DNA of 64,000 bases from Gemmatimonadales bacterium (GTDB lineage Bacteria; Gemmatimonadota; Gemmatimonadetes; Gemmatimonadales; GWC2-71-9): NCBI GenBank assembly GCA_038321865.1, contig JBBQFH010000003.1:32001-96000 (forward strand). The letters run 5' to 3'. The stretch's first letter is position 1. Each line of letters begins with the position of its first letter. Both the position numbers and the translations under genes were made by a program. The notes below the pieces were generated by a model that was given only the letters and a program-made list of their open reading frames with translations, was not told the origin of the DNA and ran no database searches. This document shows, piece by piece, positions 1 to 64,000 of this stretch.

Positions 1-1057
1 GGCGGACGTGCTCCACGTGCCGCCGGTCCGACTGGCACCGCTCGGCGAACTCGCGCACCAGGCGCAGCGGATCGGTGCGCCGCTCGATCCCGGCACCGGC
101 CATCTCCAGCAGCAGCCCCTCGCGCAGTCCGTACGCGCTCACCGTGATCGAGCGCGCATTCGCCAGTGCCAGCAGCTCGGCGCAGACGGCGACGCCCGCC
201 AGGATGATGTCGGACCGCTGGGGGTTGAGGCCGGGCACGGCGCGCCGCTGCTCCGGCGTCTTGGTCGCCAGCCACTCGAGGAGGTGCTCCACCTCCGCGG
301 TCGCGACCGAGAGCCCGTGGACCATGGCCGGACCCGACCCGCCCCGGCGCGCTACCGCCATCCGGGCGAGGTTGGTAAAGGTGCCGCCGGAGCCGATCAC
401 GCGGGACGCGGTCCACTCGCGGTCGGCCAGCTCCCGGCGGAGCTGTTTCCGGATATGGCTCCGGAGCTTCCGCACGCCGGTGAGCGAGTCCTTCGAGCCG
501 CCGAGATAGAGCTCGGTGAGACGGACGGCGCCGAGGGGAAGCGATTGGGTCAGCTCGACCAGGCCGTTGACGGCGCCGATCAGCTCGAGACTCCCGCCGC
601 CGATGTCGGCGACGAGGGTCCGGGTATCGTCGAGCTGGAAATGATGCGCCACCGAGCGGTAGGAGAGCGACGCCTCCGTCTCGGCGTCGATCAGCCGGAG
701 CGGAATCCCCAGCTCGCTCCGCACCCGGGCGATGAACTCGCCGCCGTTGGACGCCTCACGCACCGCCGCCGTGGCGACGGCGGAGATCCGCTTGACCCCC
801 CGGCGCTCGCAGACGTCACGCATCCGGCGGAGGGCGGTGAGCGCGCGTTCCATCGCCGCGTCGTCGAGCTGGCCGGTGGTGGCGAGCCCCTGGGCCAGCC
901 GGGGCTGATCCTTCACCTCGTCGATCACCGTGAGCCCCGACGCCGGATCGTACTCGGCGACGAGGAGCCGGATCGAGTTGGATCCGACGTCGAGCGCGCC
1001 CAGCCGCTCGCGCGGCTCGGCGGCGGCCGGCGGGGTGGGCTCGACCGAATCGCTCAC
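1..1057 (-). CDS. ppx: Ppx/GppA exopolyphosphatase (runs off the window edge)
   Basis: Hand translation from GTG at 1057 gives LGALDVGSNSIRLLVAE, VATAAVREASNG and DIGGGSLE motifs; GTGA overlap with the phoU stop. Confidence 0.9.
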   Translation of the reverse strand, partial: MSDSVEPTPPAAAEPRERLGALDVGSNSIRLLVAEYDPASGLTVIDEVKDQPRLAQGLATTGQLDDAAMERALTALRRMRDVCERRGVKRISAVATAAVREASNGGEFIARVRSELGIPLRLIDAETEASLSYRSVAHHFQLDDTRTLVADIGGGSLELIGAVNGLVELTQSLPLGAVRLTELYLGGSKDSLTGVRKLRSHIRKQLRRELADREWTASRVIGSGGTFTNLARMAVARRGGSGPAMVHGLSVATAEVEHLLEWLATKTPEQRRAVPGLNPQRSDIILAGVAVCAELLALANARSITVSAYGLREGLLLEMAGAGIERRTDPLRLVREFAERCQSDRRHVEHVR

Positions 1058-1761
1058 GGCCCCGCCGCCTCGGCGGGCAGCGCTTCGCCGCCGTCCTCCG
1101 CGTGGTGCTTGATGGACTTGCCCTCCACCAGGAAGACCACGTCCTCGCCGATGTTGGTGGCGAGGTCGGCGACGCGCTCGAGGTTCCGGCTCACCAGGAA
1201 CAGCTCCATGCCGGCGCTGATGGTGTGCTGGTCCTCCATCATGTGCGTGAGCAGGATGCGGAAGACCGAGTCGTGCAGCGCATCCACCTTGTCGTCCCGG
1301 CGGCAGACTTCCCGGCCGGCCTTGGCATCGCCGCGGATGAACGCCTCGAGGGCGTCCGACAGCATCTCGCGGGCGAGGCGCGCCATCTCGACGATCTCCG
1401 GCTCCGGCGTGATCGGCCGAGTCTGCACCAGGCGCTGAGTGGACTGCGCGATGTTGACGGCGTGATCGCCCACCCGCTCGAGATCGTTGGCGATCTTGAG
1501 GGCGGAGGTGAGCATCCGCAGGTCACGCGCCATCGGCTGCTGGAGCGCGAGGAGATTGACGCAGCGATCCTCGATCTCGATCTCCATGTTGTCGATCAGC
1601 CGGTCGCCGGCGATCACCTGCGCCGCCTTGGCGCTGTCGCGCTCGAGCAGCGCCTCGATGGCGAGCCCCAGCGCCGCCTCCGCCTCACCCGACATGGTGA
1701 GGAGGCGGGCCTTGAGATCGTTCAGCTCGTCGTGGAAGTGCCGCCTGACGTCGGGGCTCAT
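1054..1761 (-). CDS. phoU: Phosphate signalling protein PhoU
   Basis: [23 protein letters not shown] and [14 protein letters not shown] repeats; follows pstB. Confidence 0.95.
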
Positions 1762-2603
1762 CCGAACCTCCCGGTGATGTACGCCTCGGTGCGCTCATTG
1801 CCCGGGGCGGTGAACATGCGGTGGGTGTCGCCGTACTCGATCAGCTCGCCCGCCTCGAAGAAGGCGGTGAAATCGGAGACCCGCGCCGCCTGCTGCATGT
1901 TGTGGGTGACGATCACGATGGTGTAATCCTTCTTCAATTCGAAGATAAGCTCCTCGACCTTCTGGGTGGCGTTGGGGTCGAGCGCCGACGCCGGCTCGTC
2001 CATCAGCAGCACGTCAGGCTGGTTGCCCAGCGCGCGGGCAATGCAGAGCCGCTGCTGCTGGCCACCGGAAAGACTCGTTCCCGGCGAATCGAGCCGGTCC
2101 TTCACCTCGTCCCACAGCGCAGCCTGGCGGAGGCAGCGCTCCACCAGCTCCGGCAGCTCGCGCTTCGGCACCAGCCGGTTGAGGGCGGGGCCGTAGGCGA
2201 CGTTGTCGTAGATCGAGCGGGGGAAGGGGTTGGGCCGCTGGAACACCATGCCCACCCGCTGGCGCAGGGTCACGAGGTCCATCCCCGCGGCGAAGATCGA
2301 CCGGCCCTCGACCAGGATGTCGCCTTCGTAGCGGGCGCCGGGTGCCAGATCGTGGAGCCGGTTGATCGAGCGCAGGAAGGTGCTCTTGCCGCTGCCGGAC
2401 GGGCCGATCACCGCCGTCACGGCTCGGCGCCGGATCGCGAGATCCAGCCCCTTGAGCACCAGCCGCTCGCCGTAGGAAAAGCGGAAGCCGCGCACGTCCA
2501 CCGCCGGTCCCGCGCCGGCATCGCCCTGCGGTCTGGGCGCCGGCGGCACGGGTGCGGCGGTGAGTGCGCCTGCCATCGTTGGTCGCGTCATGGTCGTGGT
2601 CAT
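1758..2603 (-). CDS. pstB: Phosphate ABC transporter ATPase PstB (copy 1)
   Basis: [46 protein letters not shown]; start placed at the ATG overlapping the upstream pstB stop. Confidence 0.93.
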
Positions 2604-3376
2604 CCGAATCGTCCGGTGATGTAGGCCTCGGTCTGTTCCTGCTTCGGCGCGGTGAAGATCCGCCGGGTCGGGCCGGTCTCGATCATCTCGCCGACGTAGA
2701 AGAACGTCGTCGTGTCGGAGACACGGGCCGCCTGCTGCATGTTGTGCGTCACGATGACGATGGTGAAATCCTTCTTGAGATCCACCAGCAGGTCCTCGAT
2801 CCGCTGGGTGCCCTGCGGGTCGAGCGACGCGGTCGGCTCGTCGAGCAGGATCACCTCCGGCTGCGGCGCGATCGTCCGGGCGACGCAGAGCCGCTGCTGC
2901 TGTCCGCCGGAGAGCGCCATCGCGCTCTTTTTCAGCCGGTCCTTCACCTCGTCCCACAGCGCCGCCTGCCGGAGCGAGCGCTCGACCGCCTCGTCGAGCT
3001 CGCCGCCGCGGAGCTTGCCGACCTTGTTGGAGACCCGGAGTCCGGCCGCGACGTTGTCGTACACCGAAAGCATCGGAAACGGCGTGGGCTTCTGGAACAC
3101 CATGCCGACCCGCCGCCGGAGCTGCATCGCGTTCACCTTCGGCCCGTAGACGTCCTCGCCGTCGAGCAGGACGCGGCCCTGAATGGCGGCGCCCTCGGTC
3201 AGCTCGTGGAGGCGGTTGATCGTCCGGAGGAAAGTGGACTTCCCGCACCCGGACGGGCCGATCAGGGCATGCACCTGATTCTCGGCGAAGTCGAGCGACA
3301 CATTCTTCACGGCGGCGAAGGTGCCGTAGGTCGCGGTGAGCGAGTCGGTGGCGAGACGGCAGGCGGTGTCACCCAT
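2600..3376 (-). CDS. pstB: Phosphate ABC transporter ATPase PstB (copy 2)
   Basis: [36 protein letters not shown]. Confidence 0.95.
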
Positions 3377-4232
3377 GCCGCGTCCTCCCGATGGTGAGAC
3401 GGGCCGCGACGCTCAGCACGAAGACCACGATGATCAGCACCAGCGCCGACGCCCAGGCGAAGCGGTGCCACTCCTCGTAGGGGCCGGTCGCGTAGGTGAA
3501 GACGGTGAGTGGGAGCGCCGCCATCGGCTGGTTGAGTTTGGTGCTGAAGTACTGGCTGCCGAGCGCGGTGAAGAGGAGCGGCGCCGTCTCACCGGCGATG
3601 CGCGCCACGGCGAGCATGCTGCCGGTGACGATGCCGGGCAGTGTGGAGCGCACCACCACGCCGAGCGTCGTGCGCCAGCGCGGGTAGCCGAGGGCGAGTG
3701 CCGCCTCGCGGAGCGAGTTGGGCACCAGCTTGATCATCTCCTCGGTGGTCCGCATGACCATCGGGATCATCAGCATGGCGAGGGCCGCGCTGCCGGCCAG
3801 GGCGGAGAAGTGCTTCTGCTTCGCCACGATGAGCGTCCAGGCGAAGACGCCGATCACGATGGAGGGCGTGCCGTTGAGGACGTCGGCCACGAAGCGGGTG
3901 ACCCAGGTGAGCCGGCTCGAGCGGTACTCGGCGCAGTAGATCCCCGCGGCGATCCCGATGGGGAGCCCGATGAGCGAGGCGACGCCGACGATGACCAGTG
4001 TGCCGACGATGGCGTGAGCCACCCCGCCGCCGACTTCGCCCGCGGGGACCGGGAGCTTGGTGAAGAAGGCGAGGTTGAGACTGCTCGCGCCCTTGATGAC
4101 CAGCGTCGCGAGGATCAGGACGAGCGGCAGGACCGCCAGGATGACCGCCGCGATCATCAGGCCGACCATCACGTTGCTCTTGGCGCGCCGGAACGCGCGG
4201 CGGCGGGCGCCGGATGCGGCCGCGGAAGTCAC
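3369..4232 (-). CDS. pstA: Phosphate ABC permease PstA
   Basis: [27 protein letters not shown] motifs. Confidence 0.95.
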
Positions 4233-5182
4233 AGCGCGCTGCTCCCGGCGCCCGAGCCGCGCGCCACCCGCCAGATGAGCAGGCGGGCGCCGGCGTTGAC
4301 CACCACCGTCACCGCGAAGAGCACCAGCGCCACGTAGGCGAGCGACGACAGGTGAATGTCGCCGACCGCCTCGGCGAATTCGTTGGCGATCGCGGCGGCC
4401 ATCGTGTAGCCCGGCGCGAAGAGCGAGGTGGCGATCTCGTGGCGGTTCCCGATCAGCATCGTCACCGCCATCGTCTCGCCGAGGGCGCGGCCGAGGCCGA
4501 GGATCACGGCGCCGATGATGCCGGAGCGGGCGTAGGGGATGACGGCGCTGGTGACTGCCTCCCAGCGGGTGGCGCCGAGGGCGAGCGCCGCCTCGCGCTG
4601 GCTGTTGGGCACGGCGAGCAGCACCTCGCGCGCCACCGACATGATGTAGGGCATCACCATGATCGCCAGGATGATGCCGGCGGAGAGCATGGAGGGGCCG
4701 TAGATCGTGCCCTGGAAGAAGGGCAGAAAGCCGAGGGTATCGCGGAGCAGCGGAAAGACGCTCGACTTGAGGAACGGGATGAGGACGAAGATTCCCCAGA
4801 GGCCGTAGACCACGCTGGGGATCGCGGCCAGCAGGCCGATCACGAAGGCCACCGGCTGCCGGAGTGCATTGGGCGCGAATTCGGTGAGGTAGATCGCGAC
4901 GCCGAGCGAGAGTGGGACGGCGATCACCAGCGCGATGAGCGAGGAGACCAGCGTCCCGAAGATCAGCGGCAGCGCCCCGAACTGCTCGGCGACCGGATCC
5001 CAGGTGCTGGTCGTGACGAAGCCGAGCCCGAAGCGCCGGACCGCCGGCGCCGCCTCACCCCAGAGCTGCCAGATCAGGAGCGCGAGCAGGACCGGGATGA
5101 CGACGGCGGCGACGGTGAGGATGGTGCGGAAGACGCGGTCGCCGTGGCTGCGTCGGAAGAGGGTCGGGCGCGCGGTCGTCAT
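4229..5182 (-). CDS. pstC: Phosphate ABC permease PstC
   Basis: LAAIPSVVYGLWG, GRALGETMAV, IANEF motifs. Confidence 0.95.
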   Translation of the reverse strand: MTTARPTLFRRSHGDRVFRTILTVAAVVIPVLLALLIWQLWGEAAPAVRRFGLGFVTTSTWDPVAEQFGALPLIFGTLVSSLIALVIAVPLSLGVAIYLTEFAPNALRQPVAFVIGLLAAIPSVVYGLWGIFVLIPFLKSSVFPLLRDTLGFLPFFQGTIYGPSMLSAGIILAIMVMPYIMSVAREVLLAVPNSQREAALALGATRWEAVTSAVIPYARSGIIGAVILGLGRALGETMAVTMLIGNRHEIATSLFAPGYTMAAAIANEFAEAVGDIHLSSLAYVALVLFAVTVVVNAGARLLIWRVARGSGAGSSAL

Positions 5183-5215
5183 GGAGCGGGAGTCTACCGG
5201 CGCTCCCGCTCCATG
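5180..5215. promoter_or_regulatory. Perfect 13-bp inverted repeat enclosing the pstC start codon
   Basis: CATGGAGCGGGAG (5180-5192) / CTCCCGCTCCATG (5203-5215), 10-nt loop. Confidence 0.7.
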
Positions 5216-5217
5216 GG

Positions 5218-5245
5218 GTCACGACAACGTAACGAATGCGTCACG
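5218..5245 (-). promoter_or_regulatory. Putative Pho box upstream of pstC
   Basis: Plus-strand GTCACG 5218, GTAACG 5229, GTCACG 5240: three hexamers at exact 11-bp period. Confidence 0.65.
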
Positions 5246-5264
5246 ACCACCCCCATGCCCTATG

Positions 5265-6329
5265 CTACATCGCGGCCAGACGTGCGCGCACCAGCTCGAT
5301 GACGGGCATCGGAAGCGGGCCATACTGCAGGTCGGCGGCCATGCGCTGAGCCTCGGGGCCGATCATCCAGGTGCCGAAGGCCTTGAGCTGGCCGGCCTTG
5401 GCCGTGTCGCTCATCGTCTTGTGAAGGAGCAGCCAGGTGAATGATGAGATCGGATACGCGTCCGCACCCGCCGCGTTAGTGATCGACACCCGGAAATCGG
5501 TATCACGCCCTAACGCGGCGCCGGCGGCAGCGGCACTCACACTCTTGAGCGACGCCTCGACGAAGGCGCCCGAGGCATTCCTGACCTGGGCGTACGGCAG
5601 CTTGTTGGAGACGGCGTAGATCAGCTCGACGTAACCGAGCGACCCCGGATTCTGCTTGACCTGCTGCGTCACGCCTTCGTTGCCCTTGCCGCCCAGGCCG
5701 ACCGGCCAGTTGACCGACGTATTCTTGCCGACCTTGCTGCTCCACTCCGGAGACACCTTGGTGAGGAAGTCGGTGAAGATGTAGCTGGTGCCTGATCCAT
5801 CCGAGCGGTGGGCGACGATGATGTCACCCGCGGGCAGCTTTGCGCCGGGATTCAGCTGCACGATCCGCCGGTCGTTCCACTTGGTGATCTTTCCCAGAAA
5901 GACATCGGCGATGAGAGGGCCATCGAACTTGAGCACGGTGGCTCCGAGCTCCGGCACGTTGTAGGTCAGGACGACCGCGCCGAGGACGGTTGGAATATGG
6001 ACCACGTTGCCCTGGACCGCCGCGACCTGCGCATCAGTCATCGGGCCGTCCGTGGCGCCGAAGTCGACGGTGCCCTCGGTAAACTGGCGGATTCCGCCGC
6101 CGGAGCCGATGGACTGGTAGTTGATGTGTACGCCGGTGGCCTTGGCGTACGCATCGAACCACTTGGTATAGATGGGATTGGGGAATGTCGCGCCGGCACC
6201 TGTGAGGGTGCCGCTGGCGGGCGTCGACGGCACAGCGGCATCGCTGGACTGCTTGGGTGCGTCCTTCGTCGTGCAGGCCACCGCTGCGAGGCCGAGTGCC
6301 ACGAGCAGGGTTTGTGACGGTGATCTCAT
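5265..6329 (-). CDS. pstS: Phosphate-binding protein PstS, lipoprotein form
   Basis: GAGATFP, YQSIGSGGG, HRSDGSGTS; lipobox-like LAAVAC. Confidence 0.95.
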   Translation of the reverse strand: MRSPSQTLLVALGLAAVACTTKDAPKQSSDAAVPSTPASGTLTGAGATFPNPIYTKWFDAYAKATGVHINYQSIGSGGGIRQFTEGTVDFGATDGPMTDAQVAAVQGNVVHIPTVLGAVVLTYNVPELGATVLKFDGPLIADVFLGKITKWNDRRIVQLNPGAKLPAGDIIVAHRSDGSGTSYIFTDFLTKVSPEWSSKVGKNTSVNWPVGLGGKGNEGVTQQVKQNPGSLGYVELIYAVSNKLPYAQVRNASGAFVEASLKSVSAAAAGAALGRDTDFRVSITNAAGADAYPISSFTWLLLHKTMSDTAKAGQLKAFGTWMIGPEAQRMAADLQYGPLPMPVIELVRARLAAM

Positions 6330-6358
6330 GGTGAGTCCTCGCGCCCGGTGAAACGCCG

Positions 6359-6394
6359 GAGCGGCCGGCGCCCCGGGAAAGGCGCCGGCCGCTC
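6359..6394 (-). terminator. GC-rich hairpin between the pstS copies (terminator or stabiliser)
   Basis: GAGCGGCCGGCGCC / GGCGCCGGCCGCTC 14-bp stem. Confidence 0.6.
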
Positions 6395-6412
6395 TCCTAC
6401 GCCAGGAATATA

Positions 6413-7462
6413 CTATTTCGCCGCGATCGCCTTGCCGTTCGACATCAGCGAGGGGAGCCGGCCGCGCACCAGCTGGACCACTGCCTTCGGCAGCGGCGCG
6501 TACTTGAGCTCGGCCGCCATCGCCTGCGCCGCCGGCGTGATCATCCAGGCCAGGAATCCCTTGACCGCGCGCGCCTTGGCGGCGTCAGCCATGTCCGGCC
6601 GCACCAGCAGCCAGGTGAACGACGAGATCGGGTAGCTGGCGGCGCCCGGGGCGTTGGTGATCGAGACCCGGAAATCGGTGTTCTTCTCGAACTTGGCGCT
6701 CGCCGCCGCGGCGGTGACGGAGGCCAGCGAGGGGTCGACGAACTTGCCGGCCGAGTTCTGCACCGTCGCGGCCGGCAGATTGTTCGAGATGGCGTAGATC
6801 AGCTCGACGTAGCCCAGCGAGCCCTCGGTCTGCTTCACCTGCTGCGTCACGCCGTCGTTGCCCTTGCCGCCGAGCCCGACGGGCCAGTTGACCGAGGTAT
6901 TACGGCCGACCTTGCTGCTCCACTCCGGTGAGACCTTCGACAGGTAGTCGCTGAAGATGTAGCTGGTGCCGGAGCCATCCGAGCGGTGCACCACGATGAT
7001 GTCGGCATTGGGCAGCTTCACGCCGGGGTTGAGCCGCGCGAGCCGCGGGTCGTTCCACTTGGTGAGCGACCCCATGAAGATGCCGGCGATGGCCGTGCCG
7101 TCGAACCGAAGCTTCGCCGCGCCGATCGCGGGCAAATTGTAGGTGAGCACCACCGCGCCCATGACGGTCGGGACGTGCAGCACCTTGCCCTGGACGGCGG
7201 TAATCTGGGCGTCGGTCATCGGGCCGTCGGTGGCGCCGAAGTCCACGGTCCCTTCGGTGAACTGGCGGATACCGCCGCCGGAGCCGATGGACTGATAGTT
7301 GATCTGCACGCCGGTCTGCTTCCCGTAGACGTCGAACCACTTGCTGTAGATCGGGTTCGGGAAGGTGGCGCCGGCGCCGGTGAGCGCGGTCTGCGCCGCG
7401 GCCGGCTGTGCCGCCAGGATGAGTGCGCCCAGCAGGGCTGCGCTCGAGAGTTTGCGAATCAT
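6413..7462 (-). CDS. pstS: Phosphate-binding protein PstS, signal-peptide form
   Basis: Same motifs as the other copy; Sec signal ending AAA-Q. Confidence 0.95.
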   Translation of the reverse strand: MIRKLSSAALLGALILAAQPAAAQTALTGAGATFPNPIYSKWFDVYGKQTGVQINYQSIGSGGGIRQFTEGTVDFGATDGPMTDAQITAVQGKVLHVPTVMGAVVLTYNLPAIGAAKLRFDGTAIAGIFMGSLTKWNDPRLARLNPGVKLPNADIIVVHRSDGSGTSYIFSDYLSKVSPEWSSKVGRNTSVNWPVGLGGKGNDGVTQQVKQTEGSLGYVELIYAISNNLPAATVQNSAGKFVDPSLASVTAAAASAKFEKNTDFRVSITNAPGAASYPISSFTWLLVRPDMADAAKARAVKGFLAWMITPAAQAMAAELKYAPLPKAVVQLVRGRLPSLMSNGKAIAAK

Positions 7463-7490
7463 CTGATCCTCTTTCGTGGCGTCGGGCCGG

Positions 7491-8612
7491 TCAGAAGGTG
7501 AACTGGGCCTGGAACAGCCCCTGGGTCTTGGTCGCGTACTGCGCCGGGGTGGTGATGCCGCCCTCGTAGGCGATGTTGTCCACGTCGGCGAGGAGGCGGA
7601 GGTTCGGCGTGAGCTGGTATGACGCGCCGGCGATGAAGCGCGTCTGCCGGTTGTTGGCGACGTCGGTATTCGGATCGGTGATGTCCACCCGGCCGATGAT
7701 CGAGGCCTTCGAGTTCGGGATGTGGAGCACGCCGAAGGCGCTGACCACGCGGCCCTTGACGGTGGCGCCGGTCGGCGTGGCCGGGGCGGGCGGGTTGTCC
7801 GACCGGTCCTCGGTGTGGGTGTACTCGGCGGCCAGCGTCACGAGCTTGCTCCGATAGGAGAGCATGCCGAGGAAGCGGTCACGGCGGCCGCCGCCGGTGG
7901 GCTTCCCGACCTGGGCGTAGGCCGTCGCGCGGAGGCCGCCGACCTTGCTCCCGTCATCGGTGGCGAGGATCCGGGCGGAGACTCGGCCCATGACGTCCTT
8001 CCGCTTGTCGCCGGGGGCCTTGTTGTAGTTCTCGCCGTTGTAGACGCCGACCTGGGCGTTGAGCAGGTCCTTGCTCCAGCTGCCGTCCACGCCGGCGCCG
8101 AAGTCGGAGCTGGAGATGTAGCCGCCGCGCTCGAGCGCCATCTGTCCCTGCATCCGGTAGTCCCAGAGCGCCTCTTCCCAGTCGAGCAGTGGCGTGTGAA
8201 TCTGGCCCAGCTTGAAGGTGAGCGGGCTGCCGTGGGGGGTGTAGCCGAAGTAGGCGTACTTGAGGCGGTAGCCGAGGGAGCCGTCGGCGTTCCGGTAGAT
8301 ATCGGCGGTGACGCGCGTCCCGAGTCCGCCGTTGAACTTCCCGATCACGTTCACGTAGGCCCGGGTCACGTCGAAATTGTTGACGTGGTTCGCCGTGTCC
8401 TTCAGCTGGTAGAGATACTGCGCGTAGACCACGCCGCTGACGGTGATGGGGGAAGGCGCGGGGGCGGACTGGGTCGGCGCAGCGTGGGGTGCCGCCGCGG
8501 CCGAATCGGGTGCGTGCGGCGTCATCGTCGGCTGCTGTCCGGCGAGCCCGCCGCCAACAGTGAACGTGACTACGGCCAGCAGAATCGTGCGACGGGCTAC
8601 CGTGTGCATCAT
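7491..8612 (-). CDS. Outer-membrane porin (phosphate-selective porin-like)
   Basis: Signal peptide, FDVTRAYVN and LKYAY motifs, C-terminal Phe; first gene of the pst run. Confidence 0.75.
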   Translation of the reverse strand: MMHTVARRTILLAVVTFTVGGGLAGQQPTMTPHAPDSAAAAPHAAPTQSAPAPSPITVSGVVYAQYLYQLKDTANHVNNFDVTRAYVNVIGKFNGGLGTRVTADIYRNADGSLGYRLKYAYFGYTPHGSPLTFKLGQIHTPLLDWEEALWDYRMQGQMALERGGYISSSDFGAGVDGSWSKDLLNAQVGVYNGENYNKAPGDKRKDVMGRVSARILATDDGSKVGGLRATAYAQVGKPTGGGRRDRFLGMLSYRSKLVTLAAEYTHTEDRSDNPPAPATPTGATVKGRVVSAFGVLHIPNSKASIIGRVDITDPNTDVANNRQTRFIAGASYQLTPNLRLLADVDNIAYEGGITTPAQYATKTQGLFQAQFTF

Positions 8613-8682
8613 GACCTCGCGTGTGCGTTGGGCGCGTTCCCGCGCCCTGGGTGCTTCAGCGACAGCAAGAACGCCATTCGTC

Positions 8683-8790
8683 GTAACGGCAACCCCGCTA
8701 CCGTGTCACGGATGAGTAACGAAGCACGGCGACGACGCTGCCGGTCACGGCCGTGACAGAACCGTTGCGACTCCATCGCGATTCCGTCAC
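8683..8790. promoter_or_regulatory. Divergent putative Pho boxes between the porin and the TonB receptor
   Basis: GTAACG 8683, GTCACG 8705, GTAACG 8716 face the porin; CGTGAC 8752, CGTTGC 8763, CATCGC 8774, CGTCAC 8785 face the receptor; both sets in 11-bp phase. Confidence 0.6.
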
Positions 8791-8831
8791 GGGCCACGGA
8801 GAGTTTGCGCTGTCTCTCTCCCGGGAATCCG

Positions 8832-11591
8832 ATGCGCCTGCCCAGTCCGCTGCTCGCGATCGCCATTGCGATCATCGCCACATCGCTCGCGCCACGCGCG
8901 CTGTCTGCCCAGGGGTCCGGCCGCCTCATCGGCCGGGTGGTGGACGCGGATCGGGGCGCGCCCATCGCCGGCGCGCAGGTGGATGTCGTCGGCGGCGCGA
9001 CCACCGCGACGGCGGCGGATGGCCGGTATGAATTTCAGGCCGTCCCTGCCGGAACGGCGTCGGTCCGCGTCCGCATGATCGGGTTTTCGCCGAAGGTGGT
9101 CACCGGGATCGAGATCGCGGCGGGCCGCACGGCGGTTCAGGATATCGCGCTCGCGGCCTCCGCGGTGCAGCTGACCGAGGTCGTCGTGACGTCCGCGGCG
9201 GAGCGAGGGTCGGTGGCGCGCGCGATCGACGAGCAGCGCACCGCCTCGGCGATCGTCAACACGGTGAGCGCGGAGCAGATCGCCCGCAGCCCCGACGCGG
9301 ATGCGGCGCAGGCGGTGCAGCGGGTGAGCGGAGTAACGGTGCAGGATGGGCGGTACGTGCTGGTGCGTGGCCTGGGCGAACGCTACACGACCACCTCGCT
9401 GAACGGGTCGCGCATCCCGAGTCCGGAACCCGAGCGCAAGGTGGTTCCGCTCGACCTCTTTCCTTCGGCGCTGCTCGAGGGGATCACGACCTCCAAGACG
9501 TTCACGGTCGACCAGCCCGGAGACTTCAGCGGCGCGCGGGTGGACCTGAAGACGCGCGACTTCCCGACCGGCCGGGCGATTACGATCTCCAGCTCCGCCG
9601 GATTCAACACGGCGGCGACCGGTGCGGAGGTGGTCAAGGCGCCCACGACGGGCGGCGAGTGGCTGGGCCTCTCGTCTTCCAGCAGGCAGCTGCCGCAGAT
9701 CGTCCGCGATGCCGGCGACTTCAGCACCGTCACCGACGCGCAGCAGAACCAGATCGCCGGCTCGTTCCGGAACGCGTGGAATGCCCACCAGGGCAGGGGC
9801 GCGCCGAACGGATCGGCGGGATTATCGGTCGGCGGGCAGGGGTCGTTCCTGGGGAGGGAGCTGGGCTACATCGGCTCGCTTTCCTATTCGACCGCCCAGG
9901 AAGTGCACAAGGATGAGACCAAGGGTCTCGCGACCAACGGCCCGACGCCTGGTACCGCGCTCCCTTTCAATACATATACTGGCTCGAGTGCCCGCAGCAG
10001 CGTGCTCTGGGGCAGCCTGTTCAATCTGAGCACCCGGCTGGGAACCGGCAGCAAGCTCGCCCTCTCCACGACGTACACACGGACGGCCGACAACGACGCG
10101 AGCGATCTTCGCGGTACCAACGAGGAGTTCGCCAGGGACTTCGCGTTCACCCGGCTCACGTACACGGTCCGTAGCGCCCTCTCTTCACAGCTCCACGGCG
10201 AGCATGCGTTGTTCAATGGGCACCGCTTCGACTGGCAGGCGGGCTATGCGCGTGTCACGCGGGACGAACCGGATCGCTCGGATCTCGGCTACATCGCTGA
10301 GACCGATCCGGCGACCGGCCTGCTCGCTCCGGTCGCGTGGTTCGGACAGGCGCGGTTCGCGACCCGCACATTCAGCGCGCTCAGCGAGCATAGCTGGGAG
10401 CTTGGCGGGAGTTATCGTCTCCCGTTCGGCCGAGGGGACGGAGCGCCGGCGCTGAAGGCCGGCGGGCAGCTCCGGACGGTCGGCCGGAACTCGGACACGC
10501 GGGCGTACGACATCGTTAACCGCACGCTGAGCGACAGCGAGCTGCAGCAGGGCGCGGAGACGATCTTCGACGGGGCCTATGCGGCGGCCGGGCGGCTGCT
10601 GGTCCGGCCAAATGCCAATGCCGGGCGCTATACGGCCGATGACAAGGTCGCTGCGGGGTACGCCCAGGTGGAGCTTCCGCTGCTCGACCGCTCGATCACT
10701 GTGACCGCGGGCGCTCGCGTCGAGCGCTGGGCGCTCGATCTCGAGTCGGTCACGTCTGCCGGGACCGTGGTGCCGGTCCGCCGCCGGGTGACCGACCTGC
10801 TGCCGGCCGCCTCGGTCACCGTTCGGCTGACTCCGTCGCAGAATCTCCGCTTCGCCGCCAGCCAGACGCTGTCGCGCCCCGAATACCGCGAGCTCTCCCC
10901 GGTTCCGTATTTCGAGGGCGTGGGCCTCCTCACGACCTTCGGCAATCCCGATCTCCGGCGCGCGCTGATCCAGAATTACGACGTTCGGTGGGAGTGGTAT
11001 CCGCGCGGCGGCGAGGTGATCAGCCTGGGCGCCTTTGCCAAGCGGTTCACCGGCCCGATCGAAAAGGTGATCGTGCCGCAGGCGGGAGCATCCGCTCTAG
11101 GCTTCGTGAACGCGACCACCGCTCGCAACTTCGGGTTGGAGCTCGAGTTCCGGAAAGGGCTCGACATGCTCCTTCCGGCGCTGGCGCCGGTGGAGCTGTT
11201 CGTGAACGCCACGCTGATGCGGAGCCGCATCCAGCCGGGAAGCGCCGTGCTCACCAATGCCGACCGGCCGATGGTCGGCCAGTCTCCCTACGTCATCAAT
11301 CTCGGTCTGAGCTACCTGAGCGGATCGGGCCGGTGGAGCGCCACGGCGCTCTACAACGTGAGCGGCCGCCGGATCCTCGAGGCCGGGGCCGGTGGGCTGC
11401 CCGACTCGTACGAAGCGGCGCGCCACCTGCTCGACCTGTCGCTGCAGGCGCCCGTCGTGAGTGGCCTCTCCGTCAAGTTCGACGCCAAGAATCTGCTGGA
11501 CGCGCCATACCGCCTCACCCAGGGCGATGTGCTGCGCGAACGCTATACCGCCGGCCGCGTATTCAGCGCCGGATTCACGTGGCGCCCGTGA
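8832..11591 (+). CDS. TonB-dependent receptor with N-terminal carboxypeptidase-regulatory-like domain
   Basis: Plug motif VRGLGERY and VVPLDLFPS, beta-barrel, GNPDL; signal peptide. Confidence 0.9.
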   Translation: MRLPSPLLAIAIAIIATSLAPRALSAQGSGRLIGRVVDADRGAPIAGAQVDVVGGATTATAADGRYEFQAVPAGTASVRVRMIGFSPKVVTGIEIAAGRTAVQDIALAASAVQLTEVVVTSAAERGSVARAIDEQRTASAIVNTVSAEQIARSPDADAAQAVQRVSGVTVQDGRYVLVRGLGERYTTTSLNGSRIPSPEPERKVVPLDLFPSALLEGITTSKTFTVDQPGDFSGARVDLKTRDFPTGRAITISSSAGFNTAATGAEVVKAPTTGGEWLGLSSSSRQLPQIVRDAGDFSTVTDAQQNQIAGSFRNAWNAHQGRGAPNGSAGLSVGGQGSFLGRELGYIGSLSYSTAQEVHKDETKGLATNGPTPGTALPFNTYTGSSARSSVLWGSLFNLSTRLGTGSKLALSTTYTRTADNDASDLRGTNEEFARDFAFTRLTYTVRSALSSQLHGEHALFNGHRFDWQAGYARVTRDEPDRSDLGYIAETDPATGLLAPVAWFGQARFATRTFSALSEHSWELGGSYRLPFGRGDGAPALKAGGQLRTVGRNSDTRAYDIVNRTLSDSELQQGAETIFDGAYAAAGRLLVRPNANAGRYTADDKVAAGYAQVELPLLDRSITVTAGARVERWALDLESVTSAGTVVPVRRRVTDLLPAASVTVRLTPSQNLRFAASQTLSRPEYRELSPVPYFEGVGLLTTFGNPDLRRALIQNYDVRWEWYPRGGEVISLGAFAKRFTGPIEKVIVPQAGASALGFVNATTARNFGLELEFRKGLDMLLPALAPVELFVNATLMRSRIQPGSAVLTNADRPMVGQSPYVINLGLSYLSGSGRWSATALYNVSGRRILEAGAGGLPDSYEAARHLLDLSLQAPVVSGLSVKFDAKNLLDAPYRLTQGDVLRERYTAGRVFSAGFTWRP

Positions 11592-11635
11592 GACCGCTGT
11601 CACCGAACGCGAACTTCATCCTCCTGAGGGAATCA

Positions 11636-13375
11636 ATGACCCTGTTTCCTGCGACCAAGCGACTGGCTCTTCTGTCCCTCGCGCTCCTGAGCGCCGAGGC
11701 GGCGGGGTGCAGCAGCGACACCGGCAACGGGCCCAGCCCGCTTGCCGCCCCGACGAACGTCACGGTGACCCAGAACTCGCTGACGTCGGTCACGGTCTCC
11801 TGGACCGCCGCGACGGGGGCGACCAGCTACCTCGTCCAGCGCGCGCCGGATGCGGCGCCGACGGCCTTCGTTCAAGTGGGCAGCGGGCTCGTGGCCGCGA
11901 CGAGCATCCAGGACGTCGTCACTTCGGGTGTGACCAACCACTATCGAGTCGGATCGGTGGCCGGCGCCGACACGGTGTTCGCCACCGCCGTGTCATTCGC
12001 GACGGGCGTGAGGGCGGCGACCATCGCCGCCAACGTCGCCGCGAACCGCACCCTCTTTGCCGACACGCTGTACACCCTCAAGGGCTACATCAAGGTGCAG
12101 CCCGGAATCACCCTCACGGTTCAGCCGGGAACGAAGATCGTGGGTGACACGCTGACGGCCGGCAGCTCGCTCTGGATCCTCCGGGGAGCCAAGATCGACG
12201 CGCAGGGCACCGCGGCGTCCCCGATCGTCTTCACGTCCGCGCGCACGGTCGGCAATCGCAAGCCGGGCGACTGGGGCGGGCTCATCATCATCGGCAACGG
12301 CATCATCAACCGTACCGGTGGGTCGATCCTGACAGAAGGCGGTGCGGCGGGCGCGGCCGAGAACTACGCGGGCGGGACAAACAATGCGGACAACAGCGGC
12401 ACGCTCCGCTATGTCCGGATCGAGTTCGCGGGCTACGACATCTCGAACGGCGCCGGCCAGGAGCTCAATTCGCTCTCGAGCTACGCGGTCGGCAGCGGCA
12501 CGAAGTACGAGTTCATCCAGACGATGAGCGGTCTCGACGACTCATTCGAGTACTGGGGCGGCGCCGTGGACGGACGATACCTGATCTCGTACGAATCGGG
12601 TGACGATCACTTCGACTGGACCGAGGGCTACGTCGGCCGCAACCAGTTCCTCATCGCCCTGCAGACGCAGAAGCTCACGCCGGCCGCGGGAGCCGGGGTC
12701 TTCTCCAGCGATCCGCGCGGGTTCGAGGGCGATGGATGCGATCCGGCGGTGACGGGCTGCACCGTGGTCAACGCAGCACCCGGCGCCGGCACGAGCACTC
12801 CGTACTCGATGCCGGTGTGGGCCAATTTCACGGTGATCGGCCCGGGTCAGCTTGGCGGCTTCCCGACCGACGGCAACGGTGCCGTGCTCCGCCGGGGCAC
12901 GGGCGGCACGCTATTCAACGGCATTCTCGCACGCTGGCCCGGCGTCGGCCTGCAGATGCGCGATGCGTTCACCGACTCGCTTCGCCTGCGCGACTCGCTC
13001 AACATCGCGAACATCGTCCTGGCGGAAAATGGTCCGATCGCGACCCCGACCAACTACGACGCGAACGGGCAGGATACCGACCCGGCGCTCAGCGAGGCCA
13101 GCCGCCGCTTTGCGCAGGCCCCGAAGTTCGCGGCGTCCGGGCACCGGATCGGTACCGCCGCTGCGGCCTTGATCGCCAGCTTGAACCCGGCGGCGCTCGA
13201 CTGGACCCCCGCCGGCGTGGCCACCTCCGGGGGCAGCGCCGTCGTGCCCACGCGGCTCGGCGGGCGGGTCGCCGGATTCTTCGGGGGCACGTTCGTGAAC
13301 ACGAGCTACGTCGGGGCCGCGGATCCCGCGGGTCCAAAGTGGTGGCAGGGGTGGACCATCTACGCGATCAACTGA
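11636..13375 (+). CDS. Lipoprotein with FN3-like and beta-helix-like domains
   Basis: Lipobox AAGC; PIVFTS, GDWGG, DNSGTLRYVRIEFAG, DDSFEYWGG motifs. Confidence 0.8.
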   Translation: MTLFPATKRLALLSLALLSAEAAGCSSDTGNGPSPLAAPTNVTVTQNSLTSVTVSWTAATGATSYLVQRAPDAAPTAFVQVGSGLVAATSIQDVVTSGVTNHYRVGSVAGADTVFATAVSFATGVRAATIAANVAANRTLFADTLYTLKGYIKVQPGITLTVQPGTKIVGDTLTAGSSLWILRGAKIDAQGTAASPIVFTSARTVGNRKPGDWGGLIIIGNGIINRTGGSILTEGGAAGAAENYAGGTNNADNSGTLRYVRIEFAGYDISNGAGQELNSLSSYAVGSGTKYEFIQTMSGLDDSFEYWGGAVDGRYLISYESGDDHFDWTEGYVGRNQFLIALQTQKLTPAAGAGVFSSDPRGFEGDGCDPAVTGCTVVNAAPGAGTSTPYSMPVWANFTVIGPGQLGGFPTDGNGAVLRRGTGGTLFNGILARWPGVGLQMRDAFTDSLRLRDSLNIANIVLAENGPIATPTNYDANGQDTDPALSEASRRFAQAPKFAASGHRIGTAAAALIASLNPAALDWTPAGVATSGGSAVVPTRLGGRVAGFFGGTFVNTSYVGAADPAGPKWWQGWTIYAIN

Positions 13376-13433
13376 TCGCACTAACGGAGACCGGCCGGCG
13401 TCGATCTGGCGCCGGCTGCGTCGCATTCGATGG

Positions 13434-14036
13434 ATGACTGAGATGAAGCGCGCCGCCTGGGCCCTGCTCATCCTGACTGCCGGCTGCCGCGGCGCCGGGC
13501 ACCAGCCACGTGTCGAGGCCGGCGCTACGGCGACCGCCACGGTGGCCTCAGCTCGCCTCGACGATCTGGCCAAGTTTCGTGCGGGTTTGCATCCGACCGA
13601 TACCCTCTCAAACGGCGAGCCGACGCGCGACGCCCTGGTCCGCCGGTTCGTGACGGCGGTCGCGGCCGGCGATACACTCGGCCTCCGCCGGCTGGCGCTC
13701 AGCCGCGCCGAGTTCGCCTACGTGTACTATCCGTCGAACCCGCAGGGCTTTCCGCCCTACGATCTGCACGCGAGTCTGATGTGGTTCATGCTGTCACGGC
13801 GGGGTGAGGTGGGCGCGCAGCGGCTGCTCACGGCGCGAGCCGGCCATCCGCTGCGCTTCATCTCGAGCGCGTGCGATTCAATTCCCAGCCGTGAAGGCGA
13901 GAACACCGTCTGGGGGCCCTGCGCGGTGCGGTACGCGCGCGAGCGAGGCGACACGGTCTCGGAACGGCTGTTCGGCCTGATTGTCGAGCGGCGCGGGCGC
14001 TACAAGTTTTTGAGCTATGCGAACAAGCTGGATTGA
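13434..14036 (+). CDS. Hypothetical lipoprotein
   Basis: LTAGC lipobox; follows the receptor-lipoprotein pair. Confidence 0.7.
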   Translation: MTEMKRAAWALLILTAGCRGAGHQPRVEAGATATATVASARLDDLAKFRAGLHPTDTLSNGEPTRDALVRRFVTAVAAGDTLGLRRLALSRAEFAYVYYPSNPQGFPPYDLHASLMWFMLSRRGEVGAQRLLTARAGHPLRFISSACDSIPSREGENTVWGPCAVRYARERGDTVSERLFGLIVERRGRYKFLSYANKLD

Positions 14037-14065
14037 CGCTAACGTGGCGAACGGGAGAATACCGA

Positions 14066-14269
14066 ATGTCGACTAGACCAATCGGTGTCGCGCGCATCGG
14101 ACAGGGCAAGAAGGCACGCGCGGTGGTGATCTGTGAGGACGGGTCGGGATACGTCTATTCGCATCGTGATTACGAGTGGACGGCCATACCGCCAGTTCCA
14201 GGAAGCAGAGCCGCCAGCGAGGTGCGGGAGAGCGATGGCACTTCAACTGCCACTGGCGGACCGCTCTGA
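14066..14269 (+). CDS. Small hypothetical protein
   Basis: GGAG RBS before ATG; protein-like composition (VVICEDGSGY, PPVPGS). Confidence 0.55.
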   Translation: MSTRPIGVARIGQGKKARAVVICEDGSGYVYSHRDYEWTAIPPVPGSRAASEVRESDGTSTATGGPL

Positions 14270-14687
14270 GCAGCGGGTGCCCGGAACGTGAGAAGCGTGA
14301 TGCCGGCAAGGTGGAGGATGCGAGTGTAACAACCTGGCCGCCGGGTCTGGCGGCATCCGCCTGGCGCATGCACTTTCGGCGGTCTCGCGGAGTCACCTTG
14401 GCTACGAGGAGCGATCACGTGTTGCGCCGCGGAAGATTATCTCACGAAGGCGGGCCGGTGGTGGCGAATGCCTGGATCGCGCTGGCCGTGTCGCGACACG
14501 GCGGCGCCACATGGTCGGCTGTGGTGCGTGTCCCCGCCACCGCGCGGCTCGCCATTGGAGACCGCATCATGCTCGAGTTCGACGATGGGGAGCATCGAGG
14601 CGGGGCGATCGCCCTCACGCGGCGCGACCGGTCGGAGCAGATGGTGATGATCGAGAGTGGAGCGGCCGAACACCCGTACGGTATCGA

Positions 14688-14816
14688 TCGAATGAGCGCC
14701 GCCACGCGCAACGCGAGTTCCGGCGGGGAGATCGGCTTGATGAGATAGTCGTCGGCACCGAGTGGAATACCCTCGATGCGGTCGGCCTCGTCCCGCCGGG
14801 ACGTGAGCAGGATGAC
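14688..14816 (-). pseudogene. Fragment of a PhoB-like receiver domain
   Basis: [43 protein letters not shown], 34/43 identical to the PhoB at 46.9 kb; no start and no DNA-binding domain. Confidence 0.8.
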
Positions 14817-14818
14817 GC

Positions 14819-14851
14819 ACGAAGCCCTCGCTCTGGCGGTGAGGGCTTCGT
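14819..14851. terminator. Hairpin terminator downstream of the sialidase-like gene
   Basis: ACGAAGCCCTC / GAGGGCTTCGT stem. Confidence 0.6.
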
Positions 14852-14875
14852 CGTTCCGGGAAAGGGCAAGTCGTG

Positions 14876-16348
14876 TTAGGGCGTTGCGCCGGCGAAGAAG
14901 ATCTCCAGGTTGGTTTCCAGTGCGCCGGTCTTCGGGCCGACCCCGGTCCACGTCATGAGAGCCCGGTCCGGGAGCGACACGAGCCCGTTGTAGTCCCCGA
15001 TGAACGGCCGGATGCCGCTGCCGCTGGGCACGCCGTAGAGCGACGGGTCGAAGCCGGCGGTGCTGATGCGCTGCGTCTGCCAGGTGGCTCCGCCATCGCT
15101 GCTCGAGGCCAAGGTGACGTCCACCAGCGTATTGCCGGAGTAGCTCCGGTCGTAGAAGGCCAGATCGAGCCGGCCGCCGCTGGAGATGCCCAGCTCGCCC
15201 TCGAAGCGGTCGCCCGTGCCGGCGAGCGGCGGCAGCATCGTCCAGCTCGACAGGTTGACTGGCTGCCCAGCGGCCGGCGCCGCGGCGTACGCGAGGTACA
15301 CCTTGGCTCGGCCGTCGGCGGCGATGTCGTCCCAGGTGACGTAGAGCCGGTTTCGAGTGGCGTCGAAGGCCGGGACCGGGTACGAGCCGCCCGCGCGGAA
15401 CGGTCCGCCGCTCAGGTTGAAGCAGGAGGGCGGGAAGGCGCAGACCGGGTTGTTGAAGGTCGCCACCTGCGCCGGCGTGCTCCAGCTGGTGCCGCCATCG
15501 CCGGAGCGCGAGGCGTAGATGACGGTGCCCTTGCCGCCCTGGACGCCGGTATCGAACGTGAGGTAGAGGGTGCCGTCCGGCCCGCTCACGATGCGGGCGT
15601 CCTGGTTGTTGCGGACGGGGCCCTGGGTGACGCGGACCGGGGGGGCGAAGCTGTGTCCGCCGTCGCGCGAGACGGCAACGAGCACCGGCGAGTGCGAGCT
15701 GTTGCCGTTGAACTGCACCCACGACACGTAGATGAAGCCGGTGCGCTGATCCACGAAGATCGACTCGTGGTCGGCGAACTGTCCGTTGGAGCCCTTGCTC
15801 TTGCCGTTGCCCTGCCAGTTGGCGACGTGGACCAGCGGGGTGGTGCGTCCGTCGAGCCAGGTGCGTCCGCCGTCGGTAGAGCGGCTGAGCAGGAGGGCGA
15901 TTTCGGTCGGCGAGCCGAAGGTGAAGGCCTGGCAGACGAAGTAGGCGGTGCCGTCGGGGCCGAAGGCGATGGCCGGGTCACCGCCGGCGTCGTAGCTGCC
16001 GGTGCCGGCGACGGCGGGATCGTTGGTGAACTTCGTCACGCCGGGCAAAAACCCGTTGGGGAGGGTGGCCGTCCAGCTCCGGCCGCCGTCGAAGCTGGCG
16101 TTGACGGCGCAGCCGTCGTTGTAGTTCCAGTCGTTGGCGCCGGTGATGAGGTTGGCGGTATTCCGCGGGTTGGCGGCGAGCGGCGTCTCGTTCTGGGCGG
16201 TGGTGTCGTGGCTGACGTTGACCGGGCTGGTGGCCGAGCCGGCGGTGAAGCGGGCGGCGGGGGACTCGCTGGTCGGGGTATCGGAGCAGGCCAGGGCCAG
16301 CGCGGCGAGCGGCAGCAGCGCGGCGGTGCGGGGCAGTCGAAGTGGCAT
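14876..16348 (-). CDS. BNR/Asp-box (sialidase-family) lipoprotein
   Basis: Multiple SxDGGxTW Asp-boxes; LALAC lipobox. Confidence 0.85.
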
Positions 16349-16509
16349 CGGGGACTCACGTGGGGAGCGGTGGGAAAGCGGTGTGCGGGCGAGGGGAAAT
16401 ATGCGGGCGGTGCCATGGGTCCGCCAGCATCCGGGATCTGCCGGGAACCGAATCCGGGCGCCGGTGTTCCAGACTGGTTGAGCCGCGTTCCGTCCACTCC
16501 GGAGACCCA

Positions 16510-16887
16510 ATGAGCATGCAGGCGATCCTGGTCGTCGACGACGACAGCACGGTCCGTGGCCTGACGTCGCGCATTCTGGTGGCCGAGGGCTTTGCGGTGG
16601 TGGAGGCGACGAACGGCGCCGAGGCGATCGAGCGGGTGGTGGAGTCGGGCGAGCGGGTGCGTCTGGTGGTGAGTGACGTCATGATGCCGGTGCTGGACGG
16701 GATTGGCCTGCTGGAGCGGCTGTCGGTGTCGCATCCGGAGATCCCGGTGATCCTGATGTCGGGCTACAGCTCGACCGAGCTGCGGGCGCACGGGCTGGCG
16801 GCGCCGTGCGGGGTGCTGCAGAAGCCGTTCGCGGCCGACGAGCTGATCGGGCATGTCCGCCGGTGCCTGGCCGGGGCGCCGGTTTGA
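16510..16887 (+). CDS. Single-domain response regulator
   Basis: ILVVDDD, SDVMMP, LMSGY, QKPF. Confidence 0.9.
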   Translation: MSMQAILVVDDDSTVRGLTSRILVAEGFAVVEATNGAEAIERVVESGERVRLVVSDVMMPVLDGIGLLERLSVSHPEIPVILMSGYSSTELRAHGLAAPCGVLQKPFAADELIGHVRRCLAGAPV

Positions 16888-17067
16888 CGTAGAGCCGGGT
16901 GGGTTGAGCAGGGCAGCGTTCCGCCGTTGACGATTCGTCGTCAGCGGCGGTTTTGCGTGGGGCACGCGGCGCGTGGGCTGGCCGGGTGTGACACAAGTCT
17001 ATTCCTCGCTTCACCCTCTCTTCACGGAGTCCGTCGTAGCTTTGCGACCTACGGCTGGGAGGCCCCA

Positions 17068-17469
17068 ATGCGAGTAGCTGACCTGATGACCCGTGACGTG
17101 ATCGGGATCGACCGCGACGCGACCGTCGCCGAAGCGATCGGCCGGCTGGCCGACGAGCACGTCGGCGCCATCGCCGTCGTCACCGGACGCAACCGGCTGG
17201 TCGGCGTCATCTCGACTGCCGACGTGCTCCGCGCCGAGGCGGACACGACCGACACCGACGCGCGCGACATCCTGTTCGAGCAGACGCGCGTGGCCGAGCT
17301 GATGACCGCACGGGCGCTGACGATCGCGCCCGGGGTCGAGGCGCGGGAGGCGGCGCGCCAGATGCTCTACGCCGACGTCCACCGCCTGTTCGTGGAGGAC
17401 GCCGGGGAGCTGGTCGGCGTCATCTCCCAGTCCGACCTCGTCCGCGCGCTGGCACTGGGCAAGGTCTAG
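17068..17469 (+). CDS. CBS-domain pair protein
   Basis: MRVADLMT, LVGVISxxD twice; GGAGG RBS. Confidence 0.9.
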   Translation: MRVADLMTRDVIGIDRDATVAEAIGRLADEHVGAIAVVTGRNRLVGVISTADVLRAEADTTDTDARDILFEQTRVAELMTARALTIAPGVEAREAARQMLYADVHRLFVEDAGELVGVISQSDLVRALALGKV

Positions 17470-17852
17470 CGCCGCCGGATCCGCCAGGGAGGGTCGTATG
17501 ATCGCGGCTCTGCATCAGGCACTCGTTGGGCTGGCCGTCGTCGCCGCCCCCGCGTGACCGGCACCATCGGACGCGACATCGTGATCGTTCGCGGCCATCT
17601 CGAACTACGCAGGGGTTCTGCTTGGCGTCGCCGCGCTCGTCACGCGCGCCTGGCTCCGCCGGCGCGCGCCAGTGGAGCCCGCGCCCGTCGAGCCGGTCCC
17701 GGCGATGGCGTCGCACGATCGGAGGGGTGAAGAAGATCTCACGCGTACTTCACCCTCTCGTCATGGGCAGCGTGACATCATTGGGACGCAGCACGATCAG
17801 GCCGGGCATGCCCGCATCATAGAAGGGCCGCTCAGGCGGCAAAGGAGGGTGC

Positions 17853-18419
17853 ATGCGCACAATGTCATTTGCGGCAGCACTACTCGCGATCGGGGCGACG
17901 ACGCTTCCCGCGCAGTCACCGAGGACGCTCGAGCTCCGGCCGATGGCCGGTGCCACCATTCCGACCGGCGCGCAGCGCGACCTGTTCAAGGATGCGCCGC
18001 TGATCGGATTCGGCGTGGCCATGCAGGTCCATCCCAATCTCCATCTCGTCGGCAGCTTCGGCTGGATGCGGGAGCACACCAGGTACGCCGTCACCCAGAA
18101 TGACGCCAACCGCTATCAGTATGACGCCGGTGTGGAGCTGAGCCTCGAGCGGCCCCTGGGCGCCGCGTGGACGGTCCGCCCGTTCTTCGGCCTGGGCGCG
18201 GGCGCGCGCACGTACAATTTCCAGGCGCAGACGCTCGCCACCCGGACGTGTGCCGCCGGCTACGGCGCGCTCGGCAGCGAGTTCCGCCTTGGTGCGACGG
18301 CGCTCCGGCTGGAGGCGCGTGACAACGTCTTCTGCTACAAGTCTCCGATCATCGGCCAGGACTCGCACACCCGCAACGACCTCACATTTTCGTTTGGGGC
18401 GGCGTATCACCTCTGGTAG
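17853..18419 (+). CDS. Outer-membrane beta-barrel protein
   Basis: Signal peptide, PFFGLGAG, RLEARD, aromatic C-terminus. Confidence 0.75.
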   Translation: MRTMSFAAALLAIGATTLPAQSPRTLELRPMAGATIPTGAQRDLFKDAPLIGFGVAMQVHPNLHLVGSFGWMREHTRYAVTQNDANRYQYDAGVELSLERPLGAAWTVRPFFGLGAGARTYNFQAQTLATRTCAAGYGALGSEFRLGATALRLEARDNVFCYKSPIIGQDSHTRNDLTFSFGAAYHLW

Positions 18420-18527
18420 TTCGACCCGGGGCTGGCGTCGCGACTCAGGTCCGCGGCGCCGGCCCACGGTGGCGGCACACATGGCGGCTGCCGAACGAAT
18501 GAATGACCTGTGAAAGTCTGAGGCGTT

Positions 18528-19199
18528 ATGCGAAACGACAGCATGCTCCGCAGCGACCTTCTCGATGAGCTGAAGTGGGATCCCAGCATCCGGAACGAGG
18601 ATATCGCGATCGCGGTCAAGGATGGCGTCGTGACGCTGGCCGGTACGGTCGACACGTTCATGCAGCGCTATGCGGCCCAGCGAGCCGTCGAGCGCGTGAA
18701 TGGTGTGGCCGGGATCGCCAACGATCTCGCCGTGAAGCTTCCGGGGGCGATGGAGCGCTCCGACTCGGATATCGCGCATGCGGCGGTGAACGCGCTGCGC
18801 TGGGACGTGCAGGTCCCGGACGAGCATGTGAAGGTGAAGGTGACCCAGGGCTGGCTCACGCTCGAGGGCCAGGTCAACTTCTTCTTCCAGAAGGACGCTG
18901 CGGAGCGCGCGGTGCGTTCGCTGGCCGGAGTCAAGTCCGTCAGCAACCTGATCGCCCTGCGCCCGATCGTGACCCCGGCGGACGTGAAGACGCGGATCAC
19001 GAGCGCGTTCGGGCGCCAGGCCAAGCTGGACGCGAGCGAGATCACCGTCGAGACGATCGGATCGAGAGTGATGTTGCACGGGAGCGTACGCTCCCACGCC
19101 GAGCGGTGTGATGCCGAGCGGGCCGCGTGGAATGCACCCGGCGTCATGGTGGTCGAGAACGAGCTGTACGTCAGGTCGCTCGTCCCCGCTCTGCTCTGA
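18528..19199 (+). CDS. Triple BON domain protein (OsmY-like)
   Basis: ELKWDP, GVVTLAG, GWLTLEG, AWNAPGV repeats. Confidence 0.9.
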   Translation: MRNDSMLRSDLLDELKWDPSIRNEDIAIAVKDGVVTLAGTVDTFMQRYAAQRAVERVNGVAGIANDLAVKLPGAMERSDSDIAHAAVNALRWDVQVPDEHVKVKVTQGWLTLEGQVNFFFQKDAAERAVRSLAGVKSVSNLIALRPIVTPADVKTRITSAFGRQAKLDASEITVETIGSRVMLHGSVRSHAERCDAERAAWNAPGVMVVENELYVRSLVPALL

Positions 19200-19214
19200 G
19201 CGGCGGTTGATCTA

Positions 19215-19249
19215 CCGACGCGCCGGGCGCACGTTGCCCGGCGCGTCGG
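19215..19249. terminator. Hairpin between the BON gene and intI
   Basis: CCGACGCGCCGGGC / GCCCGGCGCGTCGG 14-bp stem. Confidence 0.55.
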
Positions 19250-19340
19250 CACGTCCGTCACCTCGATCACGCGCGGGTGTTCCGCGCCGCCGGGCGCCGA
19301 TTTGGTGGGTGCAGTGGGTATGTGTGGTGCAACGTGCGCG

Positions 19341-20336
19341 ATGGCCGATGATCCGGGGTCCGTGCTGCCGGGCCCCTCGCGCCCGCGGCTGGTGGTGCAG
19401 ATCCGCCAGGCGATCCGGGTGCGGCATTACAGCCGGCGGACCGAGGAGGCGTACGTCGCGTGGGTGCGGCGGTACGTGCGCTTTCACGGGATGCGGCATC
19501 CCGCCGAGCTCGACGCGGGCGACGTCGCCCGTTTTCTGACCAACCTGGCTGATCGGGGCCGGGTGAGCGCATCCACCCAGAACCAGGCGCTGAGCGCGCT
19601 GCTCTTCCTCTATAGAGATGTGCTCGGCCGCGATTTTGGGTGGCTCACGACGGTGGTGCGGGCCAAGCGGCCCAAGCGGCTGCCGACGGTGCTCACCCGG
19701 GAGGAGGTGGCGGAGACGCTGCGCCGGCTGCCGGGGACGCGGCGGCTGATGGGCGAGCTGCTGTACGGCAGCGGGCTCCGGCTGCTGGAATGCATGCAGC
19801 TCCGGGTGAAGGACGCCGACTTCGGCGGCCGGCAGCTGATGGTGCGGGGCGGGAAGGGCGGGCGGGACCGGGTGACCCTGCTGCCGGGGGTGGTAGCGGG
19901 GCCGTTGCGCGCGCATCTGGAGGGGGTGGCCGCCCAGCATGCGCGTGATCTGGCGAGCGGGGCGGGGCGGGCGCCGCTGCCGGAGGCGCTGGAGCGGAAG
20001 TATCCCGGCGCGGGGCTCGAGTGGGGCTGGCAGTACGTCTTCCCGGCGACCCGCCTCCGCTGGGACCGGCTTCGGAAGGAATGGACGCGGCACCACCTGC
20101 ACGAGTCGGTGCTCCAGCGGGCGGTGTATCAGGCGGCGCGCGAGGCCGGCATCGCCAAGCGGGTGAGCTGCCACAGCTTCCGCCACAGCTTCGCGACTCA
20201 TCTGCTGGAGGACGGGTACGACATCCGGACGGTGCAGGAGCTGTTGGGCCACAAGGATGTGAGCACCGCGATGATCTACACGCACGTGCTGAACCGGGGG
20301 CCGAAGGCGGTGCAGAGCCCGGTGGACCGGCTGTGA
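19341..20336 (+). CDS. intI: Integron integrase
   Basis: N-terminal [10 protein letters not shown] and SASTQNQAL; catalytic R (GSGLR), K (GKG), HxxR (HSFRH), H (LGH), Y (IYTH); integron-specific insertion [19 protein letters not shown]. Confidence 0.97.
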
Positions 20337-20430
20337 CGGCGTCTCGGCGCGATCGCGTCGGGTCCGAGGGAGGTGGCGAGGCTCCTGACGCGGGCATCGA
20401 GGGATCTCGGACGGGTGGCGTGCCTGCTCA

Positions 20431-20514
20431 ATCCGGTTGCGGCGTGTCTCTCGCCGGTTGCGACGTGTCGCTCGCCGGTTGCGACGTTCCTCTCGCCGCC
20501 GGCGAGGCTTCTGT
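20431..20514. repeat. Degenerate 21-bp tandem repeat
   Basis: CGCCGGTTGCGACGTGTCGCT-like units at 20431, 20452, 20473, 20494. Confidence 0.7.
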
Positions 20515-20765
20515 GTGACGCCGCGTCCGGCCTGCGGGTGGTGAGGCGGGTGCTGGCGTGGGTGGCGGGGTTGCTGGCGGGCCGGGTCCGGTCATTCGCG
20601 GATGCCGCGGGGCTCCTGCTTTTGCCTGCGCGGTGTCTCTGTGTCCGATGGTGCCGCCTGACGCTTCCGGCGGCGACCCTCGCGGGTCCGGGCTGACGCC
20701 TGTCGGCTCGCGCGGCACTCGGGGCGGCTGGTGATCACTCGCGCCGGGCCGAGAAAGATTTTGAG

Positions 20766-20912
20766 CGGCTGAAGCGGGTCGCGCGCGCCCTCGGGCTGGC
20801 GGCGCTCGCCCTGATGCAGGACGCGCTCACCCTGATGCCGGCAGTGGGCGCCCTGATGCCGGCAGTGCGTGCGCTGATACCGGCGGTGCTCGCCCTGAAA
20901 GCGGCATGGGGC
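20766..20912. repeat. Degenerate 21-bp tandem repeat (about 7 units)
   Basis: GCCCTGATGCCGGCAGTGCGT-like units at 20808, 20829, 20850, 20871, 20892 plus two weaker upstream units. Confidence 0.8.
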
Positions 20913-21209
20913 GGTCTACGGTGTCCGATATGCCGGCTGAGGGATGGTGAGGCGTCTGGGGGCGAAGTGGGGCGCTCGCTCGCGGCGCCGACAAGCGGCG
21001 CCGACAAGCGGGGGGGGGGCCCGGTGGCGGCCTCCTCCTGCGGGCGGTATGCTGGTATGAGCTGCGCGGTCCCGCGCGCCGAGCAAAGCCGCGGCGGCGG
21101 CAGTCTATTTCCCGCTGCCTATTCCCGCCGGATTGCAACGCAGGGCCCGTGGCGGACTTTCGCCGGCATGTCGGCCCTGGTCCGGGTCTGAACCGGCGTT
21201 GGGGGCGCG

Positions 21210-21248
21210 GTATTGTCTTTCTAATGGGCTGTCTAGTTCGCATTAGGC
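21210..21248 (+). other. Candidate attI site
   Basis: ATTAGGC at 21242-21248 opens cassette 1 with no attC upstream; preceded by inverse-core-like GTCTAGT and TTCTAAT. Confidence 0.7.
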
Positions 21249-21267
21249 GGCAACTAGGAGGTCGTGT

Positions 21268-22134
21268 ATGCGGAGTCTTTCGTTCCTGATCGCGTTCACC
21301 CTCGGCCTCGGCGTGCCCGGCACCATCAGTGCGCAGAAGCACTGTGCCGCCCGTGATGCCAATGGTGTGGTCCGCGGTCAGGTGCTCGACGAACTTGCGC
21401 GGCAGCCGGTCGAGAATGCGCTGGTGACCGTTCCGGCGTTGCCTGGATGCGCGGTTGTCACGGACGCGCGCGGTCGATTTGGATTTCCGCGCCTAGCCGT
21501 CGGTCCGACGCGGCTGCACGTGGCCTTCGTCGGCTTGCACACTCCCGACCACACGATCAGCGTTGCCGCCGGCGTGCCAGCAGATGTCACCATCCTGCTT
21601 CAAGGCTTCCGGGAGCCCGACATCGCCACTCTGGACCGCTTACCCCCGGCGGAACAGATGAGCATGCTGCAGGCGGTGATCGCCTACTACCGTCAGCCAG
21701 ACCGCGATGGTGAGGTTGCGGCGGTTCGCGAAACCGAACGTGTGACCGGAAGCAGGCCCACGCCTGCACTGGCTCAGCCGGGGTTGCTGTTGTATGTGGA
21801 TTCCGAGACCGTGACAGCGATCGATTCGGCCGCATTGCGCGCAACCGGCACGCAGGTATGCCGGCCACCACAGCTCGCCGGGTGCCCAGGCAATGGCGCG
21901 GTTACGTTTCTCCGCCTGTGGGGACCGCGCCGGACCACCGTAGACACCGCGTTCTATCGAGTTGATGACTTGGTGGCCGATCCTGCCGCTTGCCGCCGCG
22001 GGAACGGCTTCGTGGGCTCATCGCGCAGCGTCGCTATTGTAGCGCGTGGCAGTGACGGCTGGAAGGTCGTCGAATCCCGTCCGAGCTTGAGTGCATCCGG
22101 TAGCTGCGGCCCGCGCCGGCGCGCGGCGCGCTAG
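21268..22134 (+). CDS. Cassette 1: secreted protein with carboxypeptidase-regulatory-like domain
   Basis: AGGAGG RBS, signal peptide, VRGQVLD..PVENALV..TDARGRF. Confidence 0.8.
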   Translation: MRSLSFLIAFTLGLGVPGTISAQKHCAARDANGVVRGQVLDELARQPVENALVTVPALPGCAVVTDARGRFGFPRLAVGPTRLHVAFVGLHTPDHTISVAAGVPADVTILLQGFREPDIATLDRLPPAEQMSMLQAVIAYYRQPDRDGEVAAVRETERVTGSRPTPALAQPGLLLYVDSETVTAIDSAALRATGTQVCRPPQLAGCPGNGAVTFLRLWGPRRTTVDTAFYRVDDLVADPAACRRGNGFVGSSRSVAIVARGSDGWKVVESRPSLSASGSCGPRRRAAR

Positions 22135-22136
22135 CC

Positions 22137-22235
22137 GCCTAATCACTGCATGCAGCCGACAAAGCGGCCGGGTTTTCTCTCTGCATGCCCGAAGTACCTG
22201 ATGGCCGCTTTGCAGCTGATGCGAAGGCATTAGGC
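22137..22235 (+). repeat. attC 1 (AAT type)
   Basis: GCCTAAT-CACTG-CATGCAGC...GCTGATG-CGAAGGC-ATTAGGC; AAAGCGGCC arm variant. Confidence 0.9.
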
Positions 22236-22624
22236 CGCTCCAGCGGTCCAGCAAGAACTGGTCGTGGGTTCCTTGATCGGCGCCGCTCCGATGCCGGAGC
22301 GGCAGCCCGGGTGCCCGCCCCCGCAGGTCGCGACGCTAGTCGCTGCGGAAGCGTTGCATTCGCTCAGCGGGCGCCCGCACCTGGCGCGCTGGCGGCGCGG
22401 GCCCAAAGCCATCGGCGCGTCGAGGCAGAACGATCGTGGCACCGCCAGCACGGCGATCTGGTTGGGCGCGCCGCGTCCCTCGATCCAGTGACATTCCGGT
22501 GCTGCGCCCGGCGGCCCCGGTTGGGAGCGTCGGCGCCCATCGTGTGACAGCGGCGCACGGTGCGCCGCGGAACAGCTGGTCTGCGTCGGGCGGCCGAGTG
22601 TGCCGGGTCCATCGAGGGCTAGCG

Positions 22625-22720
22625 TCCTAATTACTGCATGCAGCAGACAGGGCCACCCGAGTTCATGCCATTAGCATAGAATTGATTAGTGGCCCTGCAG
22701 CTGATGCGAGGGCATTAGAC
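22625..22720 (+). repeat. attC 2
   Basis: TCCTAAT...ATTAGAC. Confidence 0.9.
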
Positions 22721-22805
22721 AGGCACGACTTCGGAGGGTCCAATCGAGGAACTTGTTCAGCGTGAGAACTTCACGGCCCGCGATCCGGCAGTTGAAGCCC
22801 GTGTC

Positions 22806-23429
22806 ATGCGCGCGGTCATCGCGCTAATTGTCGTTCCGACCGCCGCGTTCTGCGTCGCGATCTACATGGACTGGAGCCTGCGCGGTCAGGCGTTCTGGCG
22901 GGGGCTGTTCCTCTCCGTCGGCATGAGCCTCTTCTTCAGCGTCGGCCTAACGGCGCTTGCCTTTTTGGTAACGGCGCCTTCCACGCTACGGCGATTGCGA
23001 CAACGATTGGATATGATCTTCGCGAACGACCCGCGGGTTGTGCCGCTGGCTCCGCGTGACGCCACACACCGGCTGGTTTGCGCATGGGTACTCCCGCGCC
23101 GGCGCTTCTATGGCGGGAGCCTCTATGTCTGCGCGACAAGGCTGCGGTTCCAAGGCCACTATCCCGTTGCCCCTTGGTGGCGCCGCGCCCATGAAGAGAC
23201 CCTGGCCCTCGACCTGGGGCCGCTGCGATCCATTGTCATCGAGTGTGGGACGTTGTCGCGAACTTGGTGGGAGCGTTGGTTGGCGGTACCCGCACTTATG
23301 GCAATGGTTCTCAGGTCAGAGGACATCGAACTGATACTACGCTGCGCAGCTGTCGAGGAGGCGGCTCGCGGCCTCGAGGCCTGCCTTGACCGGCTTCGGC
23401 ACGAGGGCACAATGGCCCCGCCTGTCTAA
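22806..23429 (+). CDS. Cassette 3: membrane protein of unknown function
   Basis: Two N-terminal hydrophobic segments; stop codon TAA lies inside the attC R'' box. Confidence 0.75.
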   Translation: MRAVIALIVVPTAAFCVAIYMDWSLRGQAFWRGLFLSVGMSLFFSVGLTALAFLVTAPSTLRRLRQRLDMIFANDPRVVPLAPRDATHRLVCAWVLPRRRFYGGSLYVCATRLRFQGHYPVAPWWRRAHEETLALDLGPLRSIVIECGTLSRTWWERWLAVPALMAMVLRSEDIELILRCAAVEEAARGLEACLDRLRHEGTMAPPV

Positions 23430-23520
23430 TCACTGCATGCAGCAGACAGGGCCACGAGAGTTCAAACCATTCTTAGGCATATGATTAGTGAGCCCTGCAG
23501 CTGATGCGAGGGCATTAGAC
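23424..23520 (+). repeat. attC 3
   Basis: GTCTAAT...ATTAGAC. Confidence 0.92.
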
Positions 23521-23537
23521 CGCCACGGAGATCATGT

Positions 23538-24020
23538 ATGCTTCGCTGGATCGGAGCCCTCGTCCTGCTTCTGGGCACCAGTCGGGCACTGCCCGCGCAG
23601 ACCCCGGCGGCGCCACGTCCGAAGGGCGTTCCGGCGCCCACCGCCATCGCGGGACGTCCGGTATGGGACACCAGCTTCGTGCGCGTGCTCAACGCGCCTG
23701 AGCTGCTCGCGGAAGGCGCGGCCGGGCGCCCCCAGCTCCGGGTCCGCGTCACCGGAGTGCTCGGCGCGTGGGCCGAGCTCGACTGCGACTGCCTCCTGAC
23801 CACGCTCTATATCGCGGTGAGCGATGGCGCCGAAGACGAGGCGACGCTGCGTGCCTTCCGGCTCCCGGGGCTGCTGGATCCCAAGATCGACAGCTTGGTG
23901 ACGGAGGCGGACGTGCCCGTGCTCTACGTCAGCTATGGTCTCGCTTCGCAGCGGCGGATCGCGCGGCTGGCGGTCAGCCTTCAGGGGGTGCGCAGCACCG
24001 GAGCGCGAGCCCGTCAGTGA
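23538..24020 (+). CDS. Cassette 4: secreted hypothetical protein
   Basis: GGAG RBS, signal peptide, fills the cassette. Confidence 0.8.
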   Translation: MLRWIGALVLLLGTSRALPAQTPAAPRPKGVPAPTAIAGRPVWDTSFVRVLNAPELLAEGAAGRPQLRVRVTGVLGAWAELDCDCLLTTLYIAVSDGAEDEATLRAFRLPGLLDPKIDSLVTEADVPVLYVSYGLASQRRIARLAVSLQGVRSTGARARQ

Positions 24021-24026
24021 GTCGCG

Positions 24027-24122
24027 GTCTAATCACTGCATGCAGCAGACAGGGCCACCGAGCTACTCCGCATGTGCTGAGATATTGATAGTGGCCCTGC
24101 AGCTGATGCGAATGCATTAGAC
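24027..24122 (+). repeat. attC 4
   Basis: GTCTAAT...ATTAGAC. Confidence 0.92.
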
Positions 24123-24148
24123 CGCAACAACGCTCAGCCGGAGAACCG

Positions 24149-24418
24149 ATGATCTCCCAGTGTTCGCAGTGCAGCGGTGCGCTTGTTCGAGGCGATCTAC
24201 GGTCAGGCGTGCTCAGCTTCGGCGACTTCTTCGTTGAGCACGCAGGCGATGAGCGGACATTCATGGGTGCGCCGAAGCCCCGCCCCGGCGTCCAGCGTGA
24301 CAATCGCGTTATCTCATTTGCGTGCACGCAGTGCGGACTTGTGACGAGCTACTTGGAGCGTGCGCTCGCGCCGGGCTCGGACGGCTCCCAGGGGATTTCC
24401 GGACCGCCTGCGGTCTAA
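24149..24418 (+). CDS. Cassette 5: small zinc-ribbon-like protein
   Basis: CSQC...CTQCG; stop codon inside R''. Confidence 0.75.
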   Translation: MISQCSQCSGALVRGDLRSGVLSFGDFFVEHAGDERTFMGAPKPRPGVQRDNRVISFACTQCGLVTSYLERALAPGSDGSQGISGPPAV

Positions 24419-24508
24419 TCACTGCATGCAGCAGACAGCGCCACCGGGCTACTCCGCATGTGTTGAAATATGATAAGTGGCCCTGCAGCTGATGCGAGGG
24501 CATTAGAC
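24413..24508 (+). repeat. attC 5
   Basis: GTCTAAT...ATTAGAC. Confidence 0.92.
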
Positions 24509-24526
24509 AGCCAAGGAGGTTGCGAT

Positions 24527-24961
24527 ATGGCAGATCCATTTGCAGGCGTGAACCTTCCCAGTTTCTCCGTGCCGGAAATCCGCATGCCTAGTTACGGCGC
24601 GGTGTCGGCTGCGCAGATGGAGGAGATCTCGCGCAGCTTGGCCGAGGCCGCGGACGCGAAATCCGCCCGAGGCCTAGTCAAACGCCTCATGGCTGAGGTC
24701 CGCGAGTTTGAGGAGAGACTCGACGAAAGTCACGAGGTTGGCGTGAGGCTCGTCTCGTTCGGTCAGAGTTTGGTATTCCATGTTCACCAGATCGGCTATA
24801 TCCAACCCAACCTGGTCACTTTCGCTGGGACTACTGACGATTCTCAGCCAGTGCGTCTCGTGCAGCATATGAGTCAACTGAGCTTCCTACTCATGCGTGT
24901 TCCGCGGCTCAACCCGGAGCAGCCGCGTCGCCCTATCGGCTTTAGGGAAAGTTCAGAGTAG
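24527..24961 (+). CDS. Cassette 6: DUF6173-like protein
   Basis: AAGGAGG RBS; EVGVRLVSFG, IGYIQP, LVQHMSQLSFLL, PIGF pattern recognised from memory. Confidence 0.75.
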   Translation: MADPFAGVNLPSFSVPEIRMPSYGAVSAAQMEEISRSLAEAADAKSARGLVKRLMAEVREFEERLDESHEVGVRLVSFGQSLVFHVHQIGYIQPNLVTFAGTTDDSQPVRLVQHMSQLSFLLMRVPRLNPEQPRRPIGFRESSE

Positions 24962-24966
24962 CGGCT

Positions 24967-25063
24967 GTCTAATCACTGCATGCAGCAGACAGGGCCACGA
25001 GAGTTCAAGCCATTCTTAGGCATATGATTAGTGGGCCCTGCAGCTGATGCGAGGGCATTAGGC
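24967..25063 (+). repeat. attC 6
   Basis: GTCTAAT...ATTAGGC. Confidence 0.92.
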
Positions 25064-25085
25064 AGTTACACGAACTTGAGGCTCC

Positions 25086-25478
25086 ATGCGACCAAGGATT
25101 GTTGGCAGCCATGACGGCGAACCAGTCTCGCCTGGGCTCCGCCCGCTGCTCAACGACGCCTACGACGAGATTGTTCGGCAGCCATCGAACCTTGGAGCGC
25201 TCAAAGGTGCACTCGATCGCATGCTAGCCTTCCTCTGCTCGGCTCAAGGCAGGACTGCCGCGAACTGCATAGAGGTCGATCGTTTCTTCTTCGCGCACAT
25301 GCTGGACGGCGTGACCTGGGAGCATTTGCCCGAGTCGTACACGGACGTGATGGGCGACATAGGTGGCCAACTCCATAACACGTTTGCCGCACCAGAAATG
25401 GCGGAGAACTTCGACGGCACACCGGAGCAGCTCCTTGAACAGGTGCGCGCGTTGAAGATCGATCCGGGTACTGCCTAA
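25086..25478 (+). CDS. Cassette 7: hypothetical protein
   Basis: Fills the cassette; stop codon inside R''. Confidence 0.8.
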   Translation: MRPRIVGSHDGEPVSPGLRPLLNDAYDEIVRQPSNLGALKGALDRMLAFLCSAQGRTAANCIEVDRFFFAHMLDGVTWEHLPESYTDVMGDIGGQLHNTFAAPEMAENFDGTPEQLLEQVRALKIDPGTA

Positions 25479-25570
25479 TCACTGCATGCAGCAGACGAAG
25501 CGGCCGGGCCTTGATGTGTGTCCCTTGAGAATCATTTGGCCGCTTCGCAGCTGATGCGAATGCATTAGGC
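25473..25570 (+). repeat. attC 7
   Basis: GCCTAAT...ATTAGGC; GAAGCGGCC arm variant like attC 1. Confidence 0.9.
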
Positions 25571-25601
25571 GGCTCCGAACACCTGGGCCGCGCGCCGCGG
25601 G

Positions 25602-25949
25602 CTACTCATGGCGATGAATCAGCGCTCCGATCAGCGCACCACTGCCGGTGCCAACGACAACGAGGCCTACAGCGCGGCCCCAGCCAGGGCAGTCGGCGTT
25701 TGCGTCTGAATCGCACTGCGTAAGGCTGACAATTGCGAGTGCGGTTCCTGCGACAGCCCCAATGATGAGGCCGCGCTTCCACTGATTCGGCTGGTATGGC
25801 GCCGGCGCACGAACTGAGGCGGCGGTATGCGCGACGGACCATGAAACGATAACGGGGTTCGTGCGTGGGCCTTGGGCGATGGCGGCGGTCGCGAGACAGA
25901 GGCTAGCCAGAGCGCCCCCGACAGTGGTGAGTGCATGGCGCGCTCGCAT
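25602..25949 (-). CDS. Cassette 8: reverse-oriented small secreted/membrane protein
   Basis: GGAG RBS on the minus strand, signal peptide, GxxxG-rich helices (GLIIGAVAG, GALIGALI). Confidence 0.7.
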   Translation of the reverse strand: MRARHALTTVGGALASLCLATAAIAQGPRTNPVIVSWSVAHTAASVRAPAPYQPNQWKRGLIIGAVAGTALAIVSLTQCDSDANADCPGWGRAVGLVVVGTGSGALIGALIHRHE

Positions 25950-26100
25950 TCGGGAACTCCGTGCGGAGGGATTGTCCAGCCTAACGCGATCAGTGTCAGG
26001 AAATCATGAGGTGCACGTGAGAGGCCCGGACTCTGTTCCGCGCGCTCGCGCACTCACTCAAGAACAGAATGAAGGGGAGCCGGCGGTTGTTGGGACAGCC

Positions 26101-26197
26101 GCCTAATCACTGCATGCAGCAGACAGGGCCACCGGCGCCCTCAGCAGTCTTTCGGCATTTGAATGGAGGCCCTGCAGCTGATGCGAGGGCATTAGGC
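26101..26197 (+). repeat. attC 8
   Basis: GCCTAAT...ATTAGGC. Confidence 0.9.
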
Positions 26198-26232
26198 GGC
26201 TGCACAGCCCGTCGTTAAAACCACGAGGTTCC

Positions 26233-26919
26233 ATGCGCCGAACCGCACTCGTGCTTACGCTAGTCTTCATCGGCACCCGACACGCCCAGTCGCAAACGAT
26301 CGGAGCCGTTTGTACGGCGGTGGATCGGCACGCGCTCGTGCGAACAATGACGGTACCCCACTTCCGGGACTATCAGCCCCAGTTAATCGCAGCGCTGACG
26401 GGGCGCGAAGCGAGCGAGCCGTCGCAAAATCAGGTGACCGCGCTTTGGGCGGCCGACTCGGTGAGCGTGCTTTGGAGTCTGTCGGCGATTGTCGCGCACC
26501 CGGAGCAGGTAGGCTCGGAAACGGCTCGCGCGGCCGCCATGATGTACAAGGCACATCATGGCCCGGCCGCCATCATGCTCGTCGGGCAACTCGAGGGTCA
26601 GGTGGCTAGTGAGGTCGCGGTGCCTGACGCCTTGGAGGCCGTGACGCCGCCGCTGCAGCCTCTGGAGGAGGAAGCGGTGTTTGCGCTGACGTGTGATGCA
26701 GTGTGGTTACTGAACGCGTTGGCGCAGGATACGGCCTACAGGGTGCCAAGGCAGCCGACATCGCGCATCCGTTGGGCCGGCCTTGCGGCGGCCACATTAC
26801 GTGAGGGTGCGCGTCTCATAAGAGGCGGTCGCCGACCGATCTTGCTTGGGTGGATCGCCGACCTCAAGGCGCGTGGTGTGCTAACAGACCAGCATAGCGA
26901 GTTCGACGTCGCCCACTAG
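26233..26919 (+). CDS. Cassette 9: secreted hypothetical protein
   Basis: GAGG RBS, signal peptide, fills the cassette. Confidence 0.75.
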   Translation: MRRTALVLTLVFIGTRHAQSQTIGAVCTAVDRHALVRTMTVPHFRDYQPQLIAALTGREASEPSQNQVTALWAADSVSVLWSLSAIVAHPEQVGSETARAAAMMYKAHHGPAAIMLVGQLEGQVASEVAVPDALEAVTPPLQPLEEEAVFALTCDAVWLLNALAQDTAYRVPRQPTSRIRWAGLAAATLREGARLIRGGRRPILLGWIADLKARGVLTDQHSEFDVAH

Positions 26920-26934
26920 AATCACGCGAGCCCC

Positions 26935-27031
26935 GCCTAATCACTGCATGCAGCAGACAGGGCCACCGAGCCACTCCGCATGCCTTGAAATATGATGAGT
27001 GGGCCCTGCAGCTGATGCGAATGCATTAGGC
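26935..27031 (+). repeat. attC 9
   Basis: GCCTAAT...ATTAGGC. Confidence 0.92.
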
Positions 27032-27054
27032 AGCAACCATTCACGGAAGGCTTC

Positions 27055-27504
27055 ATGATGACCGCCGCGATTCACGCGATCGGCTCCCCACCAAAACGGG
27101 ATCGCACGGCTTCCGTCCTGCAAACGGCGCGCGTCGCGTTGGCCGTCGCAGGCGCCGCGGCGCTGTACCGCGTTGCCGTCGCGGTTCTGTCGACTCTCGT
27201 TGATGGACCGTCGAAGGTTCGATTTCTCCTTTTTTATGGCACAATCGCGCTGGTCGCAGTCGCGCTGCGGTGGGGCGTTGATCGGCGCGCGAGCGTTGCT
27301 CGCTGGGCCTGCGTGGTCGCCGGGCTCCCAATGGTGGCCGCCCTCATTCGTGGTCGCGGAGCGTTTGCCACCTTTTGGCACTACTTCCCGGTGCCAGTCG
27401 CCGACGTACTCCTTTTCCTCGTGTGGCCGCTGATGATCATCGGCTTCGTTGTGGCGGGAGCTTGTTGTGCGCTAGCGCAATCGGACTCCGCACGCTGGCG
27501 GTAA
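27055..27504 (+). CDS. Cassette 10: four-helix membrane protein
   Basis: Four hydrophobic segments; fills the cassette. Confidence 0.7.
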   Translation: MMTAAIHAIGSPPKRDRTASVLQTARVALAVAGAAALYRVAVAVLSTLVDGPSKVRFLLFYGTIALVAVALRWGVDRRASVARWACVVAGLPMVAALIRGRGAFATFWHYFPVPVADVLLFLVWPLMIIGFVVAGACCALAQSDSARWR

Positions 27505-27526
27505 CCCCAGCTGTTGTGGCGCGGCC

Positions 27527-27622
27527 GCCTAATCACTGCATGCAGCAGACAGGGCCACCGAAGCCCTCAGCATTAGCGTAGAATTGATTAGTGGCCCTGC
27601 AGCTGATGCGAATGCATTAGGC
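27527..27622 (+). repeat. attC 10
   Basis: GCCTAAT...ATTAGGC. Confidence 0.92.
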
Positions 27623-27639
27623 TGCTTCAAGGACCGCCA

Positions 27640-28122
27640 ATGACTCAAGCTGCACGTCGTGTTCTATCGGATTGCGAAGCAGCGCTCACTGACTTCCGCG
27701 GCTCGACGGGCCTGGAGTGGCGCACACGGTGGGTTTCGGTCATCACCCTGCTACGGGCAGTCGGTCACGTCCTAAAAAAGATTGATAGTCATGCCAGCCC
27801 GGCAGCTGCAGCGGCGATTGACGCAGCTCACGGTCGTCTCTGTGCATCGAGGCCGGAGCCGAAGATCTTCTGGGAATTTATCGAGCAAGAGCGAAACAAT
27901 CTGCTCAAAGAGTATGAGTTTGGCGCCCAGCAGAGTGTGACGGTACGGCCGGGTGGCGTTTGGATCAACATGAAAACAGGCGAGTCTGGCGCAAATCCAG
28001 CAGGGCTGACGAGCTACTCCCAACTTATGCGCGCTGGCCCCTTTGCAGGACAAGACCCATGCGATGTGGCGGCGCAGGCGATCGCATGGTGGAGATCGTA
28101 TTTGGACAGCGTCACATTGTAG
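27640..28122 (+). CDS. Cassette 11: hypothetical cytoplasmic protein
   Basis: AAGGA RBS, fills the cassette, lower GC. Confidence 0.8.
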   Translation: MTQAARRVLSDCEAALTDFRGSTGLEWRTRWVSVITLLRAVGHVLKKIDSHASPAAAAAIDAAHGRLCASRPEPKIFWEFIEQERNNLLKEYEFGAQQSVTVRPGGVWINMKTGESGANPAGLTSYSQLMRAGPFAGQDPCDVAAQAIAWWRSYLDSVTL

Positions 28123-28136
28123 CACCCGTGGCAGCA

Positions 28137-28232
28137 GCCTAATCACTGCATGCAGCAGACAGGGCCACCGGCCTACTCCGCCTGTCTTGGGATATGATTA
28201 GTGGCCCTGCAGCTGATGCGAGGGCATTAGGC
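28137..28232 (+). repeat. attC 11
   Basis: GCCTAAT...ATTAGGC. Confidence 0.92.
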
Positions 28233-28344
28233 CACCACCGGTAAGCCTCACGCGTTTGTTATGATTTGCTCATCTTGCCGTCAGCGGCCGGTCAACCGAC
28301 CAGCGTAATGTTTAAGGGACAGATCCCTCGACTGGAGGTCCCTA

Positions 28345-28851
28345 ATGCGCGCCGCTTCCTCCCTCACTGCCCTGACGCTCCTGTGGTCATTCGGGGTTAT
28401 CTGGCGCTTGACCCCCGATGGCCTGGTGAATCTGAGTTCAGCCACCGCACCTATGTCGGGATTTGTTTGTCCGGAGGGACCGCCGCCACCGCCACCACCT
28501 CCGCCCATTCCAGACCCCGTCCCGCTGGCGGTGGCCGTGCTGCAGCGGGCGAGCGAGGTCATCGTCCCTAACGACGGCGACGCGCCTGAGACGCTGGCCT
28601 GGCAAATGATCGAGGCGGATGCCCGGGCTGACAGCATCTGGATTGAGCTAGGCGGGGCGCAGTCGCCGGCGGCGCGGATCTACGCGTTGCGCGGGCTGGT
28701 CTGGACGGATCCGGTGCGGTCGGCGCGCTTGGCGCAGGAGCTTCGGCAGCAGCCGGACGTTGTCACGATCCGCCGCGGAGATGTCGTGCAAGTCCTGCCG
28801 ATGGCCCGGGCCGTCGAGCGCGCAGGGAATCCCGAGTGGCCGCACCGCTGA
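28345..28851 (+). CDS. Cassette 12: proline-rich exported protein
   Basis: GGAGG RBS, N-terminal hydrophobic segment, poly-Pro tract. Confidence 0.7.
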   Translation: MRAASSLTALTLLWSFGVIWRLTPDGLVNLSSATAPMSGFVCPEGPPPPPPPPPIPDPVPLAVAVLQRASEVIVPNDGDAPETLAWQMIEADARADSIWIELGGAQSPAARIYALRGLVWTDPVRSARLAQELRQQPDVVTIRRGDVVQVLPMARAVERAGNPEWPHR

Positions 28852-28887
28852 CGAGGTCGCTGTAAACCGCCGCTTCGTGCGCCGGTA

Positions 28888-28984
28888 GCCTAATCACTGC
28901 ATGCAGCAGACAGGGCCACCCGGCTACTCCGCATGTCTTGGGATATGATTAGTGGGCCCTGCAGCTGATGCGAATGCATTAGGC
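28888..28984 (+). repeat. attC 12
   Basis: GCCTAAT...ATTAGGC. Confidence 0.92.
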
Positions 28985-29019
28985 CGCAACTGAGCTCCGT
29001 AGACCGCAACCAACTTCTC

Positions 29020-30534
29020 TTGGTATTCGTGCACCAGCCGATCGAGAAAGCCGAGCCGACCACGTCGTCCGAGGCGTTATTGGCGCGACTCGCGACCGGC
29101 GCCTTCCTGACACCCTGGAGCTACCCCCGTGTGCACCGGAACCAGCCTGCCCAGAGCGGAGCGGTCATTGGCAAGGAGCTTTGTGACCTTCTTGTCGTCT
29201 TCGGCAAACATGTCATCATCTTCTCAGACAAGGCGTGCGCGATCGGTCGCTCCAGCGACCTGCAGAAGGACTGGTCTCGGTGGTATCGGCGGGCAGTACA
29301 AGCCTCTGTGCGGCAGGTCCTAGGCGCAGAGCGCTGGCTGCGAGAGCATCCGGACCGGCTATTTCTGGATCCACGGTGCACGACGCCGTTCCCATACGCC
29401 CTGCCGCCTGCTAGTGAAGCGGTCTACCACCGTATCGTCGTCGCGCGCGGCGCAAGCGTGCGCTGCACTCGCGAACTCGGCGGTTCCGGGAGCATGATGG
29501 TGCAAAGCCACGTCACAGGCGAGCCAGATGCTACTCCCCCGCCTTTCACGGTTGGTAATCCCAGCCCGCAGCATGGGGTGATCCACGTACTCGACGATAG
29601 CACGCTGACGTACATCTTCGAGGCACTGGATACGATCGTGGACTTCACTGACTACCTCGACCGGAAAGAGCGGCTGTTCACTTCGGAGGTTGAAGTCTGG
29701 TCAGCAGGCGAGGAGGAGCTTCTAGCTCACTACCTCAAGAACGTGGGATCTGACGGTCACCACGATTTCGTAATCCCACCTGACACGAACGCAGTGGCGT
29801 TCGAGGAAGGAATCTGGGAGGACTTCCAGCGCAATCCCCAACGCATCGCTCAGCTCGAGGCAAACCGGATTAGCTATGCTTGGGATCGGCTCATCGAGGT
29901 GTTTAGTGAGCACGCCTTCGCCGGAACTTCCCAGTTTATATCTCACCCAGGCTTCGGCACTCACGAGCAGTTGCTCCGAGTGCTAGCGAGCGAGGGTCGA
30001 ACGCAACGCCGAGGACTCGCGGAAGCACTCTTCGGCATTCTCAGGGACACTCCCTCCCATTTGCGCGGGACGCGGGTGGTGATACCAGAGCGTCCGGACC
30101 TCCCGTACTATGTGTTCTTGCTGTTGCCGTGGAGGGATGACAAGCCTGACGAAGTGAATCGCCTAGTCAGGCGCAACTTCCTCGAGGCATGCTGCCTGAC
30201 CGTCAAGCTGATACGTCCCGAGGCGCAGACCGTCGTTGGACTTGCGACGGAGAGCGGTCGGACGAATGGAGGATCCGAGGACCTCCTGCTCCTCGACGCG
30301 CGCAAATGGACCCCGGAATTAGAAGCAGAGGCGCGAGAGCTACGCAGTAGGCTGCACCTATTTCCGGAAGTTACACTGCGACCGTATCATCTTAGAGAGT
30401 ATCCTGAGGTCAGTGATGACAAGCCACGCCGGCATGGAACCCGACCGCCAAATAGACCCGCCGGAGGGCCGAGCCGGAACGGCCCCTGCCCGTGCGGCAG
30501 CGGGAAGCGCTTCAAACAGTGCCACGGCAAATAG
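29020..30534 (+). CDS. Cassette 13: NERD/PD-(D/E)xK-like protein with C-terminal SEC-C motif
   Basis: ELCDLLVVFGKHVIIFSDK and later A..Q motif; RNGPCPCGSGKRFKQCHG; start codon uncertain (TTG or GTG). Confidence 0.8.
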   Translation: MVFVHQPIEKAEPTTSSEALLARLATGAFLTPWSYPRVHRNQPAQSGAVIGKELCDLLVVFGKHVIIFSDKACAIGRSSDLQKDWSRWYRRAVQASVRQVLGAERWLREHPDRLFLDPRCTTPFPYALPPASEAVYHRIVVARGASVRCTRELGGSGSMMVQSHVTGEPDATPPPFTVGNPSPQHGVIHVLDDSTLTYIFEALDTIVDFTDYLDRKERLFTSEVEVWSAGEEELLAHYLKNVGSDGHHDFVIPPDTNAVAFEEGIWEDFQRNPQRIAQLEANRISYAWDRLIEVFSEHAFAGTSQFISHPGFGTHEQLLRVLASEGRTQRRGLAEALFGILRDTPSHLRGTRVVIPERPDLPYYVFLLLPWRDDKPDEVNRLVRRNFLEACCLTVKLIRPEAQTVVGLATESGRTNGGSEDLLLLDARKWTPELEAEARELRSRLHLFPEVTLRPYHLREYPEVSDDKPRRHGTRPPNRPAGGPSRNGPCPCGSGKRFKQCHGK

Positions 30535-30551
30535 GTCCAGTTATGCTTGCG

Positions 30552-30647
30552 GCCTAATCACTGCATGCAGCTGACAAGGGCACCAGGCCACGAGGCATTG
30601 GCGAACATATTGTAGGTGCCCTTGCAGCTGATGCGAGGGCATTAGAC
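30552..30647 (+). repeat. attC 13
   Basis: GCCTAAT...ATTAGAC; AAGGGCACC/GGTGCCCTT arm variant. Confidence 0.9.
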
Positions 30648-30700
30648 GTCTGCCGAGTTTGGCAGTAGCTTTCCAAAGCCCTTCTTCCCTGGAACCCTCT

Positions 30701-30907
30701 ATGGTTATCACGATCGAACTGGAGCGCGAGACGGACGGCCGCTGGATCGCCGAGGTCCCGAGCCTGGCCGGGGTGGTGACCTACGGGGCCACACGCGACG
30801 AGGCCGTGGCCCGGGTCCAAGCCCTGGCGCTCCGGGTCTTCGCCGATCGCCTCGAGCACAGCGAAACCGCCCCCGAACTGCTGGATCTGCACTTCCAAGC
30901 CGCGTGA
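30701..30907 (+). CDS. hicB: HicB-family antitoxin
   Basis: IELERETDGRWIAEVPSLAGVVTYGATRDEA. Confidence 0.85.
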   Translation: MVITIELERETDGRWIAEVPSLAGVVTYGATRDEAVARVQALALRVFADRLEHSETAPELLDLHFQAA

Positions 30908-30945
30908 GCGACTGGCCGGCCACCAAGGCACGGCGGTCGAGCTAG
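30904..30945 (+). pseudogene. 5' remnant of a HicA-family toxin
   Basis: GTGA overlap with the hicB stop; reads MSDWPATKARR then stops, resembling N-termini of HicA partners of this short HicB type (from memory). Confidence 0.6.
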
Positions 30946-30959
30946 GTGAGGGCGCGCGG

Positions 30960-31244
30960 CTAGTAGTGGTAGCGGGCTTGGAGGAATTCGATGCGGTCCG
31001 CGAACACCTCGTACACCAAGCGGTCCGCTTCGTTGATACGTCGCGACCAGACGTTGCCGCCAAGGTGTTTCAAGTGCTCGGGCTTGCCGAGGCCGGCGAA
31101 GGGTTCACGCAGCACGGCCTCCATCAGATCGAGCACGCGCAAGGCGGTCTTCCGGTTCGTGTCCACCCAGTAGTGGAGATCCTCGCGGAATTCGTCCTGG
31201 AGCGCCGCCACCCGCTTGGTCGAGGCCATGGCGGTGTCAGACAC
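30960..31244 (-). CDS. yoeB: Txe/YoeB family toxin
   Basis: DLHYW, PFAGLGKPEHLKH, WSRRINEADRLVY, ARYHY. Confidence 0.93.
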   Translation of the reverse strand: MSDTAMASTKRVAALQDEFREDLHYWVDTNRKTALRVLDLMEAVLREPFAGLGKPEHLKHLGGNVWSRRINEADRLVYEVFADRIEFLQARYHY

Positions 31245-31247
31245 CCA

Positions 31248-31535
31248 CTACGCGGGGTCCTCGAGGCCGAGCTCACGCCGCACGGCACTCAGATCCTGGG
31301 TTCGCGTCCGGCCGCGGCGGCCGCGCGTGAGGGCCGCCAGCAGCCGAGCGGCATTCTGCGGCGAGCGCAGCAAATAGGCGGTCTCGCGCAGACTGGCGAG
31401 CTCATCGGCTGGAATCAGGGCCATGTCTTCGTGGCCCCGGCGCTGGATGACAGCCACGTCGCGGCTATCCTCGACGGCGTTCCAGATGTCCGCAAGGTGT
31501 TCGCGGGCATGACTATAGCTGACTTTGATGCTCAT
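31248..31535 (-). CDS. yefM: Phd/YefM antitoxin
   Basis: SYSHAREHLA, ETAYLLRSPQNAARL; GGAGG RBS. Confidence 0.92.
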   Translation of the reverse strand: MSIKVSYSHAREHLADIWNAVEDSRDVAVIQRRGHEDMALIPADELASLRETAYLLRSPQNAARLLAALTRGRRGRTRTQDLSAVRRELGLEDPA

Positions 31536-31552
31536 GGCGCCTCCGTTTGACT

Positions 31553-31592
31553 TGTACAGAGACATTGTACAAGATAAGCGCTTTGCGGTCAA
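31553..31592 (-). promoter_or_regulatory. yefM-yoeB promoter with TGTACA operator pair
   Basis: Minus-strand TTGACC-17bp-TACAAT; TGTACA palindromes at 31553-31558 and 31566-31571. Confidence 0.8.
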
Positions 31593-31607
31593 GGTCTGGC
31601 AGCGCCT

Positions 31608-31704
31608 GCCCAATCACTGCATGCAGCAGACAGGGCCACCCGAGTTCATGCCATTAGCATAGAATTGATTAGTGGGCCCTGCAGCTGATGCGAGGGCATT
31701 AGGC
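31608..31704 (+). repeat. attC 14
   Basis: GCCCAAT...ATTAGGC; central region identical to attC 2. Confidence 0.9.
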
Positions 31705-31725
31705 CACACGAGGAGGCCTCGAAGA

Positions 31726-32214
31726 ATGCGCGTCTGGTACCCGGCGTCCCTTGCCCTGTTCATGACCGTTAGCGCATGCGGGGGCAGCTCCATCTGGCAG
31801 GGCCCGACCCCCCGCCTGAGGCAGCCCGGTCGCTCCCAGAGTGTGGTCGGTCGCTGGGCTCTGGTCTCGCTCGTGCGCAATGGGGAGGACTTGACCGACC
31901 GCATGAGGAGCGCCGGCGTTGTCAGCTACTACACGTTCGACGCTGACGGTACCTTCCGCATCATGCGGGGCGACTCCATCACGGAGACAGGCACGTGGTC
32001 AGAGGATACCACCGTGTCGCCAAAGCTCTTCGACCACATCCCGCACGTGAACGGGAAGACCGGCCCGTACGTGCCCGGCATCTTCACCATTACCGGGGAC
32101 ACTCTCACCATCTCTCTCATAGGACCGAATCCGGAGCGTCGGCACCCGACGCAATTCCGCTCGGTTCTGGCCGACAAATCGTGGCTGCTCGTATACCGCC
32201 GGACCCCGCAGTAG
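31726..32214 (+). CDS. Cassette 15: lipoprotein with lipocalin-like beta fold
   Basis: AGGAGG RBS, VSAC lipobox, VGRWALVS..YTFDADGTF..GTW. Confidence 0.75.
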   Translation: MRVWYPASLALFMTVSACGGSSIWQGPTPRLRQPGRSQSVVGRWALVSLVRNGEDLTDRMRSAGVVSYYTFDADGTFRIMRGDSITETGTWSEDTTVSPKLFDHIPHVNGKTGPYVPGIFTITGDTLTISLIGPNPERRHPTQFRSVLADKSWLLVYRRTPQ

Positions 32215-32325
32215 GGTGGCCGAACAAGCGTCCGCCTCCGCTTGAGGTGCAGACACAAGTTGTCAAGCTTGGCTCCTGATCCAGAACACGACCGTACGGC
32301 TTTCACCTCCTTCGAATGGACTAAC

Positions 32326-32640
32326 ATGAAATACATGATCAGCTGGACCGAACGCCCGCAGGGCTCGCCCATGGAGTACGAGAACGCCCAGAAGCGGATC
32401 CTCGAAGTCTTCGGCCAGTGGAAGGCGCCGGACAACTTCAGGATCGACTTCTTCGTGATCCGCGTCGGGGAGTGGGGCGGCAACATGCTGATGGAATGCG
32501 ACGATCTGGTGACGATTCACAAGTTCTGTTCGATGCTCCCTGCGTTCGTCTTCGAGGTCCATCCCGTCATCCCCGTCGACCAGGCCGTCCGTGGCGAACT
32601 CGAGGTCATCGCCTGGCGCGACGGCCTGAAAGGCAAGTGA
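32326..32640 (+). CDS. DUF3303-like protein
   Basis: MKYMISW...PAFVFEVHPVIPV pattern. Confidence 0.7.
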   Translation: MKYMISWTERPQGSPMEYENAQKRILEVFGQWKAPDNFRIDFFVIRVGEWGGNMLMECDDLVTIHKFCSMLPAFVFEVHPVIPVDQAVRGELEVIAWRDGLKGK

Positions 32641-32821
32641 CACTGGACCGCTCGCCGCGGCCGCGACGCTCCGACAGCACCATCAAGCCAATGGTCGTCG
32701 TGATGAGCATGGCGGACGCGCGCGCAGCTGCAGCCGAGGCCGGCGGTATCGTCAACGCTGAGCGTCACATCTGGCCCGGGTGCGTTGCAGACAGTATTCC
32801 CGTACCTCTGCTGGAGGCGAC

Positions 32822-33205
32822 ATGTCCCACGGCAAGATCTGCTATCTGGAAATACCGGCCACGACGGCGGAGGCATCAGCGGACTTTTACAGCTCGATTT
32901 TCGGATGGAAGGTGAGGCGACGGGCGGATGGCGCGCTGGCCTTCGACGACCCAGGCGGGGTGAGTGGGACCTGGGTGAAGGAGAGCGACCGGACACCGGA
33001 CGAACACACGCGGACGTATATCATGGTCGATGGCATTACCGACACACTCGCACGCATTCACGCTGCAGGCGGGCGAACCCTGACGCCCCGTACTGCAATC
33101 GGCCAGGGCATGGGGGCGTTTGCCATTTTCGCCGACCCCGTCGGAAACGAATTCGGGCTCTACGAGGAACCGCAGCGCCGGCCCTCCCAGGCCACCGGGC
33201 GCTGA
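32822..33205 (+). CDS. VOC/glyoxalase family protein
   Basis: ICYLEIPA, FYSSIFGW, FADPVGNEFGL. Confidence 0.9.
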   Translation: MSHGKICYLEIPATTAEASADFYSSIFGWKVRRRADGALAFDDPGGVSGTWVKESDRTPDEHTRTYIMVDGITDTLARIHAAGGRTLTPRTAIGQGMGAFAIFADPVGNEFGLYEEPQRRPSQATGR

Positions 33206-33254
33206 TCGCGGGCTTCGGAGTCACCCACCTGCGCGACCGTTCACCAGGACATCC

Positions 33255-33740
33255 ATGCGCCGGCTACGATCACTGATACTCGCAGGCATCGTCACTGCCG
33301 CCCTGGTTGGCATCAGTGCCTGCAAACCCGGGGTTCACCCAATGAATCAGGCGGAGCTGCATGACCTTGCGACCCGCTACGCAGCCGCGTGGAGCAGCCG
33401 GGATCCGGCCGCGTTTGCACGCTTTTACGCGGAGCGCGGGGTATTGAGAGTGAATGGCGGTCCTCCCTCGGTCGGCCGGGAAGCCGTCAAGGCGACCGCG
33501 CAGTCCTACATGACCGCGTTTCCCGACATGGTCGTCCGGCTGGATTCACTGACGCATGAAGCCGACCAGACGATTTTCCATTGGACGTGGACGGGGACGA
33601 ATACCGGGCCGGGCGGGACAGGGAGATCCGTGCGTCTGAGCGGGTACGAACGGTGGAGCCTCGACGCCGACGGCCTCATCGCCGAATCGCAGGGCCACTT
33701 TGACGAGGCAGCGTACCGGCGACAGGTGAATGGCGGCTGA
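33255..33740 (+). CDS. SnoaL/NTF2-like protein
   Basis: YAAAWSS, AFPD, WTWTGTNTG. Confidence 0.85.
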   Translation: MRRLRSLILAGIVTAALVGISACKPGVHPMNQAELHDLATRYAAAWSSRDPAAFARFYAERGVLRVNGGPPSVGREAVKATAQSYMTAFPDMVVRLDSLTHEADQTIFHWTWTGTNTGPGGTGRSVRLSGYERWSLDADGLIAESQGHFDEAAYRRQVNGG

Positions 33741-34105
33741 GGGTCGCGGTGGCGCCCGGCACCCGCCGAGTTAAGTGCCCGCCTCGAGCCTGGCGCGCTC
33801 ATACCGCTCCCGGAACTCGGGATCGGCGCGGCGCCACGCTTTCTCGACGGCCCGCCAATGCACCACCGCGCTATCGCGCTGGCCGACCTGCTGGAACGCT
33901 TCGGTCATCAGGAACACGGCACCACCACTCGGAGCCGTCGAAGCCGCGCATGAAACCGGGCTGATCGCCCCTTGCGGCTGGCACTGGACGATGACGCCGA
34001 CGCTGGTGAAGCAAGCGGTCGCGCGGGCGGTGGATGAGCATCTGGAGCAGGTCAGGACGGCAGGAAGGAGGTAGGTTTCACCATCCCTCCTTTCCATGGG
34101 GCAAC

Positions 34106-34465
34106 ATGTGGCGTCTCATCCTTCGAATCGCAGCCGTACTCGCGTTCGCCCATGTCGCGCTCACGTTCGTCGCGGCGGTGGTCATCGCGCACGGGCGGCC
34201 GGTCGATGAGCTCGCCTTCGCGCAGCATGGTTTCGGCTTCGGATTTCTGGCCCTGCTGAACCTCGCCGTGTGGGGTCGCGCTGCGCCCGCGGCGCTCCGC
34301 GTTGCCGTGCACGTCTGCAACGTTGCATTCCTCGCATTCCTCATCACATTCATCAGCGTCAAGCCGGAGCCGCCGCTTTACGCCGCCGCCGCTATCGTGC
34401 TGGTGCTCACGATCGCGGCGTTCGCGCTCGACCGACCGACCGCGCGGATGGCGGCTCGGGCATAG
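34106..34465 (+). CDS. Small membrane protein
   Basis: Four hydrophobic segments. Confidence 0.65.
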   Translation: MWRLILRIAAVLAFAHVALTFVAAVVIAHGRPVDELAFAQHGFGFGFLALLNLAVWGRAAPAALRVAVHVCNVAFLAFLITFISVKPEPPLYAAAAIVLVLTIAAFALDRPTARMAARA

Positions 34466-34548
34466 CCACGCCGCACGGCAACCTCCTTCCGTCTGAAGCG
34501 AGCGCTGCGTATTCTGGTTCAGCCCTGACTGGAGCAGCACACAGCGAC

Positions 34549-35259
34549 ATGCGTATCGCCGACATGAACTGGATGCAGGTTGAGGCATACCTCACCCGCG
34601 ACGACCGCGCCGTGCTCCCCCTCGGCAGCACCGAGCAGCACAGTCACCTCCGGCTGACGGTGGATTGCATCCTTCCCGAGCGGGTCGCCGCGGACGCGGC
34701 CGAACCGCTCGGGATCCCGGTCTTTCCCGTCCTCGGCTACGGGGTCACCCCGTACTTCCGCGAATATCCGGGTTCGATATCCCTCCGCGTCGAGACGCAC
34801 CTCGCCGTGGTGCGCGACATCCTCGACGGGATGGCGCACAGCGGCTTCCGGCGCATCATGATCTGCAACGGCCACGGCGGGAACGGCGCCGTCCAGCAGT
34901 TCGCCGGGGAGTGGGCGGCGGACCATCCCGGCTGCAAGGTGCTCTTCCATAACTGGTGGAACGCCCCGAAGACCTGGGCCAGGGTCCAGGCCATCGACCC
35001 GGTGGCCTCGCACGGCTCCTGGATGGAAAACTTTCCCTGGACGCGGCTCCCGGGCGTCGAGCTCCCCCAGACGCAGCGGGCGATGGTCGACATGGAGAAG
35101 GTGCGCATGCTCGATCCCGTCGCCATGCGCGCGTACATTCCCGACGGCAACTACGGTGGCCTCTACCAGCGGCCGGACGCCGACATGCTGTCCCTGTGGC
35201 AGGTCGCCGTCGAGGAAACCCGTGCGCTGCTGGACGGGTCGTGGGGTGGCCCATCGTAG
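34549..35259 (+). CDS. Creatininase family amidohydrolase
   Basis: LPLGSTEQH, NGHGGN. Confidence 0.9.
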   Translation: MRIADMNWMQVEAYLTRDDRAVLPLGSTEQHSHLRLTVDCILPERVAADAAEPLGIPVFPVLGYGVTPYFREYPGSISLRVETHLAVVRDILDGMAHSGFRRIMICNGHGGNGAVQQFAGEWAADHPGCKVLFHNWWNAPKTWARVQAIDPVASHGSWMENFPWTRLPGVELPQTQRAMVDMEKVRMLDPVAMRAYIPDGNYGGLYQRPDADMLSLWQVAVEETRALLDGSWGGPS

Positions 35260-36287
35260 CGGCGCCGAAGGGACGCTGCCTCGTCTGGGGGGCGGGGGCG
35301 ATCGGCGGCACCATGGGGGCGTTCCTGTCGCGCGCCGGCCACGACGTGACCCTGGTCGACACGGTGGCCGAGCACGTCGCCGCCATCAATCGCTCCGGGC
35401 TCCGCATCACCGGTCCGATCGCCGAGTTCTCGACGCCGCTGCCCGCCTTCGCCCCCGACACGCTGCGCGGGACGTGGGATACGATCATCCTCGCCACCAA
35501 AGCGCATCACACCGCCGCCGCCGCACGGACGCTGCTCCCCCACCTTGGCCCCGCCGGCTGCGTGATCTCGGCGCAGAACGGCCTCAACGAGCTGGCCATC
35601 GCGGAGGCCGTCGGCGAGGAGCGGACGGTCGGCGCGTTCGTGAACTTCGGCGCCGATTACCTGGAGCCGGGGGTAGTGCTCTACGGCGGCCGGGGCACGG
35701 TGGCGGTCGGCGAGGCGTTCGGACCGGAGGACTCGCGCCTCTCCCCGCGGGCCATCCGGATTCGCGACACATGGCGGGACTTCGACGAGCGCGCCATCGC
35801 GACCGCCAACATTCTTGGCTACCTCTGGGCCAAGGAAGCGTACGGTGCGATGCTCTTCGCGACGGCGCTTACCAACGAGTCGATCGCCGATGCGCTGGCA
35901 GCGCCGGAGTATCGCGCGCTTTACATCGCGCTGGCCCGCGAAATTCTCGCCGTGGCGCTGGCGGAGGGGGTGCGACCGGAAGCGTTCGACGGTTTCGATC
36001 CCGCGGCATACCTGCCCGATGCCGCGGCCGGTGCCGCGTCACGATCGCTGGATGACCTCGTCGCCCACAATCGCAAGTCGGCCAAGACGCACAGCGGGAT
36101 CTGGCGTGACCTGGCGGTCCGCAAGCGGCCCACCGAGGTAGACGCCCAGCTGGGCATCATCGTGACGCTCGGTACCGGCGCCGGTGTGCCGACGCCGCTG
36201 ACGGCGCGGCTGGTGACCCTGATCCAGGAGATCGAGCGGGGCGTCCGCCCCCTCGCACGCGAGAATCTGGAGGCGCTCGCTTCTTGA
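35241..36287 (+). CDS. Ketopantoate reductase family protein
   Basis: GAGAIG, SAQNGL, DLAVRKRPTEVD; start uncertain. Confidence 0.85.
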   Translation: MGWPIVAAPKGRCLVWGAGAIGGTMGAFLSRAGHDVTLVDTVAEHVAAINRSGLRITGPIAEFSTPLPAFAPDTLRGTWDTIILATKAHHTAAAARTLLPHLGPAGCVISAQNGLNELAIAEAVGEERTVGAFVNFGADYLEPGVVLYGGRGTVAVGEAFGPEDSRLSPRAIRIRDTWRDFDERAIATANILGYLWAKEAYGAMLFATALTNESIADALAAPEYRALYIALAREILAVALAEGVRPEAFDGFDPAAYLPDAAAGAASRSLDDLVAHNRKSAKTHSGIWRDLAVRKRPTEVDAQLGIIVTLGTGAGVPTPLTARLVTLIQEIERGVRPLARENLEALAS

Positions 36288-37036
36288 CGCTCGACTTCAC
36301 CGGCCGGACCGCGATCGTCACCGGGGCCGCTCACGGATTCGGTCGCGCGATTTCCCTCGCGTTCGCCGAGCGTGGCGCGGCGGTGTGGGCCTGCGATGTG
36401 ATCGAGGACGAGCTGGCCGAGACCGGTCGCCTCTGCCAGTGTACGGTGCGGACGGTGGACGTCCGCGACCGGGACGCCGTGGATCGCTTCGTGGCCGAGG
36501 CGTCGGCGGCGGCCGGGTTCGTGCACGTGCTCGTGAACAATGCCGGCGGCGTGCTGGGTCAGGTGGGCCGGCCCCTCGAGGAGGTCGCGCCGGCGGAGTG
36601 GCAGGCCATCTTCGACGTGAACGTGACCGGGGCGTTCCTCTGCTCGCAGGCCGTCGCTCCGGGGATGAAGGCGGCGAAATCCGGGCGCATCATCAACATC
36701 TCGAGCGGCGCCGGCCTGGGGATCAGCCTGACCGGCATCCAGGCCTACGCCGCTGCCAAGGCGGCGCAGATCGGGCTCACCCGGCAGCTGGCCCACGAGC
36801 TCGGTCCCTGGGGCATTACGGTCAACAATGTGGCGCCCGGGTTCGTGCGCTCGAATCCGACCACCGAGCGGCAGTGGCAGGCATACGGCGCCGAGAAGCA
36901 GCGGGCGCTGGTCGAAGGGATCGCGCTCAGGCGGCTGGGGGCGGTCGACGATATCGCCGCCGGCGTGCTGTTCTTCGCGTCGGAATCGGCGGGGTGGGTG
37001 ACGGGGCAGGTGCTTGCCATCGACGGTGGCAAGTGA
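36284..37036 (+). CDS. SDR family oxidoreductase
   Basis: TGAAHGFG, NNAG, YAAAK. Confidence 0.92.
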   Translation: MTLDFTGRTAIVTGAAHGFGRAISLAFAERGAAVWACDVIEDELAETGRLCQCTVRTVDVRDRDAVDRFVAEASAAAGFVHVLVNNAGGVLGQVGRPLEEVAPAEWQAIFDVNVTGAFLCSQAVAPGMKAAKSGRIINISSGAGLGISLTGIQAYAAAKAAQIGLTRQLAHELGPWGITVNNVAPGFVRSNPTTERQWQAYGAEKQRALVEGIALRRLGAVDDIAAGVLFFASESAGWVTGQVLAIDGGK

Positions 37037-38421
37037 CGGACCTGGCTGCCGTGCTCGCGCACCTCGAGGGACGGCACGACCGGATCCTCGGGGAACTGAT
37101 CGAGTTCGCCGGGATCCCGAGCGTCAGCACCGATCCCGCCCACGCGGCCGACGTCGGCGCCGCGGCGGCATGGGTCGCGGCAAAACTCGAGTCCGCGGGG
37201 CCGTTCACGGTGCGGACGATCGCCACGCCCGGTGCGAGCGTCGTATATGCCGAATGGCTCGGCGCGCCGGGCGCACCGACGGTGCTCATCTACGGCCACT
37301 ACGACGTGCAACCGGCGGACCCGCTCGAGCTGTGGGACAGCCCGCCGTTCGAACCCACGCTGCGCGATGGCCGGCTGTACGCGCGCGGCGCGTCGGACGA
37401 CAAGGGACCGATGCTGATTCCCATCAAGGTCGCCGAGGCATTCTTCGCCGCACAGGGCGGCCTGCCGATCAACGTGAAGTTCATGATCGAGGGCGAGGAG
37501 GAAACCGGGAGCCCCAACCTCGAGCCGTTCGTCGCGGAGCACCGCGAGCTCCTCGCCGCCGACGTGGTGATCTCGGCCGACGGCGGGATGTGGCGCATCG
37601 ACGAGCCGTCGCTCACCGTCGCGAACCGGGGGCTGGCGGGGCTGGAGCTCACGCTCCGCGGGCCGGCCAAGGACCTGCACTCGGGGCGGCATGGCGGCAG
37701 CGTCCCCAACCCGCTCCATGCGATGGCGAGCCTCATCGCGTCGCTGCACCAACCGGACGGCCGGGTGGCGGTCGCCGGCTTCTACGACCGGGTGCGCGAG
37801 CTGAGCCCGGCCGAGCGCGCCGAGCTCGCGGCGCTGCCGTTCGACGAGGCGGCGTATCTCCGGCAGGTGGGCGCGACCGCGCCCGTCGGCGAGGCGGGCT
37901 ACACCACGCTCGAGCGCCAGTGGACCCGGCCCACGCTGGAAGTGAATGGGATGTGGGGCGGGTACCAGGGCCCGGGACAGAAGACGGTGGTTCCGTCGGT
38001 GGCGCACGCCAAGATCACCTGCCGCCTGGTGCCGGACCAGGAGCCGGACGAGATCGTGGCGCTGGTGGCGCGCCACCTCGAGAGTCACGTGCCGGAGGGC
38101 ACCCGGCTCACCATCGCCCCCGGCGATCATGGGGCGCGGGCGTTTCATATCGGACGGGATAACCGCACGCTCAAGGCGGCGGAGGCGGCGCTCGAGGCGA
38201 CCTACGGCGTCGCTCCGCTCATCGTCCGCATGGGCGGCACCGTGCCCGTCGCGGAGATCTTTCAACGTCTCATGGGGCTCGACACCGTGTACTTCTCGTT
38301 CTCGACCGGCGATGAGGACTTCCACGCACCGAACGAGTTCTTCCGGGTGCACCGCCTCCACGAGGGCCTCGCCGCGTGGGCCCGGCTGTGGGACGGGCTC
38401 GGCGCGGGCGCTGCGCGATGA
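37033..38421 (+). CDS. M20 family dipeptidase
   Basis: YGHYDVQP, RGASDDKG, EGEEE, HAPNE. Confidence 0.92.
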   Translation: MTDLAAVLAHLEGRHDRILGELIEFAGIPSVSTDPAHAADVGAAAAWVAAKLESAGPFTVRTIATPGASVVYAEWLGAPGAPTVLIYGHYDVQPADPLELWDSPPFEPTLRDGRLYARGASDDKGPMLIPIKVAEAFFAAQGGLPINVKFMIEGEEETGSPNLEPFVAEHRELLAADVVISADGGMWRIDEPSLTVANRGLAGLELTLRGPAKDLHSGRHGGSVPNPLHAMASLIASLHQPDGRVAVAGFYDRVRELSPAERAELAALPFDEAAYLRQVGATAPVGEAGYTTLERQWTRPTLEVNGMWGGYQGPGQKTVVPSVAHAKITCRLVPDQEPDEIVALVARHLESHVPEGTRLTIAPGDHGARAFHIGRDNRTLKAAEAALEATYGVAPLIVRMGGTVPVAEIFQRLMGLDTVYFSFSTGDEDFHAPNEFFRVHRLHEGLAAWARLWDGLGAGAAR

Positions 38422-39845
38422 CGCTCGCCCAGGAGGAAGCCCGCATCGAGGCGCACAGCGCCGTGCTCAAGAAGGAGCTCGGCGTCCGCGACCTCGCCCT
38501 CACGCAGATCCTGTTCATCATCGGCCTTACCTGGATCGGCGTAGCCGGCAAGCTCGGGCCGTCGCACGTGGTGCTGTGGCTCCTCGCCATCGTGCTGTTC
38601 TATCTGCCGATGGCCGCGGTGGTGATCTATCTCAGCCAGCGGATGCCGCTCGAGGGCGGGCTCTACCAGTGGGCCAAGCTGGGGTTCAACCCGGTCGTCG
38701 GCTTCCTGCTGGCGTGGAACCTGTGGCTGTACGTGATCGTCTACACATCGGAGATCGGCATCCAGTGCGCCACGTACCTGGCGTACGCGCTCGGGCCCAG
38801 CGCCGCGTGGATGACGTCGAGCACCTGGTTCGTCGCGCTCTCCTCGGCGGTGATCCTGACGCTGATGGCCGTGGCCGCGACCGTCGGGCTGGCGGTCGGC
38901 AAGTGGGTGCACGGCATCGGCGGTGTGTTCATGCTCATCATCTTCGCCGTGCTGATGGCGCTGCCGTTCATCGGACTGGCGACCGGTCATCTTCGGGAAT
39001 TCCATCCGTTCCGCACCACCATCCCCGCGTTCTCCCTCTTCAACCTCAACATTCTGGGAAAGATGGGGTTCGGGGCGCTGGGCGGCTTCGAGTACATCGC
39101 CATTCTCGCCGGCGAGACCCGCGCCCCCGCCAGCGCGGTGCGGCGCTCGGTGTACATCGCGGCGCCGGCGATCGCCGTCATGTTCATCATGGGCACCGCC
39201 ACGGTGGTGGCCTACGTCCCGGCCGCCGACATCGACCTGGTCGGACCGATGCCGCAGGTGCTGCGGGTCGGCTTCGGGCCATTTGGCATCGCGGGCCCGC
39301 TGGTGACCATCGCGATCCTCATGACGCTGGCGATGCGGGTGGCCCAGGTGAGCGTGAGCTTCACGGCGGTCACGCGGTTGCCGATGGTGGCCGGCTGGGA
39401 CCGTCTGCTGCCGGCCGCGTTCAGCAAGCTGCATCCGCGCTTTCGGACGCCGGTGAACTCGATCCTGCTGGTGGCGGTGTGCTCCTTTATCATTTCGCTG
39501 GTGAGCCTGATCGGCGTCGGCCAGGCGGAGGCATTCCAGCTGCTGTTCAACGCCGGGGGCACCTTCTACGCGCTGGCGTACGTGGTGATGTTCGCGATAC
39601 CCTTGTTCGGGCTCCGGGGCGTGACGCCGCGGCCGTCGCCGTGGCTGCGTATCGCGTCGCTGTCCGGGCTGTTGATGACGCTGCTCTACATCGTGTTGTC
39701 GGTGTTCCCGATCATCAAGGTGGAGAATGTGACGGGATTCGCCCTGAAGATCGTGTCGATGATTGTGGTGATGAACCTGGTGGGTGTCGGAATTCTCCTC
39801 GCCGCGCGGCGGCGATCCCAATTGCCGGTAGAAATGGGGGCATGA
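38418..39845 (+). CDS. APC family amino acid permease
   Basis: EGGLYQW, GFEYIAILAGE, many transmembrane segments. Confidence 0.9.
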   Translation: MTLAQEEARIEAHSAVLKKELGVRDLALTQILFIIGLTWIGVAGKLGPSHVVLWLLAIVLFYLPMAAVVIYLSQRMPLEGGLYQWAKLGFNPVVGFLLAWNLWLYVIVYTSEIGIQCATYLAYALGPSAAWMTSSTWFVALSSAVILTLMAVAATVGLAVGKWVHGIGGVFMLIIFAVLMALPFIGLATGHLREFHPFRTTIPAFSLFNLNILGKMGFGALGGFEYIAILAGETRAPASAVRRSVYIAAPAIAVMFIMGTATVVAYVPAADIDLVGPMPQVLRVGFGPFGIAGPLVTIAILMTLAMRVAQVSVSFTAVTRLPMVAGWDRLLPAAFSKLHPRFRTPVNSILLVAVCSFIISLVSLIGVGQAEAFQLLFNAGGTFYALAYVVMFAIPLFGLRGVTPRPSPWLRIASLSGLLMTLLYIVLSVFPIIKVENVTGFALKIVSMIVVMNLVGVGILLAARRRSQLPVEMGA

Positions 39846-39846
39846 G

Positions 39847-41946
39847 ATGATGCATATGGGGTCCCGCACGCGCGGGCTGATCGTTTTCCTGGTGCTGGCG
39901 CTGGCGACGGGCGCTGGCGCGGCCCATCGCCCGGCCGCCACCCTTGCCGGCGAATGGGACGTCTACATCGCCCTCAGCGCGCGGCCGCATTCGGGCTTCG
40001 AGGGGTGGCGCCGGATGGGTTTCGCGCACTTCGCGGGAACTGATTCGGCCAATGTTGGCTGGCTGCGCCGCCGTACCGGCCAGCCGATGCTGACGGTCAC
40101 CAGCGTCGCCGCCACCGGCGACTCGGTGCGGCTGACGCAGGACGCCCGCGTGATCATGCGCGCGGCCTGGCACGGCGACACGCTGGTCGGCGTGCAGTTC
40201 GTCAACGGCAAGGCGGCGGATCGGCGGTACCGCCTCGTCCGCCGGGCCACACCGGGCGTGGTCGAGCACGATTACCAGGTGTGGACGATGGCGGCCTCCG
40301 ACTCGCAGTACGCCGTGACGATCGACTCCACGATCCTGATGCCGACGCGCGACGGGGCGAAGCTGGAGACGTACCTCGTCCGGCCGGTGGGGCCCGGACC
40401 GTTCGGGGTCGTCATGCAGCGCTCGCCCTATCGCGCCACCAACCCCGGCGGCGGAAGCTGGTGGGCCTCGCGCGGCTACATCTACATCGGGCAGTTGACG
40501 CGTGGTCGCGGGAAGTCGAGCGGTGACGTGGCGGACTTCGGGGACTACAGCACCGATATCCAGGATGGATACGACGCGGTCGAGTGGGCGGCCCGGCTCC
40601 CCGGGGCCAACGGCAAGGTCGGATTGATCGGGCATTCGGACGAGGGTCGCCTGGCCTGGTATGCGGCGGTCAGCGCGCCGCCCCATCTGGCCGCCATCGC
40701 CCCGTCAGCCGCGACCTCCGATCCGTGGCGGATCGTGCCGTACGCGGCCATGGCGTTCGGGCCGATCAACGTGGACTGGGCTTGCCTCATGCGCGGGCGG
40801 GACCTGGATCCGGCCACGGCGGAGCTGGACATCGGCGAGGCGATCACGCATCTGCCTATCGCCACTCTCCCTCAGCGGCTCGGCTGCGGCGACGTACCGC
40901 TCTGGGATCGCTGGATCGCGCATCCCACGCTGGACGCCTACTGGCGGGCGCGCGCCGTCACGACATACATCGACAAGGTCAACGTGCCGGCGATGTCGCT
41001 CGCGGGGTGGCACGATGATTCGCGCGGCCCGCTCGACTATACCGATGCGCTGCTCAAGGTGAAGAACCATCCCGCCTGGCATCTGGTGATGGGCACGCAT
41101 GCGCACAAGGGCGTGGACTACGTGGCCGGCGACTTCGGCCCGCAGGCGCGCTACTCCTATCGCGACCTGCAGCTCCGCTGGTTCGACCACTACCTGCTCG
41201 GCCGCGCCAACGGCGTGGACCGGCTGCCGCCGGTGGACATCTTCGTCCAGGGCGACAACACCTGGCGCAAGGAGAACGAGTGGCCGCTGAAGCGGGCGCG
41301 GGCCACCAAATGGTACGTGTCGTCGGGTGGAGCGGCGCAGACCAGCGCGGGCAACGGTGTGCTCGATACGCTGCCGCCACGGGGTGCTGTCGCCGACACC
41401 TACACCTACGATCCCGCCGATCCGACGCCCTATCTCATCGATTCGCGCGAGCTCGAGGAATCGCTCAACGAGGACTACACGGCGCTGAACGCGAGCCGGC
41501 GTGACGCGCTGGTGTTCACCTCGCGGCCGCTCACCCGTCCGCTCGAGGTCACCGGCGAGATGTCGGCGACGCTCTGGGCCTCGAGCGACGCCCGCGATAC
41601 CGACTGGGCCATCATGCTGCTCGACGTCTTTCCGGATGGCCACGCCGAGCGGGTGCAGGACGGCTTCGCCAGGGCGCGGTTTCGACAGGGGATGGACCGC
41701 GAGGTGCCGCTGGTGCCGGGGCGGGTCGAGCGTTACGACATCGACCTGTGGTTCACGTCGAAGGTCTTCCAGCCCGGCCATCGGCTCCGGGTCAGCATCT
41801 CGTCGGCGCTGTTTCCCAAGTATGACCGGAACCTGAACACCGGCGGGAACAACGAGCGGGACTCGACGTTCGTGGTCGCGCACCAGCGGCTACTCCACGA
41901 CGCGGCGCACCCGACGCACGTGGTGCTGCCGGTCGTACCGCGGTAG
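39847..41946 (+). CDS. CocE/NonD family hydrolase, secreted
   Basis: PTRDG, RGRGKS, DGYDAVEW, GHSDEG nucleophile elbow, PepX-like C-terminus. Confidence 0.9.
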   Translation: MMHMGSRTRGLIVFLVLALATGAGAAHRPAATLAGEWDVYIALSARPHSGFEGWRRMGFAHFAGTDSANVGWLRRRTGQPMLTVTSVAATGDSVRLTQDARVIMRAAWHGDTLVGVQFVNGKAADRRYRLVRRATPGVVEHDYQVWTMAASDSQYAVTIDSTILMPTRDGAKLETYLVRPVGPGPFGVVMQRSPYRATNPGGGSWWASRGYIYIGQLTRGRGKSSGDVADFGDYSTDIQDGYDAVEWAARLPGANGKVGLIGHSDEGRLAWYAAVSAPPHLAAIAPSAATSDPWRIVPYAAMAFGPINVDWACLMRGRDLDPATAELDIGEAITHLPIATLPQRLGCGDVPLWDRWIAHPTLDAYWRARAVTTYIDKVNVPAMSLAGWHDDSRGPLDYTDALLKVKNHPAWHLVMGTHAHKGVDYVAGDFGPQARYSYRDLQLRWFDHYLLGRANGVDRLPPVDIFVQGDNTWRKENEWPLKRARATKWYVSSGGAAQTSAGNGVLDTLPPRGAVADTYTYDPADPTPYLIDSRELEESLNEDYTALNASRRDALVFTSRPLTRPLEVTGEMSATLWASSDARDTDWAIMLLDVFPDGHAERVQDGFARARFRQGMDREVPLVPGRVERYDIDLWFTSKVFQPGHRLRVSISSALFPKYDRNLNTGGNNERDSTFVVAHQRLLHDAAHPTHVVLPVVPR

Positions 41947-42038
41947 GGAGGAGCCCGATTAATGGCGAGTGCCGTCCGCGGGGCGCTCACGCTGACGCTG
42001 TTCCTGGGCCTTCCCCGCGCGGGCGCAGCACCCCGTCC

Positions 42039-42581
42039 ATGAGCTCCATTGACCTGCAGCCCGTCCTGAAGGGCGAGCTGCTCGAGCTCAGGCCGCTTCG
42101 GGCCGAGGATTTCGACGCGCTGTTCGCGGTGGCGGCGGATCCATTCATCTGGGAGCAGCATCCGGCCGCCGATCGGTATCGGGAAGACGTGTTCCGTGCA
42201 TTTTTCCGTGAGGCGATGGAGTCAGGCGGTGGGCTGCTCGTCACCGATGCCCGGGACGGCACCGTCATCGGGTCGTCCCGTTATCACGGGCACGACGCGG
42301 CGAGACGGGAGCTCGAAATCGGCTGGACCTTTCTGGCCCGGCAGTACTGGGGCGGCCGCTACAACGGCGAGATGAAGCGGCTCATGCTGGACCACGCCTT
42401 TGGCTTCGTCGACCGCGTGCTCTTCCTGGTCGGCCCGCACAATCTGCGCTCGCAGCGCGCCGTGGAAAAGCTCGGCGCGCGCCGCGCCGGATCGAGGTTC
42501 GCCCCGGACGGGCGGGAGAGCGTGGTCTTCGAGATTACCGAAGCCGATCGGATCCAGGCCACCCCGGCGCATGGGCACTGA
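42039..42581 (+). CDS. RimJ/RimL-type GNAT acetyltransferase
   Basis: EIGWTFL, NLRSQRAVEKLGA. Confidence 0.9.
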   Translation: MSSIDLQPVLKGELLELRPLRAEDFDALFAVAADPFIWEQHPAADRYREDVFRAFFREAMESGGGLLVTDARDGTVIGSSRYHGHDAARRELEIGWTFLARQYWGGRYNGEMKRLMLDHAFGFVDRVLFLVGPHNLRSQRAVEKLGARRAGSRFAPDGRESVVFEITEADRIQATPAHGH

Positions 42582-43008
42582 GATCCGCCTGTTGCGGCCG
42601 GAAGATGCCCACGTGCTCGAGCGCGTCGCGCCGGAGGTCTTCGACCGGCCGGTCGATCTTCTCTGGAGCACCGAGTTCCTGGCCGATGCACGCCATCACC
42701 TCGCCGTGGCGATCGACGACGGCCTCGTGGTCGGCATGGCTACTGGCGTCCACTACGTCAATCCTGACAAGGCGCCCGAGCTCTGGATCAACGAGGTCGG
42801 GGTCGCAGCCAGCCACCGCCGACTCGGCATCGGTGCAGGGCTGCTCGACGCGCTGTTCTGCCGGGGCCGGGAACTCGGCTGCCGGCAGGCGTGGGTGCTT
42901 GCCGACCAGTCGAACACCGTCGCGCACAGGCTGTACGCCGGCAGCGGAGGCCGTGCGTCGGCGGAGCCAGCCATCATGTTCGAGTTCGGACTGCAGGACG
43001 CCTGCTGA
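42571..43008 (+). CDS. GNAT acetyltransferase
   Basis: INEVGV..HRRLGIG..N..AHRLY. Confidence 0.88.
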   Translation: MGTEIRLLRPEDAHVLERVAPEVFDRPVDLLWSTEFLADARHHLAVAIDDGLVVGMATGVHYVNPDKAPELWINEVGVAASHRRLGIGAGLLDALFCRGRELGCRQAWVLADQSNTVAHRLYAGSGGRASAEPAIMFEFGLQDAC

Positions 43009-43053
43009 GGTGAGCGCCGGGAGTGACTGATGGAACCCGAAGCGAGCTGACGA

Positions 43054-43389
43054 ATGCACACACCGTTCCGCTCCAGCTGCGAAATTGCGATCGAGGTGGC
43101 CGACCTCGACCGGGCGGAGGCGTTCTATACGTCGGCCTTCGGCTTCCGGCTTGTCGCCCGGACGGACGAATATCTGGAGTTCGACACCGGGGTCCTGCGG
43201 TTGTTCGTCAAGCCGGCGCCCGTCCCCCTGGCCGCGGTGGTGCCGTCGTTCGACGTTGCCGATGCGGCTGCGGCGCGATCCCGGCTCGAGGCGGCGGGTT
43301 GCACCGTCGAGCGGGTGTCGCCGGATGGACGGGGCTTTTACGTCCGCGACCCGTTCGGGCTGACATACGACATCATCGAGCGAACGTAG
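43054..43389 (+). CDS. VOC family protein
   Basis: VADLDRAEAFY..FGF, RDPFG. Confidence 0.85.
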   Translation: MHTPFRSSCEIAIEVADLDRAEAFYTSAFGFRLVARTDEYLEFDTGVLRLFVKPAPVPLAAVVPSFDVADAAAARSRLEAAGCTVERVSPDGRGFYVRDPFGLTYDIIERT

Positions 43390-43419
43390 AGAATTCCTGT
43401 GATACGTGGCGAACGCCGA

Positions 43420-43899
43420 ATGACTCCTTTACGCGTGGTAATCGCGTCGCTGACCTGTTCGATCGCCTGCAACGGCGGCCCTGATCCGCTGGCCGTGGTG
43501 ACGCCGCCGGCCGGGCTCACCTACGCCTATGCGGCGCCGAGCTGTGCGCCGTGGGATGGCTATGCGGTGAGCCTGGTGCTCCGCGTCGACTCACTCGCCG
43601 ATTCGGTGAGCGCGATCGAGGGCGGGACGGGCGCCGCGCTGCAGCTGGCGATCTATCCTCGCGCGGCCGGTGGACTGGTGCCGGGAACCTACGAGTGGCC
43701 GGCCAATCCCGATGTGGCCGGCGGGGCGCGATGCGAAAGCGGAAGTTGCACAGCGCTCCCGCGCGGCGCGATCACGATTCGGCGGATAGGCGGCGATCAA
43801 TCGCTCGAGGGATCGATCGTCATCTGGCCGGCCAGCGGCGCGCCGGTGCACGGCGGATTCCGCGCGGCGTGGCGGCCGCGCCAGGCGTTGTGCGGCTAG
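43420..43899 (+). CDS. Hypothetical lipoprotein
   Basis: SIAC lipobox, CAPWDG. Confidence 0.65.
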   Translation: MTPLRVVIASLTCSIACNGGPDPLAVVTPPAGLTYAYAAPSCAPWDGYAVSLVLRVDSLADSVSAIEGGTGAALQLAIYPRAAGGLVPGTYEWPANPDVAGGARCESGSCTALPRGAITIRRIGGDQSLEGSIVIWPASGAPVHGGFRAAWRPRQALCG

Positions 43900-44405
43900 T
43901 GCGGGAGCTCTCGTCTCGGCAGACCTTTCTGGTCAAATGGATCGTTCCGCCGGCCTGGATCGGGGCCTTCGGGAGCGCGACCATCGCGTTGTGGTACGGT
44001 GCGACCGCGGTGCCGCTCACCGACACCAGGCTCAGATGGCTGTTCCCGGTGGTCTGGCTCCTGGGCTCCCTGTTCATCTACCTCAACTGCGTGCGCCTCA
44101 AGCGGGTTCGGCTGGACGGGTCCACGCTGCTGGTCTCCGATTACCGGCGCGAGATCCGCATTCCGCTGCGCGATGTCGAAGCCGTGACCGAGCTCCGCTG
44201 GGTCAACATTCATCCGGTGACACTGCACCTGCGGCGGCCATCGGACTTCGGCGAGCGGATCGTCTTCATGCCGCCGACGCGCTGGTTCATGGGCTGGCTG
44301 CCGCATCCGCTCGTGCAGGAGCTGCGGGACCTGGTGCACCAGGAACGTCTCGAAGCCATCCATCCGTCGGCACCTCCGCCTCAGCGGCCGCTCGGCGCCG
44401 GCTGA
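43899..44405 (+). CDS. Hypothetical membrane protein
   Basis: Two transmembrane segments then a soluble domain; GTG start coupled to the upstream stop. Confidence 0.65.
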   Translation: MRELSSRQTFLVKWIVPPAWIGAFGSATIALWYGATAVPLTDTRLRWLFPVVWLLGSLFIYLNCVRLKRVRLDGSTLLVSDYRREIRIPLRDVEAVTELRWVNIHPVTLHLRRPSDFGERIVFMPPTRWFMGWLPHPLVQELRDLVHQERLEAIHPSAPPPQRPLGAG

Positions 44406-44749
44406 CCGAACGGATCGCCAAAGAGATCGTCCTCGGACACCACGTAGCGGGTCAGCGGGTGCAACCGGAGCCGCCGCACGAATCTGGGCGGCAGGCCGTA
44501 CAGCCGTATCCGACCGGTACCCCGCCGCTCGGCGTCGCGGCACAGGTCCCACAGGCACGCCGCGGCCGCGGGATCGACAGCCGACACCGCCTCACACCGC
44601 AGGATGATGAACTGGGCGTCGGCGCCGACGCGGTCGAGCACGTAGCGAACGTGCTCGACCGCGCTCACGTCGAGCGGGCCGGCGATGCGGAGGGGAAAGG
44701 TGTGGTCCAGGCGGCGTCGGGCCAGCGAAAGCGCGGCGGGTTCTGACAT
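44381..44749 (-). CDS. STAS-domain protein
   Basis: LRIAGPLD, VSAVD, IRLYGL; directly downstream of phoR. Confidence 0.7.
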   Translation of the reverse strand: MSEPAALSLARRRLDHTFPLRIAGPLDVSAVEHVRYVLDRVGADAQFIILRCEAVSAVDPAAAACLWDLCRDAERRGTGRIRLYGLPPRFVRRLRLHPLTRYVVSEDDLFGDPFGQPAPSGR

Positions 44750-44771
44750 GCCGCGAAGATGGGCGGGCTCG

Positions 44772-44810
44772 GTCACGGCTGGCCCCGCGTCATGTAACGC
44801 GAGCGCAACG
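44772..44810 (-). promoter_or_regulatory. Putative Pho box upstream of the STAS gene
   Basis: GTCACG 44772, GTAACG 44794, GCAACG 44805; same 22+11 spacing as upstream of the porin. Confidence 0.55.
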
Positions 44811-44812
44811 AC

Positions 44813-46522
44813 TCAGGCCGACGGGAACCAGCAGCTGACGGTGGTGCCGCGGCCGCGCTCGCTCGCGGCGGAGACGCGGCCGCCGTGCCCCTCGACGAGG
44901 TGCTTCACGATGGCGAGGCCGAGGCCGGTCCCGCCTTCTTCGCGGGACCGGGACGGGTCCGCGCGGTAGAAGCGCTCGAAGATCCGCGGGAGGTGGTCGC
45001 GGCTGATGCCCTGACCGTCGTCCCGCACGCTCAAAGCCACGCCGCCCGCCTCGGCGGCGGCACGGCAGACGATCCGCCCGCCGTCCGGCGAGTAGCGGAG
45101 CGAGTTGTCGAGCAGGTTGGTGAGGATCTGGCGGACGGCGTCGCCGTCGGCGGCCAGGGTGACGGCTGTCGGCGCGATCTCGAGCTCGAGGCTGATGCGG
45201 CGCGCCGACGCGCGCTCGGCAAGGGCGCTCCATACCTCGCGCGCAGCGGTGGCAAGGTCGACCGGCTCCCGCTCCGGCTGCCAGCGGCCCGATTCGATGC
45301 GCGAGAGGTCGAGCAGGTCGTCCACCAGCCGCTGCATCCGCCGGGCGTTGTTGAGGATGATGCCCAGAAACCGCTGCGTCGTCTCGGCGTCCGGGTGGTC
45401 GGTGAGGAGCGTCTCCGCGTACCCCGACACCGACGTGAGCGGTGTCTTCAGCTCATGTGACACGTTGGCGACAAAGTCGCGCCGCACCGTTTCGAGCCGG
45501 CGCATCTCGGTGAGCTCGTGCAGCACCAGCACCGCACCGCCGTCCGGCAGCGGACGGGCGTTCAACAGTGCCACCCGGCCGTCGAGCTCGACCTGCTGGT
45601 CCTGGACCGGCTGGCCGGCGAGCACGGCCGTCACGGCCTCGCGGGCCGCTCGAGCGCGGAAGAGCGCGGGGAGCGCGGGGAGCGGCGCATCCGGCGCGTA
45701 GCCCAGCAGCCGGCGCGCCGCGCCGTTGAGGGTGACGATGTTGCCGCGGCGGTCGGCGGCGATCACGCTTTCGACCATCGCCTCGACCACGGCGCCGGAT
45801 TCGGCGCGTTCCCGCCGCAGCAGCTCGAATCGTTCGCCGAGCTGGGCGTGCATGTCCCTGAGCGCGGCGCCCACGGCATCGATGTCGGTGATGCCCGACC
45901 GGGGAATCCGGGGCGCCTCGCCGATGGCGATCGCGTGGGCGGCGGTGCCGATGGCGGCCAGCGGCCGCGCGAATGACCGGGCGGCAACAAGGGCGACCAG
46001 GATGCCGACAAGCAGGGCGATTGCCGCCGCGCCGATGACCGCCCCCTGCGCCTGCCGCACCGTTGCGTTCACGCGGGAGAGATCGCCCGCCACCCGGATG
46101 ACACCGGGCCCGCCCGGCACCGCGACGTACATCAGATCGCGGCCCACGGTTGCGCTGCGGCGGACGGCGGGCTCGCTCCGGCCGGCCAGCGCGGCCCGCA
46201 CCTCCGGCCGGTGGGCGTGGTTTTCGATGGTGGGGGGAAGCGGTCCGGGCGGGAAGTCGCTGTCGGCGCGGACCCGGCCATCGCGGTCCACGACCGTGAC
46301 CCGGTCACCGCTCTCGCTGCCGAGCCGCCGCACGGCGGCCTGCCAGTCGAGTGAATCGGCGGGGAGCGCTGCGCGTACCAGCCGCGCCTCCTGCTCGAGC
46401 GACCGGGCGATGTCGTGCTCGAGGTCGAGACGGAGCGAACGTTCGGCAGCCCAGACCAGCGTGGCGACGGTGATGAAAACGACGAGGGCGATGCCGGCGA
46501 TGAGCCGCCGTGCGAAGGTCAC
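44813..46522 (-). CDS. phoR: Phosphate regulon sensor kinase PhoR
   Basis: ENHAHRPEV, RRDFVANVSHELKTPLT, RIFERFYR, GTGLGLAIVKH. Confidence 0.9.
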   Translation of the reverse strand: MTFARRLIAGIALVVFITVATLVWAAERSLRLDLEHDIARSLEQEARLVRAALPADSLDWQAAVRRLGSESGDRVTVVDRDGRVRADSDFPPGPLPPTIENHAHRPEVRAALAGRSEPAVRRSATVGRDLMYVAVPGGPGVIRVAGDLSRVNATVRQAQGAVIGAAAIALLVGILVALVAARSFARPLAAIGTAAHAIAIGEAPRIPRSGITDIDAVGAALRDMHAQLGERFELLRRERAESGAVVEAMVESVIAADRRGNIVTLNGAARRLLGYAPDAPLPALPALFRARAAREAVTAVLAGQPVQDQQVELDGRVALLNARPLPDGGAVLVLHELTEMRRLETVRRDFVANVSHELKTPLTSVSGYAETLLTDHPDAETTQRFLGIILNNARRMQRLVDDLLDLSRIESGRWQPEREPVDLATAAREVWSALAERASARRISLELEIAPTAVTLAADGDAVRQILTNLLDNSLRYSPDGGRIVCRAAAEAGGVALSVRDDGQGISRDHLPRIFERFYRADPSRSREEGGTGLGLAIVKHLVEGHGGRVSAASERGRGTTVSCWFPSA

Positions 46523-47223
46523 GGCCGCCCGTCGCGCTCGCCGGCCCGGAAGCGATAGCCGAAGCCGCGGACCGTCTCGATCATGTGGCCTTCGGTGCCG
46601 AGCTTGGTGCGGAGCCGCTGCACGTGCATGTCCACCGTTCGCGTCTGGATGTCGGGCTGCGCCTCCCAGACGGTCTCCAGGAGCTGCGGGCGGCTCTGGA
46701 CCCGGCCACGCCGCTCGACGAGGGTGAGGAGCAGCTTGTATTCCGTCGCGGTCAGCGGCAGCTCGTGGCCGTCCATCGCGGCCCGGTGGGCGGCGCGGTC
46801 GATGGTGATCGGGCCGGCACTGAGCGTGGACCCGGCCGACACGGCCGGCGCGGCCAGCCGCCGGAGGATGGCGGCGACGCGGAGCGCCAGCTCGGCCGGA
46901 GAAAAGGGCTTGGTGAGGTAGTCGTCGGCGCCGAGGGAGAGGCCGCGGATGCGGTCGGCCTCCTCGCGGCGGGAGGTGAGGAGGATGACGCCGACGTCCC
47001 GGGTTTCCTCCATGCGACGGAGCTCCGCCAGGACGTCGTAGCCCGACGTGCCCGGGAGCATGAGGTCGAGGATGACGACGTCCGGCCGCTCGGTCCGGGC
47101 GGCGCGGAGCGCCTCGGGGCCCGTGGCCGCGGTGGAGACGCGATATCCGGCCTTGGCCAGATGATACGCGACGAGCGCGGTGATGTCGGGTTCGTCGTCC
47201 ACTACCAGGATACGATGGCTCAT
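46519..47223 (-). CDS. phoB: Phosphate regulon response regulator PhoB
   Basis: OmpR family: ILVVDDE, DLMLP, TRTVDMHVQRLRTKL, IETVRGFGY; paired with phoR. Confidence 0.88.
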   Translation of the reverse strand: MSHRILVVDDEPDITALVAYHLAKAGYRVSTAATGPEALRAARTERPDVVILDLMLPGTSGYDVLAELRRMEETRDVGVILLTSRREEADRIRGLSLGADDYLTKPFSPAELALRVAAILRRLAAPAVSAGSTLSAGPITIDRAAHRAAMDGHELPLTATEYKLLLTLVERRGRVQSRPQLLETVWEAQPDIQTRTVDMHVQRLRTKLGTEGHMIETVRGFGYRFRAGERDGRP

Positions 47224-47262
47224 AGGCGGCGAAACCAATATACCGCCATTATATTTTTTGCC

Positions 47263-50200
47263 ATGCTTCCCTCCCTGATGCTGCTGGCCGCGCTGGCCGG
47301 CGCTCCGCAGGACACCGCCCATATCGTCATCGTCGCCACCACCGATGTCCACGGCCGTGCCACCGCGTGGGAATACGTCACCGGCAAGCCATTCGGCGGC
47401 GGGCTGGTGCGCGTGGCGACGATCGTGGACTCCCTCCGGAAGCGCTATCCCGGGCAGGTGATCGTCGCCGACGCCGGCGACCTGCTCCAGGGCGATCCGT
47501 TCGCCGCCTACTACGCGACCGTCGGCCCGCGGGATCCCAACCCGATCGTCGAGGCCATGAACCTGGTAGGCTACGATGTGGCCACGCTGGGCAATCACGA
47601 CTTTAACTGGGGCCTCCCGTTCCTGCGGCGCTCGCTGGCCGGCGCCGCCTTTCCGTATGTGAGCGGCAACGTCTACGACCTGCCGGCCGACACGCTGCTC
47701 TATCCGGCCTACGTCGTGCTCCGGCGCCAGGGCGTCCGGGTCGGCGTCGCGGGGTTCACGACGCCGGGCGTGATGCTGTGGGACCGTGAGAACGTGAAGG
47801 GGAAGGTCCGGGTGGGCCGGGTGTCGGCGAGCGCCGGGGCGGTGCTGCGGAACCTCGCCCGCGACGCCGATCTTCGCATCGTGCTGATTCACAGCGGCAT
47901 GGACGGGGCGGCGTCCTACGACACGACGGGTGTCGGCGACGAGAACGTCGCCGCGACGCTCGCCGCGCTGCCGTCGAAGCCCGACCTCGTGCTGGTGGGC
48001 CATTCCCACCGCGAGATGCGCGACTCGGTGATCAGCGGCGTGCACTTCATCCAGCCGAAGAACTGGGCGCAGCAAGTATCGGTCGCCCACGTGGACCTGA
48101 TCCGTGACCGAGGCCGCTGGCGGGTCATGCGGATCACCGGTGAGCTGGTGCCGCTGGCCGATGTGCCGCCGGCTCCGCGCCTGGCCGCCCGGCTGGAAGC
48201 CGCCCAGCGTGACGTCCAGGCCTGGGTGGCCCAGCCGCTCGGCCAGGCGGCAGGGGCGATGCGCTCCACCTTCGGCCGCGCGGAGCCGACGGCGATCGCC
48301 AACTTCGTGAATGACTTCCAGCGGAAGCACACCGGCGCCCAGCTGTCCACCACCTCGATCTTCAACACGGCGTCGGGGTTCAGCGCCGGACCGATCCGGC
48401 TGGCCGACGTCGCCGGCGTCTATCCCTACGAGAACACCCTGCGGGCCGTGCGCATCAGCGGCGACGCGCTCAAGGCGTTCCTGGAGCAGAGCGCCCGCTA
48501 CTACCGGAGCGATCCGTCGGGCCACGTCTCGATCAACGACAGCATCGCCGGGTACAACTTCGACATCGTCGGCGGCGCGACGTACGACATGGACCTCCGG
48601 CTTCCGGTGGGCAGCCGCATCCGGAACCTCGCGGTCGGCGGACGGCCGGTCGCGTCCACCGACACCTTCACCTTCGCCGTCAACAGCTACCGGCAGGCGG
48701 GCGGCGGCGGATACGACATGCTGCGCGGCGCGCCCGTCGTCTATGACCGGGGCGAGAACATCCGGGACCTGCTGGTGGACGAGATCCGCGCCCGCGGCAC
48801 GATCGACCCGGCCGCCTACACCCGCTCGGAGTGGCGGATCCTAGGCGATGAGGCCGCGGGCGAGGCGCACGCGCTCGCGGGCGGGGCACCCCCGGTCCGG
48901 GCCAGCACACCCCGCACGCCGGCCGACAGCATCATCCTCCGCGTGCTGGCGATCAGCGACTTCCACGGCGCGCTCCTGCCCAGGGTGCAGAGCTGGTCCA
49001 AGGGCCGGCTGGCCGGCGGCGCCGCCGCGCTCAAGGCACGGATGGATACCGCCGCCGCGCATTGCGGCGGCTGCCCGGTGCTCCGGGTCGATGCCGGAGA
49101 CGAGATGCAGGGCACCCTCGAATCCAATCTGTTCTACGGGCGCTCGACGATCGAGGTGTTCAACCGCATGGGGATCCAGGCCGCCGCGGTCGGGAACCAC
49201 GACTTCGACTGGTCGGTGGATACCCTCCGCCAGCGGATGGCGCAGTCGCGATATCCCTGGCTGGCGTCGAATATCTTCGACTCGACCACCGGCCGCCGGC
49301 CGGTCTGGGCGGTGCCGTACCGGATCCTGACTGCGGGCAAGCTGCGGGTGGCGGTGATCGGATGGATCACGCCGGAGACGAAGACGATCGTGAAGGCGGA
49401 ATTCGTGCGCGGGCTCCGCTTCGCGGCCGGCGCGGCCGCCATCCGCGACGTGATCGCCGACGTGCAGGCGCAGAAGCCCGACGTGACCATCCTGGTGGCG
49501 CATTCCGGGGCGGTGTGCGACTCGCTCGGCTGTTCCGGCGAGATTCTCGACCTTGCCCGGGAACTGGGGCCGGCGGTGGACATGATCGTCGCGGGGCACA
49601 CGCACCGGCTGGTGAACGTAGCCGTCGGGGGCGTGCGGGTCGTCGAGGCGCGGAGCAGCGGCACCGCGCTCGGCGTGCTCGACCTGCTCCGGACGCCGGT
49701 GGGAAGCCGGCTGGAGCAGAGCCGGGTCGAGTCGGTGTACGACGATGAGGTCACCCCGGACACCGCCGTCGCCCGCATCGTGGCCGCGTACGCGGCGCGC
49801 ACCGATACGCTGGCCCGGCGCGTCGTGGCGCAGATCAAGCTCCCGCTCCCCAAGACGGGGGACCAGGGGCAGTATCCGCTCGGCAATCTGATCGCGGACG
49901 CGCAGCGCAACGTCGCCCGCGCCGACCTCGCGCTGATGAACAACGGCGGCATCCGGGGAACGGGACTGGCGGCCGGCCCGCTCACCTACGGCCAGCTCTT
50001 CCAGTTGAGCCCGTTCCAGAACAACGTCGTGCGCGTGACTACCACCGGCGCGGTGATTCGGCAGGTGATGGAACATGCGCTCGAGTCCGGCCGACCGGAT
50101 GCGCATATCTCGGGCTTTACGGTGCGCTACGATACGATGAAGCTGGCCGGGCATCGGGTGATGGAGATGCGACTGGCCTCCGGGCGGCGCATGACCGACA

Positions 50201-50388
50201 AGGCGACCTATACCCTCGCGACGCTCGATTTCCTCCAGACCGGCGGCAGCGGGTACGCGATGCTGATCAACCAGCCCACCCAGCGGGGCTTCGGCACCGA
50301 TATCGACGCGCTGCTGACCTACCTGCGCCGCCTGCCCCAGCCGGTCGAGGCGCCGGAGGCGCCGCGCATCGTGCCGGTGGGCCGGTGA
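47263..50388 (+). CDS. Secreted tandem 2',3'-cyclic phosphodiesterase / 5'-nucleotidase
   Basis: Two metallophosphoesterase motif sets (TDVHG, DAGD, GNHDF, GHSH; SDFHG, DAGD, GNHDF, GHTH), each with a C-terminal domain. Confidence 0.9.
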   Translation: MLPSLMLLAALAGAPQDTAHIVIVATTDVHGRATAWEYVTGKPFGGGLVRVATIVDSLRKRYPGQVIVADAGDLLQGDPFAAYYATVGPRDPNPIVEAMNLVGYDVATLGNHDFNWGLPFLRRSLAGAAFPYVSGNVYDLPADTLLYPAYVVLRRQGVRVGVAGFTTPGVMLWDRENVKGKVRVGRVSASAGAVLRNLARDADLRIVLIHSGMDGAASYDTTGVGDENVAATLAALPSKPDLVLVGHSHREMRDSVISGVHFIQPKNWAQQVSVAHVDLIRDRGRWRVMRITGELVPLADVPPAPRLAARLEAAQRDVQAWVAQPLGQAAGAMRSTFGRAEPTAIANFVNDFQRKHTGAQLSTTSIFNTASGFSAGPIRLADVAGVYPYENTLRAVRISGDALKAFLEQSARYYRSDPSGHVSINDSIAGYNFDIVGGATYDMDLRLPVGSRIRNLAVGGRPVASTDTFTFAVNSYRQAGGGGYDMLRGAPVVYDRGENIRDLLVDEIRARGTIDPAAYTRSEWRILGDEAAGEAHALAGGAPPVRASTPRTPADSIILRVLAISDFHGALLPRVQSWSKGRLAGGAAALKARMDTAAAHCGGCPVLRVDAGDEMQGTLESNLFYGRSTIEVFNRMGIQAAAVGNHDFDWSVDTLRQRMAQSRYPWLASNIFDSTTGRRPVWAVPYRILTAGKLRVAVIGWITPETKTIVKAEFVRGLRFAAGAAAIRDVIADVQAQKPDVTILVAHSGAVCDSLGCSGEILDLARELGPAVDMIVAGHTHRLVNVAVGGVRVVEARSSGTALGVLDLLRTPVGSRLEQSRVESVYDDEVTPDTAVARIVAAYAARTDTLARRVVAQIKLPLPKTGDQGQYPLGNLIADAQRNVARADLALMNNGGIRGTGLAAGPLTYGQLFQLSPFQNNVVRVTTTGAVIRQVMEHALESGRPDAHISGFTVRYDTMKLAGHRVMEMRLASGRRMTDKATYTLATLDFLQTGGSGYAMLINQPTQRGFGTDIDALLTYLRRLPQPVEAPEAPRIVPVGR

Positions 50389-50630
50389 GCGACGCCATCA
50401 GGGTGTTCGTGAACGAGCGGCCGGTGGAAGTGCCGGCCGGGAGCACCGTGCTGCGCGCCGTTCGTGTCTTCGATTCGACGCTGGCGAGCCGGCTCGAATC
50501 CGGCCAGGCGTACGTGACCGATGGACGAGGGATTTCGATTCCACCCGACGTGCTGCTCTCGCCAGGCGCGATTCTTCGCGTGGTGGTATCGGCCCGGCGC
50601 GCGGAAGAAAGTCCGGATGCTGACGCGTGA
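50385..50630 (+). CDS. Small beta-grasp-like hypothetical protein
   Basis: IRVFVNERPVEVPAGSTVL; overlaps both neighbours. Confidence 0.7.
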   Translation: MSDAIRVFVNERPVEVPAGSTVLRAVRVFDSTLASRLESGQAYVTDGRGISIPPDVLLSPGAILRVVVSARRAEESPDADA

Positions 50631-51642
50631 GCTGCTCCGCCGGCTCCCGAAGGCCGAACTGCACAACCACCTCGACGGCTCCCTCCGGCCGGCGACGATG
50701 GTGGACCTGGCGCGGGCGCAGAAGGTCGAACTCCCGACCTCCGATCCCGACGCCCTCGCCCGGCACATGCTGGCGAGCGACGCGCGAAACCTCGAGGACT
50801 ATCTCGCCCGCTTCGATCTGACGATCGCGCTGCTGCAGACGCCCGAGGCGATCGAGCGGGTAGCGTACGAGATGTGCGAGGACGCGGCGCGGGACGGCGT
50901 GCGCTACATCGAGGTCCGCTACTGCCCCCATCTCAGCAACCGGCAGGGGCTGTCCCTCGATCAGGTGGTGGAGGCGGAGCTCCGGGGTTTCGCCCGGGGG
51001 CGAGCCGATTTCGGCATCATCCCGCAGGTGATCAACTGCTCGCTCCGGCATTATGATCCCGGGCTGTCGGCCGCCATCGCCCGTCACTCGGTGGAGTTCC
51101 GGGACCGGGGCGTAGTCGCGTTCGATCTGGCCGGGGGCGAGGCAGGCCGTCCGCCGTCGGTGCACCGGCACGCATTCGACATCGCCGCCGAGGGGAATCT
51201 GGGAATCACGGTCCATGCGGGGGAGGCCGCCGGGGCGGAATCGATCGCGGAAGCGGTGCATCAGTGCCACGCCAACCGGATCGGGCACGGCACCCGCCTG
51301 TACGAAGACCCCGTCCTGCGCGATTATATACGGGACCGCCGTATCCTTCTCGAGTGCAACGTCACCAGCAATCTGCAGACCCGGGTCGTCACGCGGGCGG
51401 GCGAGCATCCGGTGCGGATGTACTTCGATGCCGGGCTCAACGTCACGCTCTGTACCGACAGCTGGCTGATGAGCGGCGTGATGCTGAGTGACGAGTACTG
51501 GCTGGCGCATGCCGAGCTGGGCTTCGACCGCGCGGGGATCGACCGGATGATCCTCAACGCCTTCGAGAGTGCGTTCTATCCGTGGCCGGAGCGGCAGGCG
51601 CTCGTGGCCCAGGTGCGCGAGGAGCTGGCCGACCTCCGCTAG
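50617..51642 (+). CDS. add: Adenosine deaminase
   Basis: PKAELHNHLDGS, HAGE, RIGHG. Confidence 0.93.
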   Translation: MLTRELLRRLPKAELHNHLDGSLRPATMVDLARAQKVELPTSDPDALARHMLASDARNLEDYLARFDLTIALLQTPEAIERVAYEMCEDAARDGVRYIEVRYCPHLSNRQGLSLDQVVEAELRGFARGRADFGIIPQVINCSLRHYDPGLSAAIARHSVEFRDRGVVAFDLAGGEAGRPPSVHRHAFDIAAEGNLGITVHAGEAAGAESIAEAVHQCHANRIGHGTRLYEDPVLRDYIRDRRILLECNVTSNLQTRVVTRAGEHPVRMYFDAGLNVTLCTDSWLMSGVMLSDEYWLAHAELGFDRAGIDRMILNAFESAFYPWPERQALVAQVREELADLR

Positions 51643-51692
51643 GCGTTTGTTCGCCCTTCTTCCCACCGTCGAATCCAGGGGACGTCCGCCGC

Positions 51693-53174
51693 ATGCCTAC
51701 GATCCGTTGGTCGCCGCCCGCGGGACTTCGGAAGTTCGCGCTTGCCGTCATCCTGGTGACCGCGGGCATCGCCGCCTCGCTGTTTCTTCCGGCCGCGGCC
51801 GGCCGCGCGGCGACGACCCTCGCCGCGCAGCCGGTGCAGACTCCGGCCGCCGGCGCGGATCAGCGCCCCGCCGTGGATTCCCAGCTGGCGCACCCGACGC
51901 CCCCGGCGCCCGACGTGACCCAGCCGGCGCCGCCGGCGGCGGCGCCGGTCACGCTGCTCACGCGGCTCAGCGGCCTGTTCGGGATCGCGCTGATCCTGCT
52001 GATCGGCATCGCGATGTCCCACAACCGCCGGGCGATCAAGTGGAAGATCGTCGCCTGGGGGCTGGGGCTGCAGTTCGCCTTCGCCGTCTTCGTCCTGCGG
52101 GTGCCCTTCGGCCAGCGGCTCTTCCGCGCGCTCGGCGACTTCGTGACGACCATCCTGCACTACTCCTACGCCGGGTCCTCGTTCGTCTTCGGCGAGATCG
52201 GGAAGCCGAACTCGAGTCTCGGCGTCATCTTCGCCTTCCAGATCCTGCCGGCGATCATCTTCGTGTCGGCGCTGTTCGCGATCATGTACTACCTGGGCAT
52301 CATGCAGGTGATCGTGCGCGCCTTTGCCGTCGTGATGAGCCGGCTCCTCGGCGCCAGCGGGGCCGAGAGCCTCAACGTGGCGGCCTCGATCTTCATGGGG
52401 CAGACGGAGGCGCCGCTCACCATCCGGCCGTTCCTGCCGAGGATGACGCGCTCGGAGCTGATGACGGTGATGACGTCGGGCATGGCCCACGTCTCCGGCT
52501 CCATCATGGCCGCCTATATCGCCTTCGGGATCGAGGCGCGGCACCTGCTCACGGCGGTGATCATGACGGCGCCGGGCACCATCATGATGGCGAAGCTGTT
52601 CGAGCCGGAGACCGAAGTGCCCGAGACGTCGGGCAACGTGACGATCAACATCCCGAGGACCGACGTGAATCTGGTGGACGCGGCCGCGCGCGGGACGGGG
52701 GAGGGGCTGCACCTCATGCTGAACGTGATCGCGATGCTGATCTCGTTCATCGCATTGATCGCGCTCGTCAACGGTCTCTTCGGCGCGCTGCACGGATACG
52801 CCGGCTGGTTCCCCGCCGACATCCAGACGGTGCTCGGCTGGGTCTGCCGCCCGGTCGCGTTCGCGATGGGTGTGCCCTGGAAGGACAGCGAGACGATCGG
52901 CAGCCTGCTCGGCACCCGCGCCGTGCTGAACGAGTTCATCGCCTACTCGCAGCTCGGCCCGCTCAAGGCGACCCTCGACCCGCGCTCGTTCACCATCGCG
53001 TCGTTCGCGCTCGCGGGGTTCGCCAACTTCAGTTCCGTCGGCATCCAGATCGGCGGCATCGGCGCGCTGGCCCCCGAGCGGAAGGGCGATCTGGCCCGGC
53101 TCGGCTTCCGTGCCATGCTCGCCGGCACCCTCGCCAACTTTCTCTCGGCGACGATCGCCGGGATCCTCCTCTGA
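51693..53174 (+). CDS. NupC/CNT nucleoside transporter
   Basis: FMGQTEAPL, NEFIAY, GFANFSS. Confidence 0.92.
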   Translation: MPTIRWSPPAGLRKFALAVILVTAGIAASLFLPAAAGRAATTLAAQPVQTPAAGADQRPAVDSQLAHPTPPAPDVTQPAPPAAAPVTLLTRLSGLFGIALILLIGIAMSHNRRAIKWKIVAWGLGLQFAFAVFVLRVPFGQRLFRALGDFVTTILHYSYAGSSFVFGEIGKPNSSLGVIFAFQILPAIIFVSALFAIMYYLGIMQVIVRAFAVVMSRLLGASGAESLNVAASIFMGQTEAPLTIRPFLPRMTRSELMTVMTSGMAHVSGSIMAAYIAFGIEARHLLTAVIMTAPGTIMMAKLFEPETEVPETSGNVTINIPRTDVNLVDAAARGTGEGLHLMLNVIAMLISFIALIALVNGLFGALHGYAGWFPADIQTVLGWVCRPVAFAMGVPWKDSETIGSLLGTRAVLNEFIAYSQLGPLKATLDPRSFTIASFALAGFANFSSVGIQIGGIGALAPERKGDLARLGFRAMLAGTLANFLSATIAGILL

Positions 53175-54010
53175 TGGGCGGCCCGGCCGCGGACGAGCTG
53201 GCCCGGATGATCGCCGCCGCGAGCGCCGCCATCCGCGCCCGCCTGGATGGCCGGGCGCCGACCGTGGCGATCGTGCTCGGATCCGGCATGGGATTCCTGG
53301 CCGAGCAGGTGCATAACGCGGTCCGGATTCCCTACCGTGATATCCCAGGATTCCCGCTGCCCACGGTGCAGGGGCACGGTGGCGAGCTGGTGATCGGAGG
53401 GCTGGCCGGCAAGACCGTCATCGCGCAGAGCGGACGGTTCCACATGTACGAAGGCCCCTCGGCGCGGGTGAGCAGCCTGGCGGTGCGCGCCTTCGGCGAG
53501 CTGGGCGTGACGACACTGCTCCTGACGAATGCGGCCGGCGGCATCCGGCGCAGCTTCACGGCCGGGACGCTCATGCTGCTGTCGGATCACCTGAATCTGA
53601 CGGGCCGCAATCCGCTCATCGGCGCGGTGCTCGCGGGCGAGGAGCGTTTCCCCGACATGTCGGATCCGTACGACGCGGGGCTTCGCGCGATCGCGCGCGA
53701 GGTGGCGCGCGAGCGGAAGGTCGCGCTGGCCGAAGGGGTGTATGCCGGCCTGCTGGGACCGACCTACGAGACGCCGTCCGAGGTGCGGATGCTCGAGCGC
53801 CTGGGGGCGGACGCGGTGGGGATGTCCACGGTCATCGAGGTCATTGCCGCGCGGGCGCGCGGCATGCGCTGCCTCGCGATCAGCACGGTCACCAATCTCG
53901 CCTCGGGCATCAGCCCGACGACGCTGTCACACGCGGAAGTGATGGAGACGGCGGAGCGGGTGAAGGGGGAGCTGGGTACGCTGATCGAGGGAATTGTCGA
54001 GCGGATCTAG
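53174..54010 (+). CDS. punA: Purine nucleoside phosphorylase (trimeric type)
   Basis: VLGSG, GRFHMYEG, TNAAGG, GPTYET, VGMST. Confidence 0.9.
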   Translation: MGGPAADELARMIAAASAAIRARLDGRAPTVAIVLGSGMGFLAEQVHNAVRIPYRDIPGFPLPTVQGHGGELVIGGLAGKTVIAQSGRFHMYEGPSARVSSLAVRAFGELGVTTLLLTNAAGGIRRSFTAGTLMLLSDHLNLTGRNPLIGAVLAGEERFPDMSDPYDAGLRAIAREVARERKVALAEGVYAGLLGPTYETPSEVRMLERLGADAVGMSTVIEVIAARARGMRCLAISTVTNLASGISPTTLSHAEVMETAERVKGELGTLIEGIVERI

Positions 54011-54813
54011 CGATCGGCGGGCGAGTCGGGCCGCGCAGCGACGGTATGATCGAGCGGCCCGTGGCCCCTGCCAATGCCGGGCGCGGAGCGCATCGCCCGG
54101 CGGACGAAGTCGAGGGCGTCCGCCACGGCCGATTCCAGGTCCCGGCCCAGCGCGAGCCCGGCGGTGACGGCTGCGGAAAGGGTGCAGCCGGTCCCATGCG
54201 TCGAGGTCGTCGTGATGCGCGGATGATCGAAGCGCCGCACCCCGGCACGAGTGACGAGCACGTCGGTCACGAGCGCGCCGTCGAGATGTCCGCCCTTGAC
54301 CAGTGCCGCACCGGCGCCGAGCTCGAGGAGTGCGCGGCCGGCCGTGGCCATCTGTTCCGCGTCCCGCACCTCGTGGCCCACCAGAAGCTCGGCCTCGTCG
54401 AGATTGGGCGTGACGAGCGTCGCCAGCGGCAGGAGCAGGGTGCGGATGAGCGAGACCGCATCGGCATCGAGGAGGCGGTCCCCCGATGTGGCGACCATCA
54501 CCGGGTCGAGCACGTACGGGCGCCACTCCCGGTCGCGGAGAGCGCCGGCCACCTGTTCGACGAGCGCCGCGTCGGCCAGCATCCCGGTCTTCACGGCATC
54601 GGGAGGCAGATCGTCGGCCAGCGCGTCGAGCTGCGCGGCGACGATCGCGGCGGGAGCGGCATGCACCGCCCGGACACTGATCGTGTTCTGCGCCGTCAGG
54701 GCGACGATGACGGACGTGCCGAACACACCGAACTGCTGGAACGTCTTGAGGTCCGCCTGGATGCCGGCCCCGCCTCCCGAATCGGAGCCGGCGATGGTCA
54801 GCGCGATCTTCAC
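54007..54813 (-). CDS. thiD: HMP/HMP-P kinase
   Basis: IAGSDSGGGAGIQADLKT, HGTGCTLS. Confidence 0.95.
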   Translation of the reverse strand: MKIALTIAGSDSGGGAGIQADLKTFQQFGVFGTSVIVALTAQNTISVRAVHAAPAAIVAAQLDALADDLPPDAVKTGMLADAALVEQVAGALRDREWRPYVLDPVMVATSGDRLLDADAVSLIRTLLLPLATLVTPNLDEAELLVGHEVRDAEQMATAGRALLELGAGAALVKGGHLDGALVTDVLVTRAGVRRFDHPRITTTSTHGTGCTLSAAVTAGLALGRDLESAVADALDFVRRAMRSAPGIGRGHGPLDHTVAARPDSPADR

Positions 54814-55628
54814 GGCTGCTTGACTTCCTTGGGCGCAGGCGGCAGCGCCGCGAGGCGGCGCTTGAGGTCGGTGAAGGCCGCCAGATCGGTCTGGCCGTTG
54901 CGGACGGCCGCGGCCGCGCCAGGCGTCGTGGCGATGACCCGTTCGGTGTTGCCGATGCGCTCGACCGCCATCGGGTGTGACGCGAACCACTGCTCCACCT
55001 TGTTCGGCTCCGACTGCTCGAGGCTTTGCAGCAGCTGCAGCATGTGGGTGATGCCGGACGGATCGATGTGCGCGCGGGTCAGCCCGATCACCGCCATCGA
55101 GTCGGCCTGGCGCTCGTCGTCCCGGCTGAACTTGGCGAAGACCGCGCTGCCGGCCAGCCCCACGGCCGCCTGATCCACCTGGCCGGGCTGCCGTCCGAGC
55201 AGGATGTAGGCGAGAGTGACGCCGGCGTTGGCCACGTTCTGCTGGCCCATCTGTTGCGCCGAGTGGCGCAGATCCACATGGCCGATCTCGTGCATGACCG
55301 CGCCGGCGAATTCATCGTAATGCCGGGCCCGGGCGATCAGGCCGCGAAAGACGTAGATGTGCCCGCCCGGGACGGCAAAGGCGTTCACCTGGTCCGAATT
55401 GACGATGTGGAAGTCCCAGGCGAGGTCCTGGCGGACGGCCACGCGCCGGAGCGGGTTGACCGTCTGATTGAAGACCGAGGTGATCCCACCGTCGTTGATC
55501 AGCGGGAGCTTCTGGGCGATCTGGGCGGCGTAGTCGTTGCCCATCTGGACTTCCTGCTGGACCGACGGCGCGCAGGCCGCCAGCGCGAGCAGGCCCATTC
55601 CGGCGAGTGTACGATCAAAGGCTGACAT
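54810..55628 (-). CDS. M48 family metallopeptidase lipoprotein
   Basis: VNAFAVPGG, HEIGH, ERQAD, ASHP; LAAC lipobox. Confidence 0.9.
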   Translation of the reverse strand: MSAFDRTLAGMGLLALAACAPSVQQEVQMGNDYAAQIAQKLPLINDGGITSVFNQTVNPLRRVAVRQDLAWDFHIVNSDQVNAFAVPGGHIYVFRGLIARARHYDEFAGAVMHEIGHVDLRHSAQQMGQQNVANAGVTLAYILLGRQPGQVDQAAVGLAGSAVFAKFSRDDERQADSMAVIGLTRAHIDPSGITHMLQLLQSLEQSEPNKVEQWFASHPMAVERIGNTERVIATTPGAAAAVRNGQTDLAAFTDLKRRLAALPPAPKEVKQP

Positions 55629-56400
55629 GAGCGGCTCCTTGCAATCCATGATTCGGGATCTCGGCCGGCGGCGGGGCCGGGAACGGCGCGGGCTCGCGCT
55701 GGCCGAGGGCGTGCGACTGGTCGAGGAGGCGATTGCGGCGGGAATCGCATTTCGCGGCGCCGCGATCTCGCCCGTGCTGGAAGGTACCACGCGCGGGAGG
55801 GCACTTAAAGCGCGGCTGGTGGAGCTGGGGGTCGCGCTGGAAGAAGTGTCCGGGCCCGAGCTCGATGCGCTGGCCGACACGGAGCATCCGCAGGGCGTCG
55901 TCGCGGTGATCACGCCCCGGGAGTGGGCGCTGGCCGATATCGTGACCGAACCGGGCGCGGCGGTGCTCGTGCTCGACGCGGTGCAGGATCCGGGGAACGT
56001 GGGCACGATCGTGCGGACAGCGCACGCGCTGGGTGCGGCCGGCGTGATCGCGCTCCGGGGAACGGCCGAACTCACCAATCCCAAGGTGCTCCGCGGCAGC
56101 ATGGGTGCGGCCTTTCGGCTTCCGTCCGTGTCGGCCGATGACGGCGAGCTGCTCGCGTGGGCCGCGGAGCGATCGGTCGAGCTCTGGGTGGCGGCGGCCG
56201 ACGGCGCGCCGCTTCGCCGCGGCGAGTCGCGCCCGCAGTCGGTGGCGATCATCGTCGGGAACGAAGGGGCGGGGGTGCGGGCACGGCTGGCCGATGCGGC
56301 GTCCCGCCGCATCGCGATCCCCATCCGTGCCAACGCGGAATCGCTCAATGTCGCGATCGCGGCCGGCATTCTTCTCTACGAGGTCCTGCGTGACGATTGA
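55627..56400 (+). CDS. TrmH/SpoU RNA methyltransferase
   Basis: QDPGNVGTIVR, GNEGAG, ESLNVAIA. Confidence 0.92.
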   Translation: MSGSLQSMIRDLGRRRGRERRGLALAEGVRLVEEAIAAGIAFRGAAISPVLEGTTRGRALKARLVELGVALEEVSGPELDALADTEHPQGVVAVITPREWALADIVTEPGAAVLVLDAVQDPGNVGTIVRTAHALGAAGVIALRGTAELTNPKVLRGSMGAAFRLPSVSADDGELLAWAAERSVELWVAAADGAPLRRGESRPQSVAIIVGNEGAGVRARLADAASRRIAIPIRANAESLNVAIAAGILLYEVLRDD

Positions 56401-57172
56401 CCTTCCGGTTCCCATCCTGATCGGCTTCGCCGCGCTGCTGGGTGCCGTCATCGGCAGCTTCCTCAACGTCTGCATTCTGCGCTGGCCGGCCGAGCAGTCG
56501 GTCGTGCGGCCGCCGTCGCGGTGCCCGCGCTGCGGCGCGGGGCTCAAGCCGTGGGACAACATCCCGATCATCTCGTGGCTGCTCCTCCACGCCCGGTGCC
56601 GGAACTGCGGCGAGCCGATTTCGGCCATCTATCCGCTGATCGAGCTGGCGACGGCCGTCATCTGGGCCACGATGGTCTGGCAGCACGGCGCCACCCTCGA
56701 GGCGCTTCGGGCCTCCGTGTTCGGCACCATCCTGCTCGGCATCGCCATGACCGATCTTCGCGAATACATCATCCCGGACGAGTTCTCCCTCGGCGGGCTG
56801 GTGATCGGGCTGCTGTTCAGCCTGGCCGGCGGGCTGCCGACGATCGAGACCGCTGTGCTCGGGGCGGCTGTGGGATTCGCCGTGCTGTGGCTGGTGGGCG
56901 TGCTGGGCACGTGGGCGTTCAGGAAGGAAGCGATGGGCGGCGGCGACATCAAGATGATGGCGATGGTCGGTGCCTTCCTTGGCTGGCAGGGGGTGCTGCT
57001 GACGATCTTCCTCGGTGCGCTCCTCGGCACGCTGATCTTCGTCCCGATCACGCTGATCAAGAAAGACAAGCTGGTCCCCTTCGGCGTCTTCCTCGCACTC
57101 GGCGCGGCCGCGACGTACATCTTCGGTCCCCAGATGCTGGCGTGGTATCGCGTCTACCTGGAGAACGCATGA
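56390..57172 (+). CDS. pilD: Prepilin peptidase
   Basis: GSFLNV, CPRC..CRNC, MGGGDIK, PFGVFL. Confidence 0.92.
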   Translation: MTIDLPVPILIGFAALLGAVIGSFLNVCILRWPAEQSVVRPPSRCPRCGAGLKPWDNIPIISWLLLHARCRNCGEPISAIYPLIELATAVIWATMVWQHGATLEALRASVFGTILLGIAMTDLREYIIPDEFSLGGLVIGLLFSLAGGLPTIETAVLGAAVGFAVLWLVGVLGTWAFRKEAMGGGDIKMMAMVGAFLGWQGVLLTIFLGALLGTLIFVPITLIKKDKLVPFGVFLALGAAATYIFGPQMLAWYRVYLENA

Positions 57173-58368
57173 GGTGGCTCTCCGGCCTCGCCGCCCTGAC
57201 GTCGCTGGCCGGCTGCCGCGGTGAGGCGCCGGGTGCGCCGTCGGCGCAGCAGCTGGTCGACAGCCTCCGTCCCGCGGTCGAGCGTGCGGCGGCCCTCCGG
57301 TTCCGCACGCCGCCCCGCGTCGCGATGCGGAGCCGGGAGCAGGTCCGCGCCTACCTCGCGGCCAAGCTCGACGCGGAGCTGCCCGAGTCGCGCGCGCGGG
57401 GCATGGAGGCGGCGTACCGGCTCTTCGGCCTGCTGCCGGACAGCGTGCGCCTGCGGCCGCTGCTGCTGGACCTGTTGAGCGAACAGGTCGTCGGGTACTA
57501 CGACGCCGATTCGGCGATGCTGTTCGCCGTCAACGGGAGCCCGCGGGAACAGCTCCGCCTGGTCATGGCGCACGAGATGGTGCACGCGCTGCAGGGCCAG
57601 TACCTGCCGCTCGACTCGATCTTCCACGACCTCCACAGCAACGACCGTCTCACCGCCGCCCAGGCGATTCTCGAAGGGCAGGCGACCTACGCCTCCATCG
57701 GCATTTACGCGCCGCCGGGCAAGGACCTGTCGCACGACGACGACTTCTGGTCGCTGTACGGCGACCAGGTGCGCGAGCAGCAGGCGGCGATGCCGGTGTT
57801 CGCCCGGGCACCGCTGGTGGTGCGGGAGGGGCTGATCTTTCCCTATGTGGCCGGTGCGGAGTTCATGCACTGGTGGGTGTCGAAGTCGGGTCACGCCGAC
57901 ACGCTGCCCTACGGGCCGCGGATGCCGGCGTCCACCGAGCAGGTGCTCCACCCCGACCGCTACGCGCGCGGTGATCGCCCGGTCGAGATCGCCTTCGACT
58001 CGGCGGCGGCCGATTCCGTCCTGCACGATGACGTGTTGGGGGAAATGGAGTTGCGGGTGCTGGTGGCGCAGGACGCCGGCGTGGCGCAGCCCAGTGACCT
58101 GACGGCGCTGGGGTGGGGCGGAGACCGGTACCGCGTGGTCGCGACGCCGGCGGGGCCGGCGCTCGTCTGGTATCTCATCTTCGATGACGCAGCGAGCACC
58201 GATCGGTTTCTCCGTCAGGCGGGCGAGGAGCTCGCGACGACCCGGCGGCCCGGATACCTGGCGAAACTGGATCGCGTGACGCTCTCCGGCCGGGCCGCGC
58301 TGCGGTTCGTGCTTGCGCCCGCAGGATGGTCGCGCTGGTCCGCGTTGCCGGCCGCTACAATCCGATGA
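57169..58368 (+). CDS. Lipoprotein, putative zinc metallopeptidase
   Basis: LAGC lipobox, HEMVH, EGQA, PASTEQVLHP, GWGGD. Confidence 0.8.
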   Translation: MRWLSGLAALTSLAGCRGEAPGAPSAQQLVDSLRPAVERAAALRFRTPPRVAMRSREQVRAYLAAKLDAELPESRARGMEAAYRLFGLLPDSVRLRPLLLDLLSEQVVGYYDADSAMLFAVNGSPREQLRLVMAHEMVHALQGQYLPLDSIFHDLHSNDRLTAAQAILEGQATYASIGIYAPPGKDLSHDDDFWSLYGDQVREQQAAMPVFARAPLVVREGLIFPYVAGAEFMHWWVSKSGHADTLPYGPRMPASTEQVLHPDRYARGDRPVEIAFDSAAADSVLHDDVLGEMELRVLVAQDAGVAQPSDLTALGWGGDRYRVVATPAGPALVWYLIFDDAASTDRFLRQAGEELATTRRPGYLAKLDRVTLSGRAALRFVLAPAGWSRWSALPAATIR

Positions 58369-59920
58369 GCTTCCCCAGCCAGAAGGCGCCGAAGCCGAAG
58401 AGTCCCCCGAGCACATAGCCGATCCTGACGATCAGGTCGAGCTCCTTCTGGCTGACGTCGCGGATCAGCCGCTCGACCCGTTCGATCGGCAGATCGTTCA
58501 CCTTCTGCTCGATGATTTCCTGCACCCTGATCTGCTGCACCAGCCGCGGGATCTGCGCCTGCACCCACCTCCATGCCTCGTCGATCACGCCTGACCGCAG
58601 CGACGCCGTCATCTCCGGGCCGATCCACTCGGCGGGGCGGCCGATCGGCTGCTCGAGCAGGCGATCCACCAGTCCGCGCACCACGGTCTCGACCATGCGT
58701 TGCCCCTGGTCGCTGGCCAGGACGCCGGACGCGAACATCGCCACCTTGTCGCCGCGGACGCCGGTGAGCAGGTCGCCCCAGGTCCGCCGCTCGAGCGCCT
58801 GCATCGCCCGGTCGGCGGCGGCGTCGACGACGCGCCGGGTCCCGGGCTCCCGCGCGATCCTGACGAGCCAGTCGCCAAGTGACTCGCTCACGCCGGTGCG
58901 GCGCTCGTCGCCCAGCCGGGCCAGCCGCTCGCTCGTCGGCACCAGCAGGAAGTTGATCACCGCTTCGCGCACCGCCCGGGCCAGCTGCTCCCGCATCTCG
59001 GGGGCGTCGAAGGCCGCCGCGAAGCGGTCGAAGCCCTCGTGCTCGAACCCGTCCACCAGCCGCTCGATCGTGCGGTCGGTGACCATCAGCTTGGCCAGCA
59101 GCCGCTCGTGCAGCATCATCTCTCGCACCGAGCTGTCGAACGCATCGCGGAGCGCCGCCTCGATCCGGCCGCGCGCTTCCGGATCGCTCAGCAGCGCGCC
59201 CAGACGGTCGAGTGCCACGGGGATGTAGTCGGTGATGGCCTGTTCGATCGCGCCGATGAACCCGGCGGGCAGGCGGCTCAGGAGGGGCCGGTCGTCACCG
59301 GCGAGCTGTTCCGACTGGGTGGCGACGAAGCGGCGGAGCGTGCTCTCGAGCTCGTCGCCTTCGACGAACTGGCCGACCAACTCGTCCACCTTGCGCCGGA
59401 TCTTCTCGTGCCGCTCGGCGGTCAGGACCTCCGCGATGGGCCGGTCCGCCACCTCCTGCCGCACCCGTTCCAGCCACCCGGCCATCTGCTCGATCCCCTC
59501 GGCCGAGCGGAGATAGTCGGCCAGCCGCTCCGCCACCCGCGGGGCGACTGACGCCAGTGCCCGGTCGAACGCCTGACTGACGGTCGGACTCAGGTGCGAG
59601 CGCAGCGAGCCCCGGTCCTGATCCACGATCGCGTCGAACATCCGTCCGATCGCGTCGGCGAAGGTATCGCGGACGGCTGGCGCGTTGAGCCGCGCATGCA
59701 GGTCCTCGGACGTGAGCAACCGCTCACCCACGGTTTTCGCGATGCTGTGCGCCAGCCGGGCCTTGTTCTTGGGCAGGGCGCCCTGGATCTTGAACGGCCC
59801 CCAGCCGCGTCGTTCGTAGGGACGGAAGAGCAGAAAGATCGACGTGGTGTCGGTCATGCCGCCGGCGACCGAGGCAACGGCGGTGGTGAAGGCCATCTCC
59901 CAGAAGGTGTGCTGGTCCAT
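58355..59920 (-). CDS. DUF445 family protein
   Basis: LFRPY..QGALPK; C-terminal KELDLIVRIGYVLGG. Confidence 0.85.
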   Translation of the reverse strand: MDQHTFWEMAFTTAVASVAGGMTDTTSIFLLFRPYERRGWGPFKIQGALPKNKARLAHSIAKTVGERLLTSEDLHARLNAPAVRDTFADAIGRMFDAIVDQDRGSLRSHLSPTVSQAFDRALASVAPRVAERLADYLRSAEGIEQMAGWLERVRQEVADRPIAEVLTAERHEKIRRKVDELVGQFVEGDELESTLRRFVATQSEQLAGDDRPLLSRLPAGFIGAIEQAITDYIPVALDRLGALLSDPEARGRIEAALRDAFDSSVREMMLHERLLAKLMVTDRTIERLVDGFEHEGFDRFAAAFDAPEMREQLARAVREAVINFLLVPTSERLARLGDERRTGVSESLGDWLVRIAREPGTRRVVDAAADRAMQALERRTWGDLLTGVRGDKVAMFASGVLASDQGQRMVETVVRGLVDRLLEQPIGRPAEWIGPEMTASLRSGVIDEAWRWVQAQIPRLVQQIRVQEIIEQKVNDLPIERVERLIRDVSQKELDLIVRIGYVLGGLFGFGAFWLGKLIGL

Positions 59921-60012
59921 GCGCGGAAAGTAAGGGGGGCGGTGTAGCGGCCGCATCGGTGATGGTACAGTTTGAATTCGCGGCCCCTAGCCGGAAGTGC
60001 TAACTTAGGGGT

Positions 60013-60228
60013 ATGAGCAAGAAAGCCACGCCCGCCCGGCCCCGCGATACGAACCAGCTGGCCGCGTTCGTCGGCGGGATCGCCACGGAGCAGCGGGAGG
60101 AGCCAGAGGCGCCGGAGACGGCCCCAGGCGCCCGTAAGCGGGGCGAGGCGAGGGCGGCGAAGCTCAGCCCGGAGGAACGGAAGCGCATCGCCCAGAAGGC
60201 GGCGAGGGTCCGCTGGGCGAAGGAGTAA
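60013..60228 (+). CDS. Small basic element-associated protein
   Basis: PRDTNQLA..ARAAKLSPEERKRIAQKAARVRW. Confidence 0.8.
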   Translation: MSKKATPARPRDTNQLAAFVGGIATEQREEPEAPETAPGARKRGEARAAKLSPEERKRIAQKAARVRWAKE

Positions 60229-60390
60229 CACAGCAACCGCGCCCCGATGGTCTGGGGCGCCGCGCTCGGGAACATCAGCAGTTAGCTAGTGTTTTTTCAT
60301 CTACCACCTCGGCTGTGCCTCCTGGCACGGTTGGGGTCCAGAGCGGCCAGAGACGCCTTACTAGGGGCGTTGTCTCTGGCCGTTCGCCTT

Positions 60391-61050
60391 TCAAGCCTCA
60401 GGCGCGCTTCCGAGCAAGATGCGTTCGATGCGGTCATAGAGCCGCTCACTGGCCTCCGGGTCCTCCATCGCCTCCGCTCGCTTCATCAGGAACTCGACGT
60501 ACCTGTTGCGAGCATCCTGCATCGCGTTCTCGGCGTCGCCACCTCCCGCGGCGCCGTCATCCTCTGTGCCGTTGTTGGCGCGTCGCGCGCCCCGCCGCGC
60601 GAAGCCAGTGGGGACCTTAAAGTTCTTACTGACAGCAACGCCCGCGAACTTCGCCGCGTGAAGGTAGAACGTCATGGCCTTGCGCAGCGTGTCCCCAGCT
60701 AGCCCCTTGAAAGTCTCTGCAAGCTGGTTCGTGGTGCCGTTGATAGTGCCCAGTCGAACCGCCTCGCCGTAGTGCGTTTCAAGTAGCCCCTTTATCACTC
60801 GCCCCCGGTCCTTCTCGTTGTTCACCAGCTCCTGAAAAATCGGCGTCACTTCGCCACCTGGCTTGATTAGGCCGAAGAACTTCAGCGCCGCCAATACCTG
60901 CGTCTTTTGGCCCTCCGAGCCCCCGAGGGCGCTCCGGTCAATCCGAGGTGGGACGGCGCCCTTGAACTTGTCCAAGACATTCAGGACGGTTCTAAACGAG
61001 GTGTACGGCCAAGTCACCGCGTTCGGCTCCTGCGTGCGCTCTTCAGCCAT
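60391..61050 (-). CDS. DUF5343-like protein
   Basis: PY..F..PPRIDRS..ALKFFGLI pattern recognised from memory. Confidence 0.65.
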   Translation of the reverse strand: MAEERTQEPNAVTWPYTSFRTVLNVLDKFKGAVPPRIDRSALGGSEGQKTQVLAALKFFGLIKPGGEVTPIFQELVNNEKDRGRVIKGLLETHYGEAVRLGTINGTTNQLAETFKGLAGDTLRKAMTFYLHAAKFAGVAVSKNFKVPTGFARRGARRANNGTEDDGAAGGGDAENAMQDARNRYVEFLMKRAEAMEDPEASERLYDRIERILLGSAPEA

Positions 61051-61202
61051 AACAAACCCTCCATCGGGCACGGGATACGGGCAGCATCGATAAGAGACAG
61101 GATAGCGATTGAATACCACGCCGTCAATGGTACGGACGAAATTTGGTGGTACGACGTAGGGGCGCTATTTTGGTACTCCACTGCTGCATTGGAGGTTTTT
61201 GT

Positions 61203-61418
61203 ATGCGCGAAGTGAAGGCAGGACAATCAGTTACAGTGACAACAGCCGACAATCGGGCAGTCAAGCGGAGAGCCATTAGCGGCGTCGTCAACGGCGACGA
61301 TTTCCCAGTGATCTGGGTTTGCGACGACACGGAATACGCTGTCGCGAAGCGGGAAGGCCGCTTACCGATAGGTGTTCCGTGGCCTTCGGATTGCGTTCGG
61401 TCGAATGATACCACTTGA
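61203..61418 (+). CDS. Small hypothetical protein
   Basis: GGAGG RBS; divergent from the DUF5343-like gene. Confidence 0.55.
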   Translation: MREVKAGQSVTVTTADNRAVKRRAISGVVNGDDFPVIWVCDDTEYAVAKREGRLPIGVPWPSDCVRSNDTT

Positions 61419-61443
61419 CAGACGGGCAGTAGTCAAGCATATT
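61414..61443 (+). promoter_or_regulatory. Transposase promoter with overlapping palindrome
   Basis: TTGACA-17bp-CATATT; CTTGAC/GTCAAG inverted repeat. Confidence 0.65.
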
Positions 61444-61486
61444 CGTTCAGTTAGAGTTTACCATAGTAAACCGCTGAGCGAGCCAA

Positions 61487-62350
61487 ATGAACCGCCTGAG
61501 CACCGAACGTCGCACCCAGATTCTTGCCGCCCTCTGCGAAGGTGCATCGGTGAGCGCCGCCGCGCGCCAGAGCGGCGCGTCCAAGGTGACGGTCCTCAAG
61601 TTGTTGGCCGAGGTCGGGCAGGTGTGCCTAGATTACCAACGCGCGACGCTGGTTGATCTGCCGTGCAAGACGATTCAGGCCGACGAAATTTGGTCGTTTA
61701 TCGCCTGTAAGGAGCGCAACGTTCCCCGTGATGAAAAGGGCCGTGGTCGCGGGGACTGCTGGACCTGGACGGCGCTGTGCGCCGATACGAAGCTGGTTCC
61801 CTGCTGGCACCTCGGCACGCGCGATGCCGATGCCGCCAAGCTATTCATGGAGGATTTGGCATCGCGTCTCGCGACCCGCGTTCAACTCACGACAGATGGC
61901 CACCGCGCCTATCTGTCCGCCGTGGAAAAGGCGTTTGGGTGGAACGGTGTGGACTACGCGATGCTAGTCAAACTCTACGGTGCACCGGAGGGGTCAGGCG
62001 TACGTCGGTACAGCCCGCCCGAAATTCTCGGCATTGAGCGGCATTGGGTGATGGGGCAGCCAGAGGAGAAGCTCGTTTCGACGAGCTACGCCGAACGACA
62101 GAACCTGACCATGCGCATGAACGTGCGACGGCTGACGCGGCTGACCAACGGCTTCTCCAAGAAGATCGAGAACCATGGGCACGCGATGGCGCTGTATTTC
62201 ATGCACTACAATTTTTGCCGGAAGCACGAGACGCTGACCAAGGCGAAGGGTGGCGTCCACACGACCCCGGCGATGGCCGCTGGCGTCGCGGATCGCGTCT
62301 GGAAGATCGCCGATATTGTTGCCCTGCTGGAAGCCAAGGAGACCGCATGA
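61487..62350 (+). CDS. IS1-family DDE transposase
   Basis: N-terminal HTH; QADEIW, TTDG, ERQNLTMR, FSKK, TPAMAAG. Confidence 0.9.
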   Translation: MNRLSTERRTQILAALCEGASVSAAARQSGASKVTVLKLLAEVGQVCLDYQRATLVDLPCKTIQADEIWSFIACKERNVPRDEKGRGRGDCWTWTALCADTKLVPCWHLGTRDADAAKLFMEDLASRLATRVQLTTDGHRAYLSAVEKAFGWNGVDYAMLVKLYGAPEGSGVRRYSPPEILGIERHWVMGQPEEKLVSTSYAERQNLTMRMNVRRLTRLTNGFSKKIENHGHAMALYFMHYNFCRKHETLTKAKGGVHTTPAMAAGVADRVWKIADIVALLEAKETA

Positions 62351-63879
62351 CGCGTCGCCCGTCGTCCGTGGTTGATACGCGCGTTATCTACTGCGGGGAC
62401 TGCTTGGAGCGGCTACGGACGCTGCCGGATGCGTGCGTGGACCTGATCTACATCGACCCGCCGTTTAACTCCAATCGCAATTACGAGGTGTTTTGGGGCG
62501 AGACAAAGGAGAAGCGCGCGTTTGACGACCGTCACGCGAGCACCCAGGCGTACATCGACTACATGCGCCCTAGGTGCGTCGAGATGGCCCGCGTGCTGAA
62601 ACAGACCGGCAGCTTCTATTACCACTGTGACTGGCACGCTTCGCACTACGTGAAGGTCATGCTCGACCAGATTCTCGGCGAGGACAACTTTCTAAACGAG
62701 ATCATCTGGCAACGCTCCGATACTCACAACGACGCTAAGAATCAATTTCCGGTTGTGAGTGATTCCATCTTCCTGTACGGCGGGGGCGGCAATCACTTCT
62801 TTCAACCGCAGTACACCGACTATCCCGAAAAGACGTTGCGCGAGTGGTACTTATGGCTAGACCTGCCCGACGGCACAACGCGGCGCATGACTGAGATAGA
62901 GTGCAAGACGCAGGAAATACCTCCAGGCGCGCGACGATTCAACACGGGTGACATGACCAGTCCTAACCCGCGTCCGAATCTCATGTACGAGTACAAGGGA
63001 TATTCGTACCCGGCGAAGGGCTGGCGATACTCGCGTGAGACGATGGCAGAGCTTGACGCGAAAGGCTTGTTGTTGTTTCCGGCCGAGAAAACAGGTCGGA
63101 TCATGCGCAAGCGGTATCTCGATGAACAAAAGGGGCCGATGCTGGGGAATGTGTGGACCGACATTGACCAGTTGCGTGCGAACGACGCCGAGCGGCTCGG
63201 ATATCCCACTCAGAAGCCGCTAGCTCTGCTCGACCGAATCATTCAGGCGAGCAGCAAGCCGAACGATATCGTGATTGACGCCTTCTGCGGCTGCGGGACG
63301 GCGCTAGTCTCGGCCCAACTGCTCAAGCGTCAATGGATCGGCATAGACATCTCTCCAACCGCGTGCCGCGTCATGGCCAAGCGCTTGCGGGATGTATGCG
63401 AGTTGCGCGAGGATGAATCCCTGTGGCGAGCTGGGCGGGGGCTTGTTGTCCGTGACCTGCCGTGGAGCGAGGACCAGCTGCGGAAGCTGCCGCCTTTTGA
63501 GTTTGAGAATTGGGCCGTGATCGCGCTCGGCGGGATTCCAAACAAGGCGCAGGTCGGCGACATGGGGATTGACGGGCGGATTTATCCGGTTTCAGCGGTC
63601 CCGGCCAAGGCCGACACGAAAGACCCGGCTTTCGATTTCATGGATATTTGGTACCCGATCCAGGTCAAGCAGCGCGACAAGGTGGGACGGCCCGACATCG
63701 ACTCCTTTGAAGCTGTCATGACGCGCACCGACCGGACCAAGGGCTTCTTTGTGTCCTTCGCCTTTTCACGGGATGCGCTGGCCGAGATCGACGCCTTTTT
63801 TCGCAAGTCTGGAAAGGTCATTATCCCCCTGACCGTCCGCGAAATCCTAGACGAGCAACTGGCCGCGAAACTCGCCTAG
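62347..63879 (+). CDS. N4/N6 DNA methyltransferase fused to an Mrr-like restriction endonuclease domain
   Basis: YIDPPF, YPTQKP, DAFCGCGT; C-terminal FEFE..DMGIDG..IQVK. Confidence 0.88.
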   Translation: MTRRPSSVVDTRVIYCGDCLERLRTLPDACVDLIYIDPPFNSNRNYEVFWGETKEKRAFDDRHASTQAYIDYMRPRCVEMARVLKQTGSFYYHCDWHASHYVKVMLDQILGEDNFLNEIIWQRSDTHNDAKNQFPVVSDSIFLYGGGGNHFFQPQYTDYPEKTLREWYLWLDLPDGTTRRMTEIECKTQEIPPGARRFNTGDMTSPNPRPNLMYEYKGYSYPAKGWRYSRETMAELDAKGLLLFPAEKTGRIMRKRYLDEQKGPMLGNVWTDIDQLRANDAERLGYPTQKPLALLDRIIQASSKPNDIVIDAFCGCGTALVSAQLLKRQWIGIDISPTACRVMAKRLRDVCELREDESLWRAGRGLVVRDLPWSEDQLRKLPPFEFENWAVIALGGIPNKAQVGDMGIDGRIYPVSAVPAKADTKDPAFDFMDIWYPIQVKQRDKVGRPDIDSFEAVMTRTDRTKGFFVSFAFSRDALAEIDAFFRKSGKVIIPLTVREILDEQLAAKLA

Positions 63880-63951
63880 CTCAAACTGTACCAGTACGGC
63901 CGCATCCCATCGCTTGCTCTCGATGTCCAACCCGTTTAACATTCAGGGCTT

Positions 63952-64000
63952 ATGTTTGACGAGCTGTCCGGAAAACTCAACGCCGCGCTCCAGAAGCTCA
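63952..64000 (+). CDS. ffh: Signal recognition particle protein (5' end only)
   Basis: MFDELSGKLNAALQKL resembles the Ffh N-terminus; only 16 codons visible. Confidence 0.7.
   Translation, partial: MFDELSGKLNAALQKL

Follow-up and report, generated by a model that had tools for sequence, protein, structure and literature searches.

To our knowledge, the GTT/AAC triplet has been thought to be the sole sequence feature common to all integron sites. What, then, is to be made of an integron where that triplet reads ATT/AAT at site after site? Such an array lies in the window (the whole stretch of 64,000 nucleotides analysed here) from the genome of a Gemmatimonadales bacterium. The host is a sediment bacterium. 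Is the change to be sought in the enzyme, or in the DNA strands that it joins?

An array of AAT/ATT sites

The integrase gene, intI (19341..20336, plus strand), is intact. Its product, a 331-amino acid integron integrase, scores 434 bits against TIGR02249 (cut-off 265) and aligns to VchIntIA (2A3V) with an E value of 1.6e-83; in that alignment, the catalytic residues R147, K172, H278, R281, H304, and Y313 are all in place. The gene runs in the same direction as the cassettes and is, in this sense, an inverted integrase, as is also usual among the order-level relatives examined. About 905 bp downstream comes the attI core, A|TTAGGC (21230..21248, plus strand). It was placed by its pairing with the R'' of the first cassette, which extends over 10 nt of the attI start, and its crossover would fall after A21242. 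The cores of genomes G080 and L087 resemble it. From this layout we infer that the attI adjoining intI receives the first cassette. No sigma-70-like promoter scored above threshold between 19100 and 21400.

Fourteen complete attC sites of 96-99 nt follow on the plus strand, each found both by a site pattern and by our own attC model trained on GTT-type sites. These are attC 1 (22137..22235, 28.4 bits), attC 2 (22625..22720, 19.9 bits), attC 3 (23424..23520), attC 4 (24027..24122), attC 5 (24413..24508), attC 6 (24967..25063, 3' of a DUF6173 gene), attC 7 (25473..25570), attC 8 (26101..26197), attC 9 (26935..27031), attC 10 (27527..27622), attC 11 (28137..28232), attC 12 (28888..28984, 30.9 bits), attC 13 (30552..30647, 3' of a 501-aa gene with a SEC-C motif), and attC 14 (31608..31704). 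The R'' box reads GCCTAAT in eight sites, GTCTAAT in four, TCCTAAT in one, and GCCCAAT in one (attC 14), while every R' reads either ATTAGGC or ATTAGAC. The canonical core (R'' with AAC; R' and attI with GTT) is seen in none of them. This confirms what a preliminary description of the locus had reported: AAT/ATT at every complete attC and at attI (A at 21242), beside an intact integrase. A half-site pattern run over the host's own genome gave 18 AAT matches, against none for AAC and none for reversed-pattern controls, so the AAT sites are not a product of chance. Degenerate copies of the site are also dispersed in that genome (C3:17453, C3:18653, C37:13403, and C17).

On folding, the bottom strands form attC-type hairpins that have the R'', L'', L', and R' arms, an unpaired spacer, and two bulged, extra-helical bases. 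The first extra-helical base in an attC site is usually G. Here, the bottom strand has C at that position, with spacers of 5/7 nt. This refines the earlier view that the rest of the fold is canonical. GTT-type relatives have the same bottom-strand C and spacers of 5/7 or 5/8, which makes the C bulge and the 5/7 spacers traits of the lineage.

It had also been suggested that standard attC models would miss such sites. With its filters off, our GTT-trained model recovers all 14; with its default (speed) filters, it recovers six and loses eight. The suggestion is only partly supported: by this model, fast attC scans under-count ATT arrays. Rfam gave no match in 19000-33000 at E values up to 1.

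The source is, of course, a metagenome-assembled genome, and the sites are highly similar repeats, as would be expected of an assembly or orientation artefact or of a repeat that is not an integron at all. This explanation is largely refuted, and we give it almost no weight. Five other genome records carry the same pattern; contigs derived from the reads of DNA run X1, probably the source sample, match the junction regions with no differences at the triplets listed; and each of the 14 sites, read on the cassette strand, aligns with the GTT-trained model along its whole length.

The cassettes themselves record how they arrived. The R'' at the end of a cassette pairs with that cassette's own start over a mean of 9.2 nt, versus 6.9 nt with the start of the next. 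Pairing with the own start is longer in nine of 14 cases, shorter in one, and equal in four, an outcome reached in none of 200,000 permutations; the same junction rule holds in 16 of 17 pairs from other ATT arrays. From this pairing of each cassette end with the start of the same cassette, it follows that insertion took place at AAT/ATT sites.

Cassette 1 (21243..22229, plus strand; from gene call and junction pairing) encodes a carboxypeptidase-regulatory-like domain protein (gene 21268-22134) that has a 33% homolog in an ATT array of genome G380. Cassette 14 (30642..31698, plus strand) holds a 68-aa gene without a family match and, encoded on the minus strand, the toxin-antitoxin pair YefM-YoeB; YoeB and YefM are 94% and 91% identical to a pair in an ATT array of G380. 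Its end pairs with its own start over just 3 nt, and the cassette is therefore probably composite. PADLOC found no convincing match among 14 cassette proteins and one weak match, to SEC-C.

Cassette 15 (31699..32230, plus strand), at the distal end, differs. Its lipocalin-like gene (31726-32214) is followed, 1 nt past the stop codon, by a truncated AAC-type R'' remnant (32216-32230) that matches the complement of the cassette's own start at eight of nine bases. The AAC-AAGCG of this remnant is frequent in GTT-type sites of relatives, and the cassette looks GTT-derived. The array is thus all-ATT for its complete sites only.

Enzyme or DNA as the seat of specificity

The laboratory precedent is found in Table 4 of Frumerie et al. 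(PMC2811028). There, IntI1 recombines ATT with ATT at 1 (SD 0.64) of the wild-type frequency, while mixed ATT/GTT pairs give 3.1e-3 and 3.4e-3 of wild type, some 300-fold worse, as measured with IntI1 and one attC. The mixed pairs do poorly because the first base must match.

The preliminary description proposed instead a co-evolved recombinase specificity, where a clade of integrases changed to prefer AAT/ATT and the sites followed. In its favour, the integrases of our genome (G000), G004, G080, and L087 form one clade (SH-aLRT 97-98, 66-73% identity), and all three readable attI sites of the clade are A|TT, which implies that the ATT state is old and stable. Further, a tryptophan, W248, is common to all ATT-associated integrases.

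The contacts at the cleavage site, as they are named in PMC2811028, are nevertheless canonical. Y30, S31, T34, Y38, R113, K172, G173, H282, and H304 are each the majority residue among 95 IntI sequences, no contact substitution tracks the ATT state, and the ATT clade has no private substitution at conserved columns. W248 occurs in nine of the 95 and was rejected as a specificity residue, being present in L015, L020, and L112, whose neighbours are GTT; moreover, nine of 91 outsiders have at least one residue as rare as this in common with the ATT trio. An A|TT attI adjoins the integrases of G000, G080, and L087, but also that of G005, which groups with GTT integrases. A single clade for integrases beside A|TT attI is rejected (AU p=0.003) in what are quick trees, with a test group chosen after the tree was inspected; the attI calls in G005 and L087 come from contigs that end before the attC of the first cassette. 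And IntI1, unaltered, recombines ATT with ATT, according to the table just cited.

Co-evolved specificity is thus not supported, and we regard it as unlikely. That three of the four integrases beside an A|TT attI fall in one clade fits shared ancestry, and would also fit subtle co-adaptation. Every genome with an ATT array is a fragmented assembly, and G005 and G382 could carry an ATT-clade integrase that was not assembled.

We think it probable, therefore, that this sedentary chromosomal integron belongs to a natural, partly insulated pool of ATT cassettes, with specificity set by DNA pairing. At the crossover, the one base that the attI and attC sites swap would be A in place of the usual G. 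An ordinary IntI would bind attC as a folded bottom strand and cut it at 5'-AA|T-3'; by the docking rule in the literature, the freed T would then dock onto the partner's A. Recombination of ATT with ATT should, as a result, proceed at about the normal rate, with ATT by GTT some 300-fold rarer if the IntI1 value applies in this host. The activity of this IntI and the route by which ATT arose are likewise matters that we infer. The outcome would be a partly insulated ATT pool common to a small set of related bacteria. If specificity lies in the DNA match, any integrase whose attI turns from G to A can draw on it.

A probable cassette pool shared among relatives

The preliminary description allowed that all-ATT arrays might be the norm in this lineage. 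They are not: at least five AAT-type sites occur in one of 300 order-level relatives, against 26 for AAC. The AAT/ATT pattern recurs in other Gemmatimonadales genomes, and near-identical cassettes are common to some of them. A narrow pattern run phylum-wide over 401 genomes, which misses G080, found only G000 and G005; viral contigs gave no matches. Matches in L050, L051, L053, L066, and L068 have no attC at the match and were left out as chance.

Might the array be a frozen relic, shut out of the common pool by its ATT state and now inherited vertically and decaying? The dispersed copies of the site are degenerate, and the contigs of the one DNA run contain no excision product, the joints between attC copies having unknown middles. 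Against this stand an intact integrase, 14 well-paired sites, and a junction rule that holds at attI. The ATT arrays, moreover, differ in their cassettes and in cassette order, and hold cassettes 90-99% alike between genomes whose sites differ. We consider a relic quite improbable.

Cassettes common to ATT arrays are mostly toxin-antitoxin modules. One of these is 92-99% identical in protein among G000, G005, and G380; across 251 genomes, an AAT-type site terminates each of its three closest DNA matches (100, 96, and 82%), and the single copy with an AAC-type site is 75% identical. G000 and G005 belong to one genus. Close kinship alone could explain part of the sharing. With ATT cassettes shared between genomes, and with the 300-fold barrier in the table of PMC2811028, the partly orthogonal pool proposed earlier is plausible.

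Insulation is not absolute, as cassette 15 suggests; G005, G381, and G382 each carry both site types. In G382, two alignable, paralogous attI copies are present. The first, G|TT, lies beside the integrase and is followed by an AAC cassette; the second, A|TT, has no adjoining integrase and is followed by an AAT/ATT cassette. This pairing of each attI with a cassette of its own type also counts against co-evolved specificity. A broader proposal, whose chances we put at about even, is that nature uses at least two integron address codes, with an ATT pool insulated some 300-fold from the GTT pool and circulating in Gemmatimonadales. Entry would require a single attI change, and some hosts would retain one attI with G and another with A, allowing one integrase to serve two arrays. 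As the first base travels with the cassette, it would be a natural barcode of the place where that cassette was made.

Significance, and comparison with known systems

Frumerie et al. (PMC2811028) state that all integrons characterised so far have the same triplet, and ascribe its conservation to cassette exchange between integrons. A natural ATT system in several genomes tests that explanation directly; it shows that a cassette pool can split and allows what splits it to be measured. The ATT/GTT barcode would serve in tracing the origin and flow of cassettes and, if the reading is true, bears on the open question of their genesis. The system could also supply native ATT parts for orthogonal integron tools.

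A natural all-ATT integron was not found in our search of the literature, although one could sit unremarked in supplementary attC tables; none appears in the accessible portions of PMC9892861, PMC12901181, PMC4889954, PMC2727003, PMC8352920, PMC9668308, PMC7370490, PMC8876359, or bioRxiv 2022.09.11.507474. Nor did our search turn up the account of minority AAT-type attC sites that the preliminary description mentions.

The closest parallel is the engineered ATT attC-aadA7 and attI1 of PMC2811028, where G1 was changed to A1 on both attC arms and in attI. The enzyme has canonical contacts there, as here. Those sites are a laboratory construct; here, the change occurs in nature, spans the array, and is common to several genomes. 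In work on attG secondary sites (bioRxiv 10.1101/2022.09.11.507474), the first base is shown to be carried into target choice, with a consensus of GWT. GTT cassettes were used; ATT cassettes are predicted to have a different off-target consensus, AWT.

Among natural systems, the sedentary chromosomal integrons of the Treponema group (PMC4889954) share with this one IntI, attI, homogeneous host-typical attC, promoterless genes, toxin-antitoxin cassettes, and an integrase in cassette orientation. They have AAC/GTT where the present array has AAT/ATT. Nearer still are the GTT-type Gemmatimonadales arrays of G021, G308, G245, and G279. These have the L boxes CATGCAGC / GCTGATG of the ATT array, together with its bottom-strand C as the first extra-helical base and its long right spacer. 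They differ in their AAC/GTT cores and in length (127-140 nt; most ATT sites have 94-100 nt); over the first 28 nt, they are 72-77% alike to the G000 sites, whereas ATT arrays are 80-91% alike among themselves.

The ATT array and the use of its sites

Downstream of an intact integron integrase gene, intI (19341-20336; TIGR02249, 434 bits), an attI-like site with A at 21242 precedes 14 complete attC sites (22137-31704), all on the strand of the gene. In all 14, R'' ends in AAT and R' starts with ATT; thus, the preliminary description of attI and every complete attC as ATT type beside an intact integrase holds. When folded, the bottom strands of these sites form attC-type hairpins, each leaving two bases extra-helical. 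The first of these is C, not the usual G, as it also is in GTT-type (AAC/GTT) relatives; in the VCR attC, a C here is reported to cost merely 2.7-fold (PMC2727003).

The R'' of each cassette is expected to be complementary to that cassette's own start. Here, the perfect pairing run averages 9.2 nt with the own start versus 6.9 nt with the start of the next cassette (longer in 9 of 14 cassettes, shorter in one, tied in four), and the junction pairing total is reached in none of 200,000 permutations. The attI pairs over 10 nt with the R'' of the first cassette, and in other ATT arrays the rule is followed in 16 of 17 cases. Because each R'' pairs with its own cassette's start, the ATT sites of the window have, judging from their junctions, been used for cassette insertion. 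ATTAG is common to the sites, which leaves the exact cut position ambiguous by a few bases; the cut is placed after A (A|TT) because of homology with G|TT and because cassette 15, the distal lipocalin-like cassette, has an AAC remnant and a start preceded by A.

Between intI and attI lies a gap of 905 bp with two sets of 21-nt tandem repeats (20433-20505 and 20769-20898). Cassette 8 (25565-26191) is without a clear forward gene, its longest ORF being 115 aa on the minus strand.

Outside the window, the contig of the array carries three further intact ATT sites, and the source genome a second attI-like site without an integrase and several decayed ATT copies. Genome-wide, 18 AAT copies and no AAC copy match the half-site pattern, and there is a single intI. 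A second ATT cluster lies ~33 kb upstream of intI (contig C3, ~10310-18760; L075), starting with an attI-like core without an integrase; its first cassette fits the junction rule (10 nt), and its later sites are decayed.

Distribution, origin and detection of ATT sites

The all-ATT trait is real, rare and recurrent. Of the 300 genomes in a single order-level sample, one (G080; 7 AAT, 0 AAC) has at least five AAT-type half-sites, against 26 with at least five of AAC type (25 leaving out the unpublished G203); ATT arrays are thus not the lineage norm. The two-ended pattern is positive in 2 of 250 family genomes, not counting the source. Across 185,579 species genomes, a scan whose pattern is bound to the L-box family of the window, and whose counts cover ATT arrays of that style, returned 23 stretches. 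Genuine ATT sites come from four records of Gemmatimonadales, from a Sphingomicrobium-labelled assembly (short contigs, whose label may reflect mis-binning) and, as one lone site, from within an Isosphaeraceae GTT array; five records were discarded as chance matches. In G381, an ATT site of ~39 nt with an almost absent terminal stem sits among normal sites (L170). The main arrays of G005 are ATT, and a GTT-type cluster there adjoins a broken intI fragment (L167, contig C3).

Single AAT...GTT sites lie within GTT arrays of G279, G308, G344, G005 and G016. The Isosphaeraceae array (L067) holds one AAT...ATT site (3998-4096) with a near-identical GTT sibling (1749-1847), which reads as an independent double change. 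The half-changed sites and this pair therefore suggest that two transitions can build an ATT attC stepwise; one further transition, in attI, would then open the pool. The driver may have been drift or a selective pressure, such as one against parasitic or foreign cassettes.

Standard attC models had been suspected of missing such sites. Our own covariance model, trained on 27 GTT-only sites and distinct from that of IntegronFinder, finds all 14 once its filters are switched off (19.9-30.9 bits, the next match scoring 12.6) but only 6 at default filters, so the suspicion survives in part. In the same model, 11 G021 sites of GTT type that share the L boxes of the window reach 34-41 bits. ATT sites are penalised, not invisible, to a GTT-trained model. 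In G308 (L082), the covariance model also catches extra attC-like matches between long GTT sites (e.g. 3811-3950, 4616-4755, 5793-5931) that the motif scan missed.

An ordinary-looking integrase

The preliminary description had further proposed that the integrase co-evolved to ATT specificity. This is unlikely. In an alignment of 95 integrases referenced to VchIntIA (2A3V) and the contact list in PMC2811028, each cleavage-site residue of the window integrase is the majority residue, and no conserved column carries a substitution private to the ATT clade. W248 is common to ATT-associated integrases, but is not specific to them. By sequence, therefore, the enzyme looks ordinary.

In the tree, the integrases of G000 (the source genome), G004, G080 and L087 form one clade (SH-aLRT 97-98), with A|TT in all three readable attI. 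That of G005 clusters with two GTT integrases, yet the matching attI position is A|TT. A single clade for A|TT-attI integrases is rejected (AU p=0.003, on 34 of the 95 rows, the group having been chosen after tree inspection). G382 has two alignable attI copies in paralogous regions (L173 and L074): a G|TT copy adjoins the integrase and precedes an AAC cassette, and an A|TT copy without an integrase precedes an AAT/ATT cassette.

A probable cassette pool behind a presumed docking barrier

For IntI1, ATT x ATT recombination is reported at wild-type frequency and mixed ATT/GTT pairs at ~0.003 of wild type (PMC2811028, Table 4), because, as explained there, one base docks during strand exchange. 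The same paper describes the triplet as common to all characterised integrons and suggests that its constancy is maintained by exchange between integrons. The window locus is best read, by analogy, as a natural counterpart of this ATT case; if so, cassettes of the ATT type would be expected to move between ATT platforms.

Shared cassettes seem to bear this out. An ATT array of G380 holds YoeB/YefM 94%/91% identical to those of the window; identity among G000, G005 and G380 is 92-99% for a HigBA-like cassette, and among G000, G005 and G382 it is 81-87% for another pair. Across 251 family genomes, with 28 of 29 loci read, the HigBA-like cassette has its three closest DNA matches in copies of AAT type, and the single AAC-type copy stands at 75%. 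In a small sample of GTT arrays, none of 17 window cassette proteins was matched. With near-identical cassettes in ATT arrays and so low a mixed-pair frequency for IntI1, the partly orthogonal pool first suggested from the sequence is likely. The ATT arrays of G380, labelled Sphingomicrobium, hold cassettes 90-98% identical to those of G000 (L062, L070, L176), reflecting either cross-phylum transfer or mis-binned contigs. An incomplete AAC-type R'' remnant lies directly after the last cassette gene of the window (32216-32230), and this oldest cassette, cassette 15, looks GTT-derived, whether as an ancestral relic or as a leak across the barrier.

Searches of the open-access literature yielded no natural all-ATT integron. 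The window array is a variant of the integron with an ATT core; it departs from the canonical GTT/AAC core, but is otherwise an integron and probably works like one.
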